A DNA stretch of 64,000 nt from an uncultured Bacillales bacterium. Lineage in GTDB: Bacteria > Bacillota_I > Bacilli_A > RFN20 > CAG-826. The translations under genes were made by a program, and so were the position numbers. Where the stretch lies: positions 1,557-65,556 of the forward strand of contig CAMJWS010000001.1 of assembly GCA_946409515.1 (NCBI GenBank). Direction: 5' to 3'. The notes beneath the pieces are model-generated. The model had not been told where the DNA came from and did not search any database. It worked only from the letters and a program-made list of their open reading frames with translations. Of this stretch, positions 1-64,000 are shown in pieces (positions within the stretch are counted from its first letter, which is position 1; each line of letters begins with the position of its first letter).

Positions 1-127
1 CATGTTCTTTGCAAGTAATACATATCTTTTTATCGCTGCCAGAATAAACGGCTCTTTCATATGAAAACTTATCTCCATAAAGATTCTTAGCTTCTTTGAT
101 AAATGTTTCAGTTGTTTTTCTTTTCAT
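1..127 (-). CDS. N-terminal 42-aa fragment of a homing-endonuclease-like protein; the rest of the gene lies left of the window.
   Basis: The reverse complement of 1-127 reads MKRKTTETFIKEAKNLYGDKFSYERAVYSGSDKKICITCKEHG, with ATG at 125-127 (cat on plus). This N-terminal pattern (FI.KAK..YGDK..Y....Y........I.C..HG) is typical of phage free-standing homing endonucleases. It continues the nuclease gene series on the same strand. Confidence 0.4.
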   Translation of the reverse strand, partial: MKRKTTETFIKEAKNLYGDKFSYERAVYSGSDKKICITCKEH

Positions 128-130
128 ATT

Positions 131-1372
131 CTAATCTACATATTTCCAATGGTAACCGCCAGCCACACTTCTTTTGCCTTTACAACATTTGGTTATACTT
201 GTTGCATCCTTAAGATTAGCAAATCTAGCTGCATCACCCATAGATTCAAAAACCTCGTTCGTTTCAACGCATAACACCATTTTATTTGCTTTGCTTTTTC
301 CTTTATACTTCAAGCCAAGCCTATGAGCTTCAGTATTAATTGCTCGGCTGGTTCTAGAAGGCATATATTTTTTTACATCAGATCCAATTAAAGGATACTT
401 TTCTTTCAATAATTGAATTTCTTTTTTCGAAAATTTATCGGCACGTTTTGTTGTTGGCTTTTTCTCATATGAACTTTTATCTTTTGCAAAGCAAAAATGC
501 AAACCTGCGGTACCATTTTCTTTTCCGTTACAGCATCTTAGAATCTTGCCTGTGTTTGCTCCTGTGCATTCATGAGCTTCATTTGCGTTTTTGTAGACAG
601 CATCGGTTTCAAAACAATAAATTTTTTCATTTCTTGAAAATGACATTTCTGCAGGTTCCCAATTAATAGAATAATCCCTTTCGTAGCACCAAAAAAATCC
701 ATTGGCTTTTCTTTGTTTTCTATTGCAACAAGAAACAATGCTGCCACCACTAAATCCTAAATTATTCACTACTTGAGTTATGCTTTCAAATTTACGAATA
801 ACATTGAAATCATCATCTATTTGTAAAACAGGAGAAACGAGTTTGTTGTCTTTTGGTTTCCAATTAGTTGAGTAATTTTTCTTGTAACACCAAAAGTATC
901 CTTTGCATGAATGCTTTTCTCCTTCACAACATCTTCTAATCTGAGATGCGTTCCCTTCACCTTTGCCAAATTGTCTCGATGCTTCAGCGGTACTTGGGAA
1001 TTCTTTTAAGACACGAAGAGTTGTTTTGTCAATCTGTAAAACAGGATACCCCAAATGTTCTGCCGAATCACCACCAAGAGTCATATTGTATCCGTTAGAA
1101 TTTGGAAACCCTATATATGAATTGTAATGTGAAATCCAAAACACTTCTCTTTTATTAGCCAATTCTTGTGTTGGAATATTATTCTCTATAATTGAACTTT
1201 CAAAACTATCCCATCCATATTTTTTAATAGCTTTTGCAAAAACGGACGAATGGTTATCAGATGTGTAGCCCAATCCTTTTTTCCATCTCAAAGATGGAAG
1301 CTGTTTGGTTTGACCAATATACACTTTCCCATTCTTTTTATTAGTATGTTTGTAGATTAACCATGTTGTCAT
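131..1372 (-). CDS. GIY-YIG family homing-type endonuclease with four C-terminal NUMOD1/IENR1 DNA-binding repeats.
   Basis: The N-terminus (IYKHTNKKNGKVYIGQT...REVFWI...NMTLGG) fits the GIY-YIG catalytic motifs (GIY..YIG, R, E, N). It is followed by four ~45-aa repeats ending in the CC.GK/R....GY.W.Y signature (IRRCCEGEKHSCKGYFWCY; IVSCCNRKQRKANGFFWCY; ILRCCNGKENGTAGLHFCF; ITKCCKGKRSVAGGYHWKY), which characterises intron-encoded-nuclease repeat / NUMOD1 modules as in I-TevI-like enzymes. Confidence 0.75.
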   Translation of the reverse strand: MTTWLIYKHTNKKNGKVYIGQTKQLPSLRWKKGLGYTSDNHSSVFAKAIKKYGWDSFESSIIENNIPTQELANKREVFWISHYNSYIGFPNSNGYNMTLGGDSAEHLGYPVLQIDKTTLRVLKEFPSTAEASRQFGKGEGNASQIRRCCEGEKHSCKGYFWCYKKNYSTNWKPKDNKLVSPVLQIDDDFNVIRKFESITQVVNNLGFSGGSIVSCCNRKQRKANGFFWCYERDYSINWEPAEMSFSRNEKIYCFETDAVYKNANEAHECTGANTGKILRCCNGKENGTAGLHFCFAKDKSSYEKKPTTKRADKFSKKEIQLLKEKYPLIGSDVKKYMPSRTSRAINTEAHRLGLKYKGKSKANKMVLCVETNEVFESMGDAARFANLKDATSITKCCKGKRSVAGGYHWKYVD

Positions 1373-3399
1373 TTTTTAATATTTGGATTTTTAACACTGC
1401 CCTTATAAAAATGTGATTTATATCTGTGCTCCACAATTGTTCCGTCTTCAAATTGCACATCTATATCATCTGCTTTTCTATATGCAATGCATGTCGCAAC
1501 CATTCCGCATTTTTGCATAATAGATACACCGATGCAACTTGCTCTTTTTTTAATAATATCGTATTGACTAATCCTAGGATGTCCTATAACGCCTTTCCTT
1601 AATGAATCAAGTTTCTTGTGTCTAACAATTGTCCCGTCCTCGAATTCAACATCAATATCATCGCTTCTGCGATAGGCAATTATCGTAGCTTTCAAACCAC
1701 AACTCATCATATAAGTTTCAGGTTCAAACGACCTGAACTCTTCTTTTACAATTTTGCTAGATTTTATCTTTGATAAAAGTGTTTCATTTAAAGTAACATT
1801 TTCGTTAATACCAAGTTCGTGAAGTAATATGTTTAAATACCTCTCTAATTCACTTAATAAATTATCATAATCTCCTGCGTTGGAAGTTGATTCTAAACAA
1901 TAGTTGATATGTTTCGGGCCATTATGAATAACACAACCTTTTTCTAGGAAAGTGTAGATTTTACTAATTTCTTTTGCTTTCGAAATTAGCTCAAATTTCA
2001 TAGTACTTTTCTGAGTTTCTTCTGAGTGCCATTTAACACCATCGTATTCAACGCCGACCTTAAGAGATGGAATCCAAATATCTATTTCAAGATTGCTTTT
2101 TGTCGCTGGATTCTTTAACCAATTAGGTCTGTAGTTGTGGTCAACTTTTTTGAAATATTTTTTAAGAAAATAATAGATTATTTGTTCAGGAAGAGAACCA
2201 CTCAAAATGTTAGGATTAGCAATTGAGCCATTAACAAAACAGGATTTTGTTTTATGTTCAACAATAGTTCCGTCCTCAAATTGAATATCAATATCTTCTG
2301 AATTCCTATATTTAATACAAGTTGCATTCATTCCATTATTCATCAGTTTTGTTTCGCCTTCGCATGAATATGGATCATAGTTTGGATTGCTTATTTCACC
2401 TCTTAAAAACGATGCTTTTGTTCTATGTTCTACTATGGTGCCATCCTCAAATTCAACATCAATATCATCGCTTCTTCTATACGAAACACAAACGGCTTTT
2501 TGTCCGTTGAGCATCTTTCTGCTTTCGCCAAGACAAGAGTATGGATCGTAATTGGGATTTTGTAGTGAACCATTTACAAAATAATCTTTTCGAGTATGTT
2601 CAACTACCGTTCCATCTTCAAATTGAACATCAATGTCATCAGTTTTCCTATATCCGATGCAGGTAGCCTTTTGTCCATTATTCATATCAACTGTTTGACC
2701 CAGACAAGATGACATATTGTGATTTTGAATCAAGCCTCTAATAAATTCATATCTATATCTATGTTTAACGATAGTTCCATCTTCAAATTGGACATCGATA
2801 TCTTTGGCTCCACGGTCAATGATGCATGTAGCTTTCATTCCACAATTTTGAAGAATTGTTCTTCCAATACAGCTAAAGCGATTGTAGTTAGGATTTTTAA
2901 TTCCTCCATTAAGAAAAGTGTTCTTTTGTTTATGGTAAACAATTGTTCCATCTTCAAATTGAACGTCTATATCTACGTTTGTACGGTAAGCAATACATTT
3001 TGCTTTTTGACCATTTTTTTGAGTCACTTCAATATTTAATACAGATGCTTTTGTGGATGAATTACATTTAGGGCTAGTAATATTACCTGACTTAAACTTA
3101 TCTATTGCTCTATGTTCAACGATTGTTCCATCTTCAAACTGGACATCTATATCATAGTAACCGCGATAAGCGATAATTGTTGCTACTTGGCCATTAAACA
3201 TTTTGTTGCTTTTGCCAATCCAAAAATTAGGATTTTTAACTTCTCCTTTTAAAAATTGGTATTTTGTTGTTTTTACAATAGTTCCATCTTCAAACTGGAC
3301 ATCAATGTCTTGTGGTTTTCTATAAGCAACACAAACGGCGTATTGCCCATTATTCATCAACCTTTTGTCTCCAACGTTAACAATCTTTTCGTTCAACAT
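1369..3399 (-). CDS. Vsr-like (PD-(D/E)XK, DUF559-type) endonuclease domain embedded in nine novel ~43-aa tandem repeats (seven N-terminal, two C-terminal).
   Basis: The central segment NYRPNWLKNPATKSNLEIDIWIPSLKVGVEYDGVKWHSEE matches the Vsr/DUF559 core (E.D.(Y/W)IP.L..(A/G)(I/V)EYDG..WH). Nine copies of NGQKATCIAYRxxDDIDVQFEDGTIVEHxxKxxFxxGxIxNPNY flank it; the repeat is not recognised as any known family. The start overlaps the GIY-YIG gene stop by 4 nt (ATGA), consistent with co-transcription. Confidence 0.6.
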   Translation of the reverse strand: MLNEKIVNVGDKRLMNNGQYAVCVAYRKPQDIDVQFEDGTIVKTTKYQFLKGEVKNPNFWIGKSNKMFNGQVATIIAYRGYYDIDVQFEDGTIVEHRAIDKFKSGNITSPKCNSSTKASVLNIEVTQKNGQKAKCIAYRTNVDIDVQFEDGTIVYHKQKNTFLNGGIKNPNYNRFSCIGRTILQNCGMKATCIIDRGAKDIDVQFEDGTIVKHRYRYEFIRGLIQNHNMSSCLGQTVDMNNGQKATCIGYRKTDDIDVQFEDGTVVEHTRKDYFVNGSLQNPNYDPYSCLGESRKMLNGQKAVCVSYRRSDDIDVEFEDGTIVEHRTKASFLRGEISNPNYDPYSCEGETKLMNNGMNATCIKYRNSEDIDIQFEDGTIVEHKTKSCFVNGSIANPNILSGSLPEQIIYYFLKKYFKKVDHNYRPNWLKNPATKSNLEIDIWIPSLKVGVEYDGVKWHSEETQKSTMKFELISKAKEISKIYTFLEKGCVIHNGPKHINYCLESTSNAGDYDNLLSELERYLNILLHELGINENVTLNETLLSKIKSSKIVKEEFRSFEPETYMMSCGLKATIIAYRRSDDIDVEFEDGTIVRHKKLDSLRKGVIGHPRISQYDIIKKRASCIGVSIMQKCGMVATCIAYRKADDIDVQFEDGTIVEHRYKSHFYKGSVKNPNIKK
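1378..3351 (-). repeat. In-frame ~126-129-bp tandem DNA repeats (nine copies) encoding the 43-aa protein repeat; the array is interrupted by the nuclease-domain coding segment (~2210-2430).
   Basis: A recurring nucleotide motif on the plus strand (...atcaatatcatcgcttct...gttccatcttcaaattgaacatcaatatc...) at ~126-bp spacing corresponds to DIDVQFEDGTIV codons. Confidence 0.6.
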
Positions 3400-3536
3400 A
3401 AAAATATTCTAACACGACATTTCTAAAGAAAAAATGGACAAAAAGCCCATTTTCGAGTCCCACCTGTTATGCCAAAATAGTGTCCATCCCCTCTAATTTC
3501 TTAAAAGTGATACACACTAAGTTGGGAAAGTCGAGT

Positions 3537-4250
3537 TTAGCCTTTTTTAAAAATGTCAGGAGTAACTTCGATGTAACGGTGTTCGTCTTTAACACCTTTT
3601 TCGCCCCAATGGAATAAGTACATGTCCATAAATAAAGCACTTTCACGACCCAAATATTGGATTTGGTCACATAAAGTACATATGGTTGCGTACTTATATT
3701 CTTTTGCCATTAAGACTTCATCATAAAAGAATGCATTGAAATCAGCTAATAATGAATTAATTACTGAATCCCATTGAACGAAGTCTAAATCAATTATTGA
3801 TGCTCTATGCTCAATTAATTCCAAAAGGTAAATGACATTGCAAGTGCGTTTATCGAAGTTCTTTATATTTAAATATATAAAATGATGTTTTCCGACAGTT
3901 TGAGTGCCTTTTCGGATTCGATTGGTATAAATCACTATCTTGCCATCGTGATAAGGCGTGATTTTGAATTTGTTATACATATCGTATCCAACTACAACAC
4001 CATGACCGTTATTGGTATACCAGTCAACTAGCTTGTCACCACTACCAGTTCTATCGTTAGGGTCTGCCACGATTAAATAGACACCGTGTGCTTTTCTAAC
4101 GAGAACGCCTTCTTCTTCTAATCTTTTGAGGATTTTGTAGAAAGTTTTAGGCTTACAGGCAGGAAAATGATCCACTAATTCCCTGTGAATATCGAAAACA
4201 CCGCCCTTATTTTGCAGGCAATACTCACGAATTGTTTTAGTATAATTCAT
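3537..4250 (-). CDS. AbiEi-like winged-HTH protein (AbiEi_4 N-terminal domain plus uncharacterised C-terminal domain).
   Basis: The N-terminus (KGGVFDIHRELVDHF...KTFYKILKRLEEEGVLVRKAHGVYLI) follows the AbiEi antitoxin N-domain pattern (G.F...EL........Y..L..L...G.L.R...GVY). No AbiEii nucleotidyltransferase partner is adjacent. Confidence 0.4.
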   Translation of the reverse strand: MNYTKTIREYCLQNKGGVFDIHRELVDHFPACKPKTFYKILKRLEEEGVLVRKAHGVYLIVADPNDRTGSGDKLVDWYTNNGHGVVVGYDMYNKFKITPYHDGKIVIYTNRIRKGTQTVGKHHFIYLNIKNFDKRTCNVIYLLELIEHRASIIDLDFVQWDSVINSLLADFNAFFYDEVLMAKEYKYATICTLCDQIQYLGRESALFMDMYLFHWGEKGVKDEHRYIEVTPDIFKKG

Positions 4251-4371
4251 TAAATGCTTACTCCTTTCTGATTGTCCAAGACGACTTTCACATAAAAATT
4301 ACCGCACTATTTTATTTTTGTCAGCGCTTTTTTTAAATTAATCCGGCATTGCCTATTTTTATAAATAAAAA

Positions 4372-4411
4372 CGACATCCTGTATATTCTACAAAATGTCG
4401 ACTTTTTGTGA
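4372..4411 (-). terminator. Rho-independent terminator downstream of tRNA-fMet.
   Basis: Inverted repeat cgacat...atgtcg. On the minus strand it is followed by TTTTTATTT. Confidence 0.45.
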
Positions 4412-4412
4412 T

Positions 4413-4488
4413 TGGTTGCGGAGGCAGGATTTGAACACTGCGACCTCCAGGTTATGGGCCTGACGAGCTACCACTGCTCTACTCCGCG
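4413..4488 (-). tRNA. tRNA-Met (anticodon CAT), initiator-like.
   Basis: The minus-strand read CGCGGAGTAGAGCAGTGGTAGCTCGTCAGGCCCATAACCTGGAGGTCGCAGTGTTCAAATCCTGCCTCCGCAACCA is near-identical in architecture to E. coli/B. subtilis tRNA-fMet. It has the C1·A72 mismatch, a TTCAAAT T-loop and an encoded CCA. The anticodon loop reads CCCATAA, with C rather than U at position 33. Confidence 0.8.
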
Positions 4489-4519
4489 ATCTCGCCCGGA
4501 GTTTAGTCCAGGCAATTGA

Positions 4520-4696
4520 TTACTTGCGATTTTTACGACGAGCGTTTTCGCTTTTCACTTTTCTCTTAAGAGATTTCTTTAAGAAAAATTCTCTCTTACG
4601 GGCTTCTTGGATAGTGCCAGCTTTATTAACTTGTCTTTTGAATCTACGAAGAGCATCATCTAATGTTTCGTTTTCACGAACTGAAGTCTTTGGCAT
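4520..4696 (-). CDS. rpsU: 30S ribosomal protein S21 (bS21).
   Basis: 58 aa: [58 protein letters not shown], with a GGAGG RBS 8 nt upstream. It falls below the 60-aa cutoff of the ORF track. Confidence 0.9.
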
Positions 4697-4771
4697 GTCT
4701 ATTCACCTCCTTGAAGCTTTTCGCAACGTGTCTATTATTACAAAGTAGTCTAACTATTGCAAGTATTATTA

Positions 4772-5410
4772 TTAAATAATTTTCGCACCACTGGATGTGC
4801 CGATGCGGTTAGCACCCGCTTCAACCATGGCAATAAGGTCTTCGTGTGTACGAACACCACCACTGGCTTTAACGCCCATTTCTGGACCAACAGTTTCTCT
4901 CATGAGTTTCACTGCTTCAACAGTGGCACCACCAGTTGAGAAGCCTGTACTTGTTTTAACAAAGTCAGCGCCAGCTTCTTTAGCGGCTTTACAAGCACGA
5001 ACGATTTCATCGTTACTTAATAAGCATGTTTCAATAATGACTTTTAAGATGATATTGTGTCCAACGGCTTGTTTGATTTCTCTGATTTCTTCTCTGACAT
5101 AATCATCATGGCCAGCTTTTAACATACCGACATTGATAACCATGTCAACCTCATCAGCGCCCTCCTTAACAGTGAGAACTGCTTCTTCCACTTTAGTTTT
5201 GGTTAAGTTCATACCAAGAGGGAAACCAATAACGGTGCAGACTTTAACATCACTATCTTCTAAGCACTTCGCGGCTAATGGGACATAAGCAGGATTAACA
5301 CAAACTGACATAAAGTCAAATTGTTTTGCTTCTTCACAGAGTTTAACAATTTGTTCTGGGGAAGCGTCTTGTTTTAATAAAGTATGATCAATAAGTTTAT
5401 TGTATTGCAT
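4772..5410 (-). CDS. deoC: Deoxyribose-phosphate aldolase.
   Basis: Full-length match to the DeoC pattern ([42 protein letters not shown]). Confidence 0.9.
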
Positions 5411-5502
5411 TGTCTATTTGCTCCTTTGCAAGCATTTTATTATAACAAATATTATCGCAAGAAAAAAGACGAGTTTCCTCGCCTTTATTTTATAAAGAAT
5501 TA

Positions 5503-6873
5503 TTATGCTTTTTGTTTCTTAGCTTTTTCAGCATTAAGCACTCTTAGTTCATCAACCCAGTTGGTATCTTTAACTTCACCTTGAGTTAAGCCATCTTTTT
5601 CCATCGCTGCTTTGATGAGTTCTTTACATCTTCTAACTGATAAGCCAGATCTAACTTTGAAGAGTAAAGGCATTTCAGCATAGTTTGGTCTATGGCCAAC
5701 ATCTTCGACTGGTATGGTTGAATCTTTATAGTCTTCTGGAGATAAGGCTAAGTAGACTTTTAATGTTTTACCAACAAGATAAATCTTTACATATCTCTTA
5801 TCTTTTAATCTAAAGGTTTCACCACCTCTAGATAATCTAGCTTTAACACCATAAGAGAGGATTTCATTCTTTAATTCGTTATAGTTAACCTTGGTTTCAG
5901 TTTCCGCGGTAATAATACGCATAAAGAATGGTTGACGTTTACTTCTATTCCAGCCTTCTTCCTCTTCTTCTGGGATAGGTGCTGGAGCAGGTTTCTCTTC
6001 TTTTTGAAGAGGTTTTGGATTATCAAGTTGAGGCCAAACGGTTCTAGCAACTTTCCAGAAATCAATTGAACCATAAATGGCTTTCTTTTCAGGAACTGGC
6101 TTTGGTTCTGGTTTAGGTTCTTCTTTAACTTCTTCTACAACTGGCTCAGGTTCCTTAACTGGTTCTTCCACCACGACTGGAACTGGTTCTGGTTTAGGTT
6201 CTTCTTTTTGAGCCTCATTACCAACGATAATCACTTTGAATGGTTGGTTCTTAATGAGTTCATCTCTCACGATTCTTCTAATGTATTCATCGTCACCTTC
6301 TTCTTCGTAATATTCTTCACGAATAGCTTTAGAAGCATTGAACGCTAGGAAGGAACGAATAACACACCAGAAATAGAAGATAATGGATAAGAGGAAGTAT
6401 AACGCTGTTAAGGCCACCATAACTAATGCAAGGAGCTTTAACGAGGTCACTTCACCATTCATCATGTGCCAGTACATTCTCGCTCCACTTGCTAAAACGA
6501 CATATATTAAGAAACTAATAAATGATAGAGCAATAGCGTGGCCCATAATGCTGGTGTTCTTTTTATCGTTAATGATAATACCGGCAATTAAGAAGATAAC
6601 CCAGCAAATGAATAAGGCGTACAAGAACGCACTTAGTGCAAAGTAAACAATGCTAGATCCACTAGGATATCTAAATAAGACAAGATCTAGTAAGCCATGT
6701 AAGTGGTATTTCATTACCCCTACGAAGCTAGCTAAATCTGCATCACCGGTTTTCTTAGCAAACAATGCTAAGACGATGAAGCACGCTAGGAACGCCACTG
6801 CTACAAATATAGTAGCGGCAAGTAGTCTTTTAAGACCTTTACTTAATTTTGTTTTTGAGTTTTCCATAATCAA
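5503..6873 (-). CDS. Integral membrane protein with a Pro/Glu/Lys-rich linker and an uncharacterised cytoplasmic C-terminal domain; operonic with the giant surface-protein gene.
   Basis: About five predicted TM helices at the N-terminus, then KEEPKPEPVPVVVEEPVKEPEPVVEEVKEEPKPEPKPV low-complexity linker. It lies 12 nt downstream of the 3999-aa gene on the same strand. Confidence 0.5.
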   Translation of the reverse strand: MIMENSKTKLSKGLKRLLAATIFVAVAFLACFIVLALFAKKTGDADLASFVGVMKYHLHGLLDLVLFRYPSGSSIVYFALSAFLYALFICWVIFLIAGIIINDKKNTSIMGHAIALSFISFLIYVVLASGARMYWHMMNGEVTSLKLLALVMVALTALYFLLSIIFYFWCVIRSFLAFNASKAIREEYYEEEGDDEYIRRIVRDELIKNQPFKVIIVGNEAQKEEPKPEPVPVVVEEPVKEPEPVVEEVKEEPKPEPKPVPEKKAIYGSIDFWKVARTVWPQLDNPKPLQKEEKPAPAPIPEEEEEGWNRSKRQPFFMRIITAETETKVNYNELKNEILSYGVKARLSRGGETFRLKDKRYVKIYLVGKTLKVYLALSPEDYKDSTIPVEDVGHRPNYAEMPLLFKVRSGLSVRRCKELIKAAMEKDGLTQGEVKDTNWVDELRVLNAEKAKKQKA

Positions 6874-6885
6874 TTCTCCTTTCCA

Positions 6886-9800
6886 TTAGTTTTGATAAGG
6901 AATTGTGAATCTAGTTATATAAACCAGATAATCGGAAGCGGCTCCAAAACGAGCCTTAATGGCGCTGACTGATGCTGAATCTTCATCGCCTTCGCAATAA
7001 ACTGTTTTTGCTGCTGGAGTACCACCGATAGCAGATACACCAACAGTTACAATAGTATCAGGTAAGTAAATAGTTGAAAGAGAAGAACAATAGCCAAAAG
7101 CCCATGTGCCAATGGTAGTTACGCCCTTAGGAATTAAAATGGATTTTAAAGACTGGCAACGATAGAACGCATAATCACCAACTGTTGTCACGCCAGTCTT
7201 TGGAAGAGTAATGTTCACGATATTTGCGCAACCATCGAATGCATGAGCAGCAATATCACCACCACCAAGAATTGTGACATCAGTTAAATTTTCTGGGATA
7301 AAGTATGGTTGCGTACTGTATGTGGAAGCGCCAAAGATGGAACCAAAGTGACTACCAGCAATACCAACATTTGTGCCAATAAATGGAAGAACGACTTTTT
7401 CCACATTTCTGCAACCATCATATGCGCCAAAGCCAATAGAAGTGACACTAGTTGGAAGTGCAATTGAACGGAAGGATGTACAGTTTATGAAAGCTTGTTC
7501 ACCAATGAAAGCGACACCATTAGGAATAACGACGTCTTCTAATTGAGAACATCCATAGAAAGATCTACTTCCAATTGAGGTTACACTATTTGGAATCGTA
7601 ATGGAGCTTAAGGATGTACAATTTCCGAAAGCTAATTCGCCAATAGAAGTGATACCTTCAGAAAGTACAATCTCTTCGACATTTGAACAGTAATAGAATG
7701 TTCTATCAGCAATGTATTCACCACCACTAATGACAATGGTCTTAAGTGTTAGAGGAATGCTACTATTGAATAAATTGCTAATAGTAACACTACGTGTGTC
7801 CGTTTCGTTGGCATATTTATATGTTGAAGGTAGTTTAAGATATTCTAATGACGGACAACCAGCTAGTGATTTATCTAACCATTCGATGTTACCGGCAAAT
7901 GTCACTGATTTAACATTATTACAGCCTTCAAATGCCCATTCATATAGTTCATAGTTATCGCCTGTGATGATGATTGTCTCAAGACTTGTTGGAATCTTTG
8001 GAGTGTTATCCTTTGTATAATCAACATCAAAGATATAATTCATACGGCAATATGTTGTATTTGAAGCTGGGTTAGAATCATTGATTGAATAGTTTCTTCT
8101 GCCAACAAATGGAATTGATAGAGTTTCAAGACTTGTACAGCCATCTAACATGCCTTGGCCCATTTCAGTAACGGAATTTGGAACTTCAACGCTAACTAAT
8201 GAAGAACAGCCTAAGAACGCTGCACTACCAATAGAGGTAACAGTGTTAGGAATAGCAATTGCCTCTAAGGAAGAACAATTCTTAAATGCGGCAGTTGGAA
8301 TTGCAGTAAATGATACATTATTTGGAAGTAGAGCATACTTAAGTGAAGTACAACCTTCAAATGCACTATAGCCAATTGAGGTAACGCTATCTGGGATAAC
8401 GATTGATTCTAATGAAGAACAATTGAGGAATGCATTATAAGGAATTGCAGTAAGTGTAGATGGAAGTACAACGTTCTTTAAACCGCCGCAATCTTTGAAA
8501 GCATTATATCCAATGGTCTCAAGTGTTGATGATAGTTTAGCGTATTCTAATGAAGTACAACCTTCAAATGCACTATAGCCAATTGAGGTAACGCTATCTG
8601 GGATAACGATTGATTCTAATGAGACACAACCATAGAACGCATTGTTATCAATAGCGGTAATACCTTGTGGTAAGGCAACTGTTTCTAAGGATGCACAGTT
8701 CCAGAATGTTCGATAATTAATCGTCGACATTGAGCCTGTAAAGATGATTGTTTTAACACTTCCACATCCTTCAAAAGTATTTTTATAGATTTGATCATCA
8801 CCAACAACAGTGATGCTTTCAAGAACAGGAGAAACTCCAGTCCAGAACAAATCTTTGAAAACTTTGTCTGAAAGAGCTTTAGAAGGAACAGTCATATGTT
8901 TGAGATTTGTGCAACCATCAAATGTCCAAATGCTAATATTGGCGTTTGGACAGTCAATGACTACTGATTCAAGCATTGAACAGTTTCTAAAAGAATTTTG
9001 GACAATATTGGATTCAGAAGCGTTTGTAATGATAACGTTTCTTAATGAAGCAGGGATGAAATAATAATAATCATTTTGACCATAGGTGAATTGGTAAACA
9101 CCATCACCTTCATATGTTGCTCCGCTTTCATTATTATGTACATCAAAGCCAAAGATGAAGCCAAACATTCTTTCATTTGTATAGTTGCTACTATTGAAGC
9201 GACCAACGTGTGGAATTGATAATGTTTCTAAAGATGAACATCCTTTAAACGCTCCTTCTCTAATTTGAATAACACTGTTTGGAATATAAGCACTCTTCAA
9301 AGAAGTACAATTTAAGAAGGTATCTGTGGAGATAATCTCAACACCATTTGGAACAACAATAGATTCTAACGCTGTGCATCCACTGAATGTTTCGCTACCA
9401 AGATTAGTAAGAGTCGCTGGAAGAACGATGTTCTTAAGAGCAGTACAATCTTTAAAAGCTTGATTATTGATTTCGGTCACGCCAGATGGAAGAACAATAC
9501 TTTCCATTGAAATACAATTCATGAATGAACCAGCACCAATGGTTGTAATAGGTTCTGGAATTACTACGCCTTTTAAAGAAATACAGTTTGCAAACATACT
9601 TCCGTTAAGAGCGGTAAAGGAAGCATTATTTGGAAGCATGACATAAGTCAATGAACTACAGCCATTGAAAACACCCCACATGCTAGTAACGCTGTTTGGA
9701 ATAACGACACTCACTAATGAGGTACAATTCATGAATGCGCCGTTTCCGATTGTAACCACACTATTTGGTATAGAAATATTTGTTAAAGCGCTGCAATTTG

Positions 9801-12800
9801 CAAAAGCACTACCATTGATACTGGTAACTGTATTTGGAATTGATACAGTTGTTAACGAAGTACAAGAATCAAATGCACATAAACCAATACTTTGAACATT
9901 ATTTGGGAAAGCAACCGATTGTAAAGAGAGACATCCATAGAAGCAATATCTTGGCAAATCAGTAAATTTGTTCATAAATGAAACCGAAACTACTTGATCG
10001 CAATAAGCAAAGTTACCTCCATAAGAATTAAGAGTAATGTTTTCACCAATGACAATATTCTTTACTCTTACATAGCCAAATGCGGAATGATAAATCGTGC
10101 CATTACCGATTAAATAGAATGTATCCAAGTAAGTTGTTGTTGTTTGACTGCCATGGTTGCCTAGAACTATATTCATTGAATTAAAGCTGTATAAGGTATC
10201 AGGCATACCTGGTTCATAAGTTCCACCAAAATATGGAGCGGATAAATATTTTAATGAGTCGCAGTTTCTAAGTGCATCTTCGCCAATAGAAGTGACGCTA
10301 GCAGGGATAACTAGAGATACTATACTAGAACAGCCTTCAAAACCACTTTCGCCAATAGAAGTGACTGATGTTGGAATAGAAACACTAACAAGGCCAGAAC
10401 AGGCTTCGAAAGCGGAATCGCCAATAGAAGTGACACCATGTGGAATGTTCAAAGCGCTTAAAGAAGCACATCCTTCGAAAGCACTATCGCCAATTGTCTT
10501 TAAACTTGTTGGCATACTGATGTTTCTTAACGCTGGGCAATTCGAAAAAGCGGAATCTTCTATTGCAGTGATGCTATCAGGTAAAACAATAGTTCTTAAC
10601 GATGTGAAACCTTCGAAAGTACCTTGAGAAATCTTTGTTAAATTACCTTCAATGATAATGTTTTCAACATGCTTTGCACTATAGCCATGACCTGGTGCTA
10701 CAATCTCAGTAACATTCTTACCAACAATGATGTTTTTAGCATTGTAATTGCACTTCAAAGCACCACTACCTGTAATGTATAAATATTCTAAATGATATAG
10801 ACGTTCCCAAGGTGTTGGTGAGGTTCCAGATTCATAGAGATAAGTAAATGCACTACAATCAATAGGAATAGATAATGACTTGAGCGCCATACAATAACTA
10901 TTAAATTCATAACCAATAGATGTAACACTAGTTGGAATGACTAAAGTTTCAAGCGAATCACAGCTATAGAAAGCACGTTCACCAACTGTAAGAAGGCCAT
11001 TTGGTAAAAGCACCTCTTTTATATTATCAGCATCTTCAAAAGCACTATTGCCTATTTCTTTTGTCCCACCAATAATTTTGACAGATTTAATATTTTGGCA
11101 TCCAGCGAATGCTTTTTCACCGATTTTTTGATCACCAGTAATAACGATATTAGCTAATGTTGATGGTAGTAATCCATTTTGCACATCAGCGCTATTGGCG
11201 TCAAAGAAGTATCCAATGTAACCGTTATTGCCACTACCATCACCTAAGTATGGAACAACTAAAGTTTCAAGAGGTATTGCTTCTTTAGAATAATCGTATA
11301 AATAAACATCATAATCGGTAAAGTTGGTTTCATATGGATTGTTAAATTTTACCCAAAGATTTTTTCCGGCATACCAATCACCAGTATCGCCAATAAGTTC
11401 GCCATAGCCTGCTTCTTCAACAGTTTCTTCACTTAAGTAGAAGCTGTAATTATATAGTTCATCGTACCACGCATCCCATTCTTCCCAATAAGCATAAATG
11501 ACATACCATACTTGTTCAGGATCGTAATTATACTCAGTAGATGAATCATTTTCGTAAGGATTTATAGTAAGAATAAAGTCGTATTGACGTGGGTCGCCTT
11601 GAAGATCATAAGGGCTTGGATAATCATAGCCGCTCCACACGTGGATAAGTAATCTTACACTATCTTTAGGAACTATTTGCCATTTAACACCACCATCTAA
11701 AGAAGCTAAGATGCCTTGGCCAATTGATGTGACACTATTAGGAATAATAAAGGTTTTTAATCCGATGCAGCCTCTAAAGGCATAATCACCAATTGATAAG
11801 AGGCCTTCGTTAAGCGAAACACTGGTGAGGTTTGAACACTTTTCAAAAGCGCTTTCACCAATTGATTTAACATTTTCAGGTACCGCAAATGTTTTTAAAG
11901 CTAAGCAGCTATCAAACGCATGATTACCAATAGAAGCAATACTATCGTTAAGGGCAATGATTTCAATGCTTGAACAATATGCAAAAGCATAATCACCTAA
12001 GGTTTCACCACCGACGATAACAGCTTTCAAAGTCTCTGGCACTGTATAAATGTTGTCTTCAGGATCATTTGAACCAAATAGAGTTCCAATACTTCCTGCT
12101 AAGGAAGGCAAGACTAAAGATTGAATATTAGAAGTACTATCAAGCTTATAGAGTTCGGTTTCATAAGTATCTTCGTTGTAGTAGTAATAATAATCGCCTA
12201 TAGAATAATCATTAATAGATGGGAAATCTCCATAGCCCATATAGTTATCAATATCACTGTAGTCACTATATTCTTTAATCTTAGTCCAGGTGTCATCGCT
12301 AGTCTTACGATAAAGAGTATAAGTAGTATCAGAATCGAGCCACCAGTCACCAACATCACCATCATATTCAGATGGTTCGGAGGATGATTCAGTAATGCTA
12401 TCCGCTAAAAGAACCCACTGAATTTTTCCAGTAAGGATGCCAAAGCCAATATTAGTGACTGATTCTGGAATAGCAAGCGAAGTAAAGGATACGCATTTTT
12501 CAAAAGCATAATCACCAATTGTGGTAACACTATTTGGAATATTAATGCCTTTCAAGCTTTCACAACCACTGAACGCTCTCGCGCCGATAGCTGTTAATGT
12601 ATCTGGAAGGATGACTGTTTCAATGTGTGAGCAGTTAGCGAATGCACCACTCTTTAATTCAGTCACATTAGAAAGAACAACTGTCTTTAATGATGCAGGA
12701 GCTAAATTATTCCATGAACCATGGCTATGTTTGCTACCAGCAGCGATAAAGCCATAACCAAATGAATTAAATGCATCGGCGATATTGCCTTGTGGTAAGC

Positions 12801-15800
12801 CCCATCTATCGCTACTATTCTTAATCCAGAATGTACCAGTAGTTACGTTGATATAATAGTCTCTTTGAGCGGTTTCATATTGGCTTCTATTAGATGTGCC
12901 ATAATCACAAGAAGCAACACTGCCGTCTTCGTTGGTTAAAATGAGTTGACTAATCCATTCGCCATTAATCTTTCTATAGACTGTAGAAATATTAGCATCA
13001 AGATATAAGTCATTATCGTTACCGATACTATTGGATGGTTTTTGACCACTAGATAATTTGCCAGCGTAAACCCTACTACCAATAACTGTAGCGCTACCAC
13101 CGACGAACGGAAGAGTAATGCTATTAAGATTAGATCTAAATTCGACTAATAAATCACCATCATCTGAATTGATAAATAATTTGCCAGATTCAATAGAAGT
13201 TGGGGAAATGACATCATAGAATAATTCGAAACCGACAATTGTGTCTCTTAATTCCCACTTATTGCCTTCTTCATAACGAACCCAGATTTCACCATAGTGT
13301 TCAGCATCAGTGAATACGATAATATCACCAATTTCACCATCAACTGGTAAATCGTGAGTGCTTGTTACTTGAATAATAGCGTATTCGGTTCTTTCTGGAG
13401 AATATTTATCCCATAAGTTACCTTTTCTTGTTAAACCAGTAGAGAAAGCACCTCTACCAATATCTTTAACAGAATCTGGAATGATAATTGATTCTAGAGA
13501 ATCACAACCAGTGAAAGCAAATTCACTGATGTTTTCTAAACCTTCGTTTAAAACGATATATTTAAGTGAAGTACAACCAAAGAACGCTCTTGTGCCTAAA
13601 TCTTTTAAGTTAGAAGGCATCGCAATAGCTTGTAATGATGTACAGCCTTCAAATGTTTGAACTTCAATTTTTTCTAAGTTTTCTGAAAGAGTGAGATATT
13701 TAAGTGAAATACAGCCTTCAAAAGCCATTCTACCAACAGAAGTAACACTATTTGGCATTACAAATGATTCTAAACCTGTGCAGTGATAGAAAGCTTGGAT
13801 ACCAATTGATTTTAAGTTAGCAGGTAAATTGATAGACTTTAATGATGTACAACCTCTAAATGCTAAATCACCAATCTCTGTAATTGTTTCCGCTAAGGCA
13901 ACAATTTTCAATGATTTGAGATCAGCAAACATTTTATTATTAACTTTAGTAATACCATGTCCTAAATAAACATTTTCCAAAGCATCACAATCTAGGAATA
14001 AGTTATCACCAAATTGTTTATCCACGCCGTCTTGGAAGACGATTGATTTAAGATGGCTATTTTCGCGGAATGCTCTGTCACCAATAAATGTAACAGAAGA
14101 TGGAATTACGAATGTTGAGCAACCTGTGTTCGCTAAAGCACCCGCTTCAATTCTTGTTAATCCTTGAGGAAGGTTGAGTTCAGTTAATTGTGTTGTTTGG
14201 TAGAAGCAAGCTCTTCCTAATACTTTTAGTGTGCTTGGAAGTTTAACTATAGTTAATGTGGTACAGAAATGGAATGCTTCTTGGCCGATTTTTGTAACCC
14301 CTTCAGGAATGACTACACTGATAATTTGGTTGCTAGCAAAAGCGAATTCAGGAATTGTGTCCCTATTAGCACCATTACCACCAGTTAAGATGATAGACTT
14401 AACATTACTATGGCCTTCAAAGAGATAATCTAATGAACCATCAGTTCCAGAAAGAGAATCTCTACTCTTGCCTATGAATGGTAATGTCAATTCAATAACA
14501 TCAGAATCTTTAAATACGCCTTTGCCTAAGTATTCCACACTATTAGGAACAACAAAGGATGTCATTTCGGTATCACCGAAAGCATAATCACTAATTTCTC
14601 TAACGTTATTTGGTAAGACGATATTTTCAGCATCACAACCATAGAAAGCATAGGAAGGAATACAGTCTTTATTATCACCATTAGCGCCAGTCAAAATAAT
14701 AGTGTCTAAATGACTTGGAATTCTGCTACTTTGGTTTTCTTTATTATTAGCGCCAAAAATATAGCCTAAGTAGTAATTGGATTCAGGAGCAGGATTGGCT
14801 AAATTCAAAATACTGCCCGCTCCCAACCAAGAATCACCGTAATAAACATAGATCTCACCAGTTTCATAGTTAAAGAAACGGCCACTACTTGGTAATTCTG
14901 TGCCAATTACAACGGCACCACTAGCAAGAATGTTAAGCGTTTCATCATTCTTATCTTCAGTCAAATCGAGCCATTGACCATTAGTAAACTGCCAATAATG
15001 CTTTGTAGCAAGATCAAAATATGTTGTGGTTGTTGGATTGACTGTATTTGGTTCACCGTTACCATAAGAATAAGTTAATGGAGCAATGTAACCAGAATCT
15101 GGACCAATATATGGAAGTGTGATTGATTTCAAATCATCACATTCTGCAAATGCACCAAAGCCAATTGATGATGGATTACCACTGATAATGATTGTTTCAA
15201 TACCATCGCATCCATTCATTGCATTAGCATCAATTGCATAATCGCCTGTAATTGTTACTGTCTTAAGAGATGATGGAAGAGCGGAATCGTTGTCGTCATA
15301 GCTATCACCGCCGAAGACAAATGATAAATATGTAGCATCAGTTACATAATTTGAAAGAACAGTAGCCATTTGTGGATTATCAACAAGATTCATATAGAAA
15401 TTCCATGTATCATTTTGGTATCCATAGAGATTGCCTGTATCGATATCCATCACAACATCACCGTTATCGGCTGAGCCTGTTGGAGCACCATTAACAAGCA
15501 TGCTTGGTGGAAGATTCATTTCTGTTTTATTCCATACACCATTCGCTTTAGCCCAGATATAACCTGATTCTGTATCTAAATATACATTATTTAAAGGATT
15601 TGTTGTGGTTGGTTCACCTGCGCCATAGCAGTAAGCCCAGCTAACTGAAGCCTCTGCGGAACCACCGATAAATGGAGCGGAATATGATTCTAAGGAATCA
15701 CAATCTTCAAAGGCGCCTTTACCAATTGATTTAATAGTGCTTGGCAAAATAATACCTTTTAAAGAAGAACAGTTAGCAAAAGCACCAGCGCCAATTGCTT

Positions 15801-18800
15801 CTAAGCCTTGAGTTGGGGCTACTTTTCTAAATGTAGAGATACCTGGATTAGCGGCACCTTCTTCAATATAGACATAAACAACGTTAGAACAATCTTTAAA
15901 AGCGTCTTGGCCGATTGATTTGACGTTACTTGGAATAACAACTGATGTTAAACCAGTACAGCCTTCAAACGCGCTGTTTCCGATTGATTTAACGGTATGT
16001 GGAAGAGTGAATGAAGTGATTCCTGTTTGATCTTTGAATACATCATCACCAATACCAATAATTAATTGATCGTTATAGAATTCTGGGATGACGATATCGC
16101 CACTTGTGATAGAGCAAGCTGTAATGATGCCATCTTCGACAACGAATTGTCCCCATCTAGCGGTTAATGTTATGTCTTTTGTCACAACATCTTTAGAGAA
16201 GTCCCAACGTGTGCCCTCACTTGTGTACCAACCTTGGAAGAAATAATCATCTTTAGTTGGGGCTGTTGGATTAACAATGGTAAAGCCTTCTAAAGCTTCT
16301 TCATATGAAGCAACTGCAGTACCACCATCACTATCAAATGTGACTGTATATTTATTAGGGGAATAATGTAAATTACCTTCTGGATTCCAGACTAAATTAC
16401 CTTCACCATCATCAGTTAAAACATAGTAGTTCCATGTATCTAAATCGATATATGAATCGCCTTCAATACCTGCAACAGCAGCAAGAGTTTCATCTTGTGG
16501 AGTGACTGGATCATCTTCAACCGCACGTGGGTCACGGTGTCCTGTCCTCACAGATGTACCGTCTTTACCATTAGTGACTGTGAATGTATCAACATGTGGA
16601 TTTGCGGTTGTGCTATCACTATAAGTGATTTCATAAACATCGATTAAATCGTTAGTTTCTTTTAAAGTTACGCTGACAATGGAAACACCATCTTGACCAG
16701 CATCACCTTTAAATGAGCCTTTATCAGTCCAACCGTCATCGGCTTTAACATAGAGTTTCCATGTTTCGACGTCGATATAGTTATCTCCGACATTAGCTAA
16801 GGTTTCATTTGTTGGTGCACCTGTACCAACAATAATCTTATTTCCATCTTGGCCATTAGTGACTGTAAATGTTGATGTTGTGGTATCAGAGTATGTAATT
16901 GTGTAGGTATCCACTAAGCCTTCAGTGCCTGTTTTGACAACACTTGAAATGGAGACACCATTAGTACCGTTTTGGCCTGCAAAGTTACCTTTATGGACCC
17001 AAACACCATTTTCTTTCGCGTAGTAGTCCCATGTTGTGGTATTGATATATGAATCGCCATTATTACCTAAAGTATTTTCTGGTGCAGTTGTGCCATATCT
17101 TAAAGAAGCACCAATTGCACCACCACCAGCTGGTTCACCCCAGCCAGTATCAGTCATTGTGTAATAATTACCTGTATCTAAATCGATATATGTGTCACCA
17201 ACATTACCTGGAACGTTACCAGTTGTTGGATCACCATGACCAACGTTAACAGAAGCACCTTGTGCGCCTGCTGCGCCATCATCACCTTTAATATTACCAG
17301 CGAGGTTCCATGTACCATTTTCTTTAACATAGAAATCCCAGTTAGCTAAGTTGATGTAGGAATCGCCATTTTTACCTGTTGTAGCAGCTGGTTCACCATT
17401 ACCAGTTAAAACTGATGTAGCGGCAGCGCCTTCACCAATCTTTTCCCAGCCGTTAGTTTCATCGTATGTATAGAGATAGCCTGTATCTAAGTCAATATAG
17501 GTATCACCTTGTTTACCTTCGACACTATTTGTTGTTGGATCACCATGGTTAAGGCTGACAGAAGCACCAGCAGGACCTTGTGGACCTGTAGCGTTAACGC
17601 CAGTATCGGTTTCGCCGACATACCAGTGACCATTTGCACCAATATGTGGAATGGCAAAATTACTTGTGGAGTCTGGTGTGCCCCATTCACCGTTATCGCC
17701 CATGTGATACACGTCGCCTGTACTTAAATCAATATAAGTATCGCCCGCGCTACCTGGAACGTTACCTGTGGTTGGATCACCACTACCAGTGAGGATGGAA
17801 GTACCATCTTGACCAGCTTGACCTTGTGGGCCAGTAGCGGCAACACCGGTATCGGTATCACCAATAAACCAGTTACCATTAGCACCGATATGAGGTAAAG
17901 CAAAATTACTATTGGCTTCTGGAGCGCCCCATTCGCCGTTATCGCCCATGTGATAGATATCACCTGTGCTTAAATCAATATATGTATCGCCAGGATTACC
18001 TGTAGCGCCACTTGTGGTTGGATCACCATTGCCCGCACAAACGGAAGTACCATTATCACCAGCTTGACCAGCAATATTGCCAATCTTGACCCAAGCACCA
18101 CTATCCATGACATAGTAGTCCCAGTTCAATAAGTTAATATATGAATCACCATTTTGTCCTAAGTCAGCGGCAGGGACACCTTCACCAGTGTGTACACTAT
18201 AGCCAGCTTGACCAGTAGGGCCTTGTGGACCTTGAGCGTGAGTGCCTGTATCAACACCATCGACAAACCAGTTACCATTTTCACCAACTGTGATTTCTGG
18301 TGTACGGCCATCTGTGCCTGGAATGCCTTGACCTTGGGCACCGTTTTCACCATTTGTGACCAAGAATGTTGATGTTGTATTGTCAGTGTATGTAATTGTA
18401 TAAACGTCTATTAGGCCTTGAGATTCGGTCTTTTCAACGGAAACAATACCACGGCCTTCTGGACCTTGTGGGCCTTCTGGACCTTGAGGGCCTTGTGGGC
18501 CAACAGCATCTAAATCTGTGACTGTACCGTTAATGACCCATTTACCGTTTTCGATGGTAATTGTTGGAGTAACACCATCCGCGCCAGGGAAACCTTGAGC
18601 GCCAGGTTGACCATCCGAACCATTTGTAACGATGAAGATCGAACTTGTTCCATCTGTGTAATAGATTGTATATTCATCGATTAGACCATATGTGTTAGTC
18701 TTTTCGACTTTATCAATTGATTTTAGAGTCTGGCCCTCTTGACCTTCTCCTCCTGGTATTTGTGAGTTTGGAAGATCTTTTTTAAGAGCATGAACCGCAA

Positions 18801-18885
18801 TTGCTGCGCCCGCTATCGAAAGAGTGAGGGTTGTTGTCGTCACAATAATAGCGATTGTTCTGAATAGTGATGAATGTTTTGCCAT
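6886..18885 (-). CDS. Giant (3999-aa) cell-surface protein: N-terminal signal anchor, collagen-like Gly-X-Y segments alternating with beta-rich modules, a Listeria-Bacteroides repeat, and a very long array of BspA-type leucine-rich repeats.
   Basis: N-terminus MAKHSSLFRTIAIIVTTTTLTLSIAGAAIA. Collagen-like runs include GPQGPQGPEGPQGPEG, GAQGFPGADG and GPQGPTGQAG. Repeated GDTYIDLSTGDIYHMGDNGEWG modules are present. YTVTFDSDGGTAVAS...FQGWYTSEGTRWDFSKDVVTKDITLTARW fits the Flg_new/Listeria-Bacteroides repeat. More than 50 LRR_5-type units occur (e.g. VVIPEGVTKIGQEAFHFCTTLTIVKLPSTLKVLGRACF). Confidence 0.85.
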   Translation of the reverse strand: MAKHSSLFRTIAIIVTTTTLTLSIAGAAIAVHALKKDLPNSQIPGGEGQEGQTLKSIDKVEKTNTYGLIDEYTIYYTDGTSSIFIVTNGSDGQPGAQGFPGADGVTPTITIENGKWVINGTVTDLDAVGPQGPQGPEGPQGPEGRGIVSVEKTESQGLIDVYTITYTDNTTSTFLVTNGENGAQGQGIPGTDGRTPEITVGENGNWFVDGVDTGTHAQGPQGPTGQAGYSVHTGEGVPAADLGQNGDSYINLLNWDYYVMDSGAWVKIGNIAGQAGDNGTSVCAGNGDPTTSGATGNPGDTYIDLSTGDIYHMGDNGEWGAPEANSNFALPHIGANGNWFIGDTDTGVAATGPQGQAGQDGTSILTGSGDPTTGNVPGSAGDTYIDLSTGDVYHMGDNGEWGTPDSTSNFAIPHIGANGHWYVGETDTGVNATGPQGPAGASVSLNHGDPTTNSVEGKQGDTYIDLDTGYLYTYDETNGWEKIGEGAAATSVLTGNGEPAATTGKNGDSYINLANWDFYVKENGTWNLAGNIKGDDGAAGAQGASVNVGHGDPTTGNVPGNVGDTYIDLDTGNYYTMTDTGWGEPAGGGAIGASLRYGTTAPENTLGNNGDSYINTTTWDYYAKENGVWVHKGNFAGQNGTNGVSISSVVKTGTEGLVDTYTITYSDTTTSTFTVTNGQDGNKIIVGTGAPTNETLANVGDNYIDVETWKLYVKADDGWTDKGSFKGDAGQDGVSIVSVTLKETNDLIDVYEITYSDSTTANPHVDTFTVTNGKDGTSVRTGHRDPRAVEDDPVTPQDETLAAVAGIEGDSYIDLDTWNYYVLTDDGEGNLVWNPEGNLHYSPNKYTVTFDSDGGTAVASYEEALEGFTIVNPTAPTKDDYFFQGWYTSEGTRWDFSKDVVTKDITLTARWGQFVVEDGIITACSITSGDIVIPEFYNDQLIIGIGDDVFKDQTGITSFTLPHTVKSIGNSAFEGCTGLTSVVIPSNVKSIGQDAFKDCSNVVYVYIEEGAANPGISTFRKVAPTQGLEAIGAGAFANCSSLKGIILPSTIKSIGKGAFEDCDSLESYSAPFIGGSAEASVSWAYCYGAGEPTTTNPLNNVYLDTESGYIWAKANGVWNKTEMNLPPSMLVNGAPTGSADNGDVVMDIDTGNLYGYQNDTWNFYMNLVDNPQMATVLSNYVTDATYLSFVFGGDSYDDNDSALPSSLKTVTITGDYAIDANAMNGCDGIETIIISGNPSSIGFGAFAECDDLKSITLPYIGPDSGYIAPLTYSYGNGEPNTVNPTTTTYFDLATKHYWQFTNGQWLDLTEDKNDETLNILASGAVVIGTELPSSGRFFNYETGEIYVYYGDSWLGAGSILNLANPAPESNYYLGYIFGANNKENQSSRIPSHLDTIILTGANGDNKDCIPSYAFYGCDAENIVLPNNVREISDYAFGDTEMTSFVVPNSVEYLGKGVFKDSDVIELTLPFIGKSRDSLSGTDGSLDYLFEGHSNVKSIILTGGNGANRDTIPEFAFASNQIISVVIPEGVTKIGQEAFHFCTTLTIVKLPSTLKVLGRACFYQTTQLTELNLPQGLTRIEAGALANTGCSTFVIPSSVTFIGDRAFRENSHLKSIVFQDGVDKQFGDNLFLDCDALENVYLGHGITKVNNKMFADLKSLKIVALAETITEIGDLAFRGCTSLKSINLPANLKSIGIQAFYHCTGLESFVMPNSVTSVGRMAFEGCISLKYLTLSENLEKIEVQTFEGCTSLQAIAMPSNLKDLGTRAFFGCTSLKYIVLNEGLENISEFAFTGCDSLESIIIPDSVKDIGRGAFSTGLTRKGNLWDKYSPERTEYAIIQVTSTHDLPVDGEIGDIIVFTDAEHYGEIWVRYEEGNKWELRDTIVGFELFYDVISPTSIESGKLFINSDDGDLLVEFRSNLNSITLPFVGGSATVIGSRVYAGKLSSGQKPSNSIGNDNDLYLDANISTVYRKINGEWISQLILTNEDGSVASCDYGTSNRSQYETAQRDYYINVTTGTFWIKNSSDRWGLPQGNIADAFNSFGYGFIAAGSKHSHGSWNNLAPASLKTVVLSNVTELKSGAFANCSHIETVILPDTLTAIGARAFSGCESLKGINIPNSVTTIGDYAFEKCVSFTSLAIPESVTNIGFGILTGKIQWVLLADSITESSSEPSEYDGDVGDWWLDSDTTYTLYRKTSDDTWTKIKEYSDYSDIDNYMGYGDFPSINDYSIGDYYYYYNEDTYETELYKLDSTSNIQSLVLPSLAGSIGTLFGSNDPEDNIYTVPETLKAVIVGGETLGDYAFAYCSSIEIIALNDSIASIGNHAFDSCLALKTFAVPENVKSIGESAFEKCSNLTSVSLNEGLLSIGDYAFRGCIGLKTFIIPNSVTSIGQGILASLDGGVKWQIVPKDSVRLLIHVWSGYDYPSPYDLQGDPRQYDFILTINPYENDSSTEYNYDPEQVWYVIYAYWEEWDAWYDELYNYSFYLSEETVEEAGYGELIGDTGDWYAGKNLWVKFNNPYETNFTDYDVYLYDYSKEAIPLETLVVPYLGDGSGNNGYIGYFFDANSADVQNGLLPSTLANIVITGDQKIGEKAFAGCQNIKSVKIIGGTKEIGNSAFEDADNIKEVLLPNGLLTVGERAFYSCDSLETLVIPTSVTSIGYEFNSYCMALKSLSIPIDCSAFTYLYESGTSPTPWERLYHLEYLYITGSGALKCNYNAKNIIVGKNVTEIVAPGHGYSAKHVENIIIEGNLTKISQGTFEGFTSLRTIVLPDSITAIEDSAFSNCPALRNISMPTSLKTIGDSAFEGCASLSALNIPHGVTSIGDSAFEACSGLVSVSIPTSVTSIGESGFEGCSSIVSLVIPASVTSIGEDALRNCDSLKYLSAPYFGGTYEPGMPDTLYSFNSMNIVLGNHGSQTTTTYLDTFYLIGNGTIYHSAFGYVRVKNIVIGENITLNSYGGNFAYCDQVVSVSFMNKFTDLPRYCFYGCLSLQSVAFPNNVQSIGLCAFDSCTSLTTVSIPNTVTSINGSAFANCSALTNISIPNSVVTIGNGAFMNCTSLVSVVIPNSVTSMWGVFNGCSSLTYVMLPNNASFTALNGSMFANCISLKGVVIPEPITTIGAGSFMNCISMESIVLPSGVTEINNQAFKDCTALKNIVLPATLTNLGSETFSGCTALESIVVPNGVEIISTDTFLNCTSLKSAYIPNSVIQIREGAFKGCSSLETLSIPHVGRFNSSNYTNERMFGFIFGFDVHNNESGATYEGDGVYQFTYGQNDYYYFIPASLRNVIITNASESNIVQNSFRNCSMLESVVIDCPNANISIWTFDGCTNLKHMTVPSKALSDKVFKDLFWTGVSPVLESITVVGDDQIYKNTFEGCGSVKTIIFTGSMSTINYRTFWNCASLETVALPQGITAIDNNAFYGCVSLESIVIPDSVTSIGYSAFEGCTSLEYAKLSSTLETIGYNAFKDCGGLKNVVLPSTLTAIPYNAFLNCSSLESIVIPDSVTSIGYSAFEGCTSLKYALLPNNVSFTAIPTAAFKNCSSLEAIAIPNTVTSIGSAAFLGCSSLVSVEVPNSVTEMGQGMLDGCTSLETLSIPFVGRRNYSINDSNPASNTTYCRMNYIFDVDYTKDNTPKIPTSLETIIITGDNYELYEWAFEGCNNVKSVTFAGNIEWLDKSLAGCPSLEYLKLPSTYKYANETDTRSVTISNLFNSSIPLTLKTIVISGGEYIADRTFYYCSNVEEIVLSEGITSIGELAFGNCTSLSSITIPNSVTSIGSRSFYGCSQLEDVVIPNGVAFIGEQAFINCTSFRSIALPTSVTSIGFGAYDGCRNVEKVVLPFIGTNVGIAGSHFGSIFGASTYSTQPYFIPENLTDVTILGGGDIAAHAFDGCANIVNITLPKTGVTTVGDYAFYRCQSLKSILIPKGVTTIGTWAFGYCSSLSTIYLPDTIVTVGVSAIGGTPAAKTVYCEGDEDSASVSAIKARFGAASDYLVYITRFTIPYQN
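17400..18300 (-). repeat. Near-identical ~240-bp tandem coding repeats inside the giant gene.
   Basis: For example 17650-17760 and 17890-18000 share the ...ccccattc(a/g)ccgttatcgcccatgtgata(c/g)a...cttaaatcaatata(a/t)gtatcgcc blocks. Confidence 0.6.
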
Positions 18886-18975
18886 ACTATTTTTGCTATC
18901 TAGCCTTACCCGGACTATATGCTAGATAGAGTGTCTTTCTCCGGGTTTAATATTTACGTGCAAGCACGGGAATGT
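18886..18975 (-). promoter_or_regulatory. Structured 5' leader with nested hairpins overlapping the putative RBS of the giant gene.
   Basis: The mRNA-sense read is ...CCCGGAGAAAGACACUCUAUCUAGCAUAUAGUCCGGGUAAGGCUAGAUAGCAAAAAUAG-AUG. CUAUCUAG pairs with CUAGAUAG, and CCCGGA pairs with UCCGGG, enclosing the GGGUAAGG Shine-Dalgarno-like element. A further CGUGCUUGCACG palindrome lies upstream. Confidence 0.3.
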
Positions 18976-19529
18976 GCAAAGTTGCGAAATCAGTTTCCCA
19001 TAACAAGTGCTAAATAACTGCTAAATTAAGAATAAAAAGAACGTCAAAAACGTACCCCATAGTCCACCATTCATCAGTTATGTATTTTTTCTACACCTTA
19101 ACTATGACACATATTGCCTAGAATTGAAAGACGATGAATAACATTGTCTTATAATCATTACTCATGATATTTCCTATTTAGATTTTATTTATCTTTTCAC
19201 AGTCACAGCAACGATTGAACATGTGGTCTTGTTAAGACAAATCTACACTTACTCATTTCTTTTAAATGGTAAACCTATTCTTTTGGGAATTGTTACACTT
19301 GTCACTTATTGTTTGAAATCGTTAAAAAGACTGCTCTCATCACTCAATATTGGTGATATAATAAAATGTTAAAAAGAAAGCAATAACACGAGATAAGTTT
19401 ATACCCTCGATATATCAAAAGGCCCACGATGGGGCCTTGTTTTTAAAAGATTTATGATGTTTTTGTTTTAACTTTCTATGGCGTACTTACTCGGCAGTTG
19501 AACAACCGATGATTTACGTTAAATTTACT

Positions 19530-19560
19530 AAAAAGGCCCCTTATTCAGGAGCCTTTATTA
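19530..19560 (-). terminator. Rho-independent terminator of rpmF.
   Basis: The minus-strand read is aaaggctcctgaataaggggccttttt: a 6-bp stem with one mismatch, then a T-run. Confidence 0.5.
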
Positions 19561-19581
19561 CATTAAGATTAATCAGCTAGA

Positions 19582-19833
19582 TTACTTTTCTTCAGCTTTT
19601 TTAGCAGCTTTCTTGGCTGGCTTTTTGGCTGGAGCTGGTTTTTCTTCTTTAACGAGTTTACCGTTAACTAAAACGGCTTTACCAGCATAGTAACCACATT
19701 TTGGGCAAACATGGTGAGCTTTGATCATTGCACCACATTGTGGGCATGTGACTAAACCTGTAACGTTTAACTTGAAATGTGTTCTTCTTAATCTTTTTCT
19801 TGTTTTACTAATTCTTCTTTGTGGGACGGCCAT
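19582..19833 (-). CDS. rpmF: 50S ribosomal protein L32 with a Lys/Ala/Pro-rich C-terminal extension.
   Basis: [22 protein letters not shown]...CPQCG...[10 protein letters not shown] is canonical bL32 with its zinc ribbon. It is followed by a [22 protein letters not shown] tail. Confidence 0.85.
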
Positions 19834-20028
19834 AGTGTCTTCCTCCTTAGCAACGGGAATTAGTATATATAAATAGCACTATTTAGTCAATAGAGTTTTA
19901 GACATCTTCTAAATAAATGTAATTTGTTACGATTACACCTTACTTTTTTATAGTTTATTCTAATAAATACCACTACTTTAGATTCCTTTGGAATCTCCAC
20001 TAATGAATTATGCTACTATTAACAACTT

Positions 20029-20850
20029 CTACTTATTACTCTTTTGTGACATTAAATAGATTTCATTTTCAAAATCCAAAGACCAGTCATAGCTAGATAA
20101 AAATGTTGCCACATCTTCCTTAATCTTCTTTTTGCCATCTAAGAAGTCATAGTAATCGCATTTGATATTTGTTTTATTAAGAACAAGCATTGCTCTTTTA
20201 AAATCAACGCATGGAAATTGTATTTCTTCTAACGTGCTTCTAAGTCTCCATACAGCGTCTCTATATAGTATTTTCGCTTTATCAAGATCTTTATCAGGCC
20301 ATAAGTATGAAATAGCTTGGTCCATAGTTAAACTTTTGCCGTTTAATGTTAAAAGTAAGGCAAATAGTTCTTTTGATTTGCTAGATGAAAAAGTCACTAT
20401 GTGATTATTAATAAAGCAATCAAATGAACCAAACATTGTCACTTCGAGTTTTGGAATCTTTTTAGATATCATTCTTAAGTCTTTTTCGATAATATCTGTG
20501 GTAAAAGGTTTATAGATAATGTCGATCACATTGTCCACGATTTCTTTAGGCAGGTCTTCCATCTTTGTATTTGTGCCTGTCACATAGACTATTTTGATAT
20601 GTGGATCTTTTGCGATTAATTTTTTCGCTAAAGATATCCCATCAATATTTGGCATATTGACATCTAAAAACGCTCCAGATACTTCGTTATTTGAAACAAA
20701 GTCTAGAATAGCTTTTTCATCATCTTTAAAAAAGCGATACTCTAATTCGATATCCACGATTTGACTTAAAAATAACTGCAACGCTTTGATTTCATCATCA
20801 ACAATAATTACACGCATATTAATTTCCTGCCTTTGGGATGTAAATTTCAA
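20029..20850 (-). CDS. Two-component response regulator: CheY-like receiver plus SARP/BTAD-type winged-helix DNA-binding domain. The likely true start is the Met at 20817 (MRVIIVDDE).
   Basis: Receiver motifs are present (VIIVDDE...D at FLDVNMP...KIVYVTG). The C-terminus (LEVTMFGSFDCFINNHIVTF.SKSKELFALLLTLNGKSLTMDQAISYLWPD...LYRDAVWRLRSTL) matches the SARP N-terminal OmpR-like pattern. The ATG at 20815-20817 lies 1 nt from the kinase stop. Confidence 0.65.
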   Translation of the reverse strand: MKFTSQRQEINMRVIIVDDEIKALQLFLSQIVDIELEYRFFKDDEKAILDFVSNNEVSGAFLDVNMPNIDGISLAKKLIAKDPHIKIVYVTGTNTKMEDLPKEIVDNVIDIIYKPFTTDIIEKDLRMISKKIPKLEVTMFGSFDCFINNHIVTFSSSKSKELFALLLTLNGKSLTMDQAISYLWPDKDLDKAKILYRDAVWRLRSTLEEIQFPCVDFKRAMLVLNKTNIKCDYYDFLDGKKKIKEDVATFLSSYDWSLDFENEIYLMSQKSNK

Positions 20851-22210
20851 TCGAAGTACCTTTGCCTACTTTGCTTTTGACTCTTGTTTTTGCTTTCTGC
20901 AAAAATTCAAATCTTTGAAGAGCGTTACGGATACCATGTGAATCGTGTTGGACATGTTCTTTGGTATCAAAACCCTTACCATTATCCTTAATCATAATAA
21001 TATAGTAGTCATCATCCTCTTCGGTTGATAGCTCGATATAACCGTCTTCTTTGCTTTGAATGCATGAATACTTAATCGCATTTTCAATAAATGGCTCAAT
21101 TGATAGAATTGGCACATCAAAGTCAAAAGAATCGATATTATACAAAATATTTATTGGTTCATCGTTTTGCATATTTGCTAGTTCGACGAAACATTCGATG
21201 TTTTTAATTTCTTCCGTTAAAGGAATCAATAATTTGCCACCTTTTACATCGACATTAGCCCTAATGTGTCTACCGAGCATGTCTATTGCCCTATCGCCTC
21301 TAGCTCTATCCTTTTGGTAGATGCCTTTAATGAGGTTTAGCGTATTGAAAATAAAATGTGGATTTATTTGTTCTTTTAAAATAATAGTTTGTAGCTGTTG
21401 TACCTTTTCTTGGTATTCTTTTTCAGCATATGACTTTCTAAAGAGTCTGATGAGGTAGTCAGAATAAATCATCAAGAATAACGCGAAGACGACGATCATT
21501 GCCCATGATTCAAGACCATATGGGTAATTAGAAAACATTGTGCCAGAACTGGAAGCGACATAAGAACCCGCTAAGCCAAGGAAAATAAGACCCGATAAAA
21601 CGAATACGTTATTAACTCTGCGCTTTCTATGCGCCATAAAGAAGAAAACAAAATAAATAAACAATGCGATGTGAACAATGATAAGCGAACTAATAAATTG
21701 AAGTTTAAAACCAATTAATATTAAATCAATAGTCGCTAAGCTAATTAACAAAATAGCACCTATTTTTTTAACATTAGAAATATCTATCTGATAGTTATTG
21801 CAGTAGAACTTCAAAATCCAATAGGAAGCCGCAAAGAAGGTAATTGAATGCGGAATATCAAAAAAGACAATTGCTATCCAGGAGTCCCATTCTATATGAA
21901 ACGCCCAATCTAATAGATTTATCATATCCCTGCTTGAAGTGATAAAACCAAGTATGAATATAGCGGCATTTAAAGTATTCCTTGTAGCGTTTATATTCGT
22001 AGCCAAAGATGCCGCTTCAACGCAAACGATGAGCGACATTAAAATGACAGCAAACATGGTGACATATCTCGTGCCAACCATAAAGTCATCACTCAATTTA
22101 ACATTTCCGAAAAAGAAAATGGTAAAAAGCGAGCCAGCGGATAACATAACGAGACATGCAATATTTGAAATAATGCGTCTGGCAGTACTGTACATGTTTT
22201 TTCTAACCAT
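20819..22210 (-). CDS. Membrane sensor histidine kinase of the LytS/YehU (His_kinase, PF06580-type) family.
   Basis: Multi-TM N-terminal half. The LKEQINPHFIFNTLNLIKGIY H-box is typical of the LytS-type family, and the C-terminus has a GHKL ATPase (IMIKDNGKGF...GKGTSIEI). The tracked ORF extends to 22270, but its first 20 codons overlap a GC-rich terminator hairpin; a start at 22210 (MVRKN) or 22195 (MYSTAR) is more likely. Confidence 0.7.
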   Translation of the reverse strand: MVRKNMYSTARRIISNIACLVMLSAGSLFTIFFFGNVKLSDDFMVGTRYVTMFAVILMSLIVCVEAASLATNINATRNTLNAAIFILGFITSSRDMINLLDWAFHIEWDSWIAIVFFDIPHSITFFAASYWILKFYCNNYQIDISNVKKIGAILLISLATIDLILIGFKLQFISSLIIVHIALFIYFVFFFMAHRKRRVNNVFVLSGLIFLGLAGSYVASSSGTMFSNYPYGLESWAMIVVFALFLMIYSDYLIRLFRKSYAEKEYQEKVQQLQTIILKEQINPHFIFNTLNLIKGIYQKDRARGDRAIDMLGRHIRANVDVKGGKLLIPLTEEIKNIECFVELANMQNDEPINILYNIDSFDFDVPILSIEPFIENAIKYSCIQSKEDGYIELSTEEDDDYYIIMIKDNGKGFDTKEHVQHDSHGIRNALQRFEFLQKAKTRVKSKVGKGTSIEIYIPKAGN

Positions 22211-22232
22211 AATCAGTTTAAATTCATCTTTA

Positions 22233-22268
22233 CTAAAAAACAAGGCGCGGCCTTGTAATGTCGCGCCC
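22233..22268 (-). terminator. GC-rich Rho-independent terminator ending the rsmE-mtaB operon.
   Basis: The minus-strand read is gggcgcgacattacaaggccgcgcc followed by ttgtttttt. It is an unusually GC-rich hairpin in an AT-rich region. Confidence 0.5.
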
Positions 22269-22522
22269 AAGGAGATGTTTCTTTATAGTAGTGTGTGCTT
22301 ATTCTCCCTTTTTTGCACCATTGTATATGGAAACTAGTATGAATCTCCTCGCCCTATGGACACATATCTCTTCATTATTCGTGTAAAAGATATCAGGTAT
22401 TTGTGTCTGTTCTAATAGGAACACCATTATTATTCACTTCGATATGCTAAAAAAGTGCTAAAGAAAAGAATACATGGAAACTTTTTTATTTTGATAGTTT
22501 AAAAAGAGCCGCTTTATAGCAA

Positions 22523-23797
22523 TCAAAGCATTTCTTTTTGTAGTTTCACTACCTTATATTCCCCTACTTTAGCTTCTGAAGGGATTTTAACTTCTAAATA
22601 GTTACTTGTATGACCAACATAGGCTTGTTGCTTTTCGTCATATTTTTCAATTAAAACAGTGACATTTTGACCAACAAACTTATTCGCATAGGCGTGATAT
22701 AAATCATTAGATAATTCTAATAAACGTTTACTTCTATCCTTTTTCGCTTCAGGAGAGATTTGTCCTTCCATACGAGCGGCCGCTGTACCTGGACGTTGAC
22801 TATATGGAAAGACGTGTAACATATCAAAACATTCTTTACAGAGATTATATGTTTCCATAAAGTCTTCTTCACTCTCTTGAGGGAAGCCTACAATGACATC
22901 ACCAGAGATCATCACATTAGGAACAAGTTTTTTGATTTCCTTGATACGTGACATGAATTGTTCGCGTGTGTATTTACGGTTCATCATCTTTAAAACATGA
23001 TTAGAGCCCGCTTGCAATGGGATGTGCAAGTGTTTAGCTAAGTTATCTTTAGTTTGAATAAGCTTGATTAATTTATCATCAATCTCACTTTCTTCGATAG
23101 AAGAGATTCTTATGCTCTTAAGATTTGGAATATTACTAAGTTCTTCTACAAGGCCACTGAAGGAGCAATCTTTTAAGTCTTGACCATAACCACCGACATG
23201 GATACCAGAAAGAACGATTTCTTGATAGCCTTGTTTAACAAGATATTCTGCTTCTTTGATAATGTTTTCTTTATTTCTAGAACGCATCTTGCCGCGTCTA
23301 TAAGGCACGATACAATATGTGCAGAAATTATTGCAGCCATCTTGAATCTTAAGGAACGCTCTGACGTTTTCACTATAAGAAGTGATACCGAGTTCTTCAT
23401 ATTCAAACTGTCTTGTATTTTCTTCGATTAAGGTTTTGTATTCATGATCCACTAAGGCTTGCTTAATGAGGTCCACCACATCTTTACGATGAGATGTACC
23501 TAAAAGAATTGTAGGCTTAATTTCTTCTTCAATAAATTTATAGTTACCTTGTGCATAGCAGCCCATTACTGCGATAATGGCGTTTGGGTAAAGCTTTTGC
23601 ATTTTACGGATATGTTGACGGCTTTTTTGATCCGCGGTGGCGGTTACTGAACAAGTGTTGATAATAACAACATCTGGATTTTCATTATCTTCTTTAAAGC
23701 CTTCTTTAATAAGTAATGAAGAAATAGCGCTTAGTTCATAAGCGTTAACTTTACAGCCTAAATTGTATGTGGAAAATGTTTTCATAACCTGGCCCAA
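22523..23797 (-). CDS. mtaB: Radical-SAM tRNA methylthiotransferase, MtaB/YqeV-like (likely start MKTFSTYNLGCKVN at 23785).
   Basis: UPF0004 N-domain (TYNLGCKVN...VVIINTCSVT), radical-SAM CxxxCxxC (CNNFCTYCIVP) and a C-terminal TRAM-like region. The gene order downstream of rsmE matches the Firmicute yqeU-yqeV arrangement. Confidence 0.75.
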   Translation of the reverse strand: MGQVMKTFSTYNLGCKVNAYELSAISSLLIKEGFKEDNENPDVVIINTCSVTATADQKSRQHIRKMQKLYPNAIIAVMGCYAQGNYKFIEEEIKPTILLGTSHRKDVVDLIKQALVDHEYKTLIEENTRQFEYEELGITSYSENVRAFLKIQDGCNNFCTYCIVPYRRGKMRSRNKENIIKEAEYLVKQGYQEIVLSGIHVGGYGQDLKDCSFSGLVEELSNIPNLKSIRISSIEESEIDDKLIKLIQTKDNLAKHLHIPLQAGSNHVLKMMNRKYTREQFMSRIKEIKKLVPNVMISGDVIVGFPQESEEDFMETYNLCKECFDMLHVFPYSQRPGTAAARMEGQISPEAKKDRSKRLLELSNDLYHAYANKFVGQNVTVLIEKYDEKQQAYVGHTSNYLEVKIPSEAKVGEYKVVKLQKEML

Positions 23798-24564
23798 TCG
23801 TGGAATCTAATTAAGTGCAATAAGTGACTGGAAATAAAACCATTATCGTATAAAGCATTAATAAAGCCTTCTCTATCAAAATTGAAATAAGCATCCACGA
23901 CTGGTCTAATTCTTTCTAGCATATGCGAATAGGAAGGACGACGTAAATAACGGTCAAATAACACGACAGTACCATCTAATCTACCTTGTTCATTCACAAA
24001 GTAAATGGTGTTAGTGTCGTAATGAAAAAATGCAGTTTCTTTATCTTCTTGTTTGACTTTAACTAGTCTTGAGAAGTGAGAGTTATATAGTTCACTACCA
24101 TATGTATCAAATGGATCCACAACTGTATCTTGGAATTTATCCTTTAATCCAGCATAAGGAGAGGTTAACAACTTTTCTGGTTCATCAAAGTAGATTTGAT
24201 TCAATGAACGTGAGAAGAAAGGAATATAAATCTTCTTTTGGCCTTCTTGATAATATGGTTGTTCAGAAATGATTTCATGGAACGATTTCACAAAGTTAGC
24301 GTGGTTATTCTTGTTATTGGTGTTGATATAACCTTTAAGGTTTTCAGTTTCATTTTCCATTGCTACTTTATTGATATAGCCATATAAAATGACATTAGCC
24401 CTAATAACATTAAAAGGTTCGTCACCTGGTTCATAGAAACTAACAAAACGTGGGATTCTAGTTAAGTGATGACGGTTATCTAAAAAGAAACGATATTCTT
24501 CACTTTGTTCGAAGTCAGTTCTTCTTTTAGCTTTTCTAGCAATGTATCTCAATAACTTTTTCAT
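23782..24564 (-). CDS. Hypothetical 260-aa protein inserted between rsmE and mtaB.
   Basis: Intact ORF overlapping both neighbours by 4-16 nt. No recognisable motif. Confidence 0.4.
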   Translation of the reverse strand: MKKLLRYIARKAKRRTDFEQSEEYRFFLDNRHHLTRIPRFVSFYEPGDEPFNVIRANVILYGYINKVAMENETENLKGYINTNNKNNHANFVKSFHEIISEQPYYQEGQKKIYIPFFSRSLNQIYFDEPEKLLTSPYAGLKDKFQDTVVDPFDTYGSELYNSHFSRLVKVKQEDKETAFFHYDTNTIYFVNEQGRLDGTVVLFDRYLRRPSYSHMLERIRPVVDAYFNFDREGFINALYDNGFISSHLLHLIRFHDWARL

Positions 24565-25274
24565 TTCTCTAATAGATATCCTAGCACACTTAAGGCATAG
24601 ATAGCCGCGGTTTCCGCACGTAGAATACGTTTGCCTAAGGATGTTCTTATAAAACCTTGTTTTACAAGGTTATTAACTTCTTCTTCTGAAAAGCCACCTT
24701 CTGGGCCCACAAGAATGGAGATAGATTTATTCTTTGTAACATCCGCGAAAGCCTCTTTCGTGTCGCCTGCTTCTTTTTCATAAGCAATATAGTTAAGATC
24801 ACTAAAGGCTTCTTTAGGTAGCTGTTTTAAATTATAGACACCAATAAGATTAGGGACTACGAGTCGATGAGATTGTTCACTGGCTTCTTTCATAATCTTT
24901 TGGAAGCGTTGAATCTTCTTATTGATATCTTTATTATCGTATTTCACCACTGTTCTTTCACTTTGGATTAAAGCGATATTCTTAACGCCTAATTCCGTGG
25001 CTTTTTGCACCACTAAATCGATTTTATCACCTTTGGTGAGAGCGAATAATAAAGTGACATCAACGGGTAATTCCACATCACTTTTAAGTTCGTGGACAAT
25101 ATAAATATCAAGAGGATTCACACTCTTGATTTTACATAAATATAGTTTATCGTTAGCGACCGCTTCGATTTCATCATCTTTCTTCATGCGCATAACATGC
25201 AAAAGGTGATGTTCGTCATCTTTAGTTAGTTTGATATGTTCATCATCTAATAAAGAAGCAAAGTAACGTTGCAT
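24561..25274 (-). CDS. rsmE: 16S rRNA (uracil1498-N3)-methyltransferase.
   Basis: RsmE pattern throughout, including the PUA-like N-terminus and the SPOUT C-terminus (ILVGPEGGFSEEE...LGKRILRAETA). Confidence 0.85.
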   Translation of the reverse strand: MQRYFASLLDDEHIKLTKDDEHHLLHVMRMKKDDEIEAVANDKLYLCKIKSVNPLDIYIVHELKSDVELPVDVTLLFALTKGDKIDLVVQKATELGVKNIALIQSERTVVKYDNKDINKKIQRFQKIMKEASEQSHRLVVPNLIGVYNLKQLPKEAFSDLNYIAYEKEAGDTKEAFADVTKNKSISILVGPEGGFSEEEVNNLVKQGFIRTSLGKRILRAETAAIYALSVLGYLLEK

Positions 25275-25714
25275 TAAACAATAAACTCTCCTTCACCATC
25301 TTTAATATCAGGTAAGAAATTATAGACTAGCGCTACAACTGCGTTAATCGCATAGACAATTAAGATAGGAACAATAATTGCGACAGCAATGTGCGCATGA
25401 GCGGCGCAGTAGAATACAGCAAATAAACCACCGATAACAGCAAGGTTAGCGATAAGCCAAATTACACCTAAAATATATTTTTTAATGTAGAAAAATGGTA
25501 AGCCTGTAAAGCCAAGAGAAAAGAAATAAGCAATGAATTTTTTACGACGTCTAAGGACTTTTTGTCCTTCTCTCATTTCACTTAAATCAATTTGAGAAGT
25601 GATTTCAACTGTTTCACTACTTGTGCCTTCTAAAGGATTCTTGATTCCACAGACGGGGCAGAGATCTGTGTCAAATTTGGATAAACGTGCCCCACAGTTA
25701 CGACAATTTGGCAT
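25274..25714 (-). CDS. Zinc-ribbon plus TM2-domain membrane protein.
   Basis: N-terminus CRNCGARLSKFDTDLCPVCG (double Cys pairs), then two hydrophobic helices typical of the TM2 domain (GLPFFYIKKYILGVIWLIANLAVIGG). Confidence 0.55.
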   Translation of the reverse strand: MPNCRNCGARLSKFDTDLCPVCGIKNPLEGTSSETVEITSQIDLSEMREGQKVLRRRKKFIAYFFSLGFTGLPFFYIKKYILGVIWLIANLAVIGGLFAVFYCAAHAHIAVAIIVPILIVYAINAVVALVYNFLPDIKDGEGEFIV

Positions 25715-25909
25715 AATTTTTGGCTCTTTCTACATTCTAGTATTTATTTAAATAAAAAGCACTAATAACTAAATATTTATGTGCTTGGAATTATATTTTA
25801 CTGGTTAGGGTAAGAATAACTCAACAATATTTTAAAAATATTAAATCTTAACTTGCTATGTGAAACTCTTTTCTATATAATTACTTCTTGCTTGCATGAC
25901 AAGCGATTT

Positions 25910-25986
25910 GGCTGGATAGCTCAGCTGGCTAGAGCAATCGGTTCATACCCGGTCGGTCGACGGTTCGAATCCGCCTCCAGCTACCA
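25910..25986 (+). tRNA. tRNA with anticodon CAT (elongator Met, or Ile2 if lysidine-modified).
   Basis: GGCTGGATAGCTCAGCTGGCTAGAGCAATCGGTTCATACCCGGTCGGTCGACGGTTCGAATCCGCCTCCAGCTACCA. Anticodon loop TTCATAC, T-loop TTCGAAT, encoded CCA, G1·U72 wobble. Confidence 0.8.
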
Positions 25987-25995
25987 AATAGTTAA

Positions 25996-26025
25996 TTTAG
26001 AGGTTCGAGTACGAATCTCTTTTTT
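25996..26025 (+). terminator. Rho-independent terminator after the tRNA.
   Basis: gaggttcgagtacgaatctc (8-bp stem with one G·T pair, loop AGTA) followed by ttttttgttt. Confidence 0.5.
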
Positions 26026-26084
26026 GTTTCATTTAAGGTTTCATACATATATTATTGGTAATAAAATAAAAAGAGGACTTTAGT

Positions 26085-28112
26085 ATGAAGCAGTCGATAA
26101 AAAAGTTATTTATGTTTTTGACATTAGCAGGTTTGATTAGCGGTTGTGCTAATCCAATTTCATCTAGTCAAAATAGCAGTATAGATAGTAGCGTGGATAC
26201 TTCTTCTAGTAGCGAATCATCGACTAGTAAGGAAGAAAGCCAAAAAAGTTCAATAAGTGAATCATCGTCTTCATCTTCCAGTTTTTCAATAACAAGTATT
26301 GATACTAATCCTAATAACTGTGATAACCACCAATTAGTGGAAACCATTATTAAAGAGCCAACTCTTTTAGAAAAAGGCATCGTTAATTATCAATGCCCTA
26401 ACTGCGAAATGAACACAAATGGTGACTGCTATGAAATGGACGAATTCGTCTTTGAAGATATGACTTATATGTATGACGGCAATGAACACAAAGTGTTTAT
26501 TGATGGTGTTTTACCATATGGGGTCAAAGTGCAATACGAAAATAACGCTCGTAAAGAATTAGGCGAACAAGAAGCTACCGCAAAGTTCTATGACGATAAA
26601 AACGTTTTCATTTTAGAAAAGAAAGCCAAAATTAATATTATTGAAAATATTGGTTTACCAAACGTGAGAATCACTACAGAAGATGGCGAAGATCCTGACC
26701 ACCATTCTGTTAACGGGGAAAGACCTTATAAGAATATGAATCTCACGATAGATAATTCCCCTATTGCTGAGCAGAACTTTTCTGATAAGCCTGGCGAAAT
26801 CAAAGTTAGAGGTAATAGCACTAACCAAGAATCAGTAGCGAAACGCGCTTTCCGTTTGAAATTATCTAAAAAAGCTAACCTATTAGGTTTAAATGATGGA
26901 TTAGAAGAAAAGAGTTGGGTTTTATTAGCGGACTTCTTTGATCAATCTAGATTCCGTAATGAAACTGCTTTCACTATGGGTAATTCCTTATTTAATTACT
27001 CTGGATTTTATTCTAGCGATTATAAACATGTGAATTTATATATGAATGGTGAAAACCGTGGCGTCTACCTCCTAGCAGAGCAACAGCAAGCTAAAAAAGG
27101 ACGTATTCCAATTAATGAAGCAGATAAGGATTATACAGGCACTGATGTCGGTTATTTGATTGAAATTGATGGACTTGTAACACAACAAGGTCACGTTGAT
27201 TCACAAACTCATATTGGCACATTAGAAGGTGATCCATGCTTCACTACTGGTACCGGTAGCACCGGTGGCTGGGGTGGTCAAGGTGGTACTTCCATCAATG
27301 GTGTCTCTATCCAAGATAAAGGTTACGCTGTTAAAACCGATTGTTATGGTGACGAACAAGTACCATTTATTAGAGACTACATTAACAATGTGTTAAAGGC
27401 CTATAAAGGCTTACTAAAAGGCGAAAGCAATCAAATCGTTGATGAAAACGGTGAACTTAAAGATAGTCCATACACCACTCAATATGAAACATTAAATGCC
27501 TATCTTGATATTGATTCATTTATGAGAATGTATGTCCTTCAAGAATTCTTAAAAGACTACGATGTCGGTTGGGGTAGTTTCTATATGTATGTGGACTTCT
27601 CTAAGAAAAGCACAGTCAAGCGTTTAACAATGTCCGCACCATGGGACTTTGACTTAGGTGTTGGCAGTAAGCAAGGCTCTGGCTCTGGTGGCTGGGGAGG
27701 CTGGGGTGGCCAAGGTGGTTCATCAAACGATAAAGAAATTCCTTCTTCTGGCATTTCTTCTACGAAAGATAATTTCTTAAGTAACAAAGAATATGCTACT
27801 GGTATGACTACCTCTAATCCATGGTTATATATGCTTAGTCAAACAGACTTTTTCCAAAGTATGTTTAAGAAGTATTATTCCATCTTCGCTAACTCCTCTA
27901 TCTTTGAAAAGATGATTAGTAATATTGAATATGAGCGCGTCGCGTTTAAAGATGTTTTTGATGATAACCACACTAGATATGGTAAAGGTTCATCAGGCGC
28001 CACTTTAATGCAAACTAGACAATACGATAACTTTACCGACGCTACGACATATTTATTACGTTGGTTACAAGAAAGAAAAACATATTTAGATAACACTTAT
28101 TTATCAAAATAA
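26085..28112 (+). CDS. CotH kinase-family lipoprotein with a Ser-rich linker and GGWGGQGG glycine-rich repeats.
   Basis: Lipobox LAGLISGC. The segment IKVRGNSTNQESVAKRAFRLKLSKKANLLGL...SWVLLADFFDQSRFRNETAF...VNLYMNGENRGVYLLAEQ matches the CotH core (RGNSS...KKS(Y/F)(K/R)(I/L)K...L.....D.S..R...A......V.LY.NG.Y.GLY.L.E). STGGWGGQGGTS and GSGGWGGWGGQGGSS inserts are present. Confidence 0.65.
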   Translation: MKQSIKKLFMFLTLAGLISGCANPISSSQNSSIDSSVDTSSSSESSTSKEESQKSSISESSSSSSSFSITSIDTNPNNCDNHQLVETIIKEPTLLEKGIVNYQCPNCEMNTNGDCYEMDEFVFEDMTYMYDGNEHKVFIDGVLPYGVKVQYENNARKELGEQEATAKFYDDKNVFILEKKAKINIIENIGLPNVRITTEDGEDPDHHSVNGERPYKNMNLTIDNSPIAEQNFSDKPGEIKVRGNSTNQESVAKRAFRLKLSKKANLLGLNDGLEEKSWVLLADFFDQSRFRNETAFTMGNSLFNYSGFYSSDYKHVNLYMNGENRGVYLLAEQQQAKKGRIPINEADKDYTGTDVGYLIEIDGLVTQQGHVDSQTHIGTLEGDPCFTTGTGSTGGWGGQGGTSINGVSIQDKGYAVKTDCYGDEQVPFIRDYINNVLKAYKGLLKGESNQIVDENGELKDSPYTTQYETLNAYLDIDSFMRMYVLQEFLKDYDVGWGSFYMYVDFSKKSTVKRLTMSAPWDFDLGVGSKQGSGSGGWGGWGGQGGSSNDKEIPSSGISSTKDNFLSNKEYATGMTTSNPWLYMLSQTDFFQSMFKKYYSIFANSSIFEKMISNIEYERVAFKDVFDDNHTRYGKGSSGATLMQTRQYDNFTDATTYLLRWLQERKTYLDNTYLSK

Positions 28113-28180
28113 AAGCACTGATTAATGTTTAATAATGCAAATTACTTGCTTTAATTTATTTAAAGCATATAATTTTTGCC

Positions 28181-29602
28181 ATGTTAAAAAGAATTGCTCA
28201 CATTTTTAAGCCTCGTGATATGACAACAGGAAATATCTTCATCAAGATTATTCTTTTTGCTATTCCTGCGATGCTTACAACGATGATGCAACTCTTATAC
28301 ACCACGATTGACTTAACCACTGTCCATTATGGTGATTCCGCTGAATCAATGGGGGCAATTGCTTCTAACACCGCTCTTATCAATTTGATTGTCATTGTGT
28401 TTGTTGGCGTCTCTTTAGGCGCTAACGTTGTTTTATCAGAAGCTAAGGGAGCGGGCAATCAAGAAAAAGCAAGCAAAGTACTACATACCTCGCTTATTTT
28501 TGCTTTAATATCTGGTTTCTTTGTTGGCGTTTTAGGCTTCTTTATTAGCGATAACTTATTAGAGTTAATGGGCACAGAAGCCCACTATTTCGCTAAAGCA
28601 GCTTTATATTTAAAGATTTATTTCTGTGGTTTACCATTCTTAATGATTTATAACTATGCTGCACAATTATTAAGAGCACAAGGTGATTCAGTTTCTCCGT
28701 TCCTTGCCCTTCTTATTTCTGGCATTATTAACGTTGGTTTTGACTGCTTATTTGTTTTCCCAATGCATATGGGTGTCGCCGGTGTGGCTTTAGCCACGAT
28801 TATTGCGGAAGCGATATCTGCGATTATTTGTGTTTTTGTATTAATTAAAGGCAAACGTAACTATGTTAGTTTAAAGCTAAAAGAATTGAGAATTGATGGA
28901 CCAGTACTTCTTGAAGTACTTAAGATTGGTTTGCCAGCGGGTCTACAAGGTTTCTTCTTCTCTTTGCCAAATGTCTTTATTCAATCATCTTTATATACGA
29001 TTGATCCAGGTAACGTTAATTTAGAAAACGGGGCTAATGCCGCGAGTAATATTGAAGGCTATTTCCATGCGGCTTGTGACGCTATCGCGGTATCCACTAT
29101 GACTTATATCGCCGCCAATATCGGCGCCAAGAAAAAAGAGAATATTAAAAAGAGTATTCTCTATGGTTTAGCTTGGGGCACGATATGTTGCTTGCTCATC
29201 GCTATTATAACTTTGTTATTACATAAGCCACTTTTATCTTTGTTCGTGGACAATGAAGAATCTATTAACGCTGGTTATACTAGACTTGCCTTAATGGGCT
29301 ATCTATATTTCTTTGACTTTGCGATGGGCTTAACCGCCTCGATATTACGTGGCATGAAAAGATCAACTTTCCCAATGATTACCACACTTGTGTTCTGCAC
29401 TGGTTTAAGAATATTGTTGATATTAACTGTTTTCAACAATGTTGAAATGTTCCATACAGTTTTCTGGCTCTATGCTTTATTCCCAATTACTTGGGTATTA
29501 GCCACTATATGTAACACAATTGCAATATTAATTACTCTTCCTAAAGATTTAAGAAAACTTGATGATTCTATTAGAAGAGAACCACTACAACCGCAAGAAT
29601 AA
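28181..29602 (+). CDS. MATE-family multidrug/oligosaccharidyl-lipid/polysaccharide efflux transporter.
   Basis: 12-TM organisation with two tandem MATE halves (TTMMQLLYTTIDLTTVHYG; LPAGLQGFFFSLPNVFIQSS). Confidence 0.8.
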   Translation: MLKRIAHIFKPRDMTTGNIFIKIILFAIPAMLTTMMQLLYTTIDLTTVHYGDSAESMGAIASNTALINLIVIVFVGVSLGANVVLSEAKGAGNQEKASKVLHTSLIFALISGFFVGVLGFFISDNLLELMGTEAHYFAKAALYLKIYFCGLPFLMIYNYAAQLLRAQGDSVSPFLALLISGIINVGFDCLFVFPMHMGVAGVALATIIAEAISAIICVFVLIKGKRNYVSLKLKELRIDGPVLLEVLKIGLPAGLQGFFFSLPNVFIQSSLYTIDPGNVNLENGANAASNIEGYFHAACDAIAVSTMTYIAANIGAKKKENIKKSILYGLAWGTICCLLIAIITLLLHKPLLSLFVDNEESINAGYTRLALMGYLYFFDFAMGLTASILRGMKRSTFPMITTLVFCTGLRILLILTVFNNVEMFHTVFWLYALFPITWVLATICNTIAILITLPKDLRKLDDSIRREPLQPQE

Positions 29603-30191
29603 TAAGAATGATACCGCCGATAATACCGGCGATTTCATATTTACCTTTCAGTAATTTCATTATTTGTTTGCCTAAGAATAGGCCGATTAAAGACATAATA
29701 AATGTGACCGTTAAAATGATTACAACATGTAACCACACTGTCGCTATATTTGATAAACCTGCGTGTAACGTCACACCAGCAGCGCAAGCATCAATCGCAG
29801 TCACAAATCCATAAAATATTACTTCTTTAATTGAGAACTTCTTTGAAGTCTTTTCCTCTGGTTGTTTTCTTAATTCAATAATGGATTCAACGAGCATTTT
29901 GCCACCGATAAGGAGCAATAAACCAAAGGCCACCCATTTCACCACGATTGAGGCGATTTGACCGGCTTGTTCACCTGCAAGGCCTCCTGCTATGGTTTTA
30001 ACGATTTCAACAAGCCAGAAGCCGATTAAAGGCATTAAAGCTTGCATAAAACCAAAGGTTCCAGCAATAAAGAATGATTTCTTTTTGTTAATATCGCTAT
30101 AAGTTAAGCCATCAGTTAAGGCTACAGAAAAAGCATCCATTGCTAAACCTAAGCCTAAAAAGAAGATTGCTAATAATATTTGCCAAGTCAT
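29571..30191 (-). CDS. mntP: Manganese efflux pump MntP.
   Basis: GLGLAMDAFSVALTDG and the repeated DUF204 half-domains. The gene overlaps the MATE gene end convergently by 32 nt. Confidence 0.8.
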   Translation of the reverse strand: MTWQILLAIFFLGLGLAMDAFSVALTDGLTYSDINKKKSFFIAGTFGFMQALMPLIGFWLVEIVKTIAGGLAGEQAGQIASIVVKWVAFGLLLLIGGKMLVESIIELRKQPEEKTSKKFSIKEVIFYGFVTAIDACAAGVTLHAGLSNIATVWLHVVIILTVTFIMSLIGLFLGKQIMKLLKGKYEIAGIIGGIILIILAVVVVLF

Positions 30192-30192
30192 A

Positions 30193-30726
30193 TTACTTTA
30201 TCTCAATCCAATATCTTTCCATGGGTTTACCATCTTCCATGACAATGTTTTCAAGAACCCCACCATTTTTAAGAATGGATTTCTTTGAACCAATGTTATC
30301 AGAGTTACAGCATATTAAAACTCTATCAATACCGAGTTTCTTGCATTCAATTAAGGCTAATCTAATCATCTCAGTAGCGTAGCCTTTTCTTCTTTCACTA
30401 GGTCTAACACCATCACCGATATGACCACCATAGTTGAGTAGGTGTTCATTTAGATAATGACGGATGTTAACTGCCCCTAATAATCTATTTCTTTCTTCGT
30501 CTAATAAGAAGAAAACAGAATCCGGAACAAAGCCTTGTGAAGTATCTTTAGTTTCTAAATGTTCTAGATAATAATCAAAATCACGATAATCGTTTTTAAA
30601 GATTACCCAAGGTGAACTATCAGTGTGATTGACTTGTTGATCAAGTTTCCACTCATCAATCATTTCACCAAGTTGTTTTTCATATTCTTTTGTGAGTTTG
30701 ATTAATTTGACTTTCATAATAGCCAC
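30193..30726 (-). CDS. GNAT family N-acetyltransferase.
   Basis: Acetyl-CoA-binding motif RRKGYATEMIRLALIECKKLGIDRV. Confidence 0.7.
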   Translation of the reverse strand: MAIMKVKLIKLTKEYEKQLGEMIDEWKLDQQVNHTDSSPWVIFKNDYRDFDYYLEHLETKDTSQGFVPDSVFFLLDEERNRLLGAVNIRHYLNEHLLNYGGHIGDGVRPSERRKGYATEMIRLALIECKKLGIDRVLICCNSDNIGSKKSILKNGGVLENIVMEDGKPMERYWIEIK

Positions 30727-30811
30727 TATAATAGCACTTTATAAAATAAAGGAAAGAAAAAGATAGCCTAACAAAAAGGGAAAAGCTATTTGCTATTCCC
30801 TAATTCGGTTT

Positions 30812-33800
30812 TTATAAGGATCTTATCGACTCAACTGGTGGTTTCTTAGAAGAATGTATAACTGGAATAATCGTTGCAACAAAGGCGATTACTAACGCGA
30901 TAGCAACAATAAAGACCACTGTTAAGATGTTAAATCGGATAATTGATACTCCTGCTTCACTAACGAAATAGCGGTCAAGGAAGAAATCAACCACTTGCGC
31001 GGATACTATTGCTAATACGGAACAGAGGGTAGCGATAAATAATGATTCTGCGAAAAATATCTTAAAGACATCGCTTTTTCTTGCACCAATTGCTCTTAAT
31101 ATGCCAATATCTTTCTTCTTCGAAGAAATAGATACTGTAATAAAGTTAAGAAGCATTAAAGCGGAGAAAACACCAAATCCAACGCCAATCCATAAAAAGA
31201 CTAGTCTAAACCCTTTTGCCATCTCCGCTACGAAAGATACGGACATATAGCAGTCGCTAGTTAGAGAATAGCGGTAATCATTAGAATTAGTTCTAAGCAT
31301 GCAATCAATTTGCTCTTTTGAAAAATTGCTTTTCACCATTAAGCGTATATATTTGGCATCTTTAGGAGCGACGTAATTTGTTTCGTAGTATGCCGTAATA
31401 GCACGATTTTCAATAACTCCAGCCTTATCTAAAAGCTCACTACTAACAAGAGGGCAAGCTGAGGATTCTGCGATGTAGTAGCCTTTGACTTTAAGCTCAC
31501 CATTGCCAGCATTTTTACTGTAGAAATAACAGACGGCTTCATCTGCTTCATAAACAGAATCATTAAAAAAGTGATAATCTTTTAATGTATAGCCATTATT
31601 GCATCTTCTCCAATCCTTGTATTCACTAACGTATTTAGGACCATATCTATCAATAAAGCTAATAGCTTTCTGTGCATCTTCGTCACTCATATTTTTATAA
31701 CTAGAATAATAGGCGATATCTGAAATACCCTCATTAGCCATTTCAGTATGATAAAGATGACTTAAGGACACTATATATTTGTATGGGAAGTAATATCGGC
31801 AAGCATCTTCTTTATCGAAATTATCAACTAAAATGCCATAGGCATTATTGAGTTCTTCTTCACTCATAAAATATTGACCGTTTTGCTTTGCGCATTTGTC
31901 AATGAGATCAGCATCGGCTTTTGGTAATGATGAATAATTATCAGTATTCTTATATTCATCAATGAATTCATTGAGAATGTAAGCGCGATCAAGTTCATCG
32001 CTGTGTTGCTTTATTATGTCTTTCATTTTCGATGGAACAGCGCTCGAGTAGTTATGCATTTCATTTTGAAATTCAAAGGCCTTTTTATGTAGATAATCAG
32101 CAAAGTTTGGAAGATAGGAAACAATCCTATCATCGCTGCCATAAACGCCATTCCTAACTTTGTAATATAATTCAAAGACTGAATTAAATAGACTTTGTTC
32201 TAAAACTTTTGCGACACTTCTAAATTCTCTAACGGGTAAATATACTTCGTCTTCATTAATAGTGAAAGAATCTCTATCAATCATCTCATCATTTAGATTA
32301 TAAACTTCTATTATTTTAGGATTTTCTTTAACTGTTAATTCGGTGAAAAATGGTCTAATGGTATCAGAATCGTCATAATGCTCATCATAATATGTCGTTT
32401 CTATTCTTAAATCACGATAGAATGTATCGCGAATTTGAGAAGAAATCTTAGCAGCATATTGCTCATAAAAGCTTTCTCCAACAAAAGCGACACCATTAAA
32501 ACTGTTACTAAGATATGCATCTAGCGATCTATCTAATTCATCACGCTCTTTGTAAGATATTGGTTCACTATTATCTTTAAAAGTATCATATTTACTTGGT
32601 ATATCTCCAGCGTCAAAAAAGCCACTTATATTAAGCTCTGTTTGACTACCATAGATACTACTAATACTTATTGTGGTATTAACTAATTCAGTGTAATTGC
32701 TCTTATTTCTTGCTCTTGAACCTATGAGCATATCGCCATATGACTTAGGTAACAAAATATCATTTTCATTTTGAGGGAAATGGCCAACCAAATCGTAACC
32801 AAGTTTATTAAACTGCTCTTCTGTAGCGTTGGAAATATAACGAATACCAAGTCTTTTATAATACTCTTCATCGCAAGTTATAGTGACGTCGGAAAAATCC
32901 AAACTTTTATGACCATCAGTTAATGGAGCGACTGGAATATAGACAAGGCCAAGATTGTTTTTATTGAGTTGCTCTAATTCTTTTTCTCCAAAATAGACCT
33001 CTTGGAAAGATGGGGATGATTCAACTCTCATTATCTGATCTTTAGAGTTATAAACAGGATAGTACTGTTTGCCCAACGACTGTTTTTCTAATACTTCTGC
33101 TTGATAATCTGTGTGCTTTAAAGCTTCGCTATATGTATGATTAGTGTCATAAAACATTAAAGCAGCACTCACACCAAACATTGTAAAAGAGACAACTGAT
33201 AATAAGATGGTGAAAAATAAACGAATTGGTTTGCTTTTAAGACCACTTAAGCCCATTTTAATGGACTTATTCATTGGCATCTTAGAACGAATAAACGTTG
33301 TTTTAGAGGCATCATAATCCTTTAAAATGATACTTTCTGTTTGTTTGAAGGTTTCGCTTCTACCATCATCAGAAATGCGCGCTGCTTTCATTGATTTGTC
33401 AGCGTTTTCACCACTGCTGATGAACACTTTTCCTTCAGAGTTTTTAATTACTTTATATAACTCATCAAATTCTTTCTTAGTTAGTTTATTCGCATCGTTA
33501 ATTCTAATAGCATTGTCGTTAATGATTGAGACATTATCGCTAATGGTTGTAGCTTCTAAATAGTGTTTAGTTCTATCAGAAATGATCTTACCATCTTTTA
33601 GTTCAATGATACGGTCACCATATCTTTTAGCGAAATCTTTGTCGTGTGAGACAACAATAATCAATTTATCTTTAGATAATTTCTTTAATGTATCAAATAC
33701 TTGTTCGCCAGTTTTGCTGTCTAAAGCACCGGTAGGTTCGTCCGCCATAATGATATTTGGCTCTTTGATTAATGCTCTAGCAATAGCAATTCTTTGCTTT

Positions 33801-34234
33801 TGACCACCAGATAAAGTATTAGGTTTTCTTTTGCCATATCCCGCAATGTCAACTTGCTCTAATAATTTATTAACTTCTTCTTTTGTGGATTTCTTGCCTT
33901 GTAATTCCATTGCCAGAGCAATGTTTTGTTCAACGTTAAACTCATTAAGAATGTTATATTCTTGGAAAACAAAGCCGATATAAGTATTACGGTAACTATC
34001 AAAATCACTTTGTGAAAAGTCTTTGCTGCTTCTACCTTTTAAGATGATTTCACCAGAAGTTGGAAAATCAAGACCACCAATAAGGTTTAATAATGTAGAT
34101 TTACCACTACCTGATTTACCAAGCAAAAACACCATTCCGGTTTCAGGAAAATCAACAGAAACATTGTCCAAAGCGACTGTGTCATTGCCACCTTTGATTT
34201 TATAGATTTTAGTCAAGTTTTTAACAGAAAGCAT
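30812..34234 (-). CDS. Fused ABC transporter: N-terminal MacB/LolD-type ATPase, ~800-aa extracytoplasmic region, and C-terminal FtsX-type permease.
   Basis: Walker A GKSGSGKST, signature LSGGQKQRIAIARA, Walker B IIMADEPTGALD. One TM follows the ATPase. The C-terminus has a four-TM FtsX domain (GILRAIGARKSDVFKIFFAESLFIA). Confidence 0.8.
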   Translation of the reverse strand: MLSVKNLTKIYKIKGGNDTVALDNVSVDFPETGMVFLLGKSGSGKSTLLNLIGGLDFPTSGEIILKGRSSKDFSQSDFDSYRNTYIGFVFQEYNILNEFNVEQNIALAMELQGKKSTKEEVNKLLEQVDIAGYGKRKPNTLSGGQKQRIAIARALIKEPNIIMADEPTGALDSKTGEQVFDTLKKLSKDKLIIVVSHDKDFAKRYGDRIIELKDGKIISDRTKHYLEATTISDNVSIINDNAIRINDANKLTKKEFDELYKVIKNSEGKVFISSGENADKSMKAARISDDGRSETFKQTESIILKDYDASKTTFIRSKMPMNKSIKMGLSGLKSKPIRLFFTILLSVVSFTMFGVSAALMFYDTNHTYSEALKHTDYQAEVLEKQSLGKQYYPVYNSKDQIMRVESSPSFQEVYFGEKELEQLNKNNLGLVYIPVAPLTDGHKSLDFSDVTITCDEEYYKRLGIRYISNATEEQFNKLGYDLVGHFPQNENDILLPKSYGDMLIGSRARNKSNYTELVNTTISISSIYGSQTELNISGFFDAGDIPSKYDTFKDNSEPISYKERDELDRSLDAYLSNSFNGVAFVGESFYEQYAAKISSQIRDTFYRDLRIETTYYDEHYDDSDTIRPFFTELTVKENPKIIEVYNLNDEMIDRDSFTINEDEVYLPVREFRSVAKVLEQSLFNSVFELYYKVRNGVYGSDDRIVSYLPNFADYLHKKAFEFQNEMHNYSSAVPSKMKDIIKQHSDELDRAYILNEFIDEYKNTDNYSSLPKADADLIDKCAKQNGQYFMSEEELNNAYGILVDNFDKEDACRYYFPYKYIVSLSHLYHTEMANEGISDIAYYSSYKNMSDEDAQKAISFIDRYGPKYVSEYKDWRRCNNGYTLKDYHFFNDSVYEADEAVCYFYSKNAGNGELKVKGYYIAESSACPLVSSELLDKAGVIENRAITAYYETNYVAPKDAKYIRLMVKSNFSKEQIDCMLRTNSNDYRYSLTSDCYMSVSFVAEMAKGFRLVFLWIGVGFGVFSALMLLNFITVSISSKKKDIGILRAIGARKSDVFKIFFAESLFIATLCSVLAIVSAQVVDFFLDRYFVSEAGVSIIRFNILTVVFIVAIALVIAFVATIIPVIHSSKKPPVESIRSL

Positions 34235-34362
34235 ACACGACTCCTTGATTTTTATACTATTATGAATTATAGTCTCAGCGCATATGCACGTCTATATAAT
34301 GTTTGATTAATTCAAGAAAAAATAAAAGGCCAACACACTTGTATTGACCTATTTTTAGCTAA

Positions 34363-34453
34363 TGGCGGAGAATTAGGGATTCGAACCCTAGCAGGACTTG
34401 CATCCTCTATCGGTTTTCAAGACCGACCCCTTCAACCGCTTGGGTAATTCTCC
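34363..34453 (-). tRNA. tRNA-Ser (anticodon TGA).
   Basis: GGAGAATTACCCAAGCGGTTGAAGGGGTCGGTCTTGAAAACCGATAGAGGATGCAAGTCCTGCTAGGGTTCGAATCCCTAATTCTCCGCCA. Long variable arm, loop CTTGAAA, discriminator G, encoded CCA. Confidence 0.85.
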
Positions 34454-34456
34454 ATA

Positions 34457-34533
34457 TGGTGGACCATCCAGGACTTGAACCCGGAACATAACGGTTATGG
34501 GCCGTCCACTCTAACCGATTGAGTTAATGGTCC
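34457..34533 (-). tRNA. tRNA-Met (anticodon CAT), elongator-type.
   Basis: GGACCATTAACTCAATCGGTTAGAGTGGACGGCCCATAACCGTTATGTTCCGGGTTCAAGTCCTGGATGGTCCACCA. The anticodon loop is again CCCATAA (C33). It sits 3 nt from tRNA-Ser. Confidence 0.8.
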
Positions 34534-34555
34534 ACATGCGTCGAAGTTTATTGGA

Positions 34556-34807
34556 TTAGCCCTTTAAACCTCTTGATTGACGATCCATATCTTCGACAAC
34601 GATATCGAAGATTTCGCCTAAAGTGGCACAATGTGAGAGTAAATCCCATGGTTCATTTGTGTGGAAATGGATTTTAATCATTTCATCATCACCAACACAG
34701 ATAAGGGAATCGCCTTTCATGTTTTCTAAAATCCAATCAGTGATTTCGTCTTCATCAAGGCCTTTACCTTCAATTAACAATTGAGTGTCATAACGGTATT
34801 GTAGCAT
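34556..34807 (-). pseudogene. Truncated remnant of a yloV-type DAK2-domain protein (83 codons with its own RBS).
   Basis: LDEDEITDWILENMKGDSLICVGDDEMIKIHFHTNEPWDLLSHCATLGEIFDIVVEDMDRQ aligns to B. subtilis YloV residues ~265-325 ([59 protein letters not shown]). The remaining ~450 residues of the family are absent. taggaggtaaaactc precedes the ATG. Confidence 0.5.
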
Positions 34808-34859
34808 GAGTTTTACCTCCTATGTTTTATATTTAATCACAAAGTGATTATAAACAAAT

Positions 34860-34935
34860 TGGTGGATCCGACGAGAATCGAACTCGCTACCTCCTGAATG
34901 CAAATCAGGCGCTCTCCCAGGTGAGCTACGGACCC
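34860..34935 (-). tRNA. tRNA-Ala (anticodon TGC).
   Basis: GGGTCCGTAGCTCACCTGGGAGAGCGCCTGATTTGCATTCAGGAGGTAGCGAGTTCGATTCTCGTCGGATCCACCA, with the G3·U70 alanine identity pair and encoded CCA. Confidence 0.85.
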
Positions 34936-34992
34936 ATCGCTGATAAACAGCATTAAATACATTAGCAATTTTATTGCGACTTATCAAGTAAA

Positions 34993-36795
34993 TTATAATT
35001 TAGTGACTGTAATTGAAGCGCGATTTTGGTCTAAAGCGTTGATGGTAAACGTGAAACCGATGTCAGTATTATCATTAAACTTGCCACTATTAACGAATTG
35101 GCCTTTTACTCTATCAAGATTGAAAGTTCCACCAGCTCTATATAAGTCATTAGAAGAGAAATCATTTGTTGGTTTGTAGGTTGTAGAACTATTCTTCCTG
35201 ATTAATTGCAAAATCTTATAATTATAGTATTCGCTACCAAGAGGTGACAAATAGCCAGAAGAAACACCATTTCCACTATAAGTATTGCTCATAGCCATTT
35301 TTACACGATTATCTTCGCTTGGTGGTTGAGTAGTTAAAGAGAATGAACCACCATAATATTGTGCTAAACGCGCATCAACATGCCATAATCTAATGCCAGA
35401 ATATTTTGGTCCTTGTGGATATTGATAGCCTTCATGGTATTGATTATCAGAATCAAATTTATTAAGACCAGTTGGAGTGTAGTATTCCAAAAGGAGATAT
35501 TCATCAAATGGAGAATTCTTAGTGTTTGGTGTTGGATCTAAAAGAATCATTTCACCTGTTTCAGCGAATGGTTTTAAGTCAATTGTGGTTGTTTCTGTAG
35601 GAATGTAGGCTTTGCCCCAACCTAATGCGTAAGAACTGAATGGATCATGACCACCGACGTTATTATCCTGCATAGAGAAACCACCAGCAGGATTATATTG
35701 TTCCGAGTAGTCATAATAATCTTCTAAGCCAAAAACGTGACCCATTTCATGGATGTATGTATGTGTGTCAAGATTACAGTGAGATGTATCACCACCACCA
35801 TAATTGGTTTTACCTGTACGTTCTAGCGCTTTACTTTTGTTATACATAAAGTCATAGCTAGCCCAGAAGAAGACATTAGCACCTGGATTTGTAGTATTCT
35901 GTACACTTTGATTACCAATCCAAAAGCAGTATGCCCACAAATTGTTTTGACTTTGATTAGCGGCACTATAATCAGGGGCACCATAAATAAGCATGACACT
36001 ATCGATATAGCCATCGCCGTCTTTATCGTAATTTCTTCTCTTATCAGTTGGGTGGTTATTGAAATACCAGTCAGACGCGCTCTTAACTAAGCCAGAAGTA
36101 TCGCTTGATGTTGAGCGGTAATTACTTACTGATTTGCCACATTCATACCATTGAGAAACTGTACCAGTAAACGTCAAAGCACCATGGCTTTCTTCTTCAT
36201 AGAAAGTTTTAACACTTCTCCAACCTGTTTCTTCATTAGTGCCAAAGTATGCAGCTGCGATATCTGCTCTAACATTTTCTTTGCCGGAACTAGAAATATA
36301 TGTGCCTGAATCTGTGAACCAGACAGGAATGACTAAAATATGAGCCGCTCCTACACATGGTGCAGATGAAATAGCGGAAGCATTATATGTTGTGTAATGT
36401 TTATAGTTATATGAAGCTTTCTTTGGCTCTAATGTACCCGCTTCTGGAATTGAAGAAGAGGAAGAGGAGGAAGATGAGCTTGATGTACTAGTTGGTTTTG
36501 AACTTGATGATGGCTTGCTGCTAGAACTACTGTTAGAAGAAGAACTACTAGAGCTTGAGCTCGTAGAGCCACCAGAAGAAGTTGATTCACTAGAAGACGA
36601 ACTTGAAGAAGTATCACTTGTAGAAGATGGATTATCACTAGATGTATCGCTTGCGGACGATGGATCAGTAGAAATACTTGTGCTAGTTGGAGTGTAACTG
36701 ACGTTTCCGCCAAAGGTAAAAGACCATTGACAGCCACTGATAGCGGTCATCGCAGTAAGTGTGAAAGCAAGCACTAACAATTTCTTCTTGTTCAT
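34993..36795 (-). CDS. Secreted Ser-rich lipoprotein zinc metalloprotease (HEXXH; M6 / immune-inhibitor-A-like).
   Basis: Lipobox TAISGC. About 100 aa of S/T low complexity. The catalytic motif YIHEMGHVFGLEDYYD resembles the M6 signature HEYGHNLGLPDEY. Confidence 0.5.
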   Translation of the reverse strand: MNKKKLLVLAFTLTAMTAISGCQWSFTFGGNVSYTPTSTSISTDPSSASDTSSDNPSSTSDTSSSSSSSESTSSGGSTSSSSSSSSSNSSSSSKPSSSSKPTSTSSSSSSSSSSSIPEAGTLEPKKASYNYKHYTTYNASAISSAPCVGAAHILVIPVWFTDSGTYISSSGKENVRADIAAAYFGTNEETGWRSVKTFYEEESHGALTFTGTVSQWYECGKSVSNYRSTSSDTSGLVKSASDWYFNNHPTDKRRNYDKDGDGYIDSVMLIYGAPDYSAANQSQNNLWAYCFWIGNQSVQNTTNPGANVFFWASYDFMYNKSKALERTGKTNYGGGDTSHCNLDTHTYIHEMGHVFGLEDYYDYSEQYNPAGGFSMQDNNVGGHDPFSSYALGWGKAYIPTETTTIDLKPFAETGEMILLDPTPNTKNSPFDEYLLLEYYTPTGLNKFDSDNQYHEGYQYPQGPKYSGIRLWHVDARLAQYYGGSFSLTTQPPSEDNRVKMAMSNTYSGNGVSSGYLSPLGSEYYNYKILQLIRKNSSTTYKPTNDFSSNDLYRAGGTFNLDRVKGQFVNSGKFNDNTDIGFTFTINALDQNRASITVTKL

Positions 36796-36937
36796 AAATC
36801 AGTTTTTTTAATTAAACAGTGTTCTACACTGGAGGTTTATTATACCATGTTAAACTTTAAATGAAATAAAATTATTTCACTATCATTTTGATAGTTTTTA
36901 AAGTCAACAAAAAGGAGAGCCTTATGCTCTCCATTAT

Positions 36938-39010
36938 TTATGCCGTCCTAACTCCATTAATGGAATAGACGTATGTTTGGCTGTCAAATTCAGGTGTGTA
37001 GGAGCCATATTGCGTATATAAGAATGCTCTACCAAAGATGATTAATTCATCACCAATTTGTAAATCATCAACACTTTGCCATTTAGTAGAACCACCTTGT
37101 GTTCTCTTGAGGTAATAAATCATGATTTCATAGTTTGTTCCTTTGTCACCAATGTAGACCTTAAACATATCGCCTTGTGAAGAAACAGAAGCAGCTTGTC
37201 TAGTGACAACGCCTTTGTAATACATGGAAACGGATCCTGATTGAGAAACATTATCGCCTGGATGTGCGTTGGCGTATTCAAGAGCCTCTTTGATTGTTCT
37301 TGGATCTTCAAGAGTACCTTCGTGACCAGTTTGGACTGGCTTTGTACCATAACCACCATCAGCGATAAAGCGGTTTAATAAATCTCTAGCGTAGATACCA
37401 CCATTCTCGAATTTAGCGATCACATTTAATGATGTGTTGTAATCGACTGTATATGTATCAGTTACTAAATAATATGTTGTGGAATCATCAATATTGTCTT
37501 TGATAGATTCGCCATAACTTGACCACTTTGTGAAGTAGTTACTACTACCAGTGATGAACTGTGTGCTTCTTAAATTTCTACCAGAGATAGAGCATAAAGA
37601 AACATCGTTATCAAATGGGAATAAATTGTATAAATTAGCATAAGTTACATCGCCTTGAGGTAGGTTAGAACCACGACAGGAAATAAAACCACCACCAAGG
37701 ATGAGATTATATTGGCTTCCCCATGTGGTATTACCATAGTCATAATATAAATCAGCAACCTTTTGCTTTAATTCAGATGAGTATCTATTGGATTCGTTAT
37801 AGCCACTGACTTCATAAGCAAATTCATATTTGTCCTTATACTTATTAAAGATAGCTTTAGTATCAGCATCTTCCACATAACCACGATATGGGGAAGAACT
37901 TTCGTATAAGTCATAGCTCACAGGAGTATTAACACTATAAGTGTTGTTTGCTAAGTTTAAATCAACAGTGATACGGTAAAAGTTTTCATTATTGGCATTA
38001 GATTGAACGTGATATACACCGCCTTCATCAACTTCCACATATTTCTTATGTGTATGACCTTCTAAGACTAAATCGACATACTTACCAGTACTAAGTTCTG
38101 TATCATAGTCACCATCATTATAAGAGCCATGGATAGAATAGATAATGAAATCACATTTTTCTTGGTTTCTTAATCTAGTGGCTTCCGCTTTAACAAGGTT
38201 TGTTAAAGTGTAGCCAGTAGCGAAAGTAATATCCGCTACTTTGCTTCTAGAAACAGATGAGTAGCAATTGCCAATCGCACCGATAACACCAATCTTAGCG
38301 TCACCACGTGTAAATGTTGTAGATGGAGATAAATAGTTCACTCTTTGGTTATTGCTTTTATATAGAACGTTAATTCCTAATGTTGGGAAATTAGCGAGCT
38401 CTTGATTACTAGCGATATATTCTTGTCCCCAGTCAAATTCATGGTTACCAACCGTCATAGAGACGAAGTCCATGGAATTCATCCATTCGGTAACTAGGTT
38501 ACCGCGTGTAAGACCACTTTCTACTGATCCTTGCCACATATCACCTTGAGAAATAAAGATTGATGTTTCTGGTGTAGAAATCTCTTTTAATAAAGTTGTG
38601 GTTTTAGTTAAGCCAAGACCCTTGCCTTGAGTGTCAATGACATTACCATGAGTATCATTAAAGGCAAAAATGTCTAAAGACACATTGCTTGGTCTTTGGC
38701 TAGAAGATGAACTTGAAGAAGATGATGAAATACTAGTAGATGAGCTACTAGATGCACTGCTGCTTGAAGAACTGCTAGAAGAAATACTACTAGTAGAACT
38801 TGATGAGTTTTTAGAACTACTTGCACTAGAGGAAGAGCTTTTAGAACTACTACTTGATGTAGAGCTGTCTTTTATGCTGGATGATGTACTTGTGTTAGAT
38901 GATGGGACACTACTAGACGAGTTGCCTCCGCTCATCTTTGAAAGGTCACAAGCACTGACGCACATTGCCATAAGCATAAATGCGCTTATTAAGATGCTTT
39001 TCTTTTTCAT
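36938..39010 (-). CDS. Ser-rich lipoprotein calcineurin-like metallophosphoesterase (5'-nucleotidase / 2',3'-cyclic phosphodiesterase family).
   Basis: Lipobox VSAC. Metallophosphatase motifs DTHGN, GNHEFDWG and GHTHKKY. C-terminal 5'-nucleotidase-like substrate domain. Confidence 0.65.
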   Translation of the reverse strand: MKKKSILISAFMLMAMCVSACDLSKMSGGNSSSSVPSSNTSTSSSIKDSSTSSSSSKSSSSSASSSKNSSSSTSSISSSSSSSSSASSSSSTSISSSSSSSSSSQRPSNVSLDIFAFNDTHGNVIDTQGKGLGLTKTTTLLKEISTPETSIFISQGDMWQGSVESGLTRGNLVTEWMNSMDFVSMTVGNHEFDWGQEYIASNQELANFPTLGINVLYKSNNQRVNYLSPSTTFTRGDAKIGVIGAIGNCYSSVSRSKVADITFATGYTLTNLVKAEATRLRNQEKCDFIIYSIHGSYNDGDYDTELSTGKYVDLVLEGHTHKKYVEVDEGGVYHVQSNANNENFYRITVDLNLANNTYSVNTPVSYDLYESSSPYRGYVEDADTKAIFNKYKDKYEFAYEVSGYNESNRYSSELKQKVADLYYDYGNTTWGSQYNLILGGGFISCRGSNLPQGDVTYANLYNLFPFDNDVSLCSISGRNLRSTQFITGSSNYFTKWSSYGESIKDNIDDSTTYYLVTDTYTVDYNTSLNVIAKFENGGIYARDLLNRFIADGGYGTKPVQTGHEGTLEDPRTIKEALEYANAHPGDNVSQSGSVSMYYKGVVTRQAASVSSQGDMFKVYIGDKGTNYEIMIYYLKRTQGGSTKWQSVDDLQIGDELIIFGRAFLYTQYGSYTPEFDSQTYVYSINGVRTA

Positions 39011-39086
39011 ATAAAACCTCTTACTAATATTTAATAGGAATTAATATATGCTTTCAATGACAAATTATTACGATATTTCCTTAATA

Positions 39087-40223
39087 TTAACGCCTGTTGT
39101 GGCCTGTTAAGTTGTAATGTTTATCTTTATCTAAATACATTAATTCTTCAGCTTTTCTAAGCGCTTCTTGGAAAGTGATGCCACTTGCTTTCTTATCGAT
39201 GAAACAAGAGCCAATAGCGGCACTGTATTTTCCTTCGCGCATCTTTTCTCTAATCTTACTAACTGTCGCGTCTAATTGTTCGATCTTACCTTGGAACATT
39301 AGAATGGTGAATTCATCACCACTGACACGATAGGCGCACATGATGGATTGATCAATGCTACTTTCAAAAATATTCGCCAATGAGATGAGAGCTTCATCGC
39401 CTGTTTGGTGACCATAATTGTCATTAACGAATTTTAATTCGTTCATATCAATCATCACCACACCATTAATAACATCATGGTAACGGGATAAGTCTTCTAA
39501 ATATGTTCTTCTATCATAGAGATTTGTTAAAGGATCTCTAGAAGAGTTAATAGTCATAATAAAGATATAGTTAACCATCGCACAGATTTCACAAACAATA
39601 TTAAGTAAGTCATTTCTACCAGTAACCATTTCTGCGACAACTGTGGCAAGAACTAAGACTACACACATAACGATGACCATGCCATCACGACGATGCTTGC
39701 CATGGAATCTCACAGTAGAAACATAAATAGATACTCCTAAATAGAATAAGCATATTGCGTGTGAAACGAAGTTAAGGAACGAGCCTCTTTCAAATGAAGC
39801 GGTTAGACCATCACTATTCATTTGATAATAGAATATTAGCTTTGCTAATGGCTCCACTTTCATAAAGATAATTGGAAGCAGATACACTAAAAGGTTCACT
39901 AATAATGGAATACTAACCATAAGGTAGAACCCACGACCACGTTTATACTCCATATTGGTGAGCAAAACGAAAATATATAACAAGATTGGTCTTAAGATAT
40001 AGCCAATGGAAGTAAAGACTGTTCCTAATTCAGGTAAGCCTTTGGCTTGTGAGTATTTTTCAATGAAGACCACGACTGAAAGAGCTAAGACAATCGCGGT
40101 GAAAACAAGAAAGTAAATACTTTCCCTTTTTCTGACACGTATGTTTCTAATGGCTAGAAACGACATGACAACAGAGATGGCAAATAATGGAATATTGATA
40201 ACTAGATAATTAGAGAAATCCAT
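39087..40223 (-). CDS. Membrane protein with a C-terminal GGDEF-family domain bearing a degenerate SGDEF active-site motif.
   Basis: About six TM helices, then LTNLYDRRTYLEDL...MIDMNELKFVNDNYGHQTGDEAL...RVSGDEFTILM. Confidence 0.7.
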   Translation of the reverse strand: MDFSNYLVINIPLFAISVVMSFLAIRNIRVRKRESIYFLVFTAIVLALSVVVFIEKYSQAKGLPELGTVFTSIGYILRPILLYIFVLLTNMEYKRGRGFYLMVSIPLLVNLLVYLLPIIFMKVEPLAKLIFYYQMNSDGLTASFERGSFLNFVSHAICLFYLGVSIYVSTVRFHGKHRRDGMVIVMCVVLVLATVVAEMVTGRNDLLNIVCEICAMVNYIFIMTINSSRDPLTNLYDRRTYLEDLSRYHDVINGVVMIDMNELKFVNDNYGHQTGDEALISLANIFESSIDQSIMCAYRVSGDEFTILMFQGKIEQLDATVSKIREKMREGKYSAAIGSCFIDKKASGITFQEALRKAEELMYLDKDKHYNLTGHNRR

Positions 40224-40379
40224 ACGCTAAAAATTTATACGATATTTTATCACTAGTTCTAAAAAATGTATACAGCCCTTAATTTTGATAATAAAAACCA
40301 AGATTTAAGACAATCTTTGATAAAGTTTATTTTGATAGAGGCACGATTTTTATTAGTAACATCTTTAAATTAGTGTATA

Positions 40380-41837
40380 GTGAAAGTAACAGATATAGAA
40401 TTGTGTAACGTTCTATCGCGGAGACTACATATGGGATACACTAAGGAAGATATCCACCAAATTGTGGAGAAACAAAGAGAGTTTTTCTTATCTAATCAAA
40501 CTCTCGATATTTCGTTTAGAAAACAACAATTAATCAAATTAAGAAATGCAATTTCCTCTAATCAAGAAGTCTTAGAAAAGGCTTTATTTGAGGACTTAGG
40601 TAGAAGTGACGCTGAAGCATATTTCTGTGATATCGGTGATGTCATCATGGAAATCAATGAGTGCATACACGGCCTTAAGAAATGGAGTAAACCTGAAACT
40701 CATTTCTCAGGACTAGCGTGTTTTCCTAGTATCTTCACAAAAGTGTATAAGATGCCATATGGTGTGTCTTTAATCATCTCTCCATTTAACTTCCCTGTTT
40801 TATTATCAATTGGTGTATTAGCCGCCTCTATTGCAGGCGGTAATACCGCCTTAATTAAGGCGAGTAGTAAATCAAAAGCCACTACTCAGGCTTTAAAAGA
40901 AATCATCGCTAACACTTTTAGTGAGAACTATATAACTGTTATTGATGGCGGTCATGATGTTGCAGATTATTGTTTAGAAGAACGTGTTGATAAGATTTTC
41001 TACACTGGTTCCCCTAATGTTGGTAAACACGTCATGGAAATGGCCAGTAAAAACCTCACTCCTGTTACTTTGGAATTAGGTGGGGAAACTGGTAACTGGT
41101 GTATTGTTAGGAAGGACGCTAATCTCAAAGATGCAGCAAGAAAAATCGCCTTCTTTAAGATTTGTAATTCTGGACAAATTTGTATCAATATTAACCAAGT
41201 AGCAGTCGCCGCTGAAGTAGCGGAACAATTCGTTAGCGAATTGAAAAACGAGATTATTCGTCAAATTGGTGAGCAAGCTTATCTTAATCCAGAATATCCA
41301 AAGCTAATCGCTCAAAGAGCGTATGAAAACATCGCTAATGAGGCTGAGCAATATCGCGATAGGATCGTCTTTGGTGGAGAAGGTGATATCAATACTTTGA
41401 AGTATTCTCCAACCATTATCTATCCTGTGGATATTGATGAACCGATTGTAAATCATGAAATATTTGGACCACTGCTTCCTATCGTTCCTTTTAGCGATAA
41501 CGAAATTGATAAACTATTAGACACTATTGCTAGAAGAGAACATGGTTTAGCCTTCTATATTTTCACCAAGAATAAGAAATGGGCTAAGAAAGTCATGCAA
41601 ACACAACAATATGGTGGCGGTTGTATTAATGAAGTCTGTTTACACCTCATGGTTAAAGGTGTGCCATTTAATGGTACAGGCCATTCCGGTATGGGTGCCT
41701 ACCATGGGGTATGGGGATTTAGAGAATTCACTCATCCTTCTACCGTCTTATTTGGTAAAACAAAAATGAATCTCTCTTTGAGAGAACATCCATATACTCC
41801 AAAGAAAAAGAAACTATTTTCTAAGTTTCTTAAATAG
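40380..41837 (+). CDS. Aldehyde dehydrogenase family protein (class-3-like; probable start at the Met at 40431).
   Basis: ELGGETGNWCIV glutamate region, FFKICNSGQICINI catalytic-Cys region, and GGGCINEVCLH near the C-terminus. Confidence 0.8.
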   Translation: MKVTDIELCNVLSRRLHMGYTKEDIHQIVEKQREFFLSNQTLDISFRKQQLIKLRNAISSNQEVLEKALFEDLGRSDAEAYFCDIGDVIMEINECIHGLKKWSKPETHFSGLACFPSIFTKVYKMPYGVSLIISPFNFPVLLSIGVLAASIAGGNTALIKASSKSKATTQALKEIIANTFSENYITVIDGGHDVADYCLEERVDKIFYTGSPNVGKHVMEMASKNLTPVTLELGGETGNWCIVRKDANLKDAARKIAFFKICNSGQICININQVAVAAEVAEQFVSELKNEIIRQIGEQAYLNPEYPKLIAQRAYENIANEAEQYRDRIVFGGEGDINTLKYSPTIIYPVDIDEPIVNHEIFGPLLPIVPFSDNEIDKLLDTIARREHGLAFYIFTKNKKWAKKVMQTQQYGGGCINEVCLHLMVKGVPFNGTGHSGMGAYHGVWGFREFTHPSTVLFGKTKMNLSLREHPYTPKKKKLFSKFLK

Positions 41838-42560
41838 GTGAACGTTATGATGCCATTAATTCCAATTATTATTCTTATTTGCGCTGGTGCGGTTTTGCTC
41901 TTCTTCTTCTTAAAAGAAAAAGTTAAAGCTTATTCCGTTAAAGCAGTGATGTTTAAAGCGGCAGCTTCTATTTGCTTTGTCGCGGTCGCTGCGATTTCGT
42001 TATTCTTTAAAGGCCACCACGCTTTATCCATCTTTGTGACTTTAGGCCTATTTTTCGGCGTTTTGGGCGACATTTGGCTTGATTTCAAATATGTTTTCAA
42101 GGAACACGATAAGATCTTCACATACGCAGGTTTTATTATGTTTGCTTCAGGACACGCTTGTTACATCAGTGGTATGTTCTTAGAATTCTTTAATAATCAA
42201 AATCCTTTATATATTATTCTTCCACTTATCGGAGGTTTATTAATAAGTGTGTGCAATCTCTTTATTGCTAAACCAATGAAATTAGATTATAGCGGTTATA
42301 AAGTCATTAGTATCATCTATGGTTTCTTCTTATTCAGTATGACTTTAACCGCTTTAAGTTTGTCCATTATGATGGGCTTTAATAACGCTACTTTAATCAT
42401 GATTCTGGCAGGTGGCTTATTATTCACTATTTCTGATTTGATTTTAAGCGGTACATATTTTGGTAAAGGAAAAGAAAGACCGGTTGATATTATTACCAAC
42501 TCGGTCACTTATTACTTAGCACAGTTTGTCATCGCTTTTGCGATATTCTTTGTTGCCTAA
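41838..42560 (+). CDS. Multi-TM membrane protein, possibly YhhN/lysoplasmalogenase-like.
   Basis: Seven to eight hydrophobic helices. The start codon is 1 nt after the ALDH stop. Confidence 0.35.
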   Translation: MNVMMPLIPIIILICAGAVLLFFFLKEKVKAYSVKAVMFKAAASICFVAVAAISLFFKGHHALSIFVTLGLFFGVLGDIWLDFKYVFKEHDKIFTYAGFIMFASGHACYISGMFLEFFNNQNPLYIILPLIGGLLISVCNLFIAKPMKLDYSGYKVISIIYGFFLFSMTLTALSLSIMMGFNNATLIMILAGGLLFTISDLILSGTYFGKGKERPVDIITNSVTYYLAQFVIAFAIFFVA

Positions 42561-43535
42561 TTATTTATAAGAGACAACAGTCATGCTATAGAATCTCTTT
42601 TGTTTAATGAGAACGTCTTTGACTTGTCCTTTGTTTGAGTTATGAATCTTAATATAGTTTGTGTTTGTTTTCGCTAGGATATATGTCTTAGTTGTACTTT
42701 CCACTTGAGTTTTACCATAGGTAACTGGTTCATCTGCGGTGAATGGATAATTAGTGTCGGTATCAAATTGAACATATTTGATTTTGCCACTTGAAACACG
42801 GATATGTAAGTAAGTACCAACATAGAAACGGAATGGGTCGGTATATTGTTGAAAAGAGTACTGTGTTCCTGGATCATATTCCATAGTGACAATGCCACAT
42901 GTCCAAAGGATGTGTTCTGGATTCTTTTCACTTGGTCCTGACATTGTTTCAGCGTTAGCCGCGGTGAAATCAATCTTAGTGGTGACTGTTTCTTTGCCGT
43001 TATCTTCTAATGATTCATATGTTTCTTCAACCACAACACCACTTCTAATGATTTTGTAGTAAACAGGATATGGTGTACTACTATCACCAGCAAGTTCTGG
43101 TTGACCGTTTTTTTCATAATAGGTGTAATGACCACCGGCGATAACGGTATCGCCTTGCTGGACATCATTTTGACCAGCGTTAGCGTCGATTGTGCCTGAA
43201 TAGACTTGCACAGATGCTGTGCCACCTTGGTCCACTAAATAGGAACTGTAGGAGCTGTATTTTTGATTAAAGTATGGTTTTTCACTTACGATGCCTTTGA
43301 TATAAATCGTTTCAGTAGAATAGGATGTGTTCTTACCAATAATAGCGATAGCTTCCGCGATGGTATATGGATTAGTGAGTGTGCCTTTTGGACCACTGAC
43401 GGATTCTTCACTAGGATTTGAAATAGAAGCACTGTTATCAGTATTTGTATTTGTGTTATTTGCACTATTAGATTTAGAGTTAGCGCAAGCCGTTAATGCA
43501 AGAACGGCGGCGACTAATAATAATTGTTTTTTCAT
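42561..43535 (-). CDS. Lipoprotein of unknown function.
   Basis: Signal plus lipobox LALTAC, followed by a Ser/Asn/Thr-rich linker. Confidence 0.5.
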   Translation of the reverse strand: MKKQLLLVAAVLALTACANSKSNSANNTNTNTDNSASISNPSEESVSGPKGTLTNPYTIAEAIAIIGKNTSYSTETIYIKGIVSEKPYFNQKYSSYSSYLVDQGGTASVQVYSGTIDANAGQNDVQQGDTVIAGGHYTYYEKNGQPELAGDSSTPYPVYYKIIRSGVVVEETYESLEDNGKETVTTKIDFTAANAETMSGPSEKNPEHILWTCGIVTMEYDPGTQYSFQQYTDPFRFYVGTYLHIRVSSGKIKYVQFDTDTNYPFTADEPVTYGKTQVESTTKTYILAKTNTNYIKIHNSNKGQVKDVLIKQKRFYSMTVVSYK

Positions 43536-43593
43536 AATTTGTTACCTCGATAAATTATATTTTTATTTATTAATAAATCAACTAAAAATCCCT

Positions 43594-44211
43594 TTATTTA
43601 AGGGATTCTTTATTATTTGCTTTCTTCTTTTCTTTTTCGAGATTGTTATTATAGATTCTCACTAGTGTTGGAAGATTATATTTTAAGATGAACGCTGGTA
43701 GAACAATTAATATCGCATTGATAATCGCCACTGGTAAACAAATTGTTAACCAGATATTAGACTGACCAGTATACATCTTCCAGTCTAATAAGATGACTAG
43801 GAATGCCGCTGGAACACTGAATAAGTGAATAGCGACACCATATCTAGCTTCTAAAATGAAACGTGAAACATATTCATTATCAAATGGATTAGCGAATTGG
43901 TTCTTATGAAAACCAGTAAAGCTTCCTAATTCAGGAACATGTTCTTTCCATCTATTTACTTTTAAGAATTTATAAAATTTGAATTCTCTTGGTCCTGTTT
44001 TAAAGATGCCTTTATCTTTTGAAAACCATTTTTCGGGCATCCTGCGAACGATAAAGGCCACCAGACCATCAATTAATACACTGATAATCACTAAGGCAAC
44101 GGTGAAAATAATGTATAACCAAAACTTATCCTGATATAAAGGATTAAAGAAACAGTTTAGGGTGATCACCACCGCCATAGAGATGAGAATAATAATTGAA
44201 TACAATAACAT
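43594..44211 (-). CDS. CrtO-like (glycosyl-4,4'-diaponeurosporenoate acyltransferase family) small membrane protein.
   Basis: TM-flanked core FKTGPREFKFYKFLKVNRWKEHVPELG resembles the CrtO-family motif (..RE.K.Y..L.I..WK..VP). Its start overlaps the stop of the upstream GT8-acyltransferase gene by 1 nt. Confidence 0.4.
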   Translation of the reverse strand: MLLYSIIILISMAVVITLNCFFNPLYQDKFWLYIIFTVALVIISVLIDGLVAFIVRRMPEKWFSKDKGIFKTGPREFKFYKFLKVNRWKEHVPELGSFTGFHKNQFANPFDNEYVSRFILEARYGVAIHLFSVPAAFLVILLDWKMYTGQSNIWLTICLPVAIINAILIVLPAFILKYNLPTLVRIYNNNLEKEKKKANNKESLK

Positions 44212-46031
44212 TATTTTTCCTCTGGTAAGTATTCTAATGGTACACCATATACTTGTTCATAGATTTCTTTAAAGCGTTGCTCGTTAACTTCTTTCATATG
44301 GTTAACGTTTTCTTGTTGAGATAAATCTTCATCTGGATAGATTGGCTTTAAGAAATGTAATGTATAGGCTTGGATAGGAGCACCGTCTTTATCAAGTTTA
44401 TCAGTATCACGCATGGTGATAAATGTTGGAATGATAGGAACATTATTTTTGCTAGCAAAAATGAAAGCACCTTGTTTTAATGGCTTTGGTTTACGATAAT
44501 TCCACCACATTGATTGTTCTGGATAAATAAGGATATAGTTGCCTTTTTTAAGGATGGTAGAAATAGAGGCATATAAGTCTCTTAACACTGTTGGGTTAGT
44601 GGCTAATGGTAAGGTATAGCAGTTTCTTAAGAAGAAACCGTATAAACCAGGCATTGTGTAATTACCTTCTCTAATGATTTTGAAGAGCTTTTTAGTTCTT
44701 GCGTATTTCTTCATCGCTAAATGGAGAGGAATACTATCAAATGGTGAGAAGTGATTAGCAGTGATAATCGCCCCACCTTTCACACCCTTAAGGTTTTCAA
44801 CACCTTCATAGCCGTCAATAACGATATGGCCTTTTTTAATCATGTGTTTGAAATAACGATGGGAATAGTAATTAGCCCACATGGTCTTAATCTTACTAGT
44901 CCATTTCTTTCTTAAGTAGTCAACATCTCCTGGCATAAGATGATTGAATGGAGGATCGTTTTCCACGTCCACATCAAAACGTCTACTTCTTTCAAGAGCG
45001 TTGATTTTATCAACGATAGCTTGTCTTTCGTCACTGAGTTTAGGAGCGATTGGTTCATCGTTTCTAATTCTTTGGTCAATAGAAGTAACGCGAACTTTTT
45101 CCGGTTCACCATTGATCTTATCGTGGTATTCTTGGGCTTTAGAAGCTTCTAGGTCGCAGAAGGCTTTAACACCAGCAACACCTTGAAGAATCTTATCGGT
45201 GACTTCTTGAGGAATAGCATCTCTATTCTTAAGAATCATGTCTTTAACACCAGCGAGTTCAGCGTATTTGAAGAATTCTTCTTCATACATGATGTTCTTT
45301 AAGTTCCATGGTTTGAACATTAAGTTATAGTGAATTAAAGATGGATTTTCCATTCTTTCACCAAGTGGCATAACATTCCACTTTGGATCAATGAGAAGAG
45401 CTTGACCTTTACATAAGTAGTTAAAGACATCTTGGTCTTGCGCAACTTTGAAAGTAACTTTCTTTAATAAACCAATAAATCTTCTTTCTAAACCAAAATC
45501 TCTAAGTTTCTTAAAGTTCATCAATAAGACACCAGCATTGAAATATTTGGTGTGGTCCATTTCAATGACTTTTTCAACGTAGTTAGAGAACTCACTATAG
45601 AGTTGGACAGAAGCATCAGGAATAGCACCCACTAGGTTATTACCTAAATCTGTGAAATATAGTTTAGCGATATCATCTCTAACGACAATATCACTATCGA
45701 GATATAAACCCTTATTAAAAAGTGGGAATAAGTTAGGTAAGAATAAACGGTAGTATGTTGTAATTGTATAGTAGTCACGAACGTCTAACTTCACGGATAA
45801 AGAATGCACTTTTGCGGTGACGTCCATAAACCAAATAAAAATATTTTTGTTGTTTTGATATTTACGTAAGATCTTCTTACTCTTACAGGATAAGCCGTCA
45901 TGGAGAACGGTTAAGTGATATGTATATTTCTTGCTAGCGTGTCTAACAATACTAGCAATAGTTACTGAAAGATATGGGATATAGTTATCATCCACTGTGA
46001 AGAAGAGACGTACAACTTTTCGTCTAGCCAT
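44211..46031 (-). CDS. Bifunctional fusion: N-terminal family-8 glycosyltransferase (GT8) plus C-terminal PlsC-type lysophospholipid acyltransferase.
   Basis: GT8: FTVDDNYIPYLSVTIASI...LDSDIVV...NAGVLLMNFKKLR (DxD plus the GT8 N(A/S)GV motif). Acyltransferase: ITANHFSPFDS (the H(X4)D box) and IYPEQSMWWN. Confidence 0.7.
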   Translation of the reverse strand: MARRKVVRLFFTVDDNYIPYLSVTIASIVRHASKKYTYHLTVLHDGLSCKSKKILRKYQNNKNIFIWFMDVTAKVHSLSVKLDVRDYYTITTYYRLFLPNLFPLFNKGLYLDSDIVVRDDIAKLYFTDLGNNLVGAIPDASVQLYSEFSNYVEKVIEMDHTKYFNAGVLLMNFKKLRDFGLERRFIGLLKKVTFKVAQDQDVFNYLCKGQALLIDPKWNVMPLGERMENPSLIHYNLMFKPWNLKNIMYEEEFFKYAELAGVKDMILKNRDAIPQEVTDKILQGVAGVKAFCDLEASKAQEYHDKINGEPEKVRVTSIDQRIRNDEPIAPKLSDERQAIVDKINALERSRRFDVDVENDPPFNHLMPGDVDYLRKKWTSKIKTMWANYYSHRYFKHMIKKGHIVIDGYEGVENLKGVKGGAIITANHFSPFDSIPLHLAMKKYARTKKLFKIIREGNYTMPGLYGFFLRNCYTLPLATNPTVLRDLYASISTILKKGNYILIYPEQSMWWNYRKPKPLKQGAFIFASKNNVPIIPTFITMRDTDKLDKDGAPIQAYTLHFLKPIYPDEDLSQQENVNHMKEVNEQRFKEIYEQVYGVPLEYLPEEK

Positions 46032-46210
46032 AAATAAAAGCCTCCTTTAGGCAGTAACAATAATAACAAATGACCATATAGAATTGATTCTATTTGTCTC
46101 TTGCAGTCTCTACTTAATGAGTCTCAAAAAGTAGAACTGCCAAAAAACTATAGTATAGTCAAACTTTTTAGTCAAAGGTCTACCTGTTAACACTTTATTA
46201 CAATAGTAAC

Positions 46211-46283
46211 ATATGCGCATTATGCACGCATATAGATAAACCGCCATTTTATGTTGACATAATCAGCTTTTTGTCGTTTAATA
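46211..46283 (+). promoter_or_regulatory. Candidate TetR operator palindrome plus sigma-70-like promoter upstream of the tetR-ABC operon.
   Basis: ATATGCGcattatgcaCGCATAT (7-bp arms) at 46211-46233. TTGACA, a 17-bp spacer, then TTTAAT at 46255-46283. Confidence 0.3.
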
Positions 46284-46325
46284 AAACAGACGTATTAAAA
46301 CAAGCGTTTTAGAAAGGATACGATT

Positions 46326-46898
46326 ATGCCACCAAGAGCAAAGTTCACTAAAGAAGAAATAATTAATGCCGGACTAGAGATATTAAGGACTTCTGATTTA
46401 TCACACGTTACAGCGCGTGAAATCGGAAAATATTTAAAGAGTTCCGCTCGTCCAATCTTCACCACTTTCACTAATATGGGTGAAGTTATTGAAGGGATTA
46501 GAGTCAAGGCTCGCGAGATTTATGATGAGTATGTTCAAGATGGATTGAAGCAAGATTTAGCCTTTAAGGGTGTCGGTCAAGCTTATATTCTTTTTGCTAT
46601 TAAAGAGCCAAAGTTATTCCAACTACTCTTTATGAGAAAACTAGAAAATGACATTGGTGTTAACAAGATCCTTCCTGAAATAGACGATAACTATCAAGCG
46701 ATATTAGATTCTATCACTAACAACTATCCAGTTAGTAAAGATGACGCTGTTATCTTATATCGTCACTTATGGATATATTCACACGGGATTGCCACATTAT
46801 GTGCTACCTCAATGTGTAAGTTCACAGGCGAAGAAATCGGTATCATGTTAACCGATGTCTTTAAATCATTATTAAAAGAAAGATTAATGGGTAAGTAA
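46326..46898 (+). CDS. TetR/AcrR-family transcriptional regulator.
   Basis: N-terminal HTH FTKEEIINAGLEILRTSDLSHVTAREIGKYL. Confidence 0.8.
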   Translation: MPPRAKFTKEEIINAGLEILRTSDLSHVTAREIGKYLKSSARPIFTTFTNMGEVIEGIRVKAREIYDEYVQDGLKQDLAFKGVGQAYILFAIKEPKLFQLLFMRKLENDIGVNKILPEIDDNYQAILDSITNNYPVSKDDAVILYRHLWIYSHGIATLCATSMCKFTGEEIGIMLTDVFKSLLKERLMGK

Positions 46899-46899
46899 G

Positions 46900-47589
46900 A
46901 TGATCGAGATTAAAAATATTACTAAATATTACGGTAAAGGCGAAAGCCGTTTTAAAGCCTTAGATGATGTCTCTATGAATATCAAGGATGGAGAATTCTT
47001 GGTTATTTTAGGTGCTTCAGGCAGTGGCAAGTCCACTTTCTTAAATGTCATTTCTGGACTTGAAACTCTTGATGATGGAGAAGTGATTTATAACGAAGAA
47101 CATCTTGAAAAGATGAACGAAAAAGAATTAACCAAGTTCCGTAGAGATAATGTTGCTTTCATCTTTCAACAATACTATCTCTTACCACATTTAAACGTGG
47201 AAAAGAATGTGAAGATGGGCGCTGATTTAGGCGATAAAGATTACCTCAAATATATTGAAGCTGTTGGCTTACATGATAAACGTAAAAAGCATCCTAGTGA
47301 ATTAAGCGGGGGCGAACAACAAAGAGTCGCTATTGCTAGAGCGCTTTCTAAAAAACCAAGAGTTCTTTTCTTAGATGAGCCAACTGGTGCCTTAGATGAA
47401 AAGACTGGTAGAAGTGTCTTAGATTACATCATTAAGTTACAAGAAAAAGAAAAGTTCACAATGATTATGGTGACACATAACGCTAATATTGCAGAAACTG
47501 CAGACCGCACTATCAAGATGAATAGCGGTAAGATTGTTGATATCTACGATAATCTTAATAAGAAATCTGCTTATGAGATTGGATGGTAA
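46900..47589 (+). CDS. ABC transporter ATP-binding protein (MacB/LolD-like).
   Basis: Walker A GASGSGKST, signature LSGGEQQRVAIARA, Walker B LFLDEPTGALD. Confidence 0.85.
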   Translation: MIEIKNITKYYGKGESRFKALDDVSMNIKDGEFLVILGASGSGKSTFLNVISGLETLDDGEVIYNEEHLEKMNEKELTKFRRDNVAFIFQQYYLLPHLNVEKNVKMGADLGDKDYLKYIEAVGLHDKRKKHPSELSGGEQQRVAIARALSKKPRVLFLDEPTGALDEKTGRSVLDYIIKLQEKEKFTMIMVTHNANIAETADRTIKMNSGKIVDIYDNLNKKSAYEIGW

Positions 47590-47592
47590 TTT

Positions 47593-48729
47593 ATGATTGT
47601 CAGTTTAAAAGATGGTTTTAAATTAATCGGCATCTCCATCATGGCGTGTTGCGCTGTTTGTGTTTGCAATATGTTTTTAAATTTCCAAATCGATTTAAGA
47701 AGTGTTGCTAATCAAGTAGAAGCAGGACCCGCACAAGCCTTATACGATGCTTTTGTTAGTACATCTATTGTGTGCTGCGCTTGTTGTGGTGGTTGTATGC
47801 TTATCACTTCTGTGGTGATGCTATTCTTCTATATTAAGCATTATATTGATAGCCATTCTCGTGAGATTGGAATCTTAAAAGCTCATGGTTATTCTAATTT
47901 TAGAATATCAAGAGGATTTGCGATCTTCGCTATTAGCATTTTAGTGGGTTGTCTTGCTGGCTATTTATTATCATTTGCGATTATGCCTTTATTTTATGAA
48001 AAGCAAAATGATAATAATCTTTTGCCTCATATTCCAATGAATATCCATTGGTACATGATTGTCTTATTAATTATTGTTCCTACGGTCGTGTTTGCGTTTA
48101 TCGCTATTGGATATAGCGTTATCAAACTTAATCAACCAACGATTAATTTACTTAAAGGTATCACTAAACAAAAAGATAAATATACTGATGGAAAAGATAA
48201 AAAGAACTTTGTTAGTGAAATGAGAAGCTCAGTTTTAAAGAGCCGTAAAACACTTGTGTTTTTTATGATTTTGTCTTCATTCTGTTTCTCTTCTATGATT
48301 CAAATGTCCGCGAGTATGGATGAACTAGCGAGTGATATGATGGGCATTATGATTCTTATTATTGGTATTGTCTTAGCTTTCACCACTTTCTATATCGCCT
48401 TAACCACAGTGATACACGCCAATCAAAAGAATATTGCAATGATGCGTGTCTTCGGATATAGTGCGATGGAATGTAAAAGATCTGTTTTAGATTGCTATAG
48501 AATTCCAGCGTATATTGGCTTTGCTATTGGTACCGCTTATCAATTTGGTTTATTAAAAGTCATGGTCACTGTTGTGTTCGCTGATGTGGAAGGTGTCCCT
48601 GATTATCACTTTGATTGGCCAATGTTCTTCATTACTTTAGTGGCATTTATTGTCATATACGAAGGTGCAATGTTCATATACGGCTATCTCATGAAAAAGA
48701 TTCCATTAAAACAAATCATGGATGAATAA
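47593..48729 (+). CDS. ABC transporter permease, FtsX/MacB-type.
   Basis: TM1, an extracellular loop, then a three-TM FtsX module (GILKAHGYSNFRI...; MMRVFGYSAMECK...). Confidence 0.75.
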   Translation: MIVSLKDGFKLIGISIMACCAVCVCNMFLNFQIDLRSVANQVEAGPAQALYDAFVSTSIVCCACCGGCMLITSVVMLFFYIKHYIDSHSREIGILKAHGYSNFRISRGFAIFAISILVGCLAGYLLSFAIMPLFYEKQNDNNLLPHIPMNIHWYMIVLLIIVPTVVFAFIAIGYSVIKLNQPTINLLKGITKQKDKYTDGKDKKNFVSEMRSSVLKSRKTLVFFMILSSFCFSSMIQMSASMDELASDMMGIMILIIGIVLAFTTFYIALTTVIHANQKNIAMMRVFGYSAMECKRSVLDCYRIPAYIGFAIGTAYQFGLLKVMVTVVFADVEGVPDYHFDWPMFFITLVAFIVIYEGAMFIYGYLMKKIPLKQIMDE

Positions 48730-48730
48730 A

Positions 48731-48765
48731 AAAACACCTGGCTTGAATGTCAGGTGTTTTTGTTT
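48731..48765 (+). terminator. Rho-independent terminator.
   Basis: aaaaaacacctggcttgaatgtcaggtgtttttgtttg: an 8-bp stem and a T-run; A/T runs on both sides. Confidence 0.6.
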
Positions 48766-48776
48766 GAATGAGTCTA

Positions 48777-49754
48777 TTAGTAAACGATATTTAGATCATT
48801 TCTGCTCATTAAAGATGCAAAGTCTAGATCTAATGCTTCTTGAACGGCGGCATTAGCCATAGTTCTATCAAGCATACGTCCACCCGCAGCGATTTCAGTA
48901 TCATCAAGAGCAAGATTCATTGAGTATCCAGCAAGTACACTGTTAGTGGAAGCCATATTGGCGTATGTTTCTAAACGATATTCTTTGAGGATGTTAATTT
49001 CATCTGCAACGGAACGTTCTAATAAGACGTTTTGGAGACCATTGAGAATGCCAATCTTGTTATTGCTCATGGTGTCACTTACTATATCACCCCATTCGAT
49101 TGGCTCTGGAATCCAAGCATCACCTGGATGAAGAAGGTCAGCCTTTGTGTAAGCAATAGCGTGTTCGTATTTCTGAATACCAATGGTTGAAATCACTTCT
49201 TTCCATACTGTTTTGAAGGTTTGATTACCTCCTCCAACAGCGCCGGAATTCATTTTGTAATAATCACGTGACGCACCCTTATCATCAAAGAGTAAATCAT
49301 GTTTGCTATAATTGTCATCCACGAAGGAAACTGTTTCACCAAATTTATCAACAAAAGTAATGACTGAGTGATCTAAAACATTTACTATTTTTCTTTCACT
49401 CATTTTCATACCAACTTCTTCTACGTTGTAGACGTTATAATATCTAATTTGTTCAGGAATAAAACCGGTTTTTATCATACCATTTTTAAAATTGGTTAGA
49501 ATATTTTTCGCTGTGCGATTAGCGGCGTTTTCTGCTGAATTCTGATTAATCTTTGGACCACGTGTTGGAATGTTGTCGATAGCAAGTGTAATAGCTTTTT
49601 CAAATGTTTTAGGATCGCTAAAGTCAGCAACTGTCAATTCGATTGCAAAATTAGGCTTTTCATTAAATTGTCTTTGAATTCCGCCAGGAGTACGGATTGT
49701 TGTCATTCCTGTAACTGCAGCTAAAGCAGCCGCAGCAATTGAAGTAAAAATCAT
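48777..49754 (-). CDS. Secreted hypothetical protein.
   Basis: N-terminal hydrophobic signal-like segment MIFTSIAAAALAAVTG. No recognisable motif. Confidence 0.4.
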   Translation of the reverse strand: MIFTSIAAAALAAVTGMTTIRTPGGIQRQFNEKPNFAIELTVADFSDPKTFEKAITLAIDNIPTRGPKINQNSAENAANRTAKNILTNFKNGMIKTGFIPEQIRYYNVYNVEEVGMKMSERKIVNVLDHSVITFVDKFGETVSFVDDNYSKHDLLFDDKGASRDYYKMNSGAVGGGNQTFKTVWKEVISTIGIQKYEHAIAYTKADLLHPGDAWIPEPIEWGDIVSDTMSNNKIGILNGLQNVLLERSVADEINILKEYRLETYANMASTNSVLAGYSMNLALDDTEIAAGGRMLDRTMANAAVQEALDLDFASLMSRNDLNIVY

Positions 49755-49816
49755 AACTGTAATTTCCTTTCTATTTACTTTATTTCATTCTATTATCGGT
49801 TTTATTTATTTCGCAT

Positions 49817-49848
49817 TAAAAAAATCACGTTTAATCGTGCTTTTTTTC
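49817..49848 (-). terminator. Rho-independent terminator of the hydrolase gene.
   Basis: The minus-strand read is aaaaaaagcacgattaaacgtgattttttt. Confidence 0.45.
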
Positions 49849-49944
49849 ATTTTTAATTACAGTTTTTTGAAAATGTAAATTATTTGACTAATAATGACAA
49901 AAAAATGAAAAAGTCTTGAACCTATCTATATTTATATCATTCTA

Positions 49945-51012
49945 TTAAATAGAGTTGAATATTTCGTCAATTTTGCCTAATAGTTCAGTGTTTACCGCAC
50001 TACTTTTGTCTAAATCAATTGAAGCGATATATTGCTCTTTTATTTCGTCAGGTAATTTACCTTTATACTCTTTTCTTAAATCACTTAATCCCTTTTCATA
50101 TTCCCCTGTTAAAGTTTCTGCTTCTAAGGTTTTCCAAGGTGTTCCATGATGGATACCTTCTAACTTAATCGCAGTCACATTTTCATAATAATCGTTAACG
50201 ATATTGTCATATAGGGAATAGGTCTTATAAGGTACAGTTTTATCTTCTGTTCCGTGAATGATGACATATGGGATATCTGGATTGTTCTTGATGGCGCTTT
50301 CAGCGGATTGATGTACCTTAACACCCCAATGTAAGAACAAACCTAATTCAAATGCTGGTTTTGTTAGTATCATCGCTTTAGATGTATTAGCCTCAACAGA
50401 GCCATACATTAGTTCACTTGGAGTGTTATAAGCGGAGAATGAGGCCACCGCTTTGACACCATCAACCTTGTTAGAGGCCGTAACAGCCCCATAGGCGCCC
50501 CAGCTATGACCAATTAGGAAGATTGGTAAGTCTTTAGTTTTATCAAGCTCTTTGACCTTATTTACCGCACTTACAACACAGTTAGTGGATTCATATAGTG
50601 TTCTAATGCCTTTGCCAGTACTACGTCCGCATCCTGTCATATCAAAAGAGAAGACTGTATAACCATGAGTCGCATAGTAATCTTGCACTTGGGACATATT
50701 AGCGTCCGCAAGATTCATCACACCATGAGAAAATACGACGACTCCTTTAGGAGAAGGATTTTCATATAGATAACCAGTTAATGTTTCTTTACCACATGGG
50801 AAAGTCACTACTTCTCTATCTTTTAATGATTCATAATCAGCGCGACATTTTTGCACTCTGTAGAAGTCTTGCTCAAGTAAATCTAAATCACAGTTTCTAA
50901 CGTTGATAAAACCTTCAGTGGCCACGAGAACACCAATGATACCTAGACCAAAATAAAGAGTAACCGCTCCAATAAGAGAGCCGATGATAATCTTCTTAGC
51001 TTTTTTGTTCAT
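49945..51012 (-). CDS. Membrane-anchored alpha/beta-hydrolase (serine hydrolase).
   Basis: N-terminal TM, nucleophile elbow IGHSWG, and downstream Asp/His (IIHGTEDKTV; GIHHGTP). Confidence 0.7.
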   Translation of the reverse strand: MNKKAKKIIIGSLIGAVTLYFGLGIIGVLVATEGFINVRNCDLDLLEQDFYRVQKCRADYESLKDREVVTFPCGKETLTGYLYENPSPKGVVVFSHGVMNLADANMSQVQDYYATHGYTVFSFDMTGCGRSTGKGIRTLYESTNCVVSAVNKVKELDKTKDLPIFLIGHSWGAYGAVTASNKVDGVKAVASFSAYNTPSELMYGSVEANTSKAMILTKPAFELGLFLHWGVKVHQSAESAIKNNPDIPYVIIHGTEDKTVPYKTYSLYDNIVNDYYENVTAIKLEGIHHGTPWKTLEAETLTGEYEKGLSDLRKEYKGKLPDEIKEQYIASIDLDKSSAVNTELLGKIDEIFNSI

Positions 51013-52006
51013 TGATGATGACCTTTTGTGGGCGTTTATTAATGCTCTTAAGCACTAGTTCACTGATGAATAGTAATAAGACGGATGAAGCAATTGTAAA
51101 GACGTAGATGAGAATAGTTACTAACCACATTGGTTCAACCCACCTTGTAGTATTCATCGCTCCGCACATAAATGCTTGATTCATCAAATAGATGATTAAG
51201 GCTAATTTGTCAGTGTATTTGAATAACGATAATCCCTTGAACTTATTAAGAGGTTTAAGCGCCATTAACATAAAGAATAATGATGCCACACCAAAGGTGG
51301 TAACAATTATATTGTTAACAATATCGTGAAGATGTTTTAAGAAATAGGCATCGCCAAAGCTATATGTTTGGATAAGGATATATGCACCAATTGAGGCTAA
51401 TAGGATAAGCGTCCATAAGCCTAGCGCTTTGAAACTGAATTTCTCTTCTGGATTAGTGAACGTCTTAAACCATTTCTTACCAATGTAATAGCCAATGACA
51501 TAAGTTACCGCAATCATGGCTGGGCCAAAGAAGAAGCCAACCGCCACTTCAATAGCGATAACACTGACCACCGCCACAACACTCCACTTATCATTGCGTT
51601 GTAATACTGGAGTAATTAAATAGCAGACGAGGATGTAGGCTAGATAATAGTAGTTATCTACTTGAGTGATGATACGGCCACCATAGGCGCGATGAGTGGC
51701 AAACATCATCCAATCCCAACTATTATTGATAGCCATGTAAATAACATCCCAACTAGCAATAAAAGCCACCACTATTAAAGCGGGGATTAATAGTTTAATT
51801 AAATTACCAAGATAGAACTTCTTATTGTCGGTAATTAGTTTTTGAGAATACAAGAATCCTGATAAAGCAGTTAAACCTTGAACCCCTTTACTTAAAAGCA
51901 TTTCGTATGGAATCGCTCTAGCGTAAAGGATATAGAAAATATGGAATTGCAAGACACAAATCGTGGCGATAATTCTATATATAGAAATGTTATTAAATCT
52001 TTTCAC
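50996..52006 (-). CDS. Acyltransferase-3 family integral membrane protein.
   Basis: YRIIATICVLQFHIF N-terminal signature and ~10 TM helices. Confidence 0.6.
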   Translation of the reverse strand: MKRFNNISIYRIIATICVLQFHIFYILYARAIPYEMLLSKGVQGLTALSGFLYSQKLITDNKKFYLGNLIKLLIPALIVVAFIASWDVIYMAINNSWDWMMFATHRAYGGRIITQVDNYYYLAYILVCYLITPVLQRNDKWSVVAVVSVIAIEVAVGFFFGPAMIAVTYVIGYYIGKKWFKTFTNPEEKFSFKALGLWTLILLASIGAYILIQTYSFGDAYFLKHLHDIVNNIIVTTFGVASLFFMLMALKPLNKFKGLSLFKYTDKLALIIYLMNQAFMCGAMNTTRWVEPMWLVTILIYVFTIASSVLLLFISELVLKSINKRPQKVIINEQKS

Positions 52007-52079
52007 AATATATATGATAATGTCTTTTTAAGATTAACGCTACAAGGAACAAAAAAGATGCGATTTAACGCATCGTTTT

Positions 52080-52331
52080 TTAAGCTTCTTTTTTCTCTTC
52101 TTTTTTTGTAGCGAGATAAATAACGACATCAATAATCATAACCACAAGCATTATTGGAAACGCCAAGTTAAGAAACATTTGAATGGTTGGCCATGGTTGT
52201 TGGAAACCATGATGATAGCCAGTGCAATAGGCAATCGCATCACCGGCAAACGATGCTAATGGGCATAAGGTTGATACCAAGAATAAAACGAATATCACTA
52301 CATTAATTGGGTATTTTAAATATGATTTCAT
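52080..52331 (-). CDS. Small two-TM membrane protein.
   Basis: 83 aa, hydrophobic. Confidence 0.35.
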   Translation of the reverse strand: MKSYLKYPINVVIFVLFLVSTLCPLASFAGDAIAYCTGYHHGFQQPWPTIQMFLNLAFPIMLVVMIIDVVIYLATKKEEKKEA

Positions 52332-52455
52332 AGCATGTTTATTATAGGCCTAATCAATAAAAAATACAAATTTTCAAATAAAGAAAAACAGCCCTGATTT
52401 ATCAAGGCCTTTCCGATTTGATATCCGATTAAGTTTAAAGGAGTAATGTTTAAGT

Positions 52456-53043
52456 TTAGTGTTTTATGTTTTTTGTCATTTTAATAGGATATCCAGAACC
52501 TAACAATCTCATGAATGAGAATTTGTGTTTTTTTGAGATAACAAATTCATTATTTTCATAGAATTTAATAGCTTTTTTATTTTTGGAAAATACTTCCACG
52601 ATTATTGAATCATAATCCTTTAAGCTACAAGCTTTATTAACAAGAATCGTGCCAATTCCTTTGCTCCTATATGAAGGGTGAGTAACAAGAGTGTCTAAAT
52701 ATAGTTCTTTTTCGCCTTTAACTACAGCTTTTTGGAATGATGCATTCATTTGTCTACTAATAATTGTTCCTTTAAATTTTCCAAAGTATTTTATGCAAAC
52801 ATCCTTTTTAAAGTTAATCGGTCTAACTTTATTAGTACCTAAGCCCATCAGTCCTAGAACTTTATCACCTTCCAAATAGCAGAGGAATAATTTAGAATCA
52901 AAAATCTCCATGAAAAGTTGTTTTTTAACTTTTTCATCTTTTGAGAAAGTCATAAACTTACCAAATCCATCCAAAAACAACTCAACAGCTTCTTCTTTTT
53001 GACTTAGGGATAGTTCGCCAAATTCTAATATATTTTCTTTCAT
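52456..53043 (-). CDS. GNAT family acetyltransferase.
   Basis: VTHPSYRSKGIGTILVNKA acetyl-CoA motif. Confidence 0.6.
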   Translation of the reverse strand: MKENILEFGELSLSQKEEAVELFLDGFGKFMTFSKDEKVKKQLFMEIFDSKLFLCYLEGDKVLGLMGLGTNKVRPINFKKDVCIKYFGKFKGTIISRQMNASFQKAVVKGEKELYLDTLVTHPSYRSKGIGTILVNKACSLKDYDSIIVEVFSKNKKAIKFYENNEFVISKKHKFSFMRLLGSGYPIKMTKNIKH

Positions 53044-53046
53044 AAA

Positions 53047-53430
53047 TTACATGCAAATCCCTACTATAAGAAAACAAACGGCACTTATTAATGACATTGG
53101 AGTCATAACAACTTTTTCTTTTTTGCTTGGAGAAAAAAAGTTTAAAAAAGTATTCCCAAAGAAGAAAACTGCAAAGACAAAACAAATCACTCTATTTGTA
53201 GAATAATTAATTAAATAAGGAATACTTGTGCCTGCTGCTAAGATAATATATAACGCAAACATTTGTGTTAACAATTGTGTTAATCCAATAATTCTTATTT
53301 TAGGAGGCCAGATTTTACCAAACCTTCCTCCCATAGAGAACTCTCCTAAAGGTAGTCCAAATATCAACAAAATCGACATAACAATAACAACAGCGAGAAG
53401 CGCTGCTCCAATGTAAACAAACACTTGCAT
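53047..53430 (-). CDS. Four-TM membrane protein.
   Basis: 127 aa and hydrophobic, lying between the PadR and GNAT genes. Confidence 0.45.
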   Translation of the reverse strand: MQVFVYIGAALLAVVIVMSILLIFGLPLGEFSMGGRFGKIWPPKIRIIGLTQLLTQMFALYIILAAGTSIPYLINYSTNRVICFVFAVFFFGNTFLNFFSPSKKEKVVMTPMSLISAVCFLIVGICM

Positions 53431-53432
53431 AT

Positions 53433-54053
53433 TTATCTAGCCCTTTCCTTTTTTAGAAGGTTTTTATAAAAAGATAGATCAAACTTAGTTCTTTCTATAC
53501 TATACTCAAGCAATTCCATTTGATAATCATATGTATTGAGTAAAACAGATTTCAGATCTTTTTCATTAGAAACAGATAATAAATTATCTACATGCTTAGT
53601 TTCTTTAGAAATATTTCTAACATTATCATCAATAATCGCTTCTTTTATGTTTAATGTAGATTCTTTAATAGCTGTTAAAGCTTTCAATTGTCCCTCTAAA
53701 TCTTTGTTCATAGCAGTCAAAAATGAGATACGTTTTTCTTTAGGAGCGATTCCTAAAAAGAATAACTTGCTCTCTTCCATATTAGTCATCTTAGATAAAT
53801 TAATAGGAGTTCCTACCCAATTCTTATATTCAGATAAACCTTTATCAGTGATGCTATATTTTTTCTTATTCAAACCATTTTCAACATATTCTCTAACTTC
53901 AATATAGCCTTTAGAAAGCATCTTTTTAATCGCAGTTTGAATGCTGCCTAAACTATTGCTACACACTGTTGTTAGATTCTTGATAATATAATTTCTAATT
54001 TCATAAACTGTCATCGCTTTACATAGAAGCATACTAAGGATTATATATTCCAT
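53433..54053 (-). CDS. PadR-family transcriptional regulator with a C-terminal coiled-coil extension.
   Basis: ILSMLLCKAMTVYEIRNYI...GSIQTAIKKMLSKGYIEV matches the PadR wHTH. Confidence 0.7.
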   Translation of the reverse strand: MEYIILSMLLCKAMTVYEIRNYIIKNLTTVCSNSLGSIQTAIKKMLSKGYIEVREYVENGLNKKKYSITDKGLSEYKNWVGTPINLSKMTNMEESKLFFLGIAPKEKRISFLTAMNKDLEGQLKALTAIKESTLNIKEAIIDDNVRNISKETKHVDNLLSVSNEKDLKSVLLNTYDYQMELLEYSIERTKFDLSFYKNLLKKERAR

Positions 54054-54249
54054 AATTTCCTCCTTCTCATAATACTAATAGGTATATTACTAATAGATAG
54101 TTAATATGTCAAGTGAACAAATAAAAAACATCCCAATTTCAAGGATGTTAGCTTATTACTTTGCCAAAGGTAGCCAATTTTGACACAAATGTCCCTCTGC
54201 TTAGAGGACAATGTCCCTAGCAAGAAAACATGCCCATGTGCATCGAAGT

Positions 54250-54534
54250 TTACTTTTTAACAATAATTTTAACTATTTCATCTATTACTTCTGGATCTTC
54301 AATATCAACCAAAAGCATAGCTTTCGCCGTTGGATATGGGACTTGTTCTTTCATATGGTATTTTTCAAGACCTACTGCTTTTTTAACTAAAAAGCGATTA
54401 TCATAAACACCACCAAAAATCTTTTCATCTTTATAAAGGATGTATTCACCCATCATTTTTTTGTATGTGATTCCGTTTACTTCACGAAGTAATTCTAGAA
54501 CATATGTTAAATACTCACTACTGCTCGCCATCAA
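54250..54534 (-). CDS. TfoX N-terminal-domain protein.
   Basis: KMMGEYILYKDEKIFGGVYDNRFLVK matches TfoX_N (R.MFGEY.LY.....FA.V.DD.L.LK). Confidence 0.5.
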   Translation of the reverse strand: MMASSSEYLTYVLELLREVNGITYKKMMGEYILYKDEKIFGGVYDNRFLVKKAVGLEKYHMKEQVPYPTAKAMLLVDIEDPEVIDEIVKIIVKK

Positions 54535-54602
54535 ACAATCTCCAAATTATCAGATTATCTTGCTTATTATCTTACTTACTATCTTGCTTATTAACAAATA
54601 AA

Positions 54603-54635
54603 AAGTGCCGAATTGTATCGGCACATTTATACGAT
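54603..54635. repeat. Hairpin element copy A (GTGCCGAATTGTATCGGCAC); acts as a good terminator in minus-strand sense.
   Basis: 7-bp stem with loop ATTGTA; the minus-sense read is followed by TTTTTATTT. A 30-nt near-copy lies at 55266-55295. Confidence 0.5.
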
Positions 54636-54794
54636 TTTCGTATTGTAGAACTATTTTATTACAAAACCTGCAGCTTCATACCCTAGGCCTTTGCTTCATA
54701 CCCCTCTATATTATGCTGTGGTGTTATTCTTGTGTAGAAATAACTAAGTGGAGATGTCTATTGCTATTATGTATAATAATGTTGGTTTTTAAAG

Positions 54795-55265
54795 ATGGCA
54801 AAACTTTACTGGATTAATAAAAAAGATAAGAAAAACTATTTGAATATTTGCAAATATAACGGCGTTCGTATTTCTTTTGAAAGTGGGATTGATGAAAAAG
54901 CAAAAAACGAATTATCAAAACTTATAAGCTATATAAGGAAAAAGTTTTATTTTCCTATTCGTTTTAATGTTTGTTTTACAAACGAAGAAGTGTTTATTAA
55001 TTCAGAAAATGGTGAAAAAGGGTATTGCGCTTTCTATGGAAATCAAGAAGCAAAAAAGAAAATGTACCCTAAATTATATGTTCCCGCACTTGAATCTGAT
55101 AACAATTTATTAATAGAAATTGAATATTATGTTTGTTTAGGAATTTCAATGTATTACCAGTGGTTTTTCAAACAAGATGAAAAGCTTTCAGAAAAACAAT
55201 TGGACAAAGAAGCCGACGAACTCGCTGATTTTTACGTCAAAGAATACTTCGAAAAATCAAAATAA
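54795..55265 (+). CDS. Hypothetical 156-aa protein flanked by the two hairpin-repeat copies.
   Basis: Intact ORF with no recognisable motif. Confidence 0.4.
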   Translation: MAKLYWINKKDKKNYLNICKYNGVRISFESGIDEKAKNELSKLISYIRKKFYFPIRFNVCFTNEEVFINSENGEKGYCAFYGNQEAKKKMYPKLYVPALESDNNLLIEIEYYVCLGISMYYQWFFKQDEKLSEKQLDKEADELADFYVKEYFEKSK

Positions 55266-55295
55266 AATGCCGAATTGTATCGACATTTACATACG
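55266..55295. repeat. Hairpin element copy B (ATGCCGAATTGTATCGACAT).
   Basis: Identical over ~22 of 26 nt to copy A, including the flanking ataaaa...tgccgaattgtatcg.ca.attta.atacg. Confidence 0.5.
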
Positions 55296-55296
55296 T

Positions 55297-55505
55297 GTCG
55301 CTCGCTTCTCCTCAGTCGTGAAATTGTGCACACCAGACTGTCCATCCCGAACCCAGGAGATTATTTAGAAAAACTTTCGTCCTTTACCCCCCTACCTCGA
55401 GCATCAACCTTATGCCCCAGTACGAACGGGATAATGAACTTATGTAGAGTAGGAACTCAGGTATAAACTGGAGCACGATTCCGCGACTGAGCAGAAGCGA
55501 GCGAC
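55297..55505 (+). ncRNA. 5S-rRNA-like structured RNA: divergent, with an ~35-nt internal insertion, closed by a 22-bp near-perfect terminal inverted repeat.
   Basis: CACACCAGACTGTCCATCCCGAACCCAGGAGATTA matches 5S helix III/loop C (CACACC..UUCCCAUCCCGAACACAGAAGUUAAG). GTAGAGTAGGAACTCAGG matches the loop E/helix V element GAGAGUAGGGAACUGCCAGG. The terminal arms GTCGCTCGCTTCTCCTCAGTCG (55297-55318) and CGACTGAGCAGAAGCGAGCGAC (55484-55505) resemble a precursor processing stem. No 16S or 23S gene is in the window. Confidence 0.4.
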
Positions 55506-55749
55506 AGTTATTTTATCTTTTAGATAATGGTCCCTAAGTAGAGCCTTTATTAAGTCCCTGGTATGAACTGGTATTTTCCTAAAGTCGACATGAACGTTAG
55601 CGAAAAAAAGTTGTATAATATATATGTGGAGACAAACAAAAACTCCAGGTCTTTTAACTTGGAGTTATTACGGTATCTAACGTGTTTCCTGGAGGACATT
55701 CGTTTTACACGGAATGAAGTCATCAGGTTTCACTATGACAATACGGTTG

Positions 55750-55823
55750 TGGCAGGGGTAGTAGGAATCGAACCCACATTGACGGTTTTGGAGACCGGAG
55801 TACTGCCTTTGTACGATACCCCT
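55750..55823 (-). tRNA. tRNA-Trp (anticodon CCA).
   Basis: AGGGGTATCGTACAAAGGCAGTACTCCGGTCTCCAAAACCGTCAATGTGGGTTCGATTCCTACTACCCCTGCCA. Loop CTCCAAA, discriminator G, encoded CCA. Confidence 0.85.
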
Positions 55824-55874
55824 AGCGCGCTTTGTTATTATTACATAAATAAATTAAATTATCATCAATTTTTA

Positions 55875-56333
55875 TCAATATTTTTCCGACTTTATTAAAA
55901 TATCGTTTTCATAAATTAGTCTAACTCTAAAATATGGTTCATGATTTATTAATAAAGGTAAGAATACTTTATCCCCTTCCCACATTGGGTAATTGAAGAT
56001 GTCTTTAATTGGGATATAACATAGTTCACCTTCGTTACAATCAATGAGTTCACCGTCATAATCAGTAATCTCATAGATATACATCTTTTCAAAATATCCA
56101 TCGTAGATGAAATCTACTTCACCAGCGCATTTTAATGAATGAACATCTAAGCCCGTTTCTTCTTTAACTTCACGAATAGCGCATTCATCTGGTGTTTCAT
56201 TGTTTTCTAGACCACCACCAACGCCAATCCACTTGCCTTTGTTATAGTCATTTTTCTTTTTGTTACGGAAAAGAAGAAGATAATTATTATCTTTCTTTAA
56301 ATAACAGCAAGTGGAATAGCGGTTAATATTCAT
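55875..56333 (-). CDS. NUDIX hydrolase (MutT-like).
   Basis: Nudix box GGGLENNETPDECAIREVKEETGL. Confidence 0.8.
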   Translation of the reverse strand: MNINRYSTCCYLKKDNNYLLLFRNKKKNDYNKGKWIGVGGGLENNETPDECAIREVKEETGLDVHSLKCAGEVDFIYDGYFEKMYIYEITDYDGELIDCNEGELCYIPIKDIFNYPMWEGDKVFLPLLINHEPYFRVRLIYENDILIKSEKY

Positions 56334-56336
56334 TGA

Positions 56337-56579
56337 TTAACGATGACCGAAGCTTTGGAAGAAGGCAGCAATAGCACTAGCACCACCGAGGGCTAAAGTC
56401 ACACCGACAATAATCAAAACAATAATCAAAACGCAGAAATAAGATCTTGCGAAATTTCTCATGTTGATATTGCCCGCACCAATCGCATGGATGATAAGGA
56501 TAATCCAACCAACGATTGGAATAGCGTAAAGAATTTGTAATCCGAAATACGCCCAAGGGGATAATGGTCTGTTTTCCAT
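56337..56579 (-). CDS. Small two-TM membrane protein.
   Basis: 80 aa, hydrophobic; ends 3 nt from the NUDIX start. Confidence 0.4.
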   Translation of the reverse strand: MENRPLSPWAYFGLQILYAIPIVGWIILIIHAIGAGNINMRNFARSYFCVLIIVLIIVGVTLALGGASAIAAFFQSFGHR

Positions 56580-56607
56580 AAAGTAGCTCCTTTTTATATA
56601 GATAAAA

Positions 56608-56692
56608 TGGTGTGGCCAAGAAGACTTGAACTTCCATGAGTTTCCTCACTGGCTTCTGAGACCAGCGCGTCTACCAATTCCGCCATGACCAC
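56608..56692 (-). tRNA. tRNA-Leu (anticodon CAG).
   Basis: GTGGTCATGGCGGAATTGGTAGACGCGCTGGTCTCAGAAGCCAGTGAGGAAACTCATGGAAGTTCAAGTCTTCTTGGCCACACCA. The D-arm GGCGGAATTGGTAGACGCGC matches E. coli tRNA-Leu. Long variable arm and encoded CCA. Confidence 0.85.
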
Positions 56693-56709
56693 GTGTGAAA
56701 AAAATTATA

Positions 56710-58455
56710 TCACAGCAGGCCGCGTTTTTTATCTTCTTCTTCTTGGAGCATGCGGAAATTAACTTTTCCGAGCATCGTTAATGGTAATTCATCTCTGAAT
56801 TCAATCTCAGTAGGAACTGACCATCTAATTAAATATTTACGACATGTTTCAAGTATTTTTTCTTTCATCGCGGTTTCGTCAAAGACCTTAGCCACCACAA
56901 AGACTTTTAAGGAGTTTTGTAATTTAGCGTCAGGAATACGAATCGCCGCACAAGCGGAAACTTCTGGCATTGATTCAATGAGTTGTTCGACTTCACTTGG
57001 GAAGACGGCAACACCAGAGACTTTCACCACTCTTTTTTTACGTTGCTTAAAGTAGATGAAATCATCTTCATCCATATAACCAAGGTCACCAGTATAGAGG
57101 TAACCATCTTTTAAACAGTTTTTAGTGGCTTCTTCATCTTGATAATAGCCAAGCATAATAGCCCCACTTTTAATAATGATTTCACCAAGTTCACCACGTG
57201 GTACTTCATTGCCTTGTTCATCCACAACTTTGAATGTTGCTTCAGGCATAGCTTTGCCTAATGAACCTTTACGATTAGCGTTAAAGGTGTTAACACAGTT
57301 AACAGCGATAGCCTCAGTTAAGCCATATCCTTGGAACAAACGACATTTAGAACCTGCTTGTTCCATAGTCTTATTAAAGCGTTCTTCTAAGTCACTTGGC
57401 ATAGAGTCACCACCACAGAAGCAGCAATGTAAATACTTTAAGTTTTTATTATTAACAAATGTTGGTTCTTGAAGTAGCTTTTCATAAATTGTTGGCACAC
57501 CACACATACAGGTGAGCTTAGTGGCATTCATTGCCTTCACCACTTTCGTGGCTTTAAACTTTGGAATAAGGATGGAAGAGAATGAGTTTACTAAAGGTGC
57601 ATGCATAGTCATACATAAACCAAAGCCGTGGAAGCTTGGTAAAACACTGAGCATTTTATGGCCAATCATCTTATCCTTATCAACCGCAAGGAAAGCATAA
57701 GCATATTGTGAAATAAAGTTAAAAGCATAGTCACTCAAACAGATGGTTTTTGGTTTACCGGTTGTGGAACCACTGTGTAACAACACAGAACATCTATTTT
57801 TATCCGCTTTAGCGGTAGGAACTTCTTTACCAGTTGGTTTCAATTGATAAGTATATTTAAAGCCATCGAATTTAAATCTCGCTGGCATCTTGCCTAACTT
57901 CTTTCTAATTCTAAAGTTCATGAAATTGTGATAGATGAATTTACTCATTAAAGGTAAATCATCTTCAATACGTGTAACGTATACTTGATCAGCAATTTCA
58001 CGGTATTGTTTCACTTCTTTAGCAATTCTTTGTTCAAAAAGAAAGGCCACTTTGGTGTGAGTCTTATCCATGATTTGTTTCACTTGGTTAAATGGAGTGA
58101 ATGGATGGATTAAGTTAGACGTCGCACCAATCTTATTAATAGCGTAAAACAAGACGATTGTTTCTGGGATATTAGGTTGAGCGATAACGACAACGTCGTT
58201 TTCTCTAAGACCTAATCTGTTATATAAAATATCCGCGGTCATATCGACACGCTTTAAGAGTGTTTTAAAATTGATCCTCTTGCCTTCATAATAGATGGCT
58301 AAATCATGAGGAGCTTTATTAGCAGCCTGTCTGAAGGCTTCATACATTGTATATTCTGTCATCATTTGATAAATAACCCCACTAACGAGAGAATGCCAAA
58401 GATAACAAGAACGTGGGTACCATAGATGAGTAAGGTATGACGACCAACAAAGCAA
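56710..58455 (-). CDS. AMP-dependent acyl-CoA synthetase/ligase (long-chain-fatty-acid-CoA ligase-like); the true start is probably MMTEY at 58365.
   Basis: AMP-binding motif LHSGSTTGKPKT, plus YGLTE and the C-terminal lid GYLYTGDLGYMDEDDFIYFKQRKK. The annotated N-terminal 30 codons would overlap the upstream gene. Confidence 0.8.
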   Translation of the reverse strand: MLCWSSYLTHLWYPRSCYLWHSLVSGVIYQMMTEYTMYEAFRQAANKAPHDLAIYYEGKRINFKTLLKRVDMTADILYNRLGLRENDVVVIAQPNIPETIVLFYAINKIGATSNLIHPFTPFNQVKQIMDKTHTKVAFLFEQRIAKEVKQYREIADQVYVTRIEDDLPLMSKFIYHNFMNFRIRKKLGKMPARFKFDGFKYTYQLKPTGKEVPTAKADKNRCSVLLHSGSTTGKPKTICLSDYAFNFISQYAYAFLAVDKDKMIGHKMLSVLPSFHGFGLCMTMHAPLVNSFSSILIPKFKATKVVKAMNATKLTCMCGVPTIYEKLLQEPTFVNNKNLKYLHCCFCGGDSMPSDLEERFNKTMEQAGSKCRLFQGYGLTEAIAVNCVNTFNANRKGSLGKAMPEATFKVVDEQGNEVPRGELGEIIIKSGAIMLGYYQDEEATKNCLKDGYLYTGDLGYMDEDDFIYFKQRKKRVVKVSGVAVFPSEVEQLIESMPEVSACAAIRIPDAKLQNSLKVFVVAKVFDETAMKEKILETCRKYLIRWSVPTEIEFRDELPLTMLGKVNFRMLQEEEDKKRGLL

Positions 58456-59243
58456 ATTGGTCTTTCCCAGTTATATTTTTTAAAGTATGACTTTTTATCT
58501 TTAGCGTAAGTAAGTTTGGATAGCATCGCGCCTAAAAAGAAGAAACCAAGGTATGGGAATAATGGCATATGGTCCGCTTGAACAAGATTTTTCGAACCAA
58601 TGACATCATCACCAACATATGGCCTCCATAAGAATGGAACATATGTGTTCTTACCAAATGTAGTTCTAGAAAGAACCTGACATAATGGGTGAAGGGCTAA
58701 ACCAATTAATCCCACTACTAAGAGCCACTTCCAGTTCTTTTGCTCAAAGAAACAATATAATAACGTTGACCAGCCTAAAACACCGATGACGTTAAAGTCG
58801 ATTCTAAAGTCGGTAACACCAACGTTAAGATTAGAAGAAACTAATGCTCCTTTAATGATATTTGTGACAATGAACAATAATGCCCAAATGCCCACCATTT
58901 GCATCGCTCTTTTACTATTGCTCTTAGAGAAAGCACAAGAAATACCACTGATAAAGCAGAAACTAATTAAACAAATCCAACGCACCCACATTCTCACTGG
59001 ATGAGTCCAGTAGAAATTCGTTGCCAGGTTAATAGCGTAATATGGTTGAAGATGTTCCGCTCCTGCCCAGCCACTACTAAAGTTCATAGTGAAATTGAAA
59101 ATGTGATCTATGACGACAAGGATAATCAAAATACCACGGAAGAAATCAATTTCGTGGATACGAGTGTCGAATGGTTTTCTTTTAATAACTACTTCTTCTT
59201 CAGGCATAACGTAGTTAGTATACCACTTTTGGCATACTAACAA
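58362..59243 (-). CDS. Integral membrane acyltransferase-like protein (DUF1624 / acyltransferase-3-related).
   Basis: FDTRIHEIDFFRGILIILVVIDHI N-terminal signature and ~8 TM helices. Confidence 0.5.
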   Translation of the reverse strand: MLVCQKWYTNYVMPEEEVVIKRKPFDTRIHEIDFFRGILIILVVIDHIFNFTMNFSSGWAGAEHLQPYYAINLATNFYWTHPVRMWVRWICLISFCFISGISCAFSKSNSKRAMQMVGIWALLFIVTNIIKGALVSSNLNVGVTDFRIDFNVIGVLGWSTLLYCFFEQKNWKWLLVVGLIGLALHPLCQVLSRTTFGKNTYVPFLWRPYVGDDVIGSKNLVQADHMPLFPYLGFFFLGAMLSKLTYAKDKKSYFKKYNWERPICFVGRHTLLIYGTHVLVIFGILSLVGLFIK

Positions 59244-59267
59244 GATGTATTTTTATTTTTATAAGAA

Positions 59268-60167
59268 TTAATCAAGAATAAAGTGCGCCCAATCCTCATA
59301 AACTTGGAGATATTCATCTTCGTTATGAATCTCATGACGCATATGTGGATAAAGTTTTAATGTGACATTATTGACTCCTAAGTCTTTATAAGCTTTTTCT
59401 AACCACTTCACACCTTTACCGTTTTGACCAACTGGGTCTTCTTCACCAGACGTGATGAAAATAATTTCATCTTTAGAGACTTTCTTCATATTCTTTTTCT
59501 TCCAGATTTGGGCCATGCCTTTAAGGAATTCTCTCCAGAAGCCACCGGTATTCATATGTCCTAAATATGGATCAGCGACATAGGCATCAACGTTCTTTTC
59601 ATTATATGAAAGCCAGTCAACACCTGTTCTTGGATTTTTGATTTGTTTGTTATAGCCACCTAAGCCTAAATTAGTGAAGAACTTATTTGGTTTGTCCCAG
59701 TTAGATTTATGGATGAGCATTTTGGCTAGTACTGCGGCAATGGACATAAGTCCACCTTGACCACCATTACTACCAATAATTAATGTCTTATCCGCGGCTA
59801 ATGGATATTTTTCTAATCTTGCTTGGGTGGTGAATGAACCCATGGAGTGACCACCTTGAATGGTTGGTAAACCATTTTTCTTGGCTTCTAATATTGTTAA
59901 ATATAAAGCATCAACAATCTTATCAAAAGCATCACGAGGCCATTTTTGTAAATCATCTTCTGTTGGAGCATTAAGCCCTTGACCAAAATGGTCTAAAATC
60001 CAAACGTTAATATCTTTTTCATTTAAATAATTCGCTAAACGTTCATATCTTGTCGCATATTCTTGCATGCCGGTGATAAAAACAAAATTGGCCTTACCAT
60101 TTTTAACGAGCCATTTAGCGCCTTTTACTTTTTCTCCGGTTTCTAAAGCGATTTCAAAAACTTCCAT
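59268..60167 (-). CDS. Alpha/beta-hydrolase, lysophospholipase/monoacylglycerol-lipase-like.
   Basis: Nucleophile elbow GGHSMGSF. The catalytic Asp/His are at EEDPV and the C-terminal HMRHEI. Confidence 0.7.
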   Translation of the reverse strand: MEVFEIALETGEKVKGAKWLVKNGKANFVFITGMQEYATRYERLANYLNEKDINVWILDHFGQGLNAPTEDDLQKWPRDAFDKIVDALYLTILEAKKNGLPTIQGGHSMGSFTTQARLEKYPLAADKTLIIGSNGGQGGLMSIAAVLAKMLIHKSNWDKPNKFFTNLGLGGYNKQIKNPRTGVDWLSYNEKNVDAYVADPYLGHMNTGGFWREFLKGMAQIWKKKNMKKVSKDEIIFITSGEEDPVGQNGKGVKWLEKAYKDLGVNNVTLKLYPHMRHEIHNEDEYLQVYEDWAHFILD

Positions 60168-60317
60168 GGTTTTTCTCCTTAATAATTAGATTAACTATAA
60201 TTTATTCTATGAATATATTATCACGAAGGTAATAAAAACTCTACTTAGTTAAAAGAAGTAGATTTTTGTATTTGTTTTTTTGTTTCTTTTTTTAAAAAAT
60301 CATTTCTAACAATAAAA

Positions 60318-60350
60318 AACTCCGCATATTTACTTACGGAGTCTTCTTAT
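60318..60350 (-). terminator. Rho-independent terminator of the C11-peptidase lipoprotein gene.
   Basis: The minus-strand read is aagactccgtaagtaaatatgcggagttttttatt. Confidence 0.45.
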
Positions 60351-60362
60351 ATCATATGAGAA

Positions 60363-63300
60363 TTATAGATTATCAAATAACGCTTTCCAATTAGTGAGAT
60401 TCGATTGATTTTGTGGATAATCATAACCAAGAATTGGTGTATGGAACGCTAAGCCATTAGAGTTGCCAGCTTTATCCCCTTTAGCGCTGTAAGCGACTAA
60501 TTGACCATAAGCGATCTTAACTTCGTTAATGGTCGAGGCAAAGGAAGAAAACTTATTATTACCAGCTAGTTTATTTAGGAAATCCTTACCATCAATTAAG
60601 CAATATCCTTCATCAAAACCATCATATTTTTTACAACCATTAATAACACTCTTAAATGTGCTCTTGTTGCTATTGACTGTGTTTTTAATGGCCGCGGCCA
60701 TTGCTTCGTGCTTAGTGAAATAGTTATTAGATTCATTTAAGTCGAGAACGGAAAGAGTTTGGTTATTACCACTAGAGCCCCAAAAACCCCAGCCACCACT
60801 ACTATTATTATCAGCAATAAAAGTGTCACAAATCTCAGATAAGACTGACAATGTATCTTCGCCAGCATAGAGGTTATCAAGCCAGTTATCATAGTCCCAA
60901 CCAGCCCCTGCCTCAGATTCTTCGCTACCAACCATATAATTGAAATATTTGGAATTGAACTCAGCAATATCAGCAACTTGCATTAAGCAGCAATCATAGC
61001 CAATAAATTCCAATTTTTTATTAAGGTTTTGTGTAGTAAAGACGTTACTCATAGCGTTTTTAACTTCTAAAGGAGTTAAACCATCACCACCATAGTTTTC
61101 ATCAAAGCAGCAGCCATCAAGACCACCACCATGATTCCAGAAGACGACACCAGTTTTATCGGCTGGATATTCTTCAAGGCCCCAGTTGATAAATGATTCA
61201 AGTGTGGATTGTAAGCCCATATTAGTTTTGTTTAATAATTCATCTTGAACTAGTTTCTTGTTTTCAATGTGGTATCTACCGAGTTTACTAGCGGAAATGC
61301 CATGTCCATGCCAAGATCTCGCGCCACCAGTTTCGATGACAATATTGACATCATCTGGCTGATTATCAACAGATAGCATTTCGGTGATATCACCAGAAGC
61401 AAAACTACTATCACTTTCAAGATCAGCACCACAGATATAGAACAAGATAGTCCAGGCATCATTTTTAGATTCAGTAACCGAGACATCAAATGTGGCAATG
61501 ATTTCTTCGCCTCTATTGAAAGCCTTAGCAGTGATTGTAGCTTTTCCAAGATTAATGGCGGTAACAATGCCGCTTTGATTCACTTCAGCTATCTTTTCAT
61601 TGCTGGATGACCATTCAACATATTTTTCATTTGTGTTTTCTGGTTCAAAAGTAACACCTAGTTTGCCAGATCTACCTTTTGAAATTTCAGTATCACCACT
61701 AATGGTGATTGCAGTTGGATAAATAATTTCAACAGTTTCAACAGTAAAGAGTTGAAGTTGTTTCATGTTTTTTCTATTTGCAGCACTAACGGTGGTTACT
61801 TTGTTTGTTTGAGGATTGAAGTAAATGCTTCCGTATTTTGTCTGGTTGTTCATCACTAGAGTTGTATTACCACTATTAGAGATAATCCAATCCATAGAAC
61901 CTTTATCCCATGTTAATTCGCCAATACCAGTAGCGCCTAGTTTTCTACCTTTGGCGTCAGTTAATGTCCAACGACCGTTACTAGTTTTTTTCAACTTGAA
62001 ACGGACGACATTAGAAGCTACGGAAACAATGTTACCATTGTTATATTGACATTTTTGGGCTTCGAAAGAGCCATCATTTAAACCATTAGCGACGATGCTA
62101 TATTCAACATTGCCGAGAACGATAACATCTCCATCTTTTAACTGATTGGAATTAGTAATTGGAGAAGCGATGGTTTTCTTGGTTGGAACTTCTTCATAAG
62201 CATAAGCGTGGAATGAGAATTTATGATCTGAATTTGTGAATTCCACTTTGGCATCAGCGCCAGGTTTAGTGGCACTATGGTCATCACCATTTGTGAACAC
62301 TTCCCAACCTGCTTGTTTCAATATATTAATGTATGAAGTAGAAATAGTGATTTCACCATGATCTACTTCATCATCAGTGTTTGCATAAAAGTATTTACTG
62401 CTATCTTCGTTAAAATCCACACCACTAGTCCAGGCATTGTAGCCAACTGGTGTTGGAACGACACTTTTGATTGATTCATCTTCAAGGAATGAAGCAAAAT
62501 CGGCAGCTGGGAATTGATCAGTTGGCTTGTTAACAACGATATCTACGGTCGCTGATTTGCCATCATAAGAAACAGTAATTGTCTGTGTACCATAGTTTTC
62601 TTTATCGTAGCCCACTACTTGATAGTCATTAACGACGTAATGGGTATTATTTGAATAATAAGCAGTGACTGTTAAATCTAATTCATCACCAATTTCATAG
62701 CCTGTTTCCGCTTTATTATCAATAACCGTGAGATTAGTAATCACAGGATCGTTGACTTTAACTTCAACAGTTGTGGTTTTGGTTTCATATGTGACAACGA
62801 CTGTTTGATTGCCTGGTGTCATATTGTCGTAGCCAGTGACATCATAATCAGTCACTTCTTTAGTTGTTTCGTCAGAATATGTTGCGGTGACTGTTAAGTC
62901 TAATACATCACCAATTTCATAACTTTCTTTGTTATTAATAGCTCTGATGTTCATTAAAACAGCGGGATTAACCGTAACAGTGATTGTTGTGGATTTTTCA
63001 CCATAGGTGATGGTAACTTCTTGTTCGCCAGCGGTTCTATTGTTAAAACCAGTAACATCATATTCACTGATGATAGCGGTATCGCCATTTGAATAGTGAG
63101 CAGTGACTGTTAAGTCTAATGTATCACCAATTTCATAACTACTTTTATTACTAACAGCGGTAATTTCAGTTAAGACAACTGTAGCAATTGATGAATCACC
63201 ACTGGAGGTCTTATCGTTATTACTAATAGAGCTAGATTCAAAAGAAGAGACTTGGCTAGAGGTAGGTTCATTACTGTTTGAATTCGCATTGTTTGAAAAA

Positions 63301-63386
63301 CCACTAAAGTCGCAAGCGCCCAATACCATTGTGGCACTCACAATCAAAGTGGCTAATGCAATCTTTCTTTTAACTTGTTTGATCAT
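60363..63386 (-). CDS. Lipoprotein with three tandem bacterial Ig-like domains, an additional Big_2-like domain and a C-terminal clostripain-like (C11) cysteine peptidase domain.
   Basis: Lipobox VLGAC. Three ~75-aa repeats (YEIGDxLDLTVTAxYSxxT...VTGYD...TQTVTVTY). C11 His/Cys region WTILFYICGADLESD...VFWNHGGG...FIGYDCCLMQVADIAEF, compare clostripain (WDHGSG, GFDACLM). Confidence 0.6.
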   Translation of the reverse strand: MIKQVKRKIALATLIVSATMVLGACDFSGFSNNANSNSNEPTSSQVSSFESSSISNNDKTSSGDSSIATVVLTEITAVSNKSSYEIGDTLDLTVTAHYSNGDTAIISEYDVTGFNNRTAGEQEVTITYGEKSTTITVTVNPAVLMNIRAINNKESYEIGDVLDLTVTATYSDETTKEVTDYDVTGYDNMTPGNQTVVVTYETKTTTVEVKVNDPVITNLTVIDNKAETGYEIGDELDLTVTAYYSNNTHYVVNDYQVVGYDKENYGTQTITVSYDGKSATVDIVVNKPTDQFPAADFASFLEDESIKSVVPTPVGYNAWTSGVDFNEDSSKYFYANTDDEVDHGEITISTSYINILKQAGWEVFTNGDDHSATKPGADAKVEFTNSDHKFSFHAYAYEEVPTKKTIASPITNSNQLKDGDVIVLGNVEYSIVANGLNDGSFEAQKCQYNNGNIVSVASNVVRFKLKKTSNGRWTLTDAKGRKLGATGIGELTWDKGSMDWIISNSGNTTLVMNNQTKYGSIYFNPQTNKVTTVSAANRKNMKQLQLFTVETVEIIYPTAITISGDTEISKGRSGKLGVTFEPENTNEKYVEWSSSNEKIAEVNQSGIVTAINLGKATITAKAFNRGEEIIATFDVSVTESKNDAWTILFYICGADLESDSSFASGDITEMLSVDNQPDDVNIVIETGGARSWHGHGISASKLGRYHIENKKLVQDELLNKTNMGLQSTLESFINWGLEEYPADKTGVVFWNHGGGLDGCCFDENYGGDGLTPLEVKNAMSNVFTTQNLNKKLEFIGYDCCLMQVADIAEFNSKYFNYMVGSEESEAGAGWDYDNWLDNLYAGEDTLSVLSEICDTFIADNNSSGGWGFWGSSGNNQTLSVLDLNESNNYFTKHEAMAAAIKNTVNSNKSTFKSVINGCKKYDGFDEGYCLIDGKDFLNKLAGNNKFSSFASTINEVKIAYGQLVAYSAKGDKAGNSNGLAFHTPILGYDYPQNQSNLTNWKALFDNL

Positions 63387-63404
63387 AATTGTTTTCTTTT
63401 GCGA

Positions 63405-63998
63405 TTATTTGATGACTCTTCTTTCGAAAGGAGAGTTTTTATAGAATTCGTCTTTTGCTTTATACATTTGTTTTTCCGCTTCTTTATTTAACTCATTGAA
63501 TGACATTTCACGATTTCCACGATAAGCATAGCCAACGGAACAGTAATAAGGGGTTTTGCTCAATTCTTCATTGAACTGGGCTATTGCTTCTTTTATATCT
63601 TCTTCACTAGTGTTGACCGCCAAAACTGCGAATTCGTCACCACCAACACGGTATATGTACATGTCTTTCTTCGCCACTTTCTTAGCGATATCAGCAATTG
63701 TCTTAATGCCCCTATCACCTTCGGTGTGACCGAAGTTGTCATTTAAGTATTTAAGACCGTTCATATCAAATTCAATGATGCCTGTAACGGAACGGCCCAT
63801 TCTTTCGATATCCAAGAATAAAGTTTCGCGGTTGAATAAACCAGTTAGGCTATCAACTTGTGTTTGTTCGGTATATAGGAATATGTAATATTCAAGCGCA
63901 GTGACTGCGACTGTGGAATTAATTAAATAAACATCTGCATGATCGTTAAGGAACGTTTCAAAGACAACCGCAAGGATGATAAATAACGCACATACCAA
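63405..63998 (-). CDS. GGDEF-domain diguanylate cyclase (canonical GGDEF); the N-terminus probably extends beyond the window edge.
   Basis: LTGLFNRETL...FDMNGLKYLNDNFGHTEGDRGI...RVGGDEFAVL. Confidence 0.7.
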   Translation of the reverse strand: MVCALFIILAVVFETFLNDHADVYLINSTVAVTALEYYIFLYTEQTQVDSLTGLFNRETLFLDIERMGRSVTGIIEFDMNGLKYLNDNFGHTEGDRGIKTIADIAKKVAKKDMYIYRVGGDEFAVLAVNTSEEDIKEAIAQFNEELSKTPYYCSVGYAYRGNREMSFNELNKEAEKQMYKAKDEFYKNSPFERRVIK

Positions 63999-64000
63999 TG

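Follow-up and report, generated by a model that had tools for sequence, protein, structure and literature searches.

A 3999-residue BspA-type LRR surface protein and a conserved downstream membrane protein encoded at one locus of an uncultured rumen Bacilli bacterium

The window, the whole 64,000-nt stretch of DNA analysed here, belongs to an uncultured rumen Bacilli bacterium; related MAGs are labelled Erysipelotrichaceae. On its reverse strand lie a giant surface-protein gene and, directly downstream, the gene of a membrane protein that we call the partner. The features of the locus are:

5465..5486 (-), intrinsic-terminator-like hairpin with a T-run, beginning 17 nt past the partner stop codon
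5503..6867 (-), partner gene, 454 aa, ATG start at 6867
5506..5952 (-), region coding for the partner C-terminal domain (CTD, residues 306-454), from the AF2 model and orthologue comparison
6868..6885 (-), spacer of 18 nt from the giant's stop codon to the partner start, containing the Shine-Dalgarno (SD) site GGAAAGGAG
6886..18885 (-), giant surface-protein gene, a single 12,000-nt ORF of 3999 aa
6886..12911 (-), giant gene, C-terminal half, exchanged for other sequence in the closest relative (blastn against locus L033)
7072..16011 (-), BspA-type LRR region, giant residues 959-3938 (unit HMM, Pfam LRR_5)
8327..8660 (-), best internal repeat of the giant gene (family D3), two 127-nt copies at 83% identity
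16159..16350 (-), Listeria-Bacteroides repeat (Flg_new), giant residues 846-909 (PF09479, TIGR02543)
16366..18720 (-), N-terminal stalk of repeated modules, giant residues 56-840 (motif positions, PHROG matches)
17566-18057 (-), 246-bp tandem duplication, 1.9-2 copies (TRF; copies 78-80% identical)
18778..18885 (-), hydrophobic segment, giant residues 1-36, MAKHSSLFRTIAIIVTTTTLTLSIAGAAIAVHALKK (hydropathy scan)
19417..19555 (-), two terminator-like hairpins after rpmF (L32), from sequence reading, one also in the terminator scan

The spacer between the two genes carries an SD site and no terminator, and terminators flank both genes, so that the sequence fits co-transcription of giant and partner as a two-gene operon, in agreement with the first-pass annotation. 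The hairpins upstream of the giant's promoter region, at about 19555-19530 and 19438-19417, would isolate that region from upstream transcription. An Rfam search of the window returned tRNAs only, with no match in the 700-bp leader. A His_kinase (PF06580) and Response_reg pair adjoins the module at 20029-22270, and no phage genes were found near the giant in its chromosomal neighbourhood.

The giant protein has a mass of about 429 kDa and a pI of 4.3. Its sole hydrophobic segment in a hydropathy scan spans residues 7-35, and residues 1-36 probably form an uncleaved signal-anchor. This N-terminal sequence is kept in the related giants L035, L056b, P0374 and P0379. There is no Cys in residues 1-40 and hence no lipobox of a bacterial lipoprotein, unlike homologous modules in other taxa, which do carry lipobox or lipoprotein signals. 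The C-terminus lacks a sortase LPXTG signal and any further hydrophobic segment; the single LPxTG string of the protein (residue 3894) sits within an LRR unit.

The stalk that follows the anchor is built from four "YGLIDxYTITYTDG", four "IGxNGNWxxG" and ten "GDxYIDLxT" modules and five short G-X-Y runs. The GDTYIDLSTGD module had been described as phage-tail-fibre-like, and this description is borne out by the 10 occurrences of GDxY(I/L)(D/N) between residues 246 and 830 and by matches of the N-terminal 850 aa to PHROG tail-fibre families (e.g. phrog_3904 at 6.6e-10). The collagen-like character assigned to the G-X-Y runs did not hold up: the five stretches comprise 4-6 triplets each, the longest being 6, and Pfam Collagen (PF01391) gave no match to the whole giant at E<=0.01 or to its N-terminal 850 aa at E<=10. 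A true collagen reading was rejected on both counts. Some homologues of the stalk region carry precomputed PF19079 (CFSR) and PF01391 (Collagen) matches; a literature search on CFSR and on RFN20/rumen LRR adhesins found nothing relevant.

Beyond the stalk, the Flg_new repeat that had been read from the sequence was recovered by both models, PF09479 (E=6.1e-15, 55.5 bits against a cut-off of 27) and TIGR02543 (25.8 against a cut-off of 20.95, E 1e-5). The LRR_5 profile (PF13306) covered 21 stretches at E=0, with a score of 1410.8 bits where the cut-off is 27.7. The domain scan proposed at first pass thus returned LRR_5 and Flg_new but not Collagen. With a home-made unit HMM, which found 0 units in five shuffles, we counted 51 LRR units when a score of >=5 was required and 59 when >=2 sufficed, in agreement with the earlier figure of more than 50. 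The units are about 23 aa each and grouped in 17 blocks, interrupted by non-LRR inserts, some with degenerate GDxY-type modules. The product of this single ORF is therefore the mosaic BspA-LRR surface protein that had been described.

The partner starts at ATG 6867 with AGGAG 8 nt upstream, and its orthologues likewise start MENSK or MEKKK. A TTG at 6873, which would give 456 aa, was rejected as too close to the SD site. The earlier account of a membrane protein with a PE-rich linker and an unrecognised cytoplasmic domain stands, but at 454 rather than 456 aa. Residues 1-180 form a 4-TM domain (helices from the AF2 model), residues 181-305 an acidic linker (pI 4.5; 125 aa, of which 20 are P and 28 are E) and residues 306-454 the CTD; by the positive-inside rule the protein is predicted to be N-in, C-in. 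The partner matched nothing in Pfam, NCBIfam or PHROG, Foldseek with the full-length model gave nothing significant for the TM domain, and an exact look-up of the protein in public assemblies returned no record. Across 10 adjacent-clade orthologues, identity to the window's partner is 35-84% in the TM domain and 73-96% in the CTD. Among orthologues the TM domain is 35-49% identical; it thus diverges quickly, as does the giant (29-37% identity).

The AF2 model of the CTD reached pLDDT 94.8 and pTM 0.88. At the sequence level the CTD has no match in Pfam, NCBIfam or PHROG, and a profile search of PDB sequences gave just chance antibody matches. Structure searches gave weak matches: the best in the PDB was 2fki (E=0.011, TMq 0.47), and in BFVD we found a match at E=8e-5 and TM 0.55; a DUF5655 phage protein matched at E=3e-4 and TMq 0.55. 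The modelled fold may be YjbR/DUF1801-like. The CTD family comprises 3527 representatives (about 3500 clusters at 50% identity). Among the top 150, 38 are fusions with an N-terminal region of >400 aa, one or more TMs, an acidic linker and 2-3 CTDs. A hydrophobic segment is also present at the N-terminus of 29 of these 38. MBE6136211.1, encoded in an Erysipelotrichaceae MAG, belongs to the fusions; it is 4721 aa long and carries Beta_helix_3 and Flg_new. No LRR_5 units were found in the fused representatives; Flg_new alone is common to them and the giant. In P0189, P0211, P0213, P0230 and P0318 the domain PF00828 (uL15/L18e/L27A) lies C-terminal to the CTD. The window's partner has no such fusion, ending 15 residues past the CTD helix with no Pfam match.

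Lack of conservation of the partner beside LRR-protein genes in other genomes had been named beforehand as what would count against the pairing. We found a giant LRR gene 13-33 nt upstream of a partner orthologue in 14 of 15 other loci (L001-L003, L033-L035, L038-L040, L052-L054 and, twice, L056), with AGGAG-bearing spacers comparable to the 18 nt of the window. The flanks of the paired loci fall into at least 6 different contexts (deoC/S21, HK-RR/L20, Mbeg1/ATP-grasp, rubrerythrin, carbonic anhydrase/TIR, Rce1/Na-Pi, AbiE). On the single contig of L056 there are two giant-partner modules, the partners of which are alike in the CTD only (78% identity). In a CTD tree the giant-adjacent partners form one clade, apart from paralogues beside CNNM genes. 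This clade, with its 4-TM domain, acidic linker and CTD, is a definition made in this analysis; the window's partner belongs to it by its grouping in the tree and its position <=33 nt downstream of a giant.

The partner had also been called dedicated to the giant. This agrees with the paired loci but is qualified by L037, where an orthologue with its own promoter region lies behind a terminator and 315 bp of intergenic DNA and has no giant. It is qualified too by the paralogous clade of the same architecture, which many Bacilli keep beside CNNM/CBS and tdk genes rather than LRR genes, so that this architecture has a function that does not depend on giants. As a control, 10 unrelated metagenome LRR_5 loci were inspected and 0/10 had a CTD gene nearby. 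These loci came from a metagenome scan with the Flg_new/first-LRR segment, which returned only unrelated smaller LRR_5 proteins. A search with the N-terminal 330 aa of the giant brought up nothing longer than 578 aa, largely lipoproteins of other taxa, and the giants compared here were thus all sampled through their partners. When the N-terminal anchor of the giant and the TM domain of the partner were compared by mirror tree, a crude test at n=6 pairs, the result was r=-0.32, which gives no support.

Related strains differ by the replacement of kilobases in the LRR region. The window and L033 share 93% nucleotide identity over the partner gene and deoC and 89% over 12912-15756, and between these, over 6886-12911, there is no blastn match at E<=1e-20. 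Relative to L001, the window is 83% identical over 4411-6309 (deoC, the CTD and part of the linker); the similarity breaks inside the partner gene and the sequence upstream is unalignable. Length variation had instead been expected from near-identical repeats of ~240 bp at 17.4-18.3 kb. The duplication found there, which encodes two GDTYIDLSTGD and HIGANGNW modules, is 246 bp x 1.9, and slippage at it is unlikely because its copies are too diverged, being identical over no more than 20 nt at a stretch. The 127-nt copies in the LRR region share a 72-nt exact match at 8344 and 8551, 207 nt (3 LRR units) apart. To judge from these alignments, strains vary because recombination exchanges large parts of the LRR region, rather than through slippage at internal repeats.

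We propose that the giant and the partner are a cognate functional pair encoded in a two-gene operon, a split form of the fused architecture, and give this proposal an even chance of being correct. The giant would be exported by Sec and stay membrane-bound through the one hydrophobic helix at its N-terminus, which is conserved. Outward from there would follow the tail-fibre-like stalk, a single Flg_new domain and, as the binding surface, about 55 LRR units of BspA type. The fast-evolving 4-TM domain of the partner may associate with the adhesin in the membrane, and its highly conserved CTD may contact a conserved intracellular component. Jointly the two proteins would reproduce the order of signal peptide, giant ectodomain, TM, acidic linker and CTD. 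The export or anchoring role first suggested for the partner is conjectural; the giant already bears its own membrane helix and an external anchor is not obviously needed. A wider reading, which we consider doubtful, is that the CTD is an undescribed, widespread Firmicutes cytoplasmic tail domain that couples giant adhesins, fused or split, to an intracellular machine, the TM domain of a split partner being specific to its giant. The CTD would, for instance, tether the translating ribosome or mRNA (cf. the fusions to a uL15-like domain), or else a structure that bears force or sets position.

It is conceivable, if rather unlikely, that the two proteins have no physical partnership and that the partner, a membrane protein of general function, arose as a duplicate of the housekeeping gene for 4-TM domain, linker and CTD that lies beside CNNM transporters. 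It would accompany the giant gene only because its highly conserved CTD DNA serves as the downstream homology arm when strains swap adhesin cassettes by recombination. The break between the window and L001 within the partner gene agrees with this, as do a CTD 93% identical against 39% for the TM domain, the retention of the partner in L037 and the CNNM-adjacent paralogues, which show the architecture working without giants. A passive arm would, however, leave unexplained why an intact SD-coupled ORF of conserved 4-TM architecture is present in 14 of the 15 loci with their differing flanks, why the duplicated module of L056 has its own diverged partner and why giant surface proteins elsewhere carry this CTD on the same polypeptide.

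Two further alternatives assign the CTD a specific activity. The 73 invariant columns in 20 CTD orthologues suggest a conserved cytoplasmic ligand, and the partner could be an export or biogenesis factor whose basic CTD (pI 9.7) recruits the ribosome, mRNA or a Sec component for co-translational translocation; CTD proteins ending in a uL15-like domain, of which the family has several, would act alike. YjbR, one of the closest fold families, is a DNA-binding family by NCBI naming. We hold this role to be improbable: the pI of the CTD varies within the family (4.4 to 9.8), soluble multi-copy CTD proteins without a TM segment account for 50 of the top 150 representatives, the fold matches are weak and the uL15-like domain is missing from the window's partner. 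The neighbouring histidine kinase and response regulator would fit a signalling or regulatory protein that senses the state of the adhesin in the membrane and passes it inward through the CTD, possibly together with this pair. The two-component genes also adjoin the module in L035, on the opposite side, but are missing from the other loci examined, and the CTD has no recognisable signalling domain, which makes such a role very improbable.

Host-associated microbes of gut and rumen characteristically carry giant BspA/Flg_new adhesins, and to our knowledge the making and holding of 400-kDa surface proteins in monoderm bacteria is poorly understood. The partner is a specific candidate for this: it is conserved and unannotated, and its CTD recurs in thousands of Firmicutes proteins, including the tails of giant proteins. 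If giant and partner are a cognate pair, this would give a large family of CTD domains its first functional context. The observed pattern, a hypervariable adhesin and partner TM domain beside a conserved CTD, fits an exchange of cassettes between strains that changes the specificity of binding to host or prey. Coupling through the CTD, if true, would add a new principle to how monoderm bacteria make megadalton-scale adhesins or couple them from the inside out. Should the two proteins turn out not to be partners, what is left is one more large LRR adhesin.

As with the BspA-like LRR proteins (Tannerella forsythia BspA; Trichomonas, 'Ca. Mycoplasma girerdii'), the giant is built on LRR_5 repeats and is predicted to be surface located; known members serve adhesion. 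PMC4206474 and PMC2843621 deal with BspA-like genes of host-associated mycoplasmas and trichomonads. The giant differs from BspA proteins in its far larger size and number of units, in the tail-fibre-like stalk of its N-terminal part and in having a membrane helix at the N-terminus instead of a T9SS or lipoprotein signal, and also in its conserved downstream membrane partner, which is not described for BspA in the literature searched. The best NCBIfam match of the giant is the streptococcal LRR adhesin HupY/LrrG (NF047961; 471 bits, 16 LRR stretches), far under the cut-off of 1250 bits, and the likeness is at the repeat level only. A match to the Mycoplasma mobile gliding leg protein Gli349 (NF045861) was likewise rejected (210.7 against a required 1750 bits, in short repeat-level stretches).

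The G-X-Y, IGxNGNW and GDxYID modules are common to the giant and to phage tail fibres and collagen-like minor tail proteins (PHROG 3904, 6049, 1806), from which the giant is set apart by its short G-X-Y runs and a chromosomal context without phage genes. The CTD model resembles the YjbR/DUF1801 (YdhG)/DUF5655 fold group in its topology of helix, five-strand sheet and helix, with TM-scores of only about 0.5 and no sequence-level match; those families have no known mechanism. The fused giants such as MBE6136211.1, themselves unannotated, differ from the window's pair in forming one polypeptide with a beta-helix/Flg_new rather than an LRR_5 ectodomain, 2-3 CTDs and often a uL15-like C-terminus. 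They have in common with the pair the CTD family, an acidic linker after the TM and a Flg_new-containing ectodomain, and they come from the same broad lineage.

The window has an ordinary chromosomal setting, that of a low-GC (~36%) Bacilli genome, with rpmF, rsmE, a MiaB-like radical-SAM gene, deoC, tRNAs, ABC transporters and a GGDEF protein among its genes; the public sequences closest to it come from rumen MAGs that carry the label Bacilli, Bacillales or Erysipelotrichaceae. The gene for the giant LRR surface protein is followed, across a spacer reading TAA-TGGAAAGGAGAATTGATT-ATG, by the gene for a membrane protein, here called the partner:

18885 to 6886, (-) strand: giant gene, a single unbroken ORF of 3999 aa
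5503..6867, (-) strand: partner gene, the ORF directly after the giant at a very short gap, 454 aa
5486-5465: stem-loop with a T-run, beginning 17 nt past the partner stop codon

The partner's Shine-Dalgarno sequence is spaced 8 nt from the ATG at 6867 but only 2 nt from the TTG picked by the ORF finder, and partner orthologues start MENSK or MEKKK; we therefore place the partner at the coordinates listed. Between rpmF and the giant gene stand two terminator-like hairpins. From the Shine-Dalgarno sequence in the spacer and the flanking terminator-like hairpins, we infer that the giant and partner genes form one delimited two-gene transcription unit. The partner's Shine-Dalgarno sequence is strong, and the giant's ATG has no clear one nearby (18886-18945 (-), …TAAGGCTAGATAGCAAAAATAGT-ATG). 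The giant's leader is ~500 nt from the last upstream terminator to the gene, and an Rfam search of it gave no match.

The partner as first called, a 456-aa ORF, has 752 unnamed homologues. We surveyed the context of partner orthologues whose transmembrane (TM) domain (residues 1-180) is 35%-84% identical to that of the window.

Giants encoded directly upstream of partner orthologues in related loci
L001, GTDB genome: at least 3323 aa, cut by locus edge
L002, GTDB genome: at least 3327 aa, cut by locus edge
L003, GTDB genome: at least 2034 aa, cut by locus edge
L033, metagenome contig: 4526 aa
L034, metagenome contig: 3820 aa
L035, metagenome contig: 2360 aa
L038, metagenome contig: 2516 aa
L039, metagenome contig: at least 2031 aa
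L040, metagenome contig: at least 980 aa
L052, metagenome contig: 3092 aa
L053, metagenome contig: 2441 aa
L054, metagenome contig: 4227 aa
L056, metagenome contig: 3383+1314 aa

The first-pass annotation had named as its refuting condition that the membrane protein is not conserved beside LRR-protein genes in other genomes; the pairing withstands this check, being present in L001-L003 and 10 metagenome loci with differing flanks. In all tabulated loci only 13-33 nt separate the end of the giant from the start of the partner, and the junctions read contain AGGAG or a close variant. The 2360-aa protein of L035 lacks a precomputed Pfam record, but its sequence, when read, has the N-terminus, modules and LRRs of the window giant. 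Flanking genes vary by locus (deoC/S21, HK-RR/L20, Mbeg1/ATP-grasp, rubrerythrin, carbonic anhydrase/TIR/MACPF, Rce1/Na-Pi, AbiE), so simple inherited synteny cannot account for the pairing. None of ten unrelated LRR_5 loci of other organisms (0/10) has a gene for the partner's C-terminal domain (CTD, residues 306-454) nearby; the pairing is therefore a trait of this lineage's giants, not of LRR_5 proteins generally. On the single contig of L056 there are two giant-partner modules; the second pairs a 2246-aa giant with a partner of its own, which follows after 17 nt. The CTDs of the two partners are 78% identical, and their TM domains have no BLASTP-detectable similarity. These tandem modules (L056 1-21389) have an AbiEi/AbiEii toxin-antitoxin pair between them, and the first giant seems to be broken into two ORFs (3383 and 1314 aa). 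In L039, TIR_2, MACPF and AIPR domain genes that look defence-related lie directly downstream of the module (7459-17386). A histidine kinase (His_kinase PF06580) and response regulator pair adjoins the module in the window (20029-22270 (-)) and in L035 (11485-13669), with 69% nt identity and on opposite sides of the module. The partner had also been called dedicated to its giant. It is paired in the tabulated loci, but L037, which shares with L038 a left flank of an SMC-like gene and a 398/408-aa gene, has a partner orthologue and no giant; there the partner orthologue comes after a terminator-like hairpin and 315 bp of intergenic sequence (L037 9687-10000).

As a protein, the giant is of a known and ordinary kind, though an extreme case of it. 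Pfam LRR_5 matches it at E=0 in 21 stretches, and residues 846-909 match a single Flg_new domain. Scanning with an HMM made from the giant's 23-residue units gives 51 LRR units with scores >=5, or 59 when the threshold is >=2; they fall into 17 blocks over residues 959-3938, and five shuffled copies have none. Four types of short module make up the mosaic at residues 56-840:

'YGLIDxYTITYTDG...TVTNG' module: 4 copies
'IGxNGNWxxGxxDTG' module: 4 copies
'GDxYIDLxTxxxY' module: 10 copies
G-X-Y runs: 5, each of 4-6 triplets

This N-terminal region resembles PHROG tail-fibre families (e.g. phrog_3904 at 6.6e-10), and Pfam Collagen has no match to it even at E<=10; 'tail-fibre-like' is therefore a fair label. 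Of the mosaic first described as collagen-like/BspA-LRR, the LRR part and the tail-fibre-like modules stand, and 'collagen-like' overstates such short G-X-Y runs. HupY/LrrG (471 bits; NCBIfam cut-off 1250) and Gli349 (211 bits; cut-off 1750) resemble the giant at the repeat level only, below family membership. The sole hydrophobic segment is residues 7-35, within an N-terminal helix (MAKKSSLFKT..T....ALTLSVA.G) kept in related giants. Whereas homologous modules of other taxa stand behind ordinary lipoprotein signals, this giant has the conserved helix and no lipobox, and we read the helix as a predicted uncleaved signal-anchor. Sortase anchoring was rejected, the lone LPKTG string lying inside an LRR unit without a membrane-spanning tail after it.

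Near-identical ~240-bp repeats had been thought to enable length variation; this did not hold for the repeat found:

17566-18057: tandem repeat, 246 bp x 1.9 copies, 78-80% identity, longest exact run 20 nt

This is one module pair duplicated long ago rather than an array prone to slippage. Elsewhere in the giant gene, two 72-nt copies at 8344 and 8551, three LRR units apart, make up its best exact repeat. The variation seen between strains is of another form: L033, the closest relative, has 93% nt identity to the window over partner and deoC and 89% over 12912-15756 of the giant gene, with no detectable nt match for the 6 kb coding the giant's C-terminal half. The deoC protein of L001 is 95% identical to that of the window, its giant only 37%, and the break in similarity lies within the partner gene. 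In L052 and L053 one and the same partner protein, P0063, stands after giants that differ (3092 aa and 2441 aa, respectively); as called, both giants lack the N-terminal anchor and may be truncated or pseudogenised.

An AlphaFold model of the partner places four membrane helices in residues 11-175; the Pro/Glu-rich linker that follows is disordered, and the C-terminal domain is compact. Because the N-terminus and the TM2-TM3 loop are both basic, the positive-inside rule would place both termini in the cytoplasm. The linker (residues 181-305, window 5953-6327 (-)) carries a short conserved motif, 'FWxxAR(E/T)VWPQLDNPKPLP', predicted helical at 271-278 where the rest is disordered, in most orthologues; four aligned proteins lack it (P0106, P0108, P0111, P0120). 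Modelled alone from the C-terminal 150 residues with 51 diverse homologues, the CTD (pLDDT 94.8, pTM 0.88) folds as helix, five-strand sheet, helix. Its sequence has no match in Pfam, NCBIfam, PHROGs or PDB. The best structural matches are weak and fold-level: E. coli YjbR (2fki; E=0.011, TMq 0.47), VP1028, proteins of the YdhG/DUF1801 type, and a DUF5655 protein from a phage (E=3e-4, TMq 0.55).

Searched with a CTD profile, a set of 1.84 billion cluster representatives yields 3527 proteins at E<=1e-3, of which 2265 reach E<=1e-30; the CTD is present in one to seven copies per protein. Among the top 150, 50 have no TM segment, 62 have nothing but TM segments ahead of the CTD, and 38 have an N-terminal region >400 aa, then one to three TM helices, then CTDs. 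Most of these large fusions (29/38) also have an N-terminal hydrophobic segment, and the examples read have a basic stop-transfer sequence and an acidic linker ahead of the CTDs. Two scanned with Pfam, one of them MBE6136211.1 (a 4721-aa hypothetical protein of an Erysipelotrichaceae MAG), have a Beta_helix_3 and Flg_new ectodomain and PF00828 (uL15/L27A-type) at the extreme C-terminus; LRR_5 units are absent from the large fusions. In very large surface proteins of Firmicutes the CTD recurs as a cytoplasmic tail, and the fusions are class-level Rosetta-stone evidence. Whereas they are one polypeptide, the window operon looks like that design split in two. Five family members (P0189, P0211, P0213, P0230, P0318) have a C-terminal domain homologous to the C-terminal part of uL15 (PF00828).

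MAGs that carry the partner also encode a paralogue with the partner's layout, a multi-TM domain, a Pro/Glu or coiled linker and then the CTD, and in many Bacilli this partner-like gene has a conserved place beside tdk and genes for CNNM/CBS transporters. The CTD tree groups the giant-adjacent proteins in a single clade, apart from the CNNM-adjacent paralogues; the partner is therefore a lineage-specific duplicate of an older gene. Giant-adjacent orthologues have 73-96% identity to the window's CTD and 35-49% to its TM domain (84% for the closest strain); the TM domain therefore evolves fast, like the giant, and the CTD is nearly constant. The two closest CNNM-adjacent paralogues have 36-42% identity to the window's TM domain, and giant-adjacent orthologues do no better, the closest strain excepted.

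We give about an even chance to the giant being a membrane-anchored adhesin and the downstream protein its cognate membrane partner: the giant would sit at the membrane, and the partner would contribute the conserved cytoplasmic tail. The divergence pattern fits a membrane interface that is variable and specific to the giant, coupled to a cytoplasmic one that stays constant. It also fits relaxed constraint plus recombination breakpoints in conserved CTD DNA, and a six-pair mirror-tree comparison did not separate the two. The main rival is a non-functional linkage in which CTD DNA serves as a recombination arm, which we consider unlikely. That the CTD binds the ribosome or nucleic acid is conceivable at a distinctly lower probability: uL15-like domains are fused to CTD proteins and the window's own CTD has a basic pI, but CTD pI spans 4.4 to 9.8 across the family. 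A signalling role for the partner, linked to the nearby kinase-regulator pair, is a minor alternative; the pair is absent from the remaining related loci. New and testable are the conserved, duplicable pairing of the giant with an unannotated membrane protein and its tie to a large undescribed cytoplasmic-tail domain family.

Elsewhere in the window, a GIY-YIG/NUMOD homing-endonuclease-like ORF (131-1372 (-)) has a 4-nt overlap with a 676-aa ORF (1369-3399 (-)) that carries ~10 'NGQxAxCIAYRxxxDIDVQFEDGTIVEHR' repeats around a nuclease-like core, 'EIDIWIPSLKVGVEYDGxxWH'. With the tRNA gene just upstream (4416-4488 (-)), the pair may be a small mobile island. Two further proteins are likely surface or secreted: a 675-aa CotH-domain protein (26085-28112 (+)) and a 1007-aa protein with Big_3/Big_2 and clostripain (C11) peptidase domains (60363-63386 (-)).

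Follow-up and report, generated by a model that had tools for sequence, protein, structure and literature searches.

A glycosyltransferase–acyltransferase fusion coupled to a CrtO-like gene in a rumen bacterium: a candidate module for acylated glycolipids

What might a bacterium make with a sugar transferase and an acyltransferase joined in one polypeptide, followed at once by a CrtO-like membrane protein? Genes of this kind form a two-gene operon, fusion gene first and CrtO-like gene second, on the minus strand of the window analysed here, a stretch of 64,000 nucleotides from a rumen bacterium. The initial annotation of the locus had read it as a module for acylated glycolipids with an architecture not previously described. 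Sugar-acylated glycolipids, acyl-Hex2-DAG and its relatives among them, are long-known membrane lipids of Gram-positive bacteria, serve as lipoteichoic-acid anchors and influence immune recognition. The cassette presents a concrete and widespread candidate for the acylation of the sugars of such lipids. The two genes, the parts of the fusion and the sites around them are located as follows.

46147..46175, minus strand: promoter-like site upstream of the fusion gene, TTGACT-17-TATAGT, 10/12 consensus matches
46041..46048, minus strand: ribosome-binding site AAAGGAGG of the fusion gene, read from the sequence, ending 9 nt ahead of the ATG
44211..46031, minus strand: GT8-acyltransferase fusion gene, 606 aa, no transmembrane segment
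45303..46007, minus strand: GT8 (GT-A fold) catalytic domain of the fusion, residues 9-243, from Pfam
45042..45101, minus strand: flexible inter-domain linker of the fusion, residues 311-330, low pLDDT
44214..45041, minus strand: acyltransferase module of the fusion, residues 331-606
44418..44807, minus strand: PF01553 core of the acyltransferase module, residues 409-538, from Pfam
43594..44211, minus strand: CrtO-family membrane protein gene, 205 aa, 4 transmembrane helices
43584..43610, minus strand: terminator-like hairpin with T-run, overlapping the stop codon of the CrtO-like gene
43581-43554: separate promoter-like site ahead of the next gene

The open reading frame at 44211-46031 carries both Pfam domains above their cut-offs, which bears out the single 606-aa polypeptide of GT8 and acyltransferase parts named by the initial annotation; the domain searches, whose failure for either half had been named there as grounds for dropping the fusion, returned Pfam matches for both. 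The claimed 1-nt overlap with the next gene is likewise present, the two reading frames having nucleotide 44211 in common in a TAATG stop/start overlap with GAGGA before it. The promoter-like site upstream is a candidate: it is a consensus match only, and sites of this kind are no more numerous in the region than expected from shuffling. Terminator-like sites number 7 in the region against 2.1 expected, and the hairpin at 43584..43610 closes the two-gene operon. The downstream gene, which encodes a 324-aa lipoprotein, was rejected as a member of the operon, since a promoter-like site of its own follows the terminator-like hairpin and the gene is missing from two relatives (L003 and L004) that are 93-95 % identical. 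No riboswitch or known RNA was found in the operon leader.

Both genes are real and conserved rather than chance reading frames, since the fusion has 1,382 homologous protein clusters. In species-representative genomes of Firmicutes from gut and rumen, 565 stretches match the fusion, which is accordingly not rare; the species that carry it run to the hundreds. Carriers indicated by the genome scan include Faecalibacillus (L018), Mageeibacillus (L014) and relatives of Clostridium sp. CAG:440 (L057). The claim of an undescribed architecture appears to hold for the searchable literature, as full-text searches returned nothing on it, but in genomes the architecture is far from unusual. The names it bears in databases are generic, '1-acyl-sn-glycerol-3-phosphate acyltransferase' at NCBI and, for some members, 'lipopolysaccharide biosynthesis glycosyltransferase' at JGI.

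The N-terminal half belongs to glycosyltransferase family 8. Residues 9-243 match Glyco_transf_8 (PF01501; E 1.3e-45, 156.4 bits against a cut-off of 24.3, Pfam), and their DXD motif D112-S-D114, the D199-Q200-D201 triplet and H234 with K240-P241-W242 are invariant in 48 homologs at identities down to 51 %. In alignment with LgtC, D112-S-D114 falls on D103-I-D105 and D199-Q200-D201 on D188-Q189-D190, which places these residues on the LgtC metal and donor site; H234 and K240-P241-W242 align with 'IHYAGENKPW' of WbbM. Fold comparison with Foldseek gave WbbM at E 9e-20 and LgtC at a target-normalised TM of 0.74, and the top 50 matches were all GT8 or GT8-like GT-A enzymes (LARGE1, UGGT and XXYLT1 among them). 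Since the DXD, D-Q-D and H..KPW motifs align with those of LgtC and WbbM, the domain is expected to carry out retaining transfer from a UDP-hexose. The NCBIfam model for LPS galactosyltransferases scored 58.9 bits on the fusion against a cut-off of 461.

The C-terminal half belongs to the Acyltransferase family PF01553 (residues 409-538, E 1.6e-12, 47.8 bits against a cut-off of 23, Pfam). The H(X4)D motif ascribed to it is found as H427-FSPF-D432 and is invariant in 48 homologs; the wider blocks N426-H427-x4-D432, E455-G456-N457, F467..R469, P504-E505 and V531-P532..P535 vary little or not at all. By their motifs, both halves of the fusion are catalytically intact and strongly constrained. 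Ahead of the core lies an N-terminal extension composed of a helix at 334-348, an invariant acidic FD-x-DVE-x-DPP and a basic aromatic helix at 377-399. The latter carries a net charge of +5 and probably serves as a membrane docking element of the fusion, which has no transmembrane segment and reaches a maximum 19-residue hydropathy of 1.09.

The acyltransferase half is remote from enzymes of known function. Its sole sequence similarity in the PDB is to PlsC of T. maritima, at a non-significant E of 1.5; blocks III-IV align with that structure (5KYM), the alignment being weak, and NCBIfam TIGR00530 (AGP_acyltrn) scored 28.4 bits on the fusion, below its cut-off of 102.95. As the acyltransferase half is so divergent from PlsC, it cannot be given the substrate class of the latter. 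It belongs to a small subfamily, of 112 representatives at E <= 1e-30, which keeps company with glycosyltransferases. Distant stand-alone relatives (32-34 % identity) adjoined GT8 or GT2 genes in all three look-ups, one subfamily member (P0414) is fused to a GT2 in place of the GT8, and minimal pairs of GT8 and acyltransferase genes exist without any membrane partner.

The two halves are joined by a linker at which the fusion also comes apart. The AF2 model of the fusion has a mean pLDDT of 87.5 and a pTM of 0.56, the mutual orientation of its two domains being unreliable; pLDDT falls below 50 at residues 314-322 and 325-327. At 14 loci the GT8 and the acyltransferase are two adjacent separate genes, split exactly at this low-pLDDT linker, the separate reading frames matching the fusion as far as residue ~300 and again from residues ~318-333. 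Glycosyltransferase and acyltransferase are genetically coupled, fused here and adjacent elsewhere in the subfamily, and the occurrence of both fused and split forms supports a functional coupling of the two halves.

The 205-aa partner was rightly called CrtO-like. Its residues 59-188 match CrtO (PF18927, glycosyl-4,4'-diaponeurosporenoate acyltransferase; E 4.7e-16, 59.7 bits against a cut-off of 27.3, Pfam), hhalign to the verified S. aureus CrtO gave a probability of 96.6 % (E 7e-10), and on these profiles the protein can be taken as a true homolog of S. aureus CrtO. Its conserved polar residues are W88, K89, K103, E121, H129 and S132; W88, K89, E121, H129 and S132 are invariant family-wide, S. 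aureus CrtO included, and the transmembrane prediction and positive-inside rule place the conserved set on the cytoplasmic side. According to its source annotation, S. aureus CrtO esterifies the glucose of a lipid glycoside; to our knowledge, its biochemical mechanism was never established. The model of the CrtO-like protein is moderate (pLDDT 74) and leaves the conserved loop unmodelled, and a fold search with it turned up nothing meaningful (E 0.44 at best, TM < 0.4 throughout). A carotenoid pathway was considered and rejected: crtM, crtN, crtP and crtQ are neither present in the window nor conserved nearby in related loci, and no squalene/phytoene synthase or desaturase domain occurs among the 32 window reading frames scanned.

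The genomic-context survey suggested in the initial annotation ties the two genes closely. Of the 23 loci with a CrtO-like gene, 21 have it directly next to the fusion, and at all 18 junctions checked the spacing between the stop codon of the fusion and this gene is -4 to +3 nt. Around the 23 CrtO-like genes the fusion is the sole conserved neighbour, and in Bacilli-type loci the CrtO-like gene is the only conserved neighbour of the fusion. In some 55 Clostridia loci the CrtO slot is occupied by a soluble PlsC-type acyltransferase without transmembrane segments, accompanied by a further GT8 in 49 loci and by an LPG_synthase_TM (MprF flippase) domain in 17. This is a non-orthologous replacement by a known acyltransferase family together with a lipid-flippase-type domain; divergent CrtO genes hidden in these loci were sought by profile HMM search and rejected. 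Genes for polysaccharides, teichoic acids or accessory Sec do not recur as neighbours across 82 loci. Neither the window nor the set of conserved neighbours yielded carotenoid, polysaccharide or protein-glycosylation genes, and the window contains no primary glycolipid synthase. Large surface proteins are also encoded in the window. The comparative context supports a functional module of fusion and partner. The earlier proposal of an acylated-glycolipid module has gained from the coupled pair, the fused and split forms, the Clostridia replacement and the adjacency to glycosyltransferases.

On balance, the operon would seem to encode a "glycosylate-then-acylate" module that works at the cytoplasmic face of the membrane and yields an acylated glycolipid, a reading we consider probable if far from certain. 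The fusion would dock on the cytoplasmic face of the membrane through helix 377-399, and its LgtC-like retaining GT8 domain would move an alpha-hexose from a UDP-sugar onto a lipid-linked acceptor, most likely a (glycosyl)diacylglycerol-type glycolipid. The tethered PlsC-superfamily domain would then esterify a head-group hydroxyl with a fatty acyl chain taken from acyl-ACP, acyl-CoA or acyl-phosphate. The translationally coupled CrtO-like protein might act as a second O-acyltransferase in the same leaflet, with the W-K...E-x7-H motif as its candidate active site, and the product would be a sugar-acylated glycolipid of the acyl-hexosyl-DAG kind. We infer the lipid substrate, the order of steps, the identity of the sugar and acyl donors, the placement of the acyl chain on the sugar and the catalysis by the CrtO-like protein; the membrane-lipid acceptor and the acylation of the transferred sugar follow from the lipid-type partners CrtO, PlsC-type acyltransferase and LPG_synthase_TM. 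Known glycolipid synthases belong to GT4, GT28, GT2 and GT21, and among characterised GT8 enzymes none is known to us to produce diacylglycerol glycolipids, which is a point against this reading. If it is true, the CrtO family extends beyond carotenoid pigments, and the generic 'PlsC' and 'LPS glycosyltransferase' annotations on > 1,000 protein clusters stand to be corrected.

One alternative concerns the role of the CrtO-like protein, which could instead be a non-enzymatic anchor, scaffold or substrate-presenting subunit of the same glycolipid module, with a single acylation. A partner with four transmembrane helices beside a fusion with none would suit such a role, as would the 1:1 co-production suggested by the stop/start coupling, and the CrtO family, with no solved structure or demonstrated mechanism and only a moderate model here, leaves room for it. 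We nevertheless consider it unlikely, although the strongest of the alternatives. The soluble acyltransferase in the Clostridia CrtO slot favours an equivalent catalytic role over anchoring; minimal pairs of GT8 and acyltransferase dispense with a membrane partner; the S. aureus crt operon (crtOPQMN) contains no PlsC-type enzyme; and E121, H129, S132 and W88-K89 stay invariant even in S. aureus CrtO, as active-site residues typically do. A different departure concerns the acceptor. The GT8 domain might glycosylate a small soluble molecule, such as glycerol(-phosphate), glycerate or another sugar, to which the two acyltransferases would add fatty chains, yielding a glycolipid or sugar-ester lipid with no phosphatidic acid or diacylglycerol precursor. 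Sugar transferases and acyltransferases number 1+2 in Type A and 2+2 in Type B, which fits glycosyl and diacyl products; some PlsC-superfamily enzymes (GPATs) acylate soluble glycerol-3-phosphate; no dedicated primary glycolipid synthase lies nearby; and a flippase-like partner would export the finished lipid. The absence of transmembrane segments from both the GT8 and the acyltransferase modules also agrees with it, but peripheral glycosyltransferases acting on membrane lipids, PimA for example, lack them as well. The soluble acceptor is without support, the minimal pairs with a single acyltransferase would give a mono-acyl product only, and we know of no such bacterial pathway with these families, so that this route appears somewhat less likely again. 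Slightly more speculative still is its fullest form, a hitherto undescribed way for gut and rumen Firmicutes to make membrane glycolipids, in which a soluble glycoside from the GT8 would become a lipid through two successive O-acylations, one PlsC-type and one CrtO-like, independently of phosphatidic acid and diacylglycerol, and the CrtO family would be general small membrane sugar O-acyltransferases with a W-K...E-x7-H active site and no specificity for carotenoids.

Two further readings take the module away from acylated glycolipids altogether. The GT8 domain might decorate a wall polysaccharide, teichoic acid or surface protein whose glycan is then O-acylated. The closest solved GT8 enzymes do have targets of this sort, LPS/LOS or O-antigen for LgtC and WbbM and a serine-rich glycoprotein for GlyE, the JGI name of some members points the same way, and the surface proteins of the window would offer targets. 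The hosts, however, are Gram-positive-type Firmicutes without LPS, the conserved partners are of lipid type (CrtO, PlsC-type and MprF flippase domain) and the genes expected around such a target are not among the conserved neighbours. Acylation of polysaccharides and proteins uses Acyl_transf_3, MBOAT or LbH enzymes, we know of no PF01553 enzyme that acylates either, and a non-lipid target is quite improbable. Least credible of all is that the C-terminal half is a housekeeping lysophosphatidate acyltransferase, PlsC, fused incidentally. The NCBI name and the presence of HX4D and blocks II-IV are what speaks for it; it was rejected on the score below the NCBIfam cut-off, the lack of significant similarity in the PDB and the small subfamily linked to glycosyltransferases wherever looked up.

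Comparison with known systems places the proposed glycolipid module between several precedents. In both sequence and fold the N-terminal half comes closest to LgtC, a Neisseria alpha-1,4-galactosyltransferase, and to the GT8 domain that is part of WbbM (E 7.9e-24, TM 0.74, 28-30 % identity), but these enzymes extend LOS or O-antigen glycans in Gram-negatives and have no acyltransferase domain. PlsC shares with the fusion the superfamily PF01553, HX4D and blocks II-IV. Its N-terminus forms a two-helix motif, and the helix just ahead of the fusion's acyltransferase core could be an interfacial anchor of a similar kind. The fusion differs from it in block III (PEQSMWWNY against PEGTR), in the acidic FDxDVExDPP extension, which is unique to the fusion, and in the constant link of its acyltransferase to glycosyltransferases.

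In the CrtQ/CrtO steps of staphyloxanthin formation in S. aureus, the product of a glycosyltransferase is acylated on its sugar by CrtO, according to source annotation. The window protein and S. aureus CrtO both have W-K, E-x7-H and S, at 20 % identity; the former has an extra N-terminal transmembrane hairpin, and its companion glycosyltransferase is a GT8, whereas CrtQ is a GT2. Unlike the staphyloxanthin genes, the cassette also includes a PlsC-type acyltransferase, and it occurs in anaerobic Firmicutes of rumen and gut. The CruC/CruD pair of green sulfur bacteria combines a glycosyltransferase with a PlsC/LPLAT-type acyltransferase esterifying the glucose of a carotenoid glucoside, and would be a precedent for sugar acylation of the PF01553 type; it differs from the fusion in its carotenoid substrate, separate genes and phototroph host.

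Full-text literature searches brought up no gene for hexose acylation of Gram-positive glycolipids and no non-carotenoid CrtO homologs. Acyl-Hex2-DAG anchors are common in Gram-positives, and a review names no acyltransferase for the sugar-acylation step (PMC5107633). In C. difficile, the glycolipid operon hexSDF brings together a glycosyltransferase acting on lipids, an enzyme that modifies the head group and a protein consisting of the MprF flippase domain only (PMC10128005). The Clostridia version of the GT8-acyltransferase module has a flippase-like gene of the same kind, unlike the Bacilli-type cassette of the window, which has none. HexS is annotated as an MGDG-synthase-type glycosyltransferase, and the modification in that operon is de-N-acetylation, not acylation.

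In mycobacteria, where PimA and PatA take part in phosphatidylinositol-mannoside synthesis, the genes for the two are adjacent. PatA is of the HtrB/LpxL-type family and not PF01553, and PimA is GT4/GT-B where the fusion is GT8/GT-A; the two are separate proteins of an actinobacterial host, act on a PI-based lipid and have no CrtO-like partner. PatA palmitoylates the 6-OH of mannose in PIM1/PIM2 (PMC4792965). As in the module proposed here, a membrane lipid first receives a sugar from a peripheral glycosyltransferase without transmembrane segments, and this sugar is then esterified by an acyltransferase, both enzymes working at the cytoplasmic leaflet, where the fusion and its CrtO-like partner would also act.

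The genes of the fusion and its CrtO-like partner form a bicistronic operon on the minus strand. Both open reading frames lie exactly where the initial annotation had placed them, and the one-nucleotide overlap it described is borne out: nucleotide 44211 is common to both in a TAATG stop/start, with GAGGA ahead of the overlap. The joining of a GT8 glycosyltransferase to an acyltransferase, which it had left to stand or fall by domain searches of either half, is upheld, since both halves match Pfam above the cut-offs, as does the CrtO-like partner.

Features of the operon and its products
44211-46031, minus strand: gene of the 606-aa fusion (ORF call)
43594-44211, minus strand: gene of the 205-aa CrtO-like partner (ORF call)
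46175-46147, minus strand: candidate promoter-like site, TTGACT-17-TATAGT (consensus match)
ahead of the fusion ATG, minus strand: ribosome-binding site AAAGGAGG (sequence read)
43610-43584, minus strand: hairpin with a T-run, overlapping the stop codon of the CrtO-like gene
42561-43535, minus strand: gene of a 324-aa lipoprotein, directly downstream of the operon, with a separate promoter-like site
fusion residues 9-243: Glyco_transf_8 (Pfam E 1.3e-45, 156.4 bits, cut-off 24.3)
fusion residues 409-538: Acyltransferase, PF01553 (Pfam E 1.6e-12, 47.8 bits, cut-off 23)
partner residues 59-188: CrtO, PF18927 (Pfam E 4.7e-16, 59.7 bits, cut-off 27.3)

No Rfam elements were found in the operon region. 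A near-perfect palindrome, TATATGCGTGCATAATGCGCATATG, occupies 46210-46234, upstream of the promoter-like site in a 294-nt divergent intergenic region, and the leader contains two further inverted repeats (46109-46135 and 46075-46096). The divergent genes (46326-48729, plus strand) encode a TetR-family regulator, an ABC ATPase and an FtsX-type permease. The palindrome is possibly the operator for this regulator and could link exporter regulation to the lipid operon. The 324-aa lipoprotein has no match in Pfam. Its gene is found in the window and in L001, one of the loci that carry fusion relatives, and is absent from the 93-95 % identical L003 and L004, which marks it as a recent insertion or loss. 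Convergent to the operon, an aldehyde dehydrogenase gene (PF00171, 251 bits) and a YhhN-family membrane protein gene (PF07947, 82 bits) abut stop to start at 40380-42560 (plus strand), and the pair also adjoins the cassette in L001, L003, L004 and L050. YhhN has lysoplasmalogenase-like relatives, which liberate fatty aldehydes, so the pair could be a plasmalogen-turnover cassette.

Several further genes for acyl transfer lie elsewhere in the window: an Acyl_transf_3 (PF01757) membrane O-acyltransferase gene overlapping an alpha/beta-hydrolase gene (49945-52006, minus strand), and an AMP-binding (acyl-activating) enzyme, an HGSNAT-type membrane acetyltransferase and another Hydrolase_4 (56710-60167). 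A single 3,999-aa ORF (6886-18885, minus strand), mostly BspA-type leucine-rich repeats (PF13306, 1,410 bits, 21 stretches) with a Listeria-Bacteroides repeat, encodes a giant surface protein. A 690-aa lipoprotein (36938-39010, minus strand) has metallophosphatase and 5'-nucleotidase C-terminal domains after a very long poly-serine linker (about 90 residues). At the window edge lies a 413-aa GIY-YIG / NUMOD homing-endonuclease-like ORF (131-1372, minus strand), and the adjoining 676-aa ORF gives weak, sub-threshold domain matches only.

Two alignments of full-length homologs (15 and 48 sequences, 51-83 % identity) show the catalytic signatures of both halves of the fusion as invariant or nearly invariant: D112-x-D114, D199-Q200-D201, H234 and K240-P241-W242 in the GT8 half, and N426-H427-x4-D432, E455-G456-N457, R469, E505 and P532/P535 in the acyltransferase half. 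At residue level, D112 and D114 fall on the metal-binding D103 and D105 of LgtC, and D199-Q200-D201 on LgtC D188-Q189-D190. In Foldseek, the N-terminal half resembles WbbM (E 9e-20) and LgtC (TM score 0.74 normalised to target). The AlphaFold model (mean pLDDT 87.5) is confident inside each domain, drops below pLDDT 50 at residues 314-327 and has a pTM of 0.56, at which the inter-domain orientation is unreliable; on these grounds it fits two separately folding domains with a flexible tether between them. The acyltransferase half alone finds no match among PDB sequences, and as a profile it retrieves only T. maritima PlsC over blocks III-IV (E 1.5, not significant). Its 28.4 bits on the NCBIfam PlsC model are far under the cut-off of 102.95. 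The lack of a significant PDB sequence relative and the sub-threshold score lead us to place this half in the PlsC superfamily as a divergent protein distinct from PlsC itself. We found no transmembrane segment in the fusion (maximum 19-residue hydropathy 1.09); a helix directly ahead of the acyltransferase core (377-399, net charge +5, aromatic-rich) is a plausible interfacial anchor.

The partner has four hydrophobic helices. Among 13 orthologs, Lys+Arg means are 15.7 in the long loop (55-121), 6.8 in the C-terminal tail and 0.4 and 0.7 in the two short loops; under the positive-inside rule these counts predict a cytoplasmic location for the long loop and tail. Its candidate active site is predicted to face the cytoplasmic leaflet, the side on which the soluble fusion is also located. 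The S. aureus CrtO reference, whose exact look-up match is 'glycosyl-4,4'-diaponeurosporenoate acyltransferase [Staphylococcus aureus]', reaches 84.6 bits against the CrtO model of Pfam, and profile comparison relates the partner family to it with 96.6 % probability (E 7e-10, 20 % identity). The invariant polar residues of the partner are N19, W88, K89, K103, E121, H129 and S132, and W88-K89, E121-x7-H129 and S132 are also kept in S. aureus CrtO. The Pfam match, the profile comparison and these common residues identify the partner, at the level of sequence, as a true CrtO homolog, though a distant one, that has an additional transmembrane hairpin at its N-terminus. Its AlphaFold model is moderate (pLDDT 74), leaves the conserved loop 89-109 unmodelled and finds no structural relative among PDB entries (best match E 0.44).

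Most of the functional argument is carried by comparative context. Calling ORFs in 82 loci and clustering the neighbours revealed two architectures, one Bacilli-like and including the window (Type A), the other from Clostridia (Type B). The sole conserved neighbour of the fusion in Type A is the CrtO-like gene, present in 23 loci and directly downstream in 21 of them; in L081 it is immediately upstream, and in L020, a locus with a split fusion, it sits close by on the opposite strand. From fusion stop to CrtO-like start, all 18 junctions checked span -4 to +3 nt. Type B loci (about 55) encode, in this order, a stand-alone GT8, the GT8-acyltransferase and a second soluble PlsC-type acyltransferase with conserved blocks N-H-T-x3-A-D and P-E-A-H; 17 of them have an LPG_synthase_TM (MprF flippase-domain) gene upstream. 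Profile HMMs including S. aureus CrtO detect no CrtO-like genes in Type B loci. Of 55 sequences of the second acyltransferase (for example L023:8366-9160 and L078:7872-8648), at least 95 % have H(X5)D spacing instead of the canonical H(X4)D. Fourteen loci carry the fusion as two adjacent genes, with the break between fusion residues ~300 and ~318-333, which coincides exactly with the low-confidence linker. Other recurrent neighbours are housekeeping genes (ABC exporter, sigma factor, peptidase U32, prfB). The neighbour survey showed no polysaccharide or protein-glycosylation indicators, and the 32 ORFs scanned in the window include no carotenoid genes.

An exhaustive search with the acyltransferase half delimits a subfamily of modest size (112 representatives at E <= 1e-30, 397 at E <= 1e-10) of ~600-aa fusions and 260-300-aa stand-alone proteins. 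Coupling to glycosyltransferases holds across it: all three distant stand-alone members (32-34 % identity) abut glycosyltransferase genes, in the orders GT8-acyltransferase, GT8-GT8-acyltransferase and GT8-acyltransferase-GT2. Two members are alternative head-group-modifying architectures, P0414 (L083:643-2718) fused to a GT2 (Glyco_tranf_2_3) in place of GT8 and P0388 to a class-I methyltransferase.

Among the candidates scored, 1,382 homologous 90 % protein clusters were found, and nearly all of the top 120 have both domains. Source names are few and generic ('MAG: 1-acyl-sn-glycerol-3-phosphate acyltransferase [Bacilli bacterium]', 'lipopolysaccharide biosynthesis glycosyltransferase'). At least 565 stretches encode a fusion relative in a scan of one genome per species. 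The nearest among the matches listed is a rumen 'Bacilli bacterium' MAG (95 % identity), followed by Erysipelotrichaceae and Bacillales MAGs and then many gut Clostridia at 42-47 %; the identical protein occurs with the same neighbours in two ENA metagenome assemblies. The 90 % clusters mix adjacent-gene products, with 203-205-aa CrtO-like proteins inside the cluster of the 606-aa fusion and S. aureus CrtO (165 aa) under a 497-aa phytoene-desaturase-family representative, probably the product of a neighbouring carotenoid gene. This mixing probably arose artefactually, through read-through or merged gene calls, and bears on cluster sizes.

The evidence shows joint selection on a sugar transferase and a fatty-acyl transferase for concerted action, with a second acyl-transferring component, from either of two unrelated families, alongside them. 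The most economical model, which we hold with slightly more belief than doubt, is a cytoplasmic-face module that would add an alpha-hexose to a membrane glycolipid, the head group then being O-acylated once or twice; the lipid substrate, reaction order, donors, acylation position and catalytic role of the CrtO-like protein are inferred. The acylated-glycolipid module of the initial annotation gains support from comparative context, its substrate and acylation position being conjectural. That the CrtO-like protein serves only to anchor a fusion devoid of transmembrane segments is rather doubtful, because a soluble acyltransferase takes its position in Clostridia and the invariance of its own polar residues extends as far as the S. 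aureus protein.

De novo assembly of an acyl-glycoside lipid from a soluble acceptor would match both the stoichiometry of one glycosyltransferase to two acyltransferases and the absence of transmembrane segments, but is without direct support, and we consider it unlikely. The closest GT8 structures suggest a wall polysaccharide or glycoprotein as the target, a reading made quite improbable by lipid-type partners and the lack of such a gene context. Least credible is a housekeeping PlsC: some database names imply it, but the acyltransferase falls under the family threshold and fails the context test.

All domains of the fusion and partner, then, come from known families (GT8, PlsC superfamily, CrtO), and the chemistry inferred for the glycolipid module is of a known kind. 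Sugar acylation has precedents in PatA, which transfers palmitoyl onto the 6-OH of mannose in PIM1/PIM2 (PMC4792965), and in S. aureus CrtO, whose database annotation is acylation of glucose in a lipid glycoside; the result would not astonish a lipid biochemist. Three features appear new: the covalent joining of GT8 to a PlsC-type domain, the obligatory presence of a CrtO-family membrane protein beside it in a setting without a carotenoid pathway, and the way in which CrtO-type and PlsC-type proteins can replace each other as second acyltransferase. The searchable literature yielded no description of any of the three, in keeping with the earlier remark that the architecture had not been seen described; in sequence databases it is not rare, only unstudied and generically annotated. 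The C. difficile hexSDF glycolipid operon (PMC10128005) encodes a lipid-flippase-type domain of the same kind as the Type B Clostridia loci. Acyl-Hex2-DAG, with a third acyl chain on a hexose, is common in Gram-positive bacteria (PMC5107633), and that review does not mention the acyltransferase for hexose acylation. The cassette is a concrete and widespread candidate for this unassigned enzyme step.
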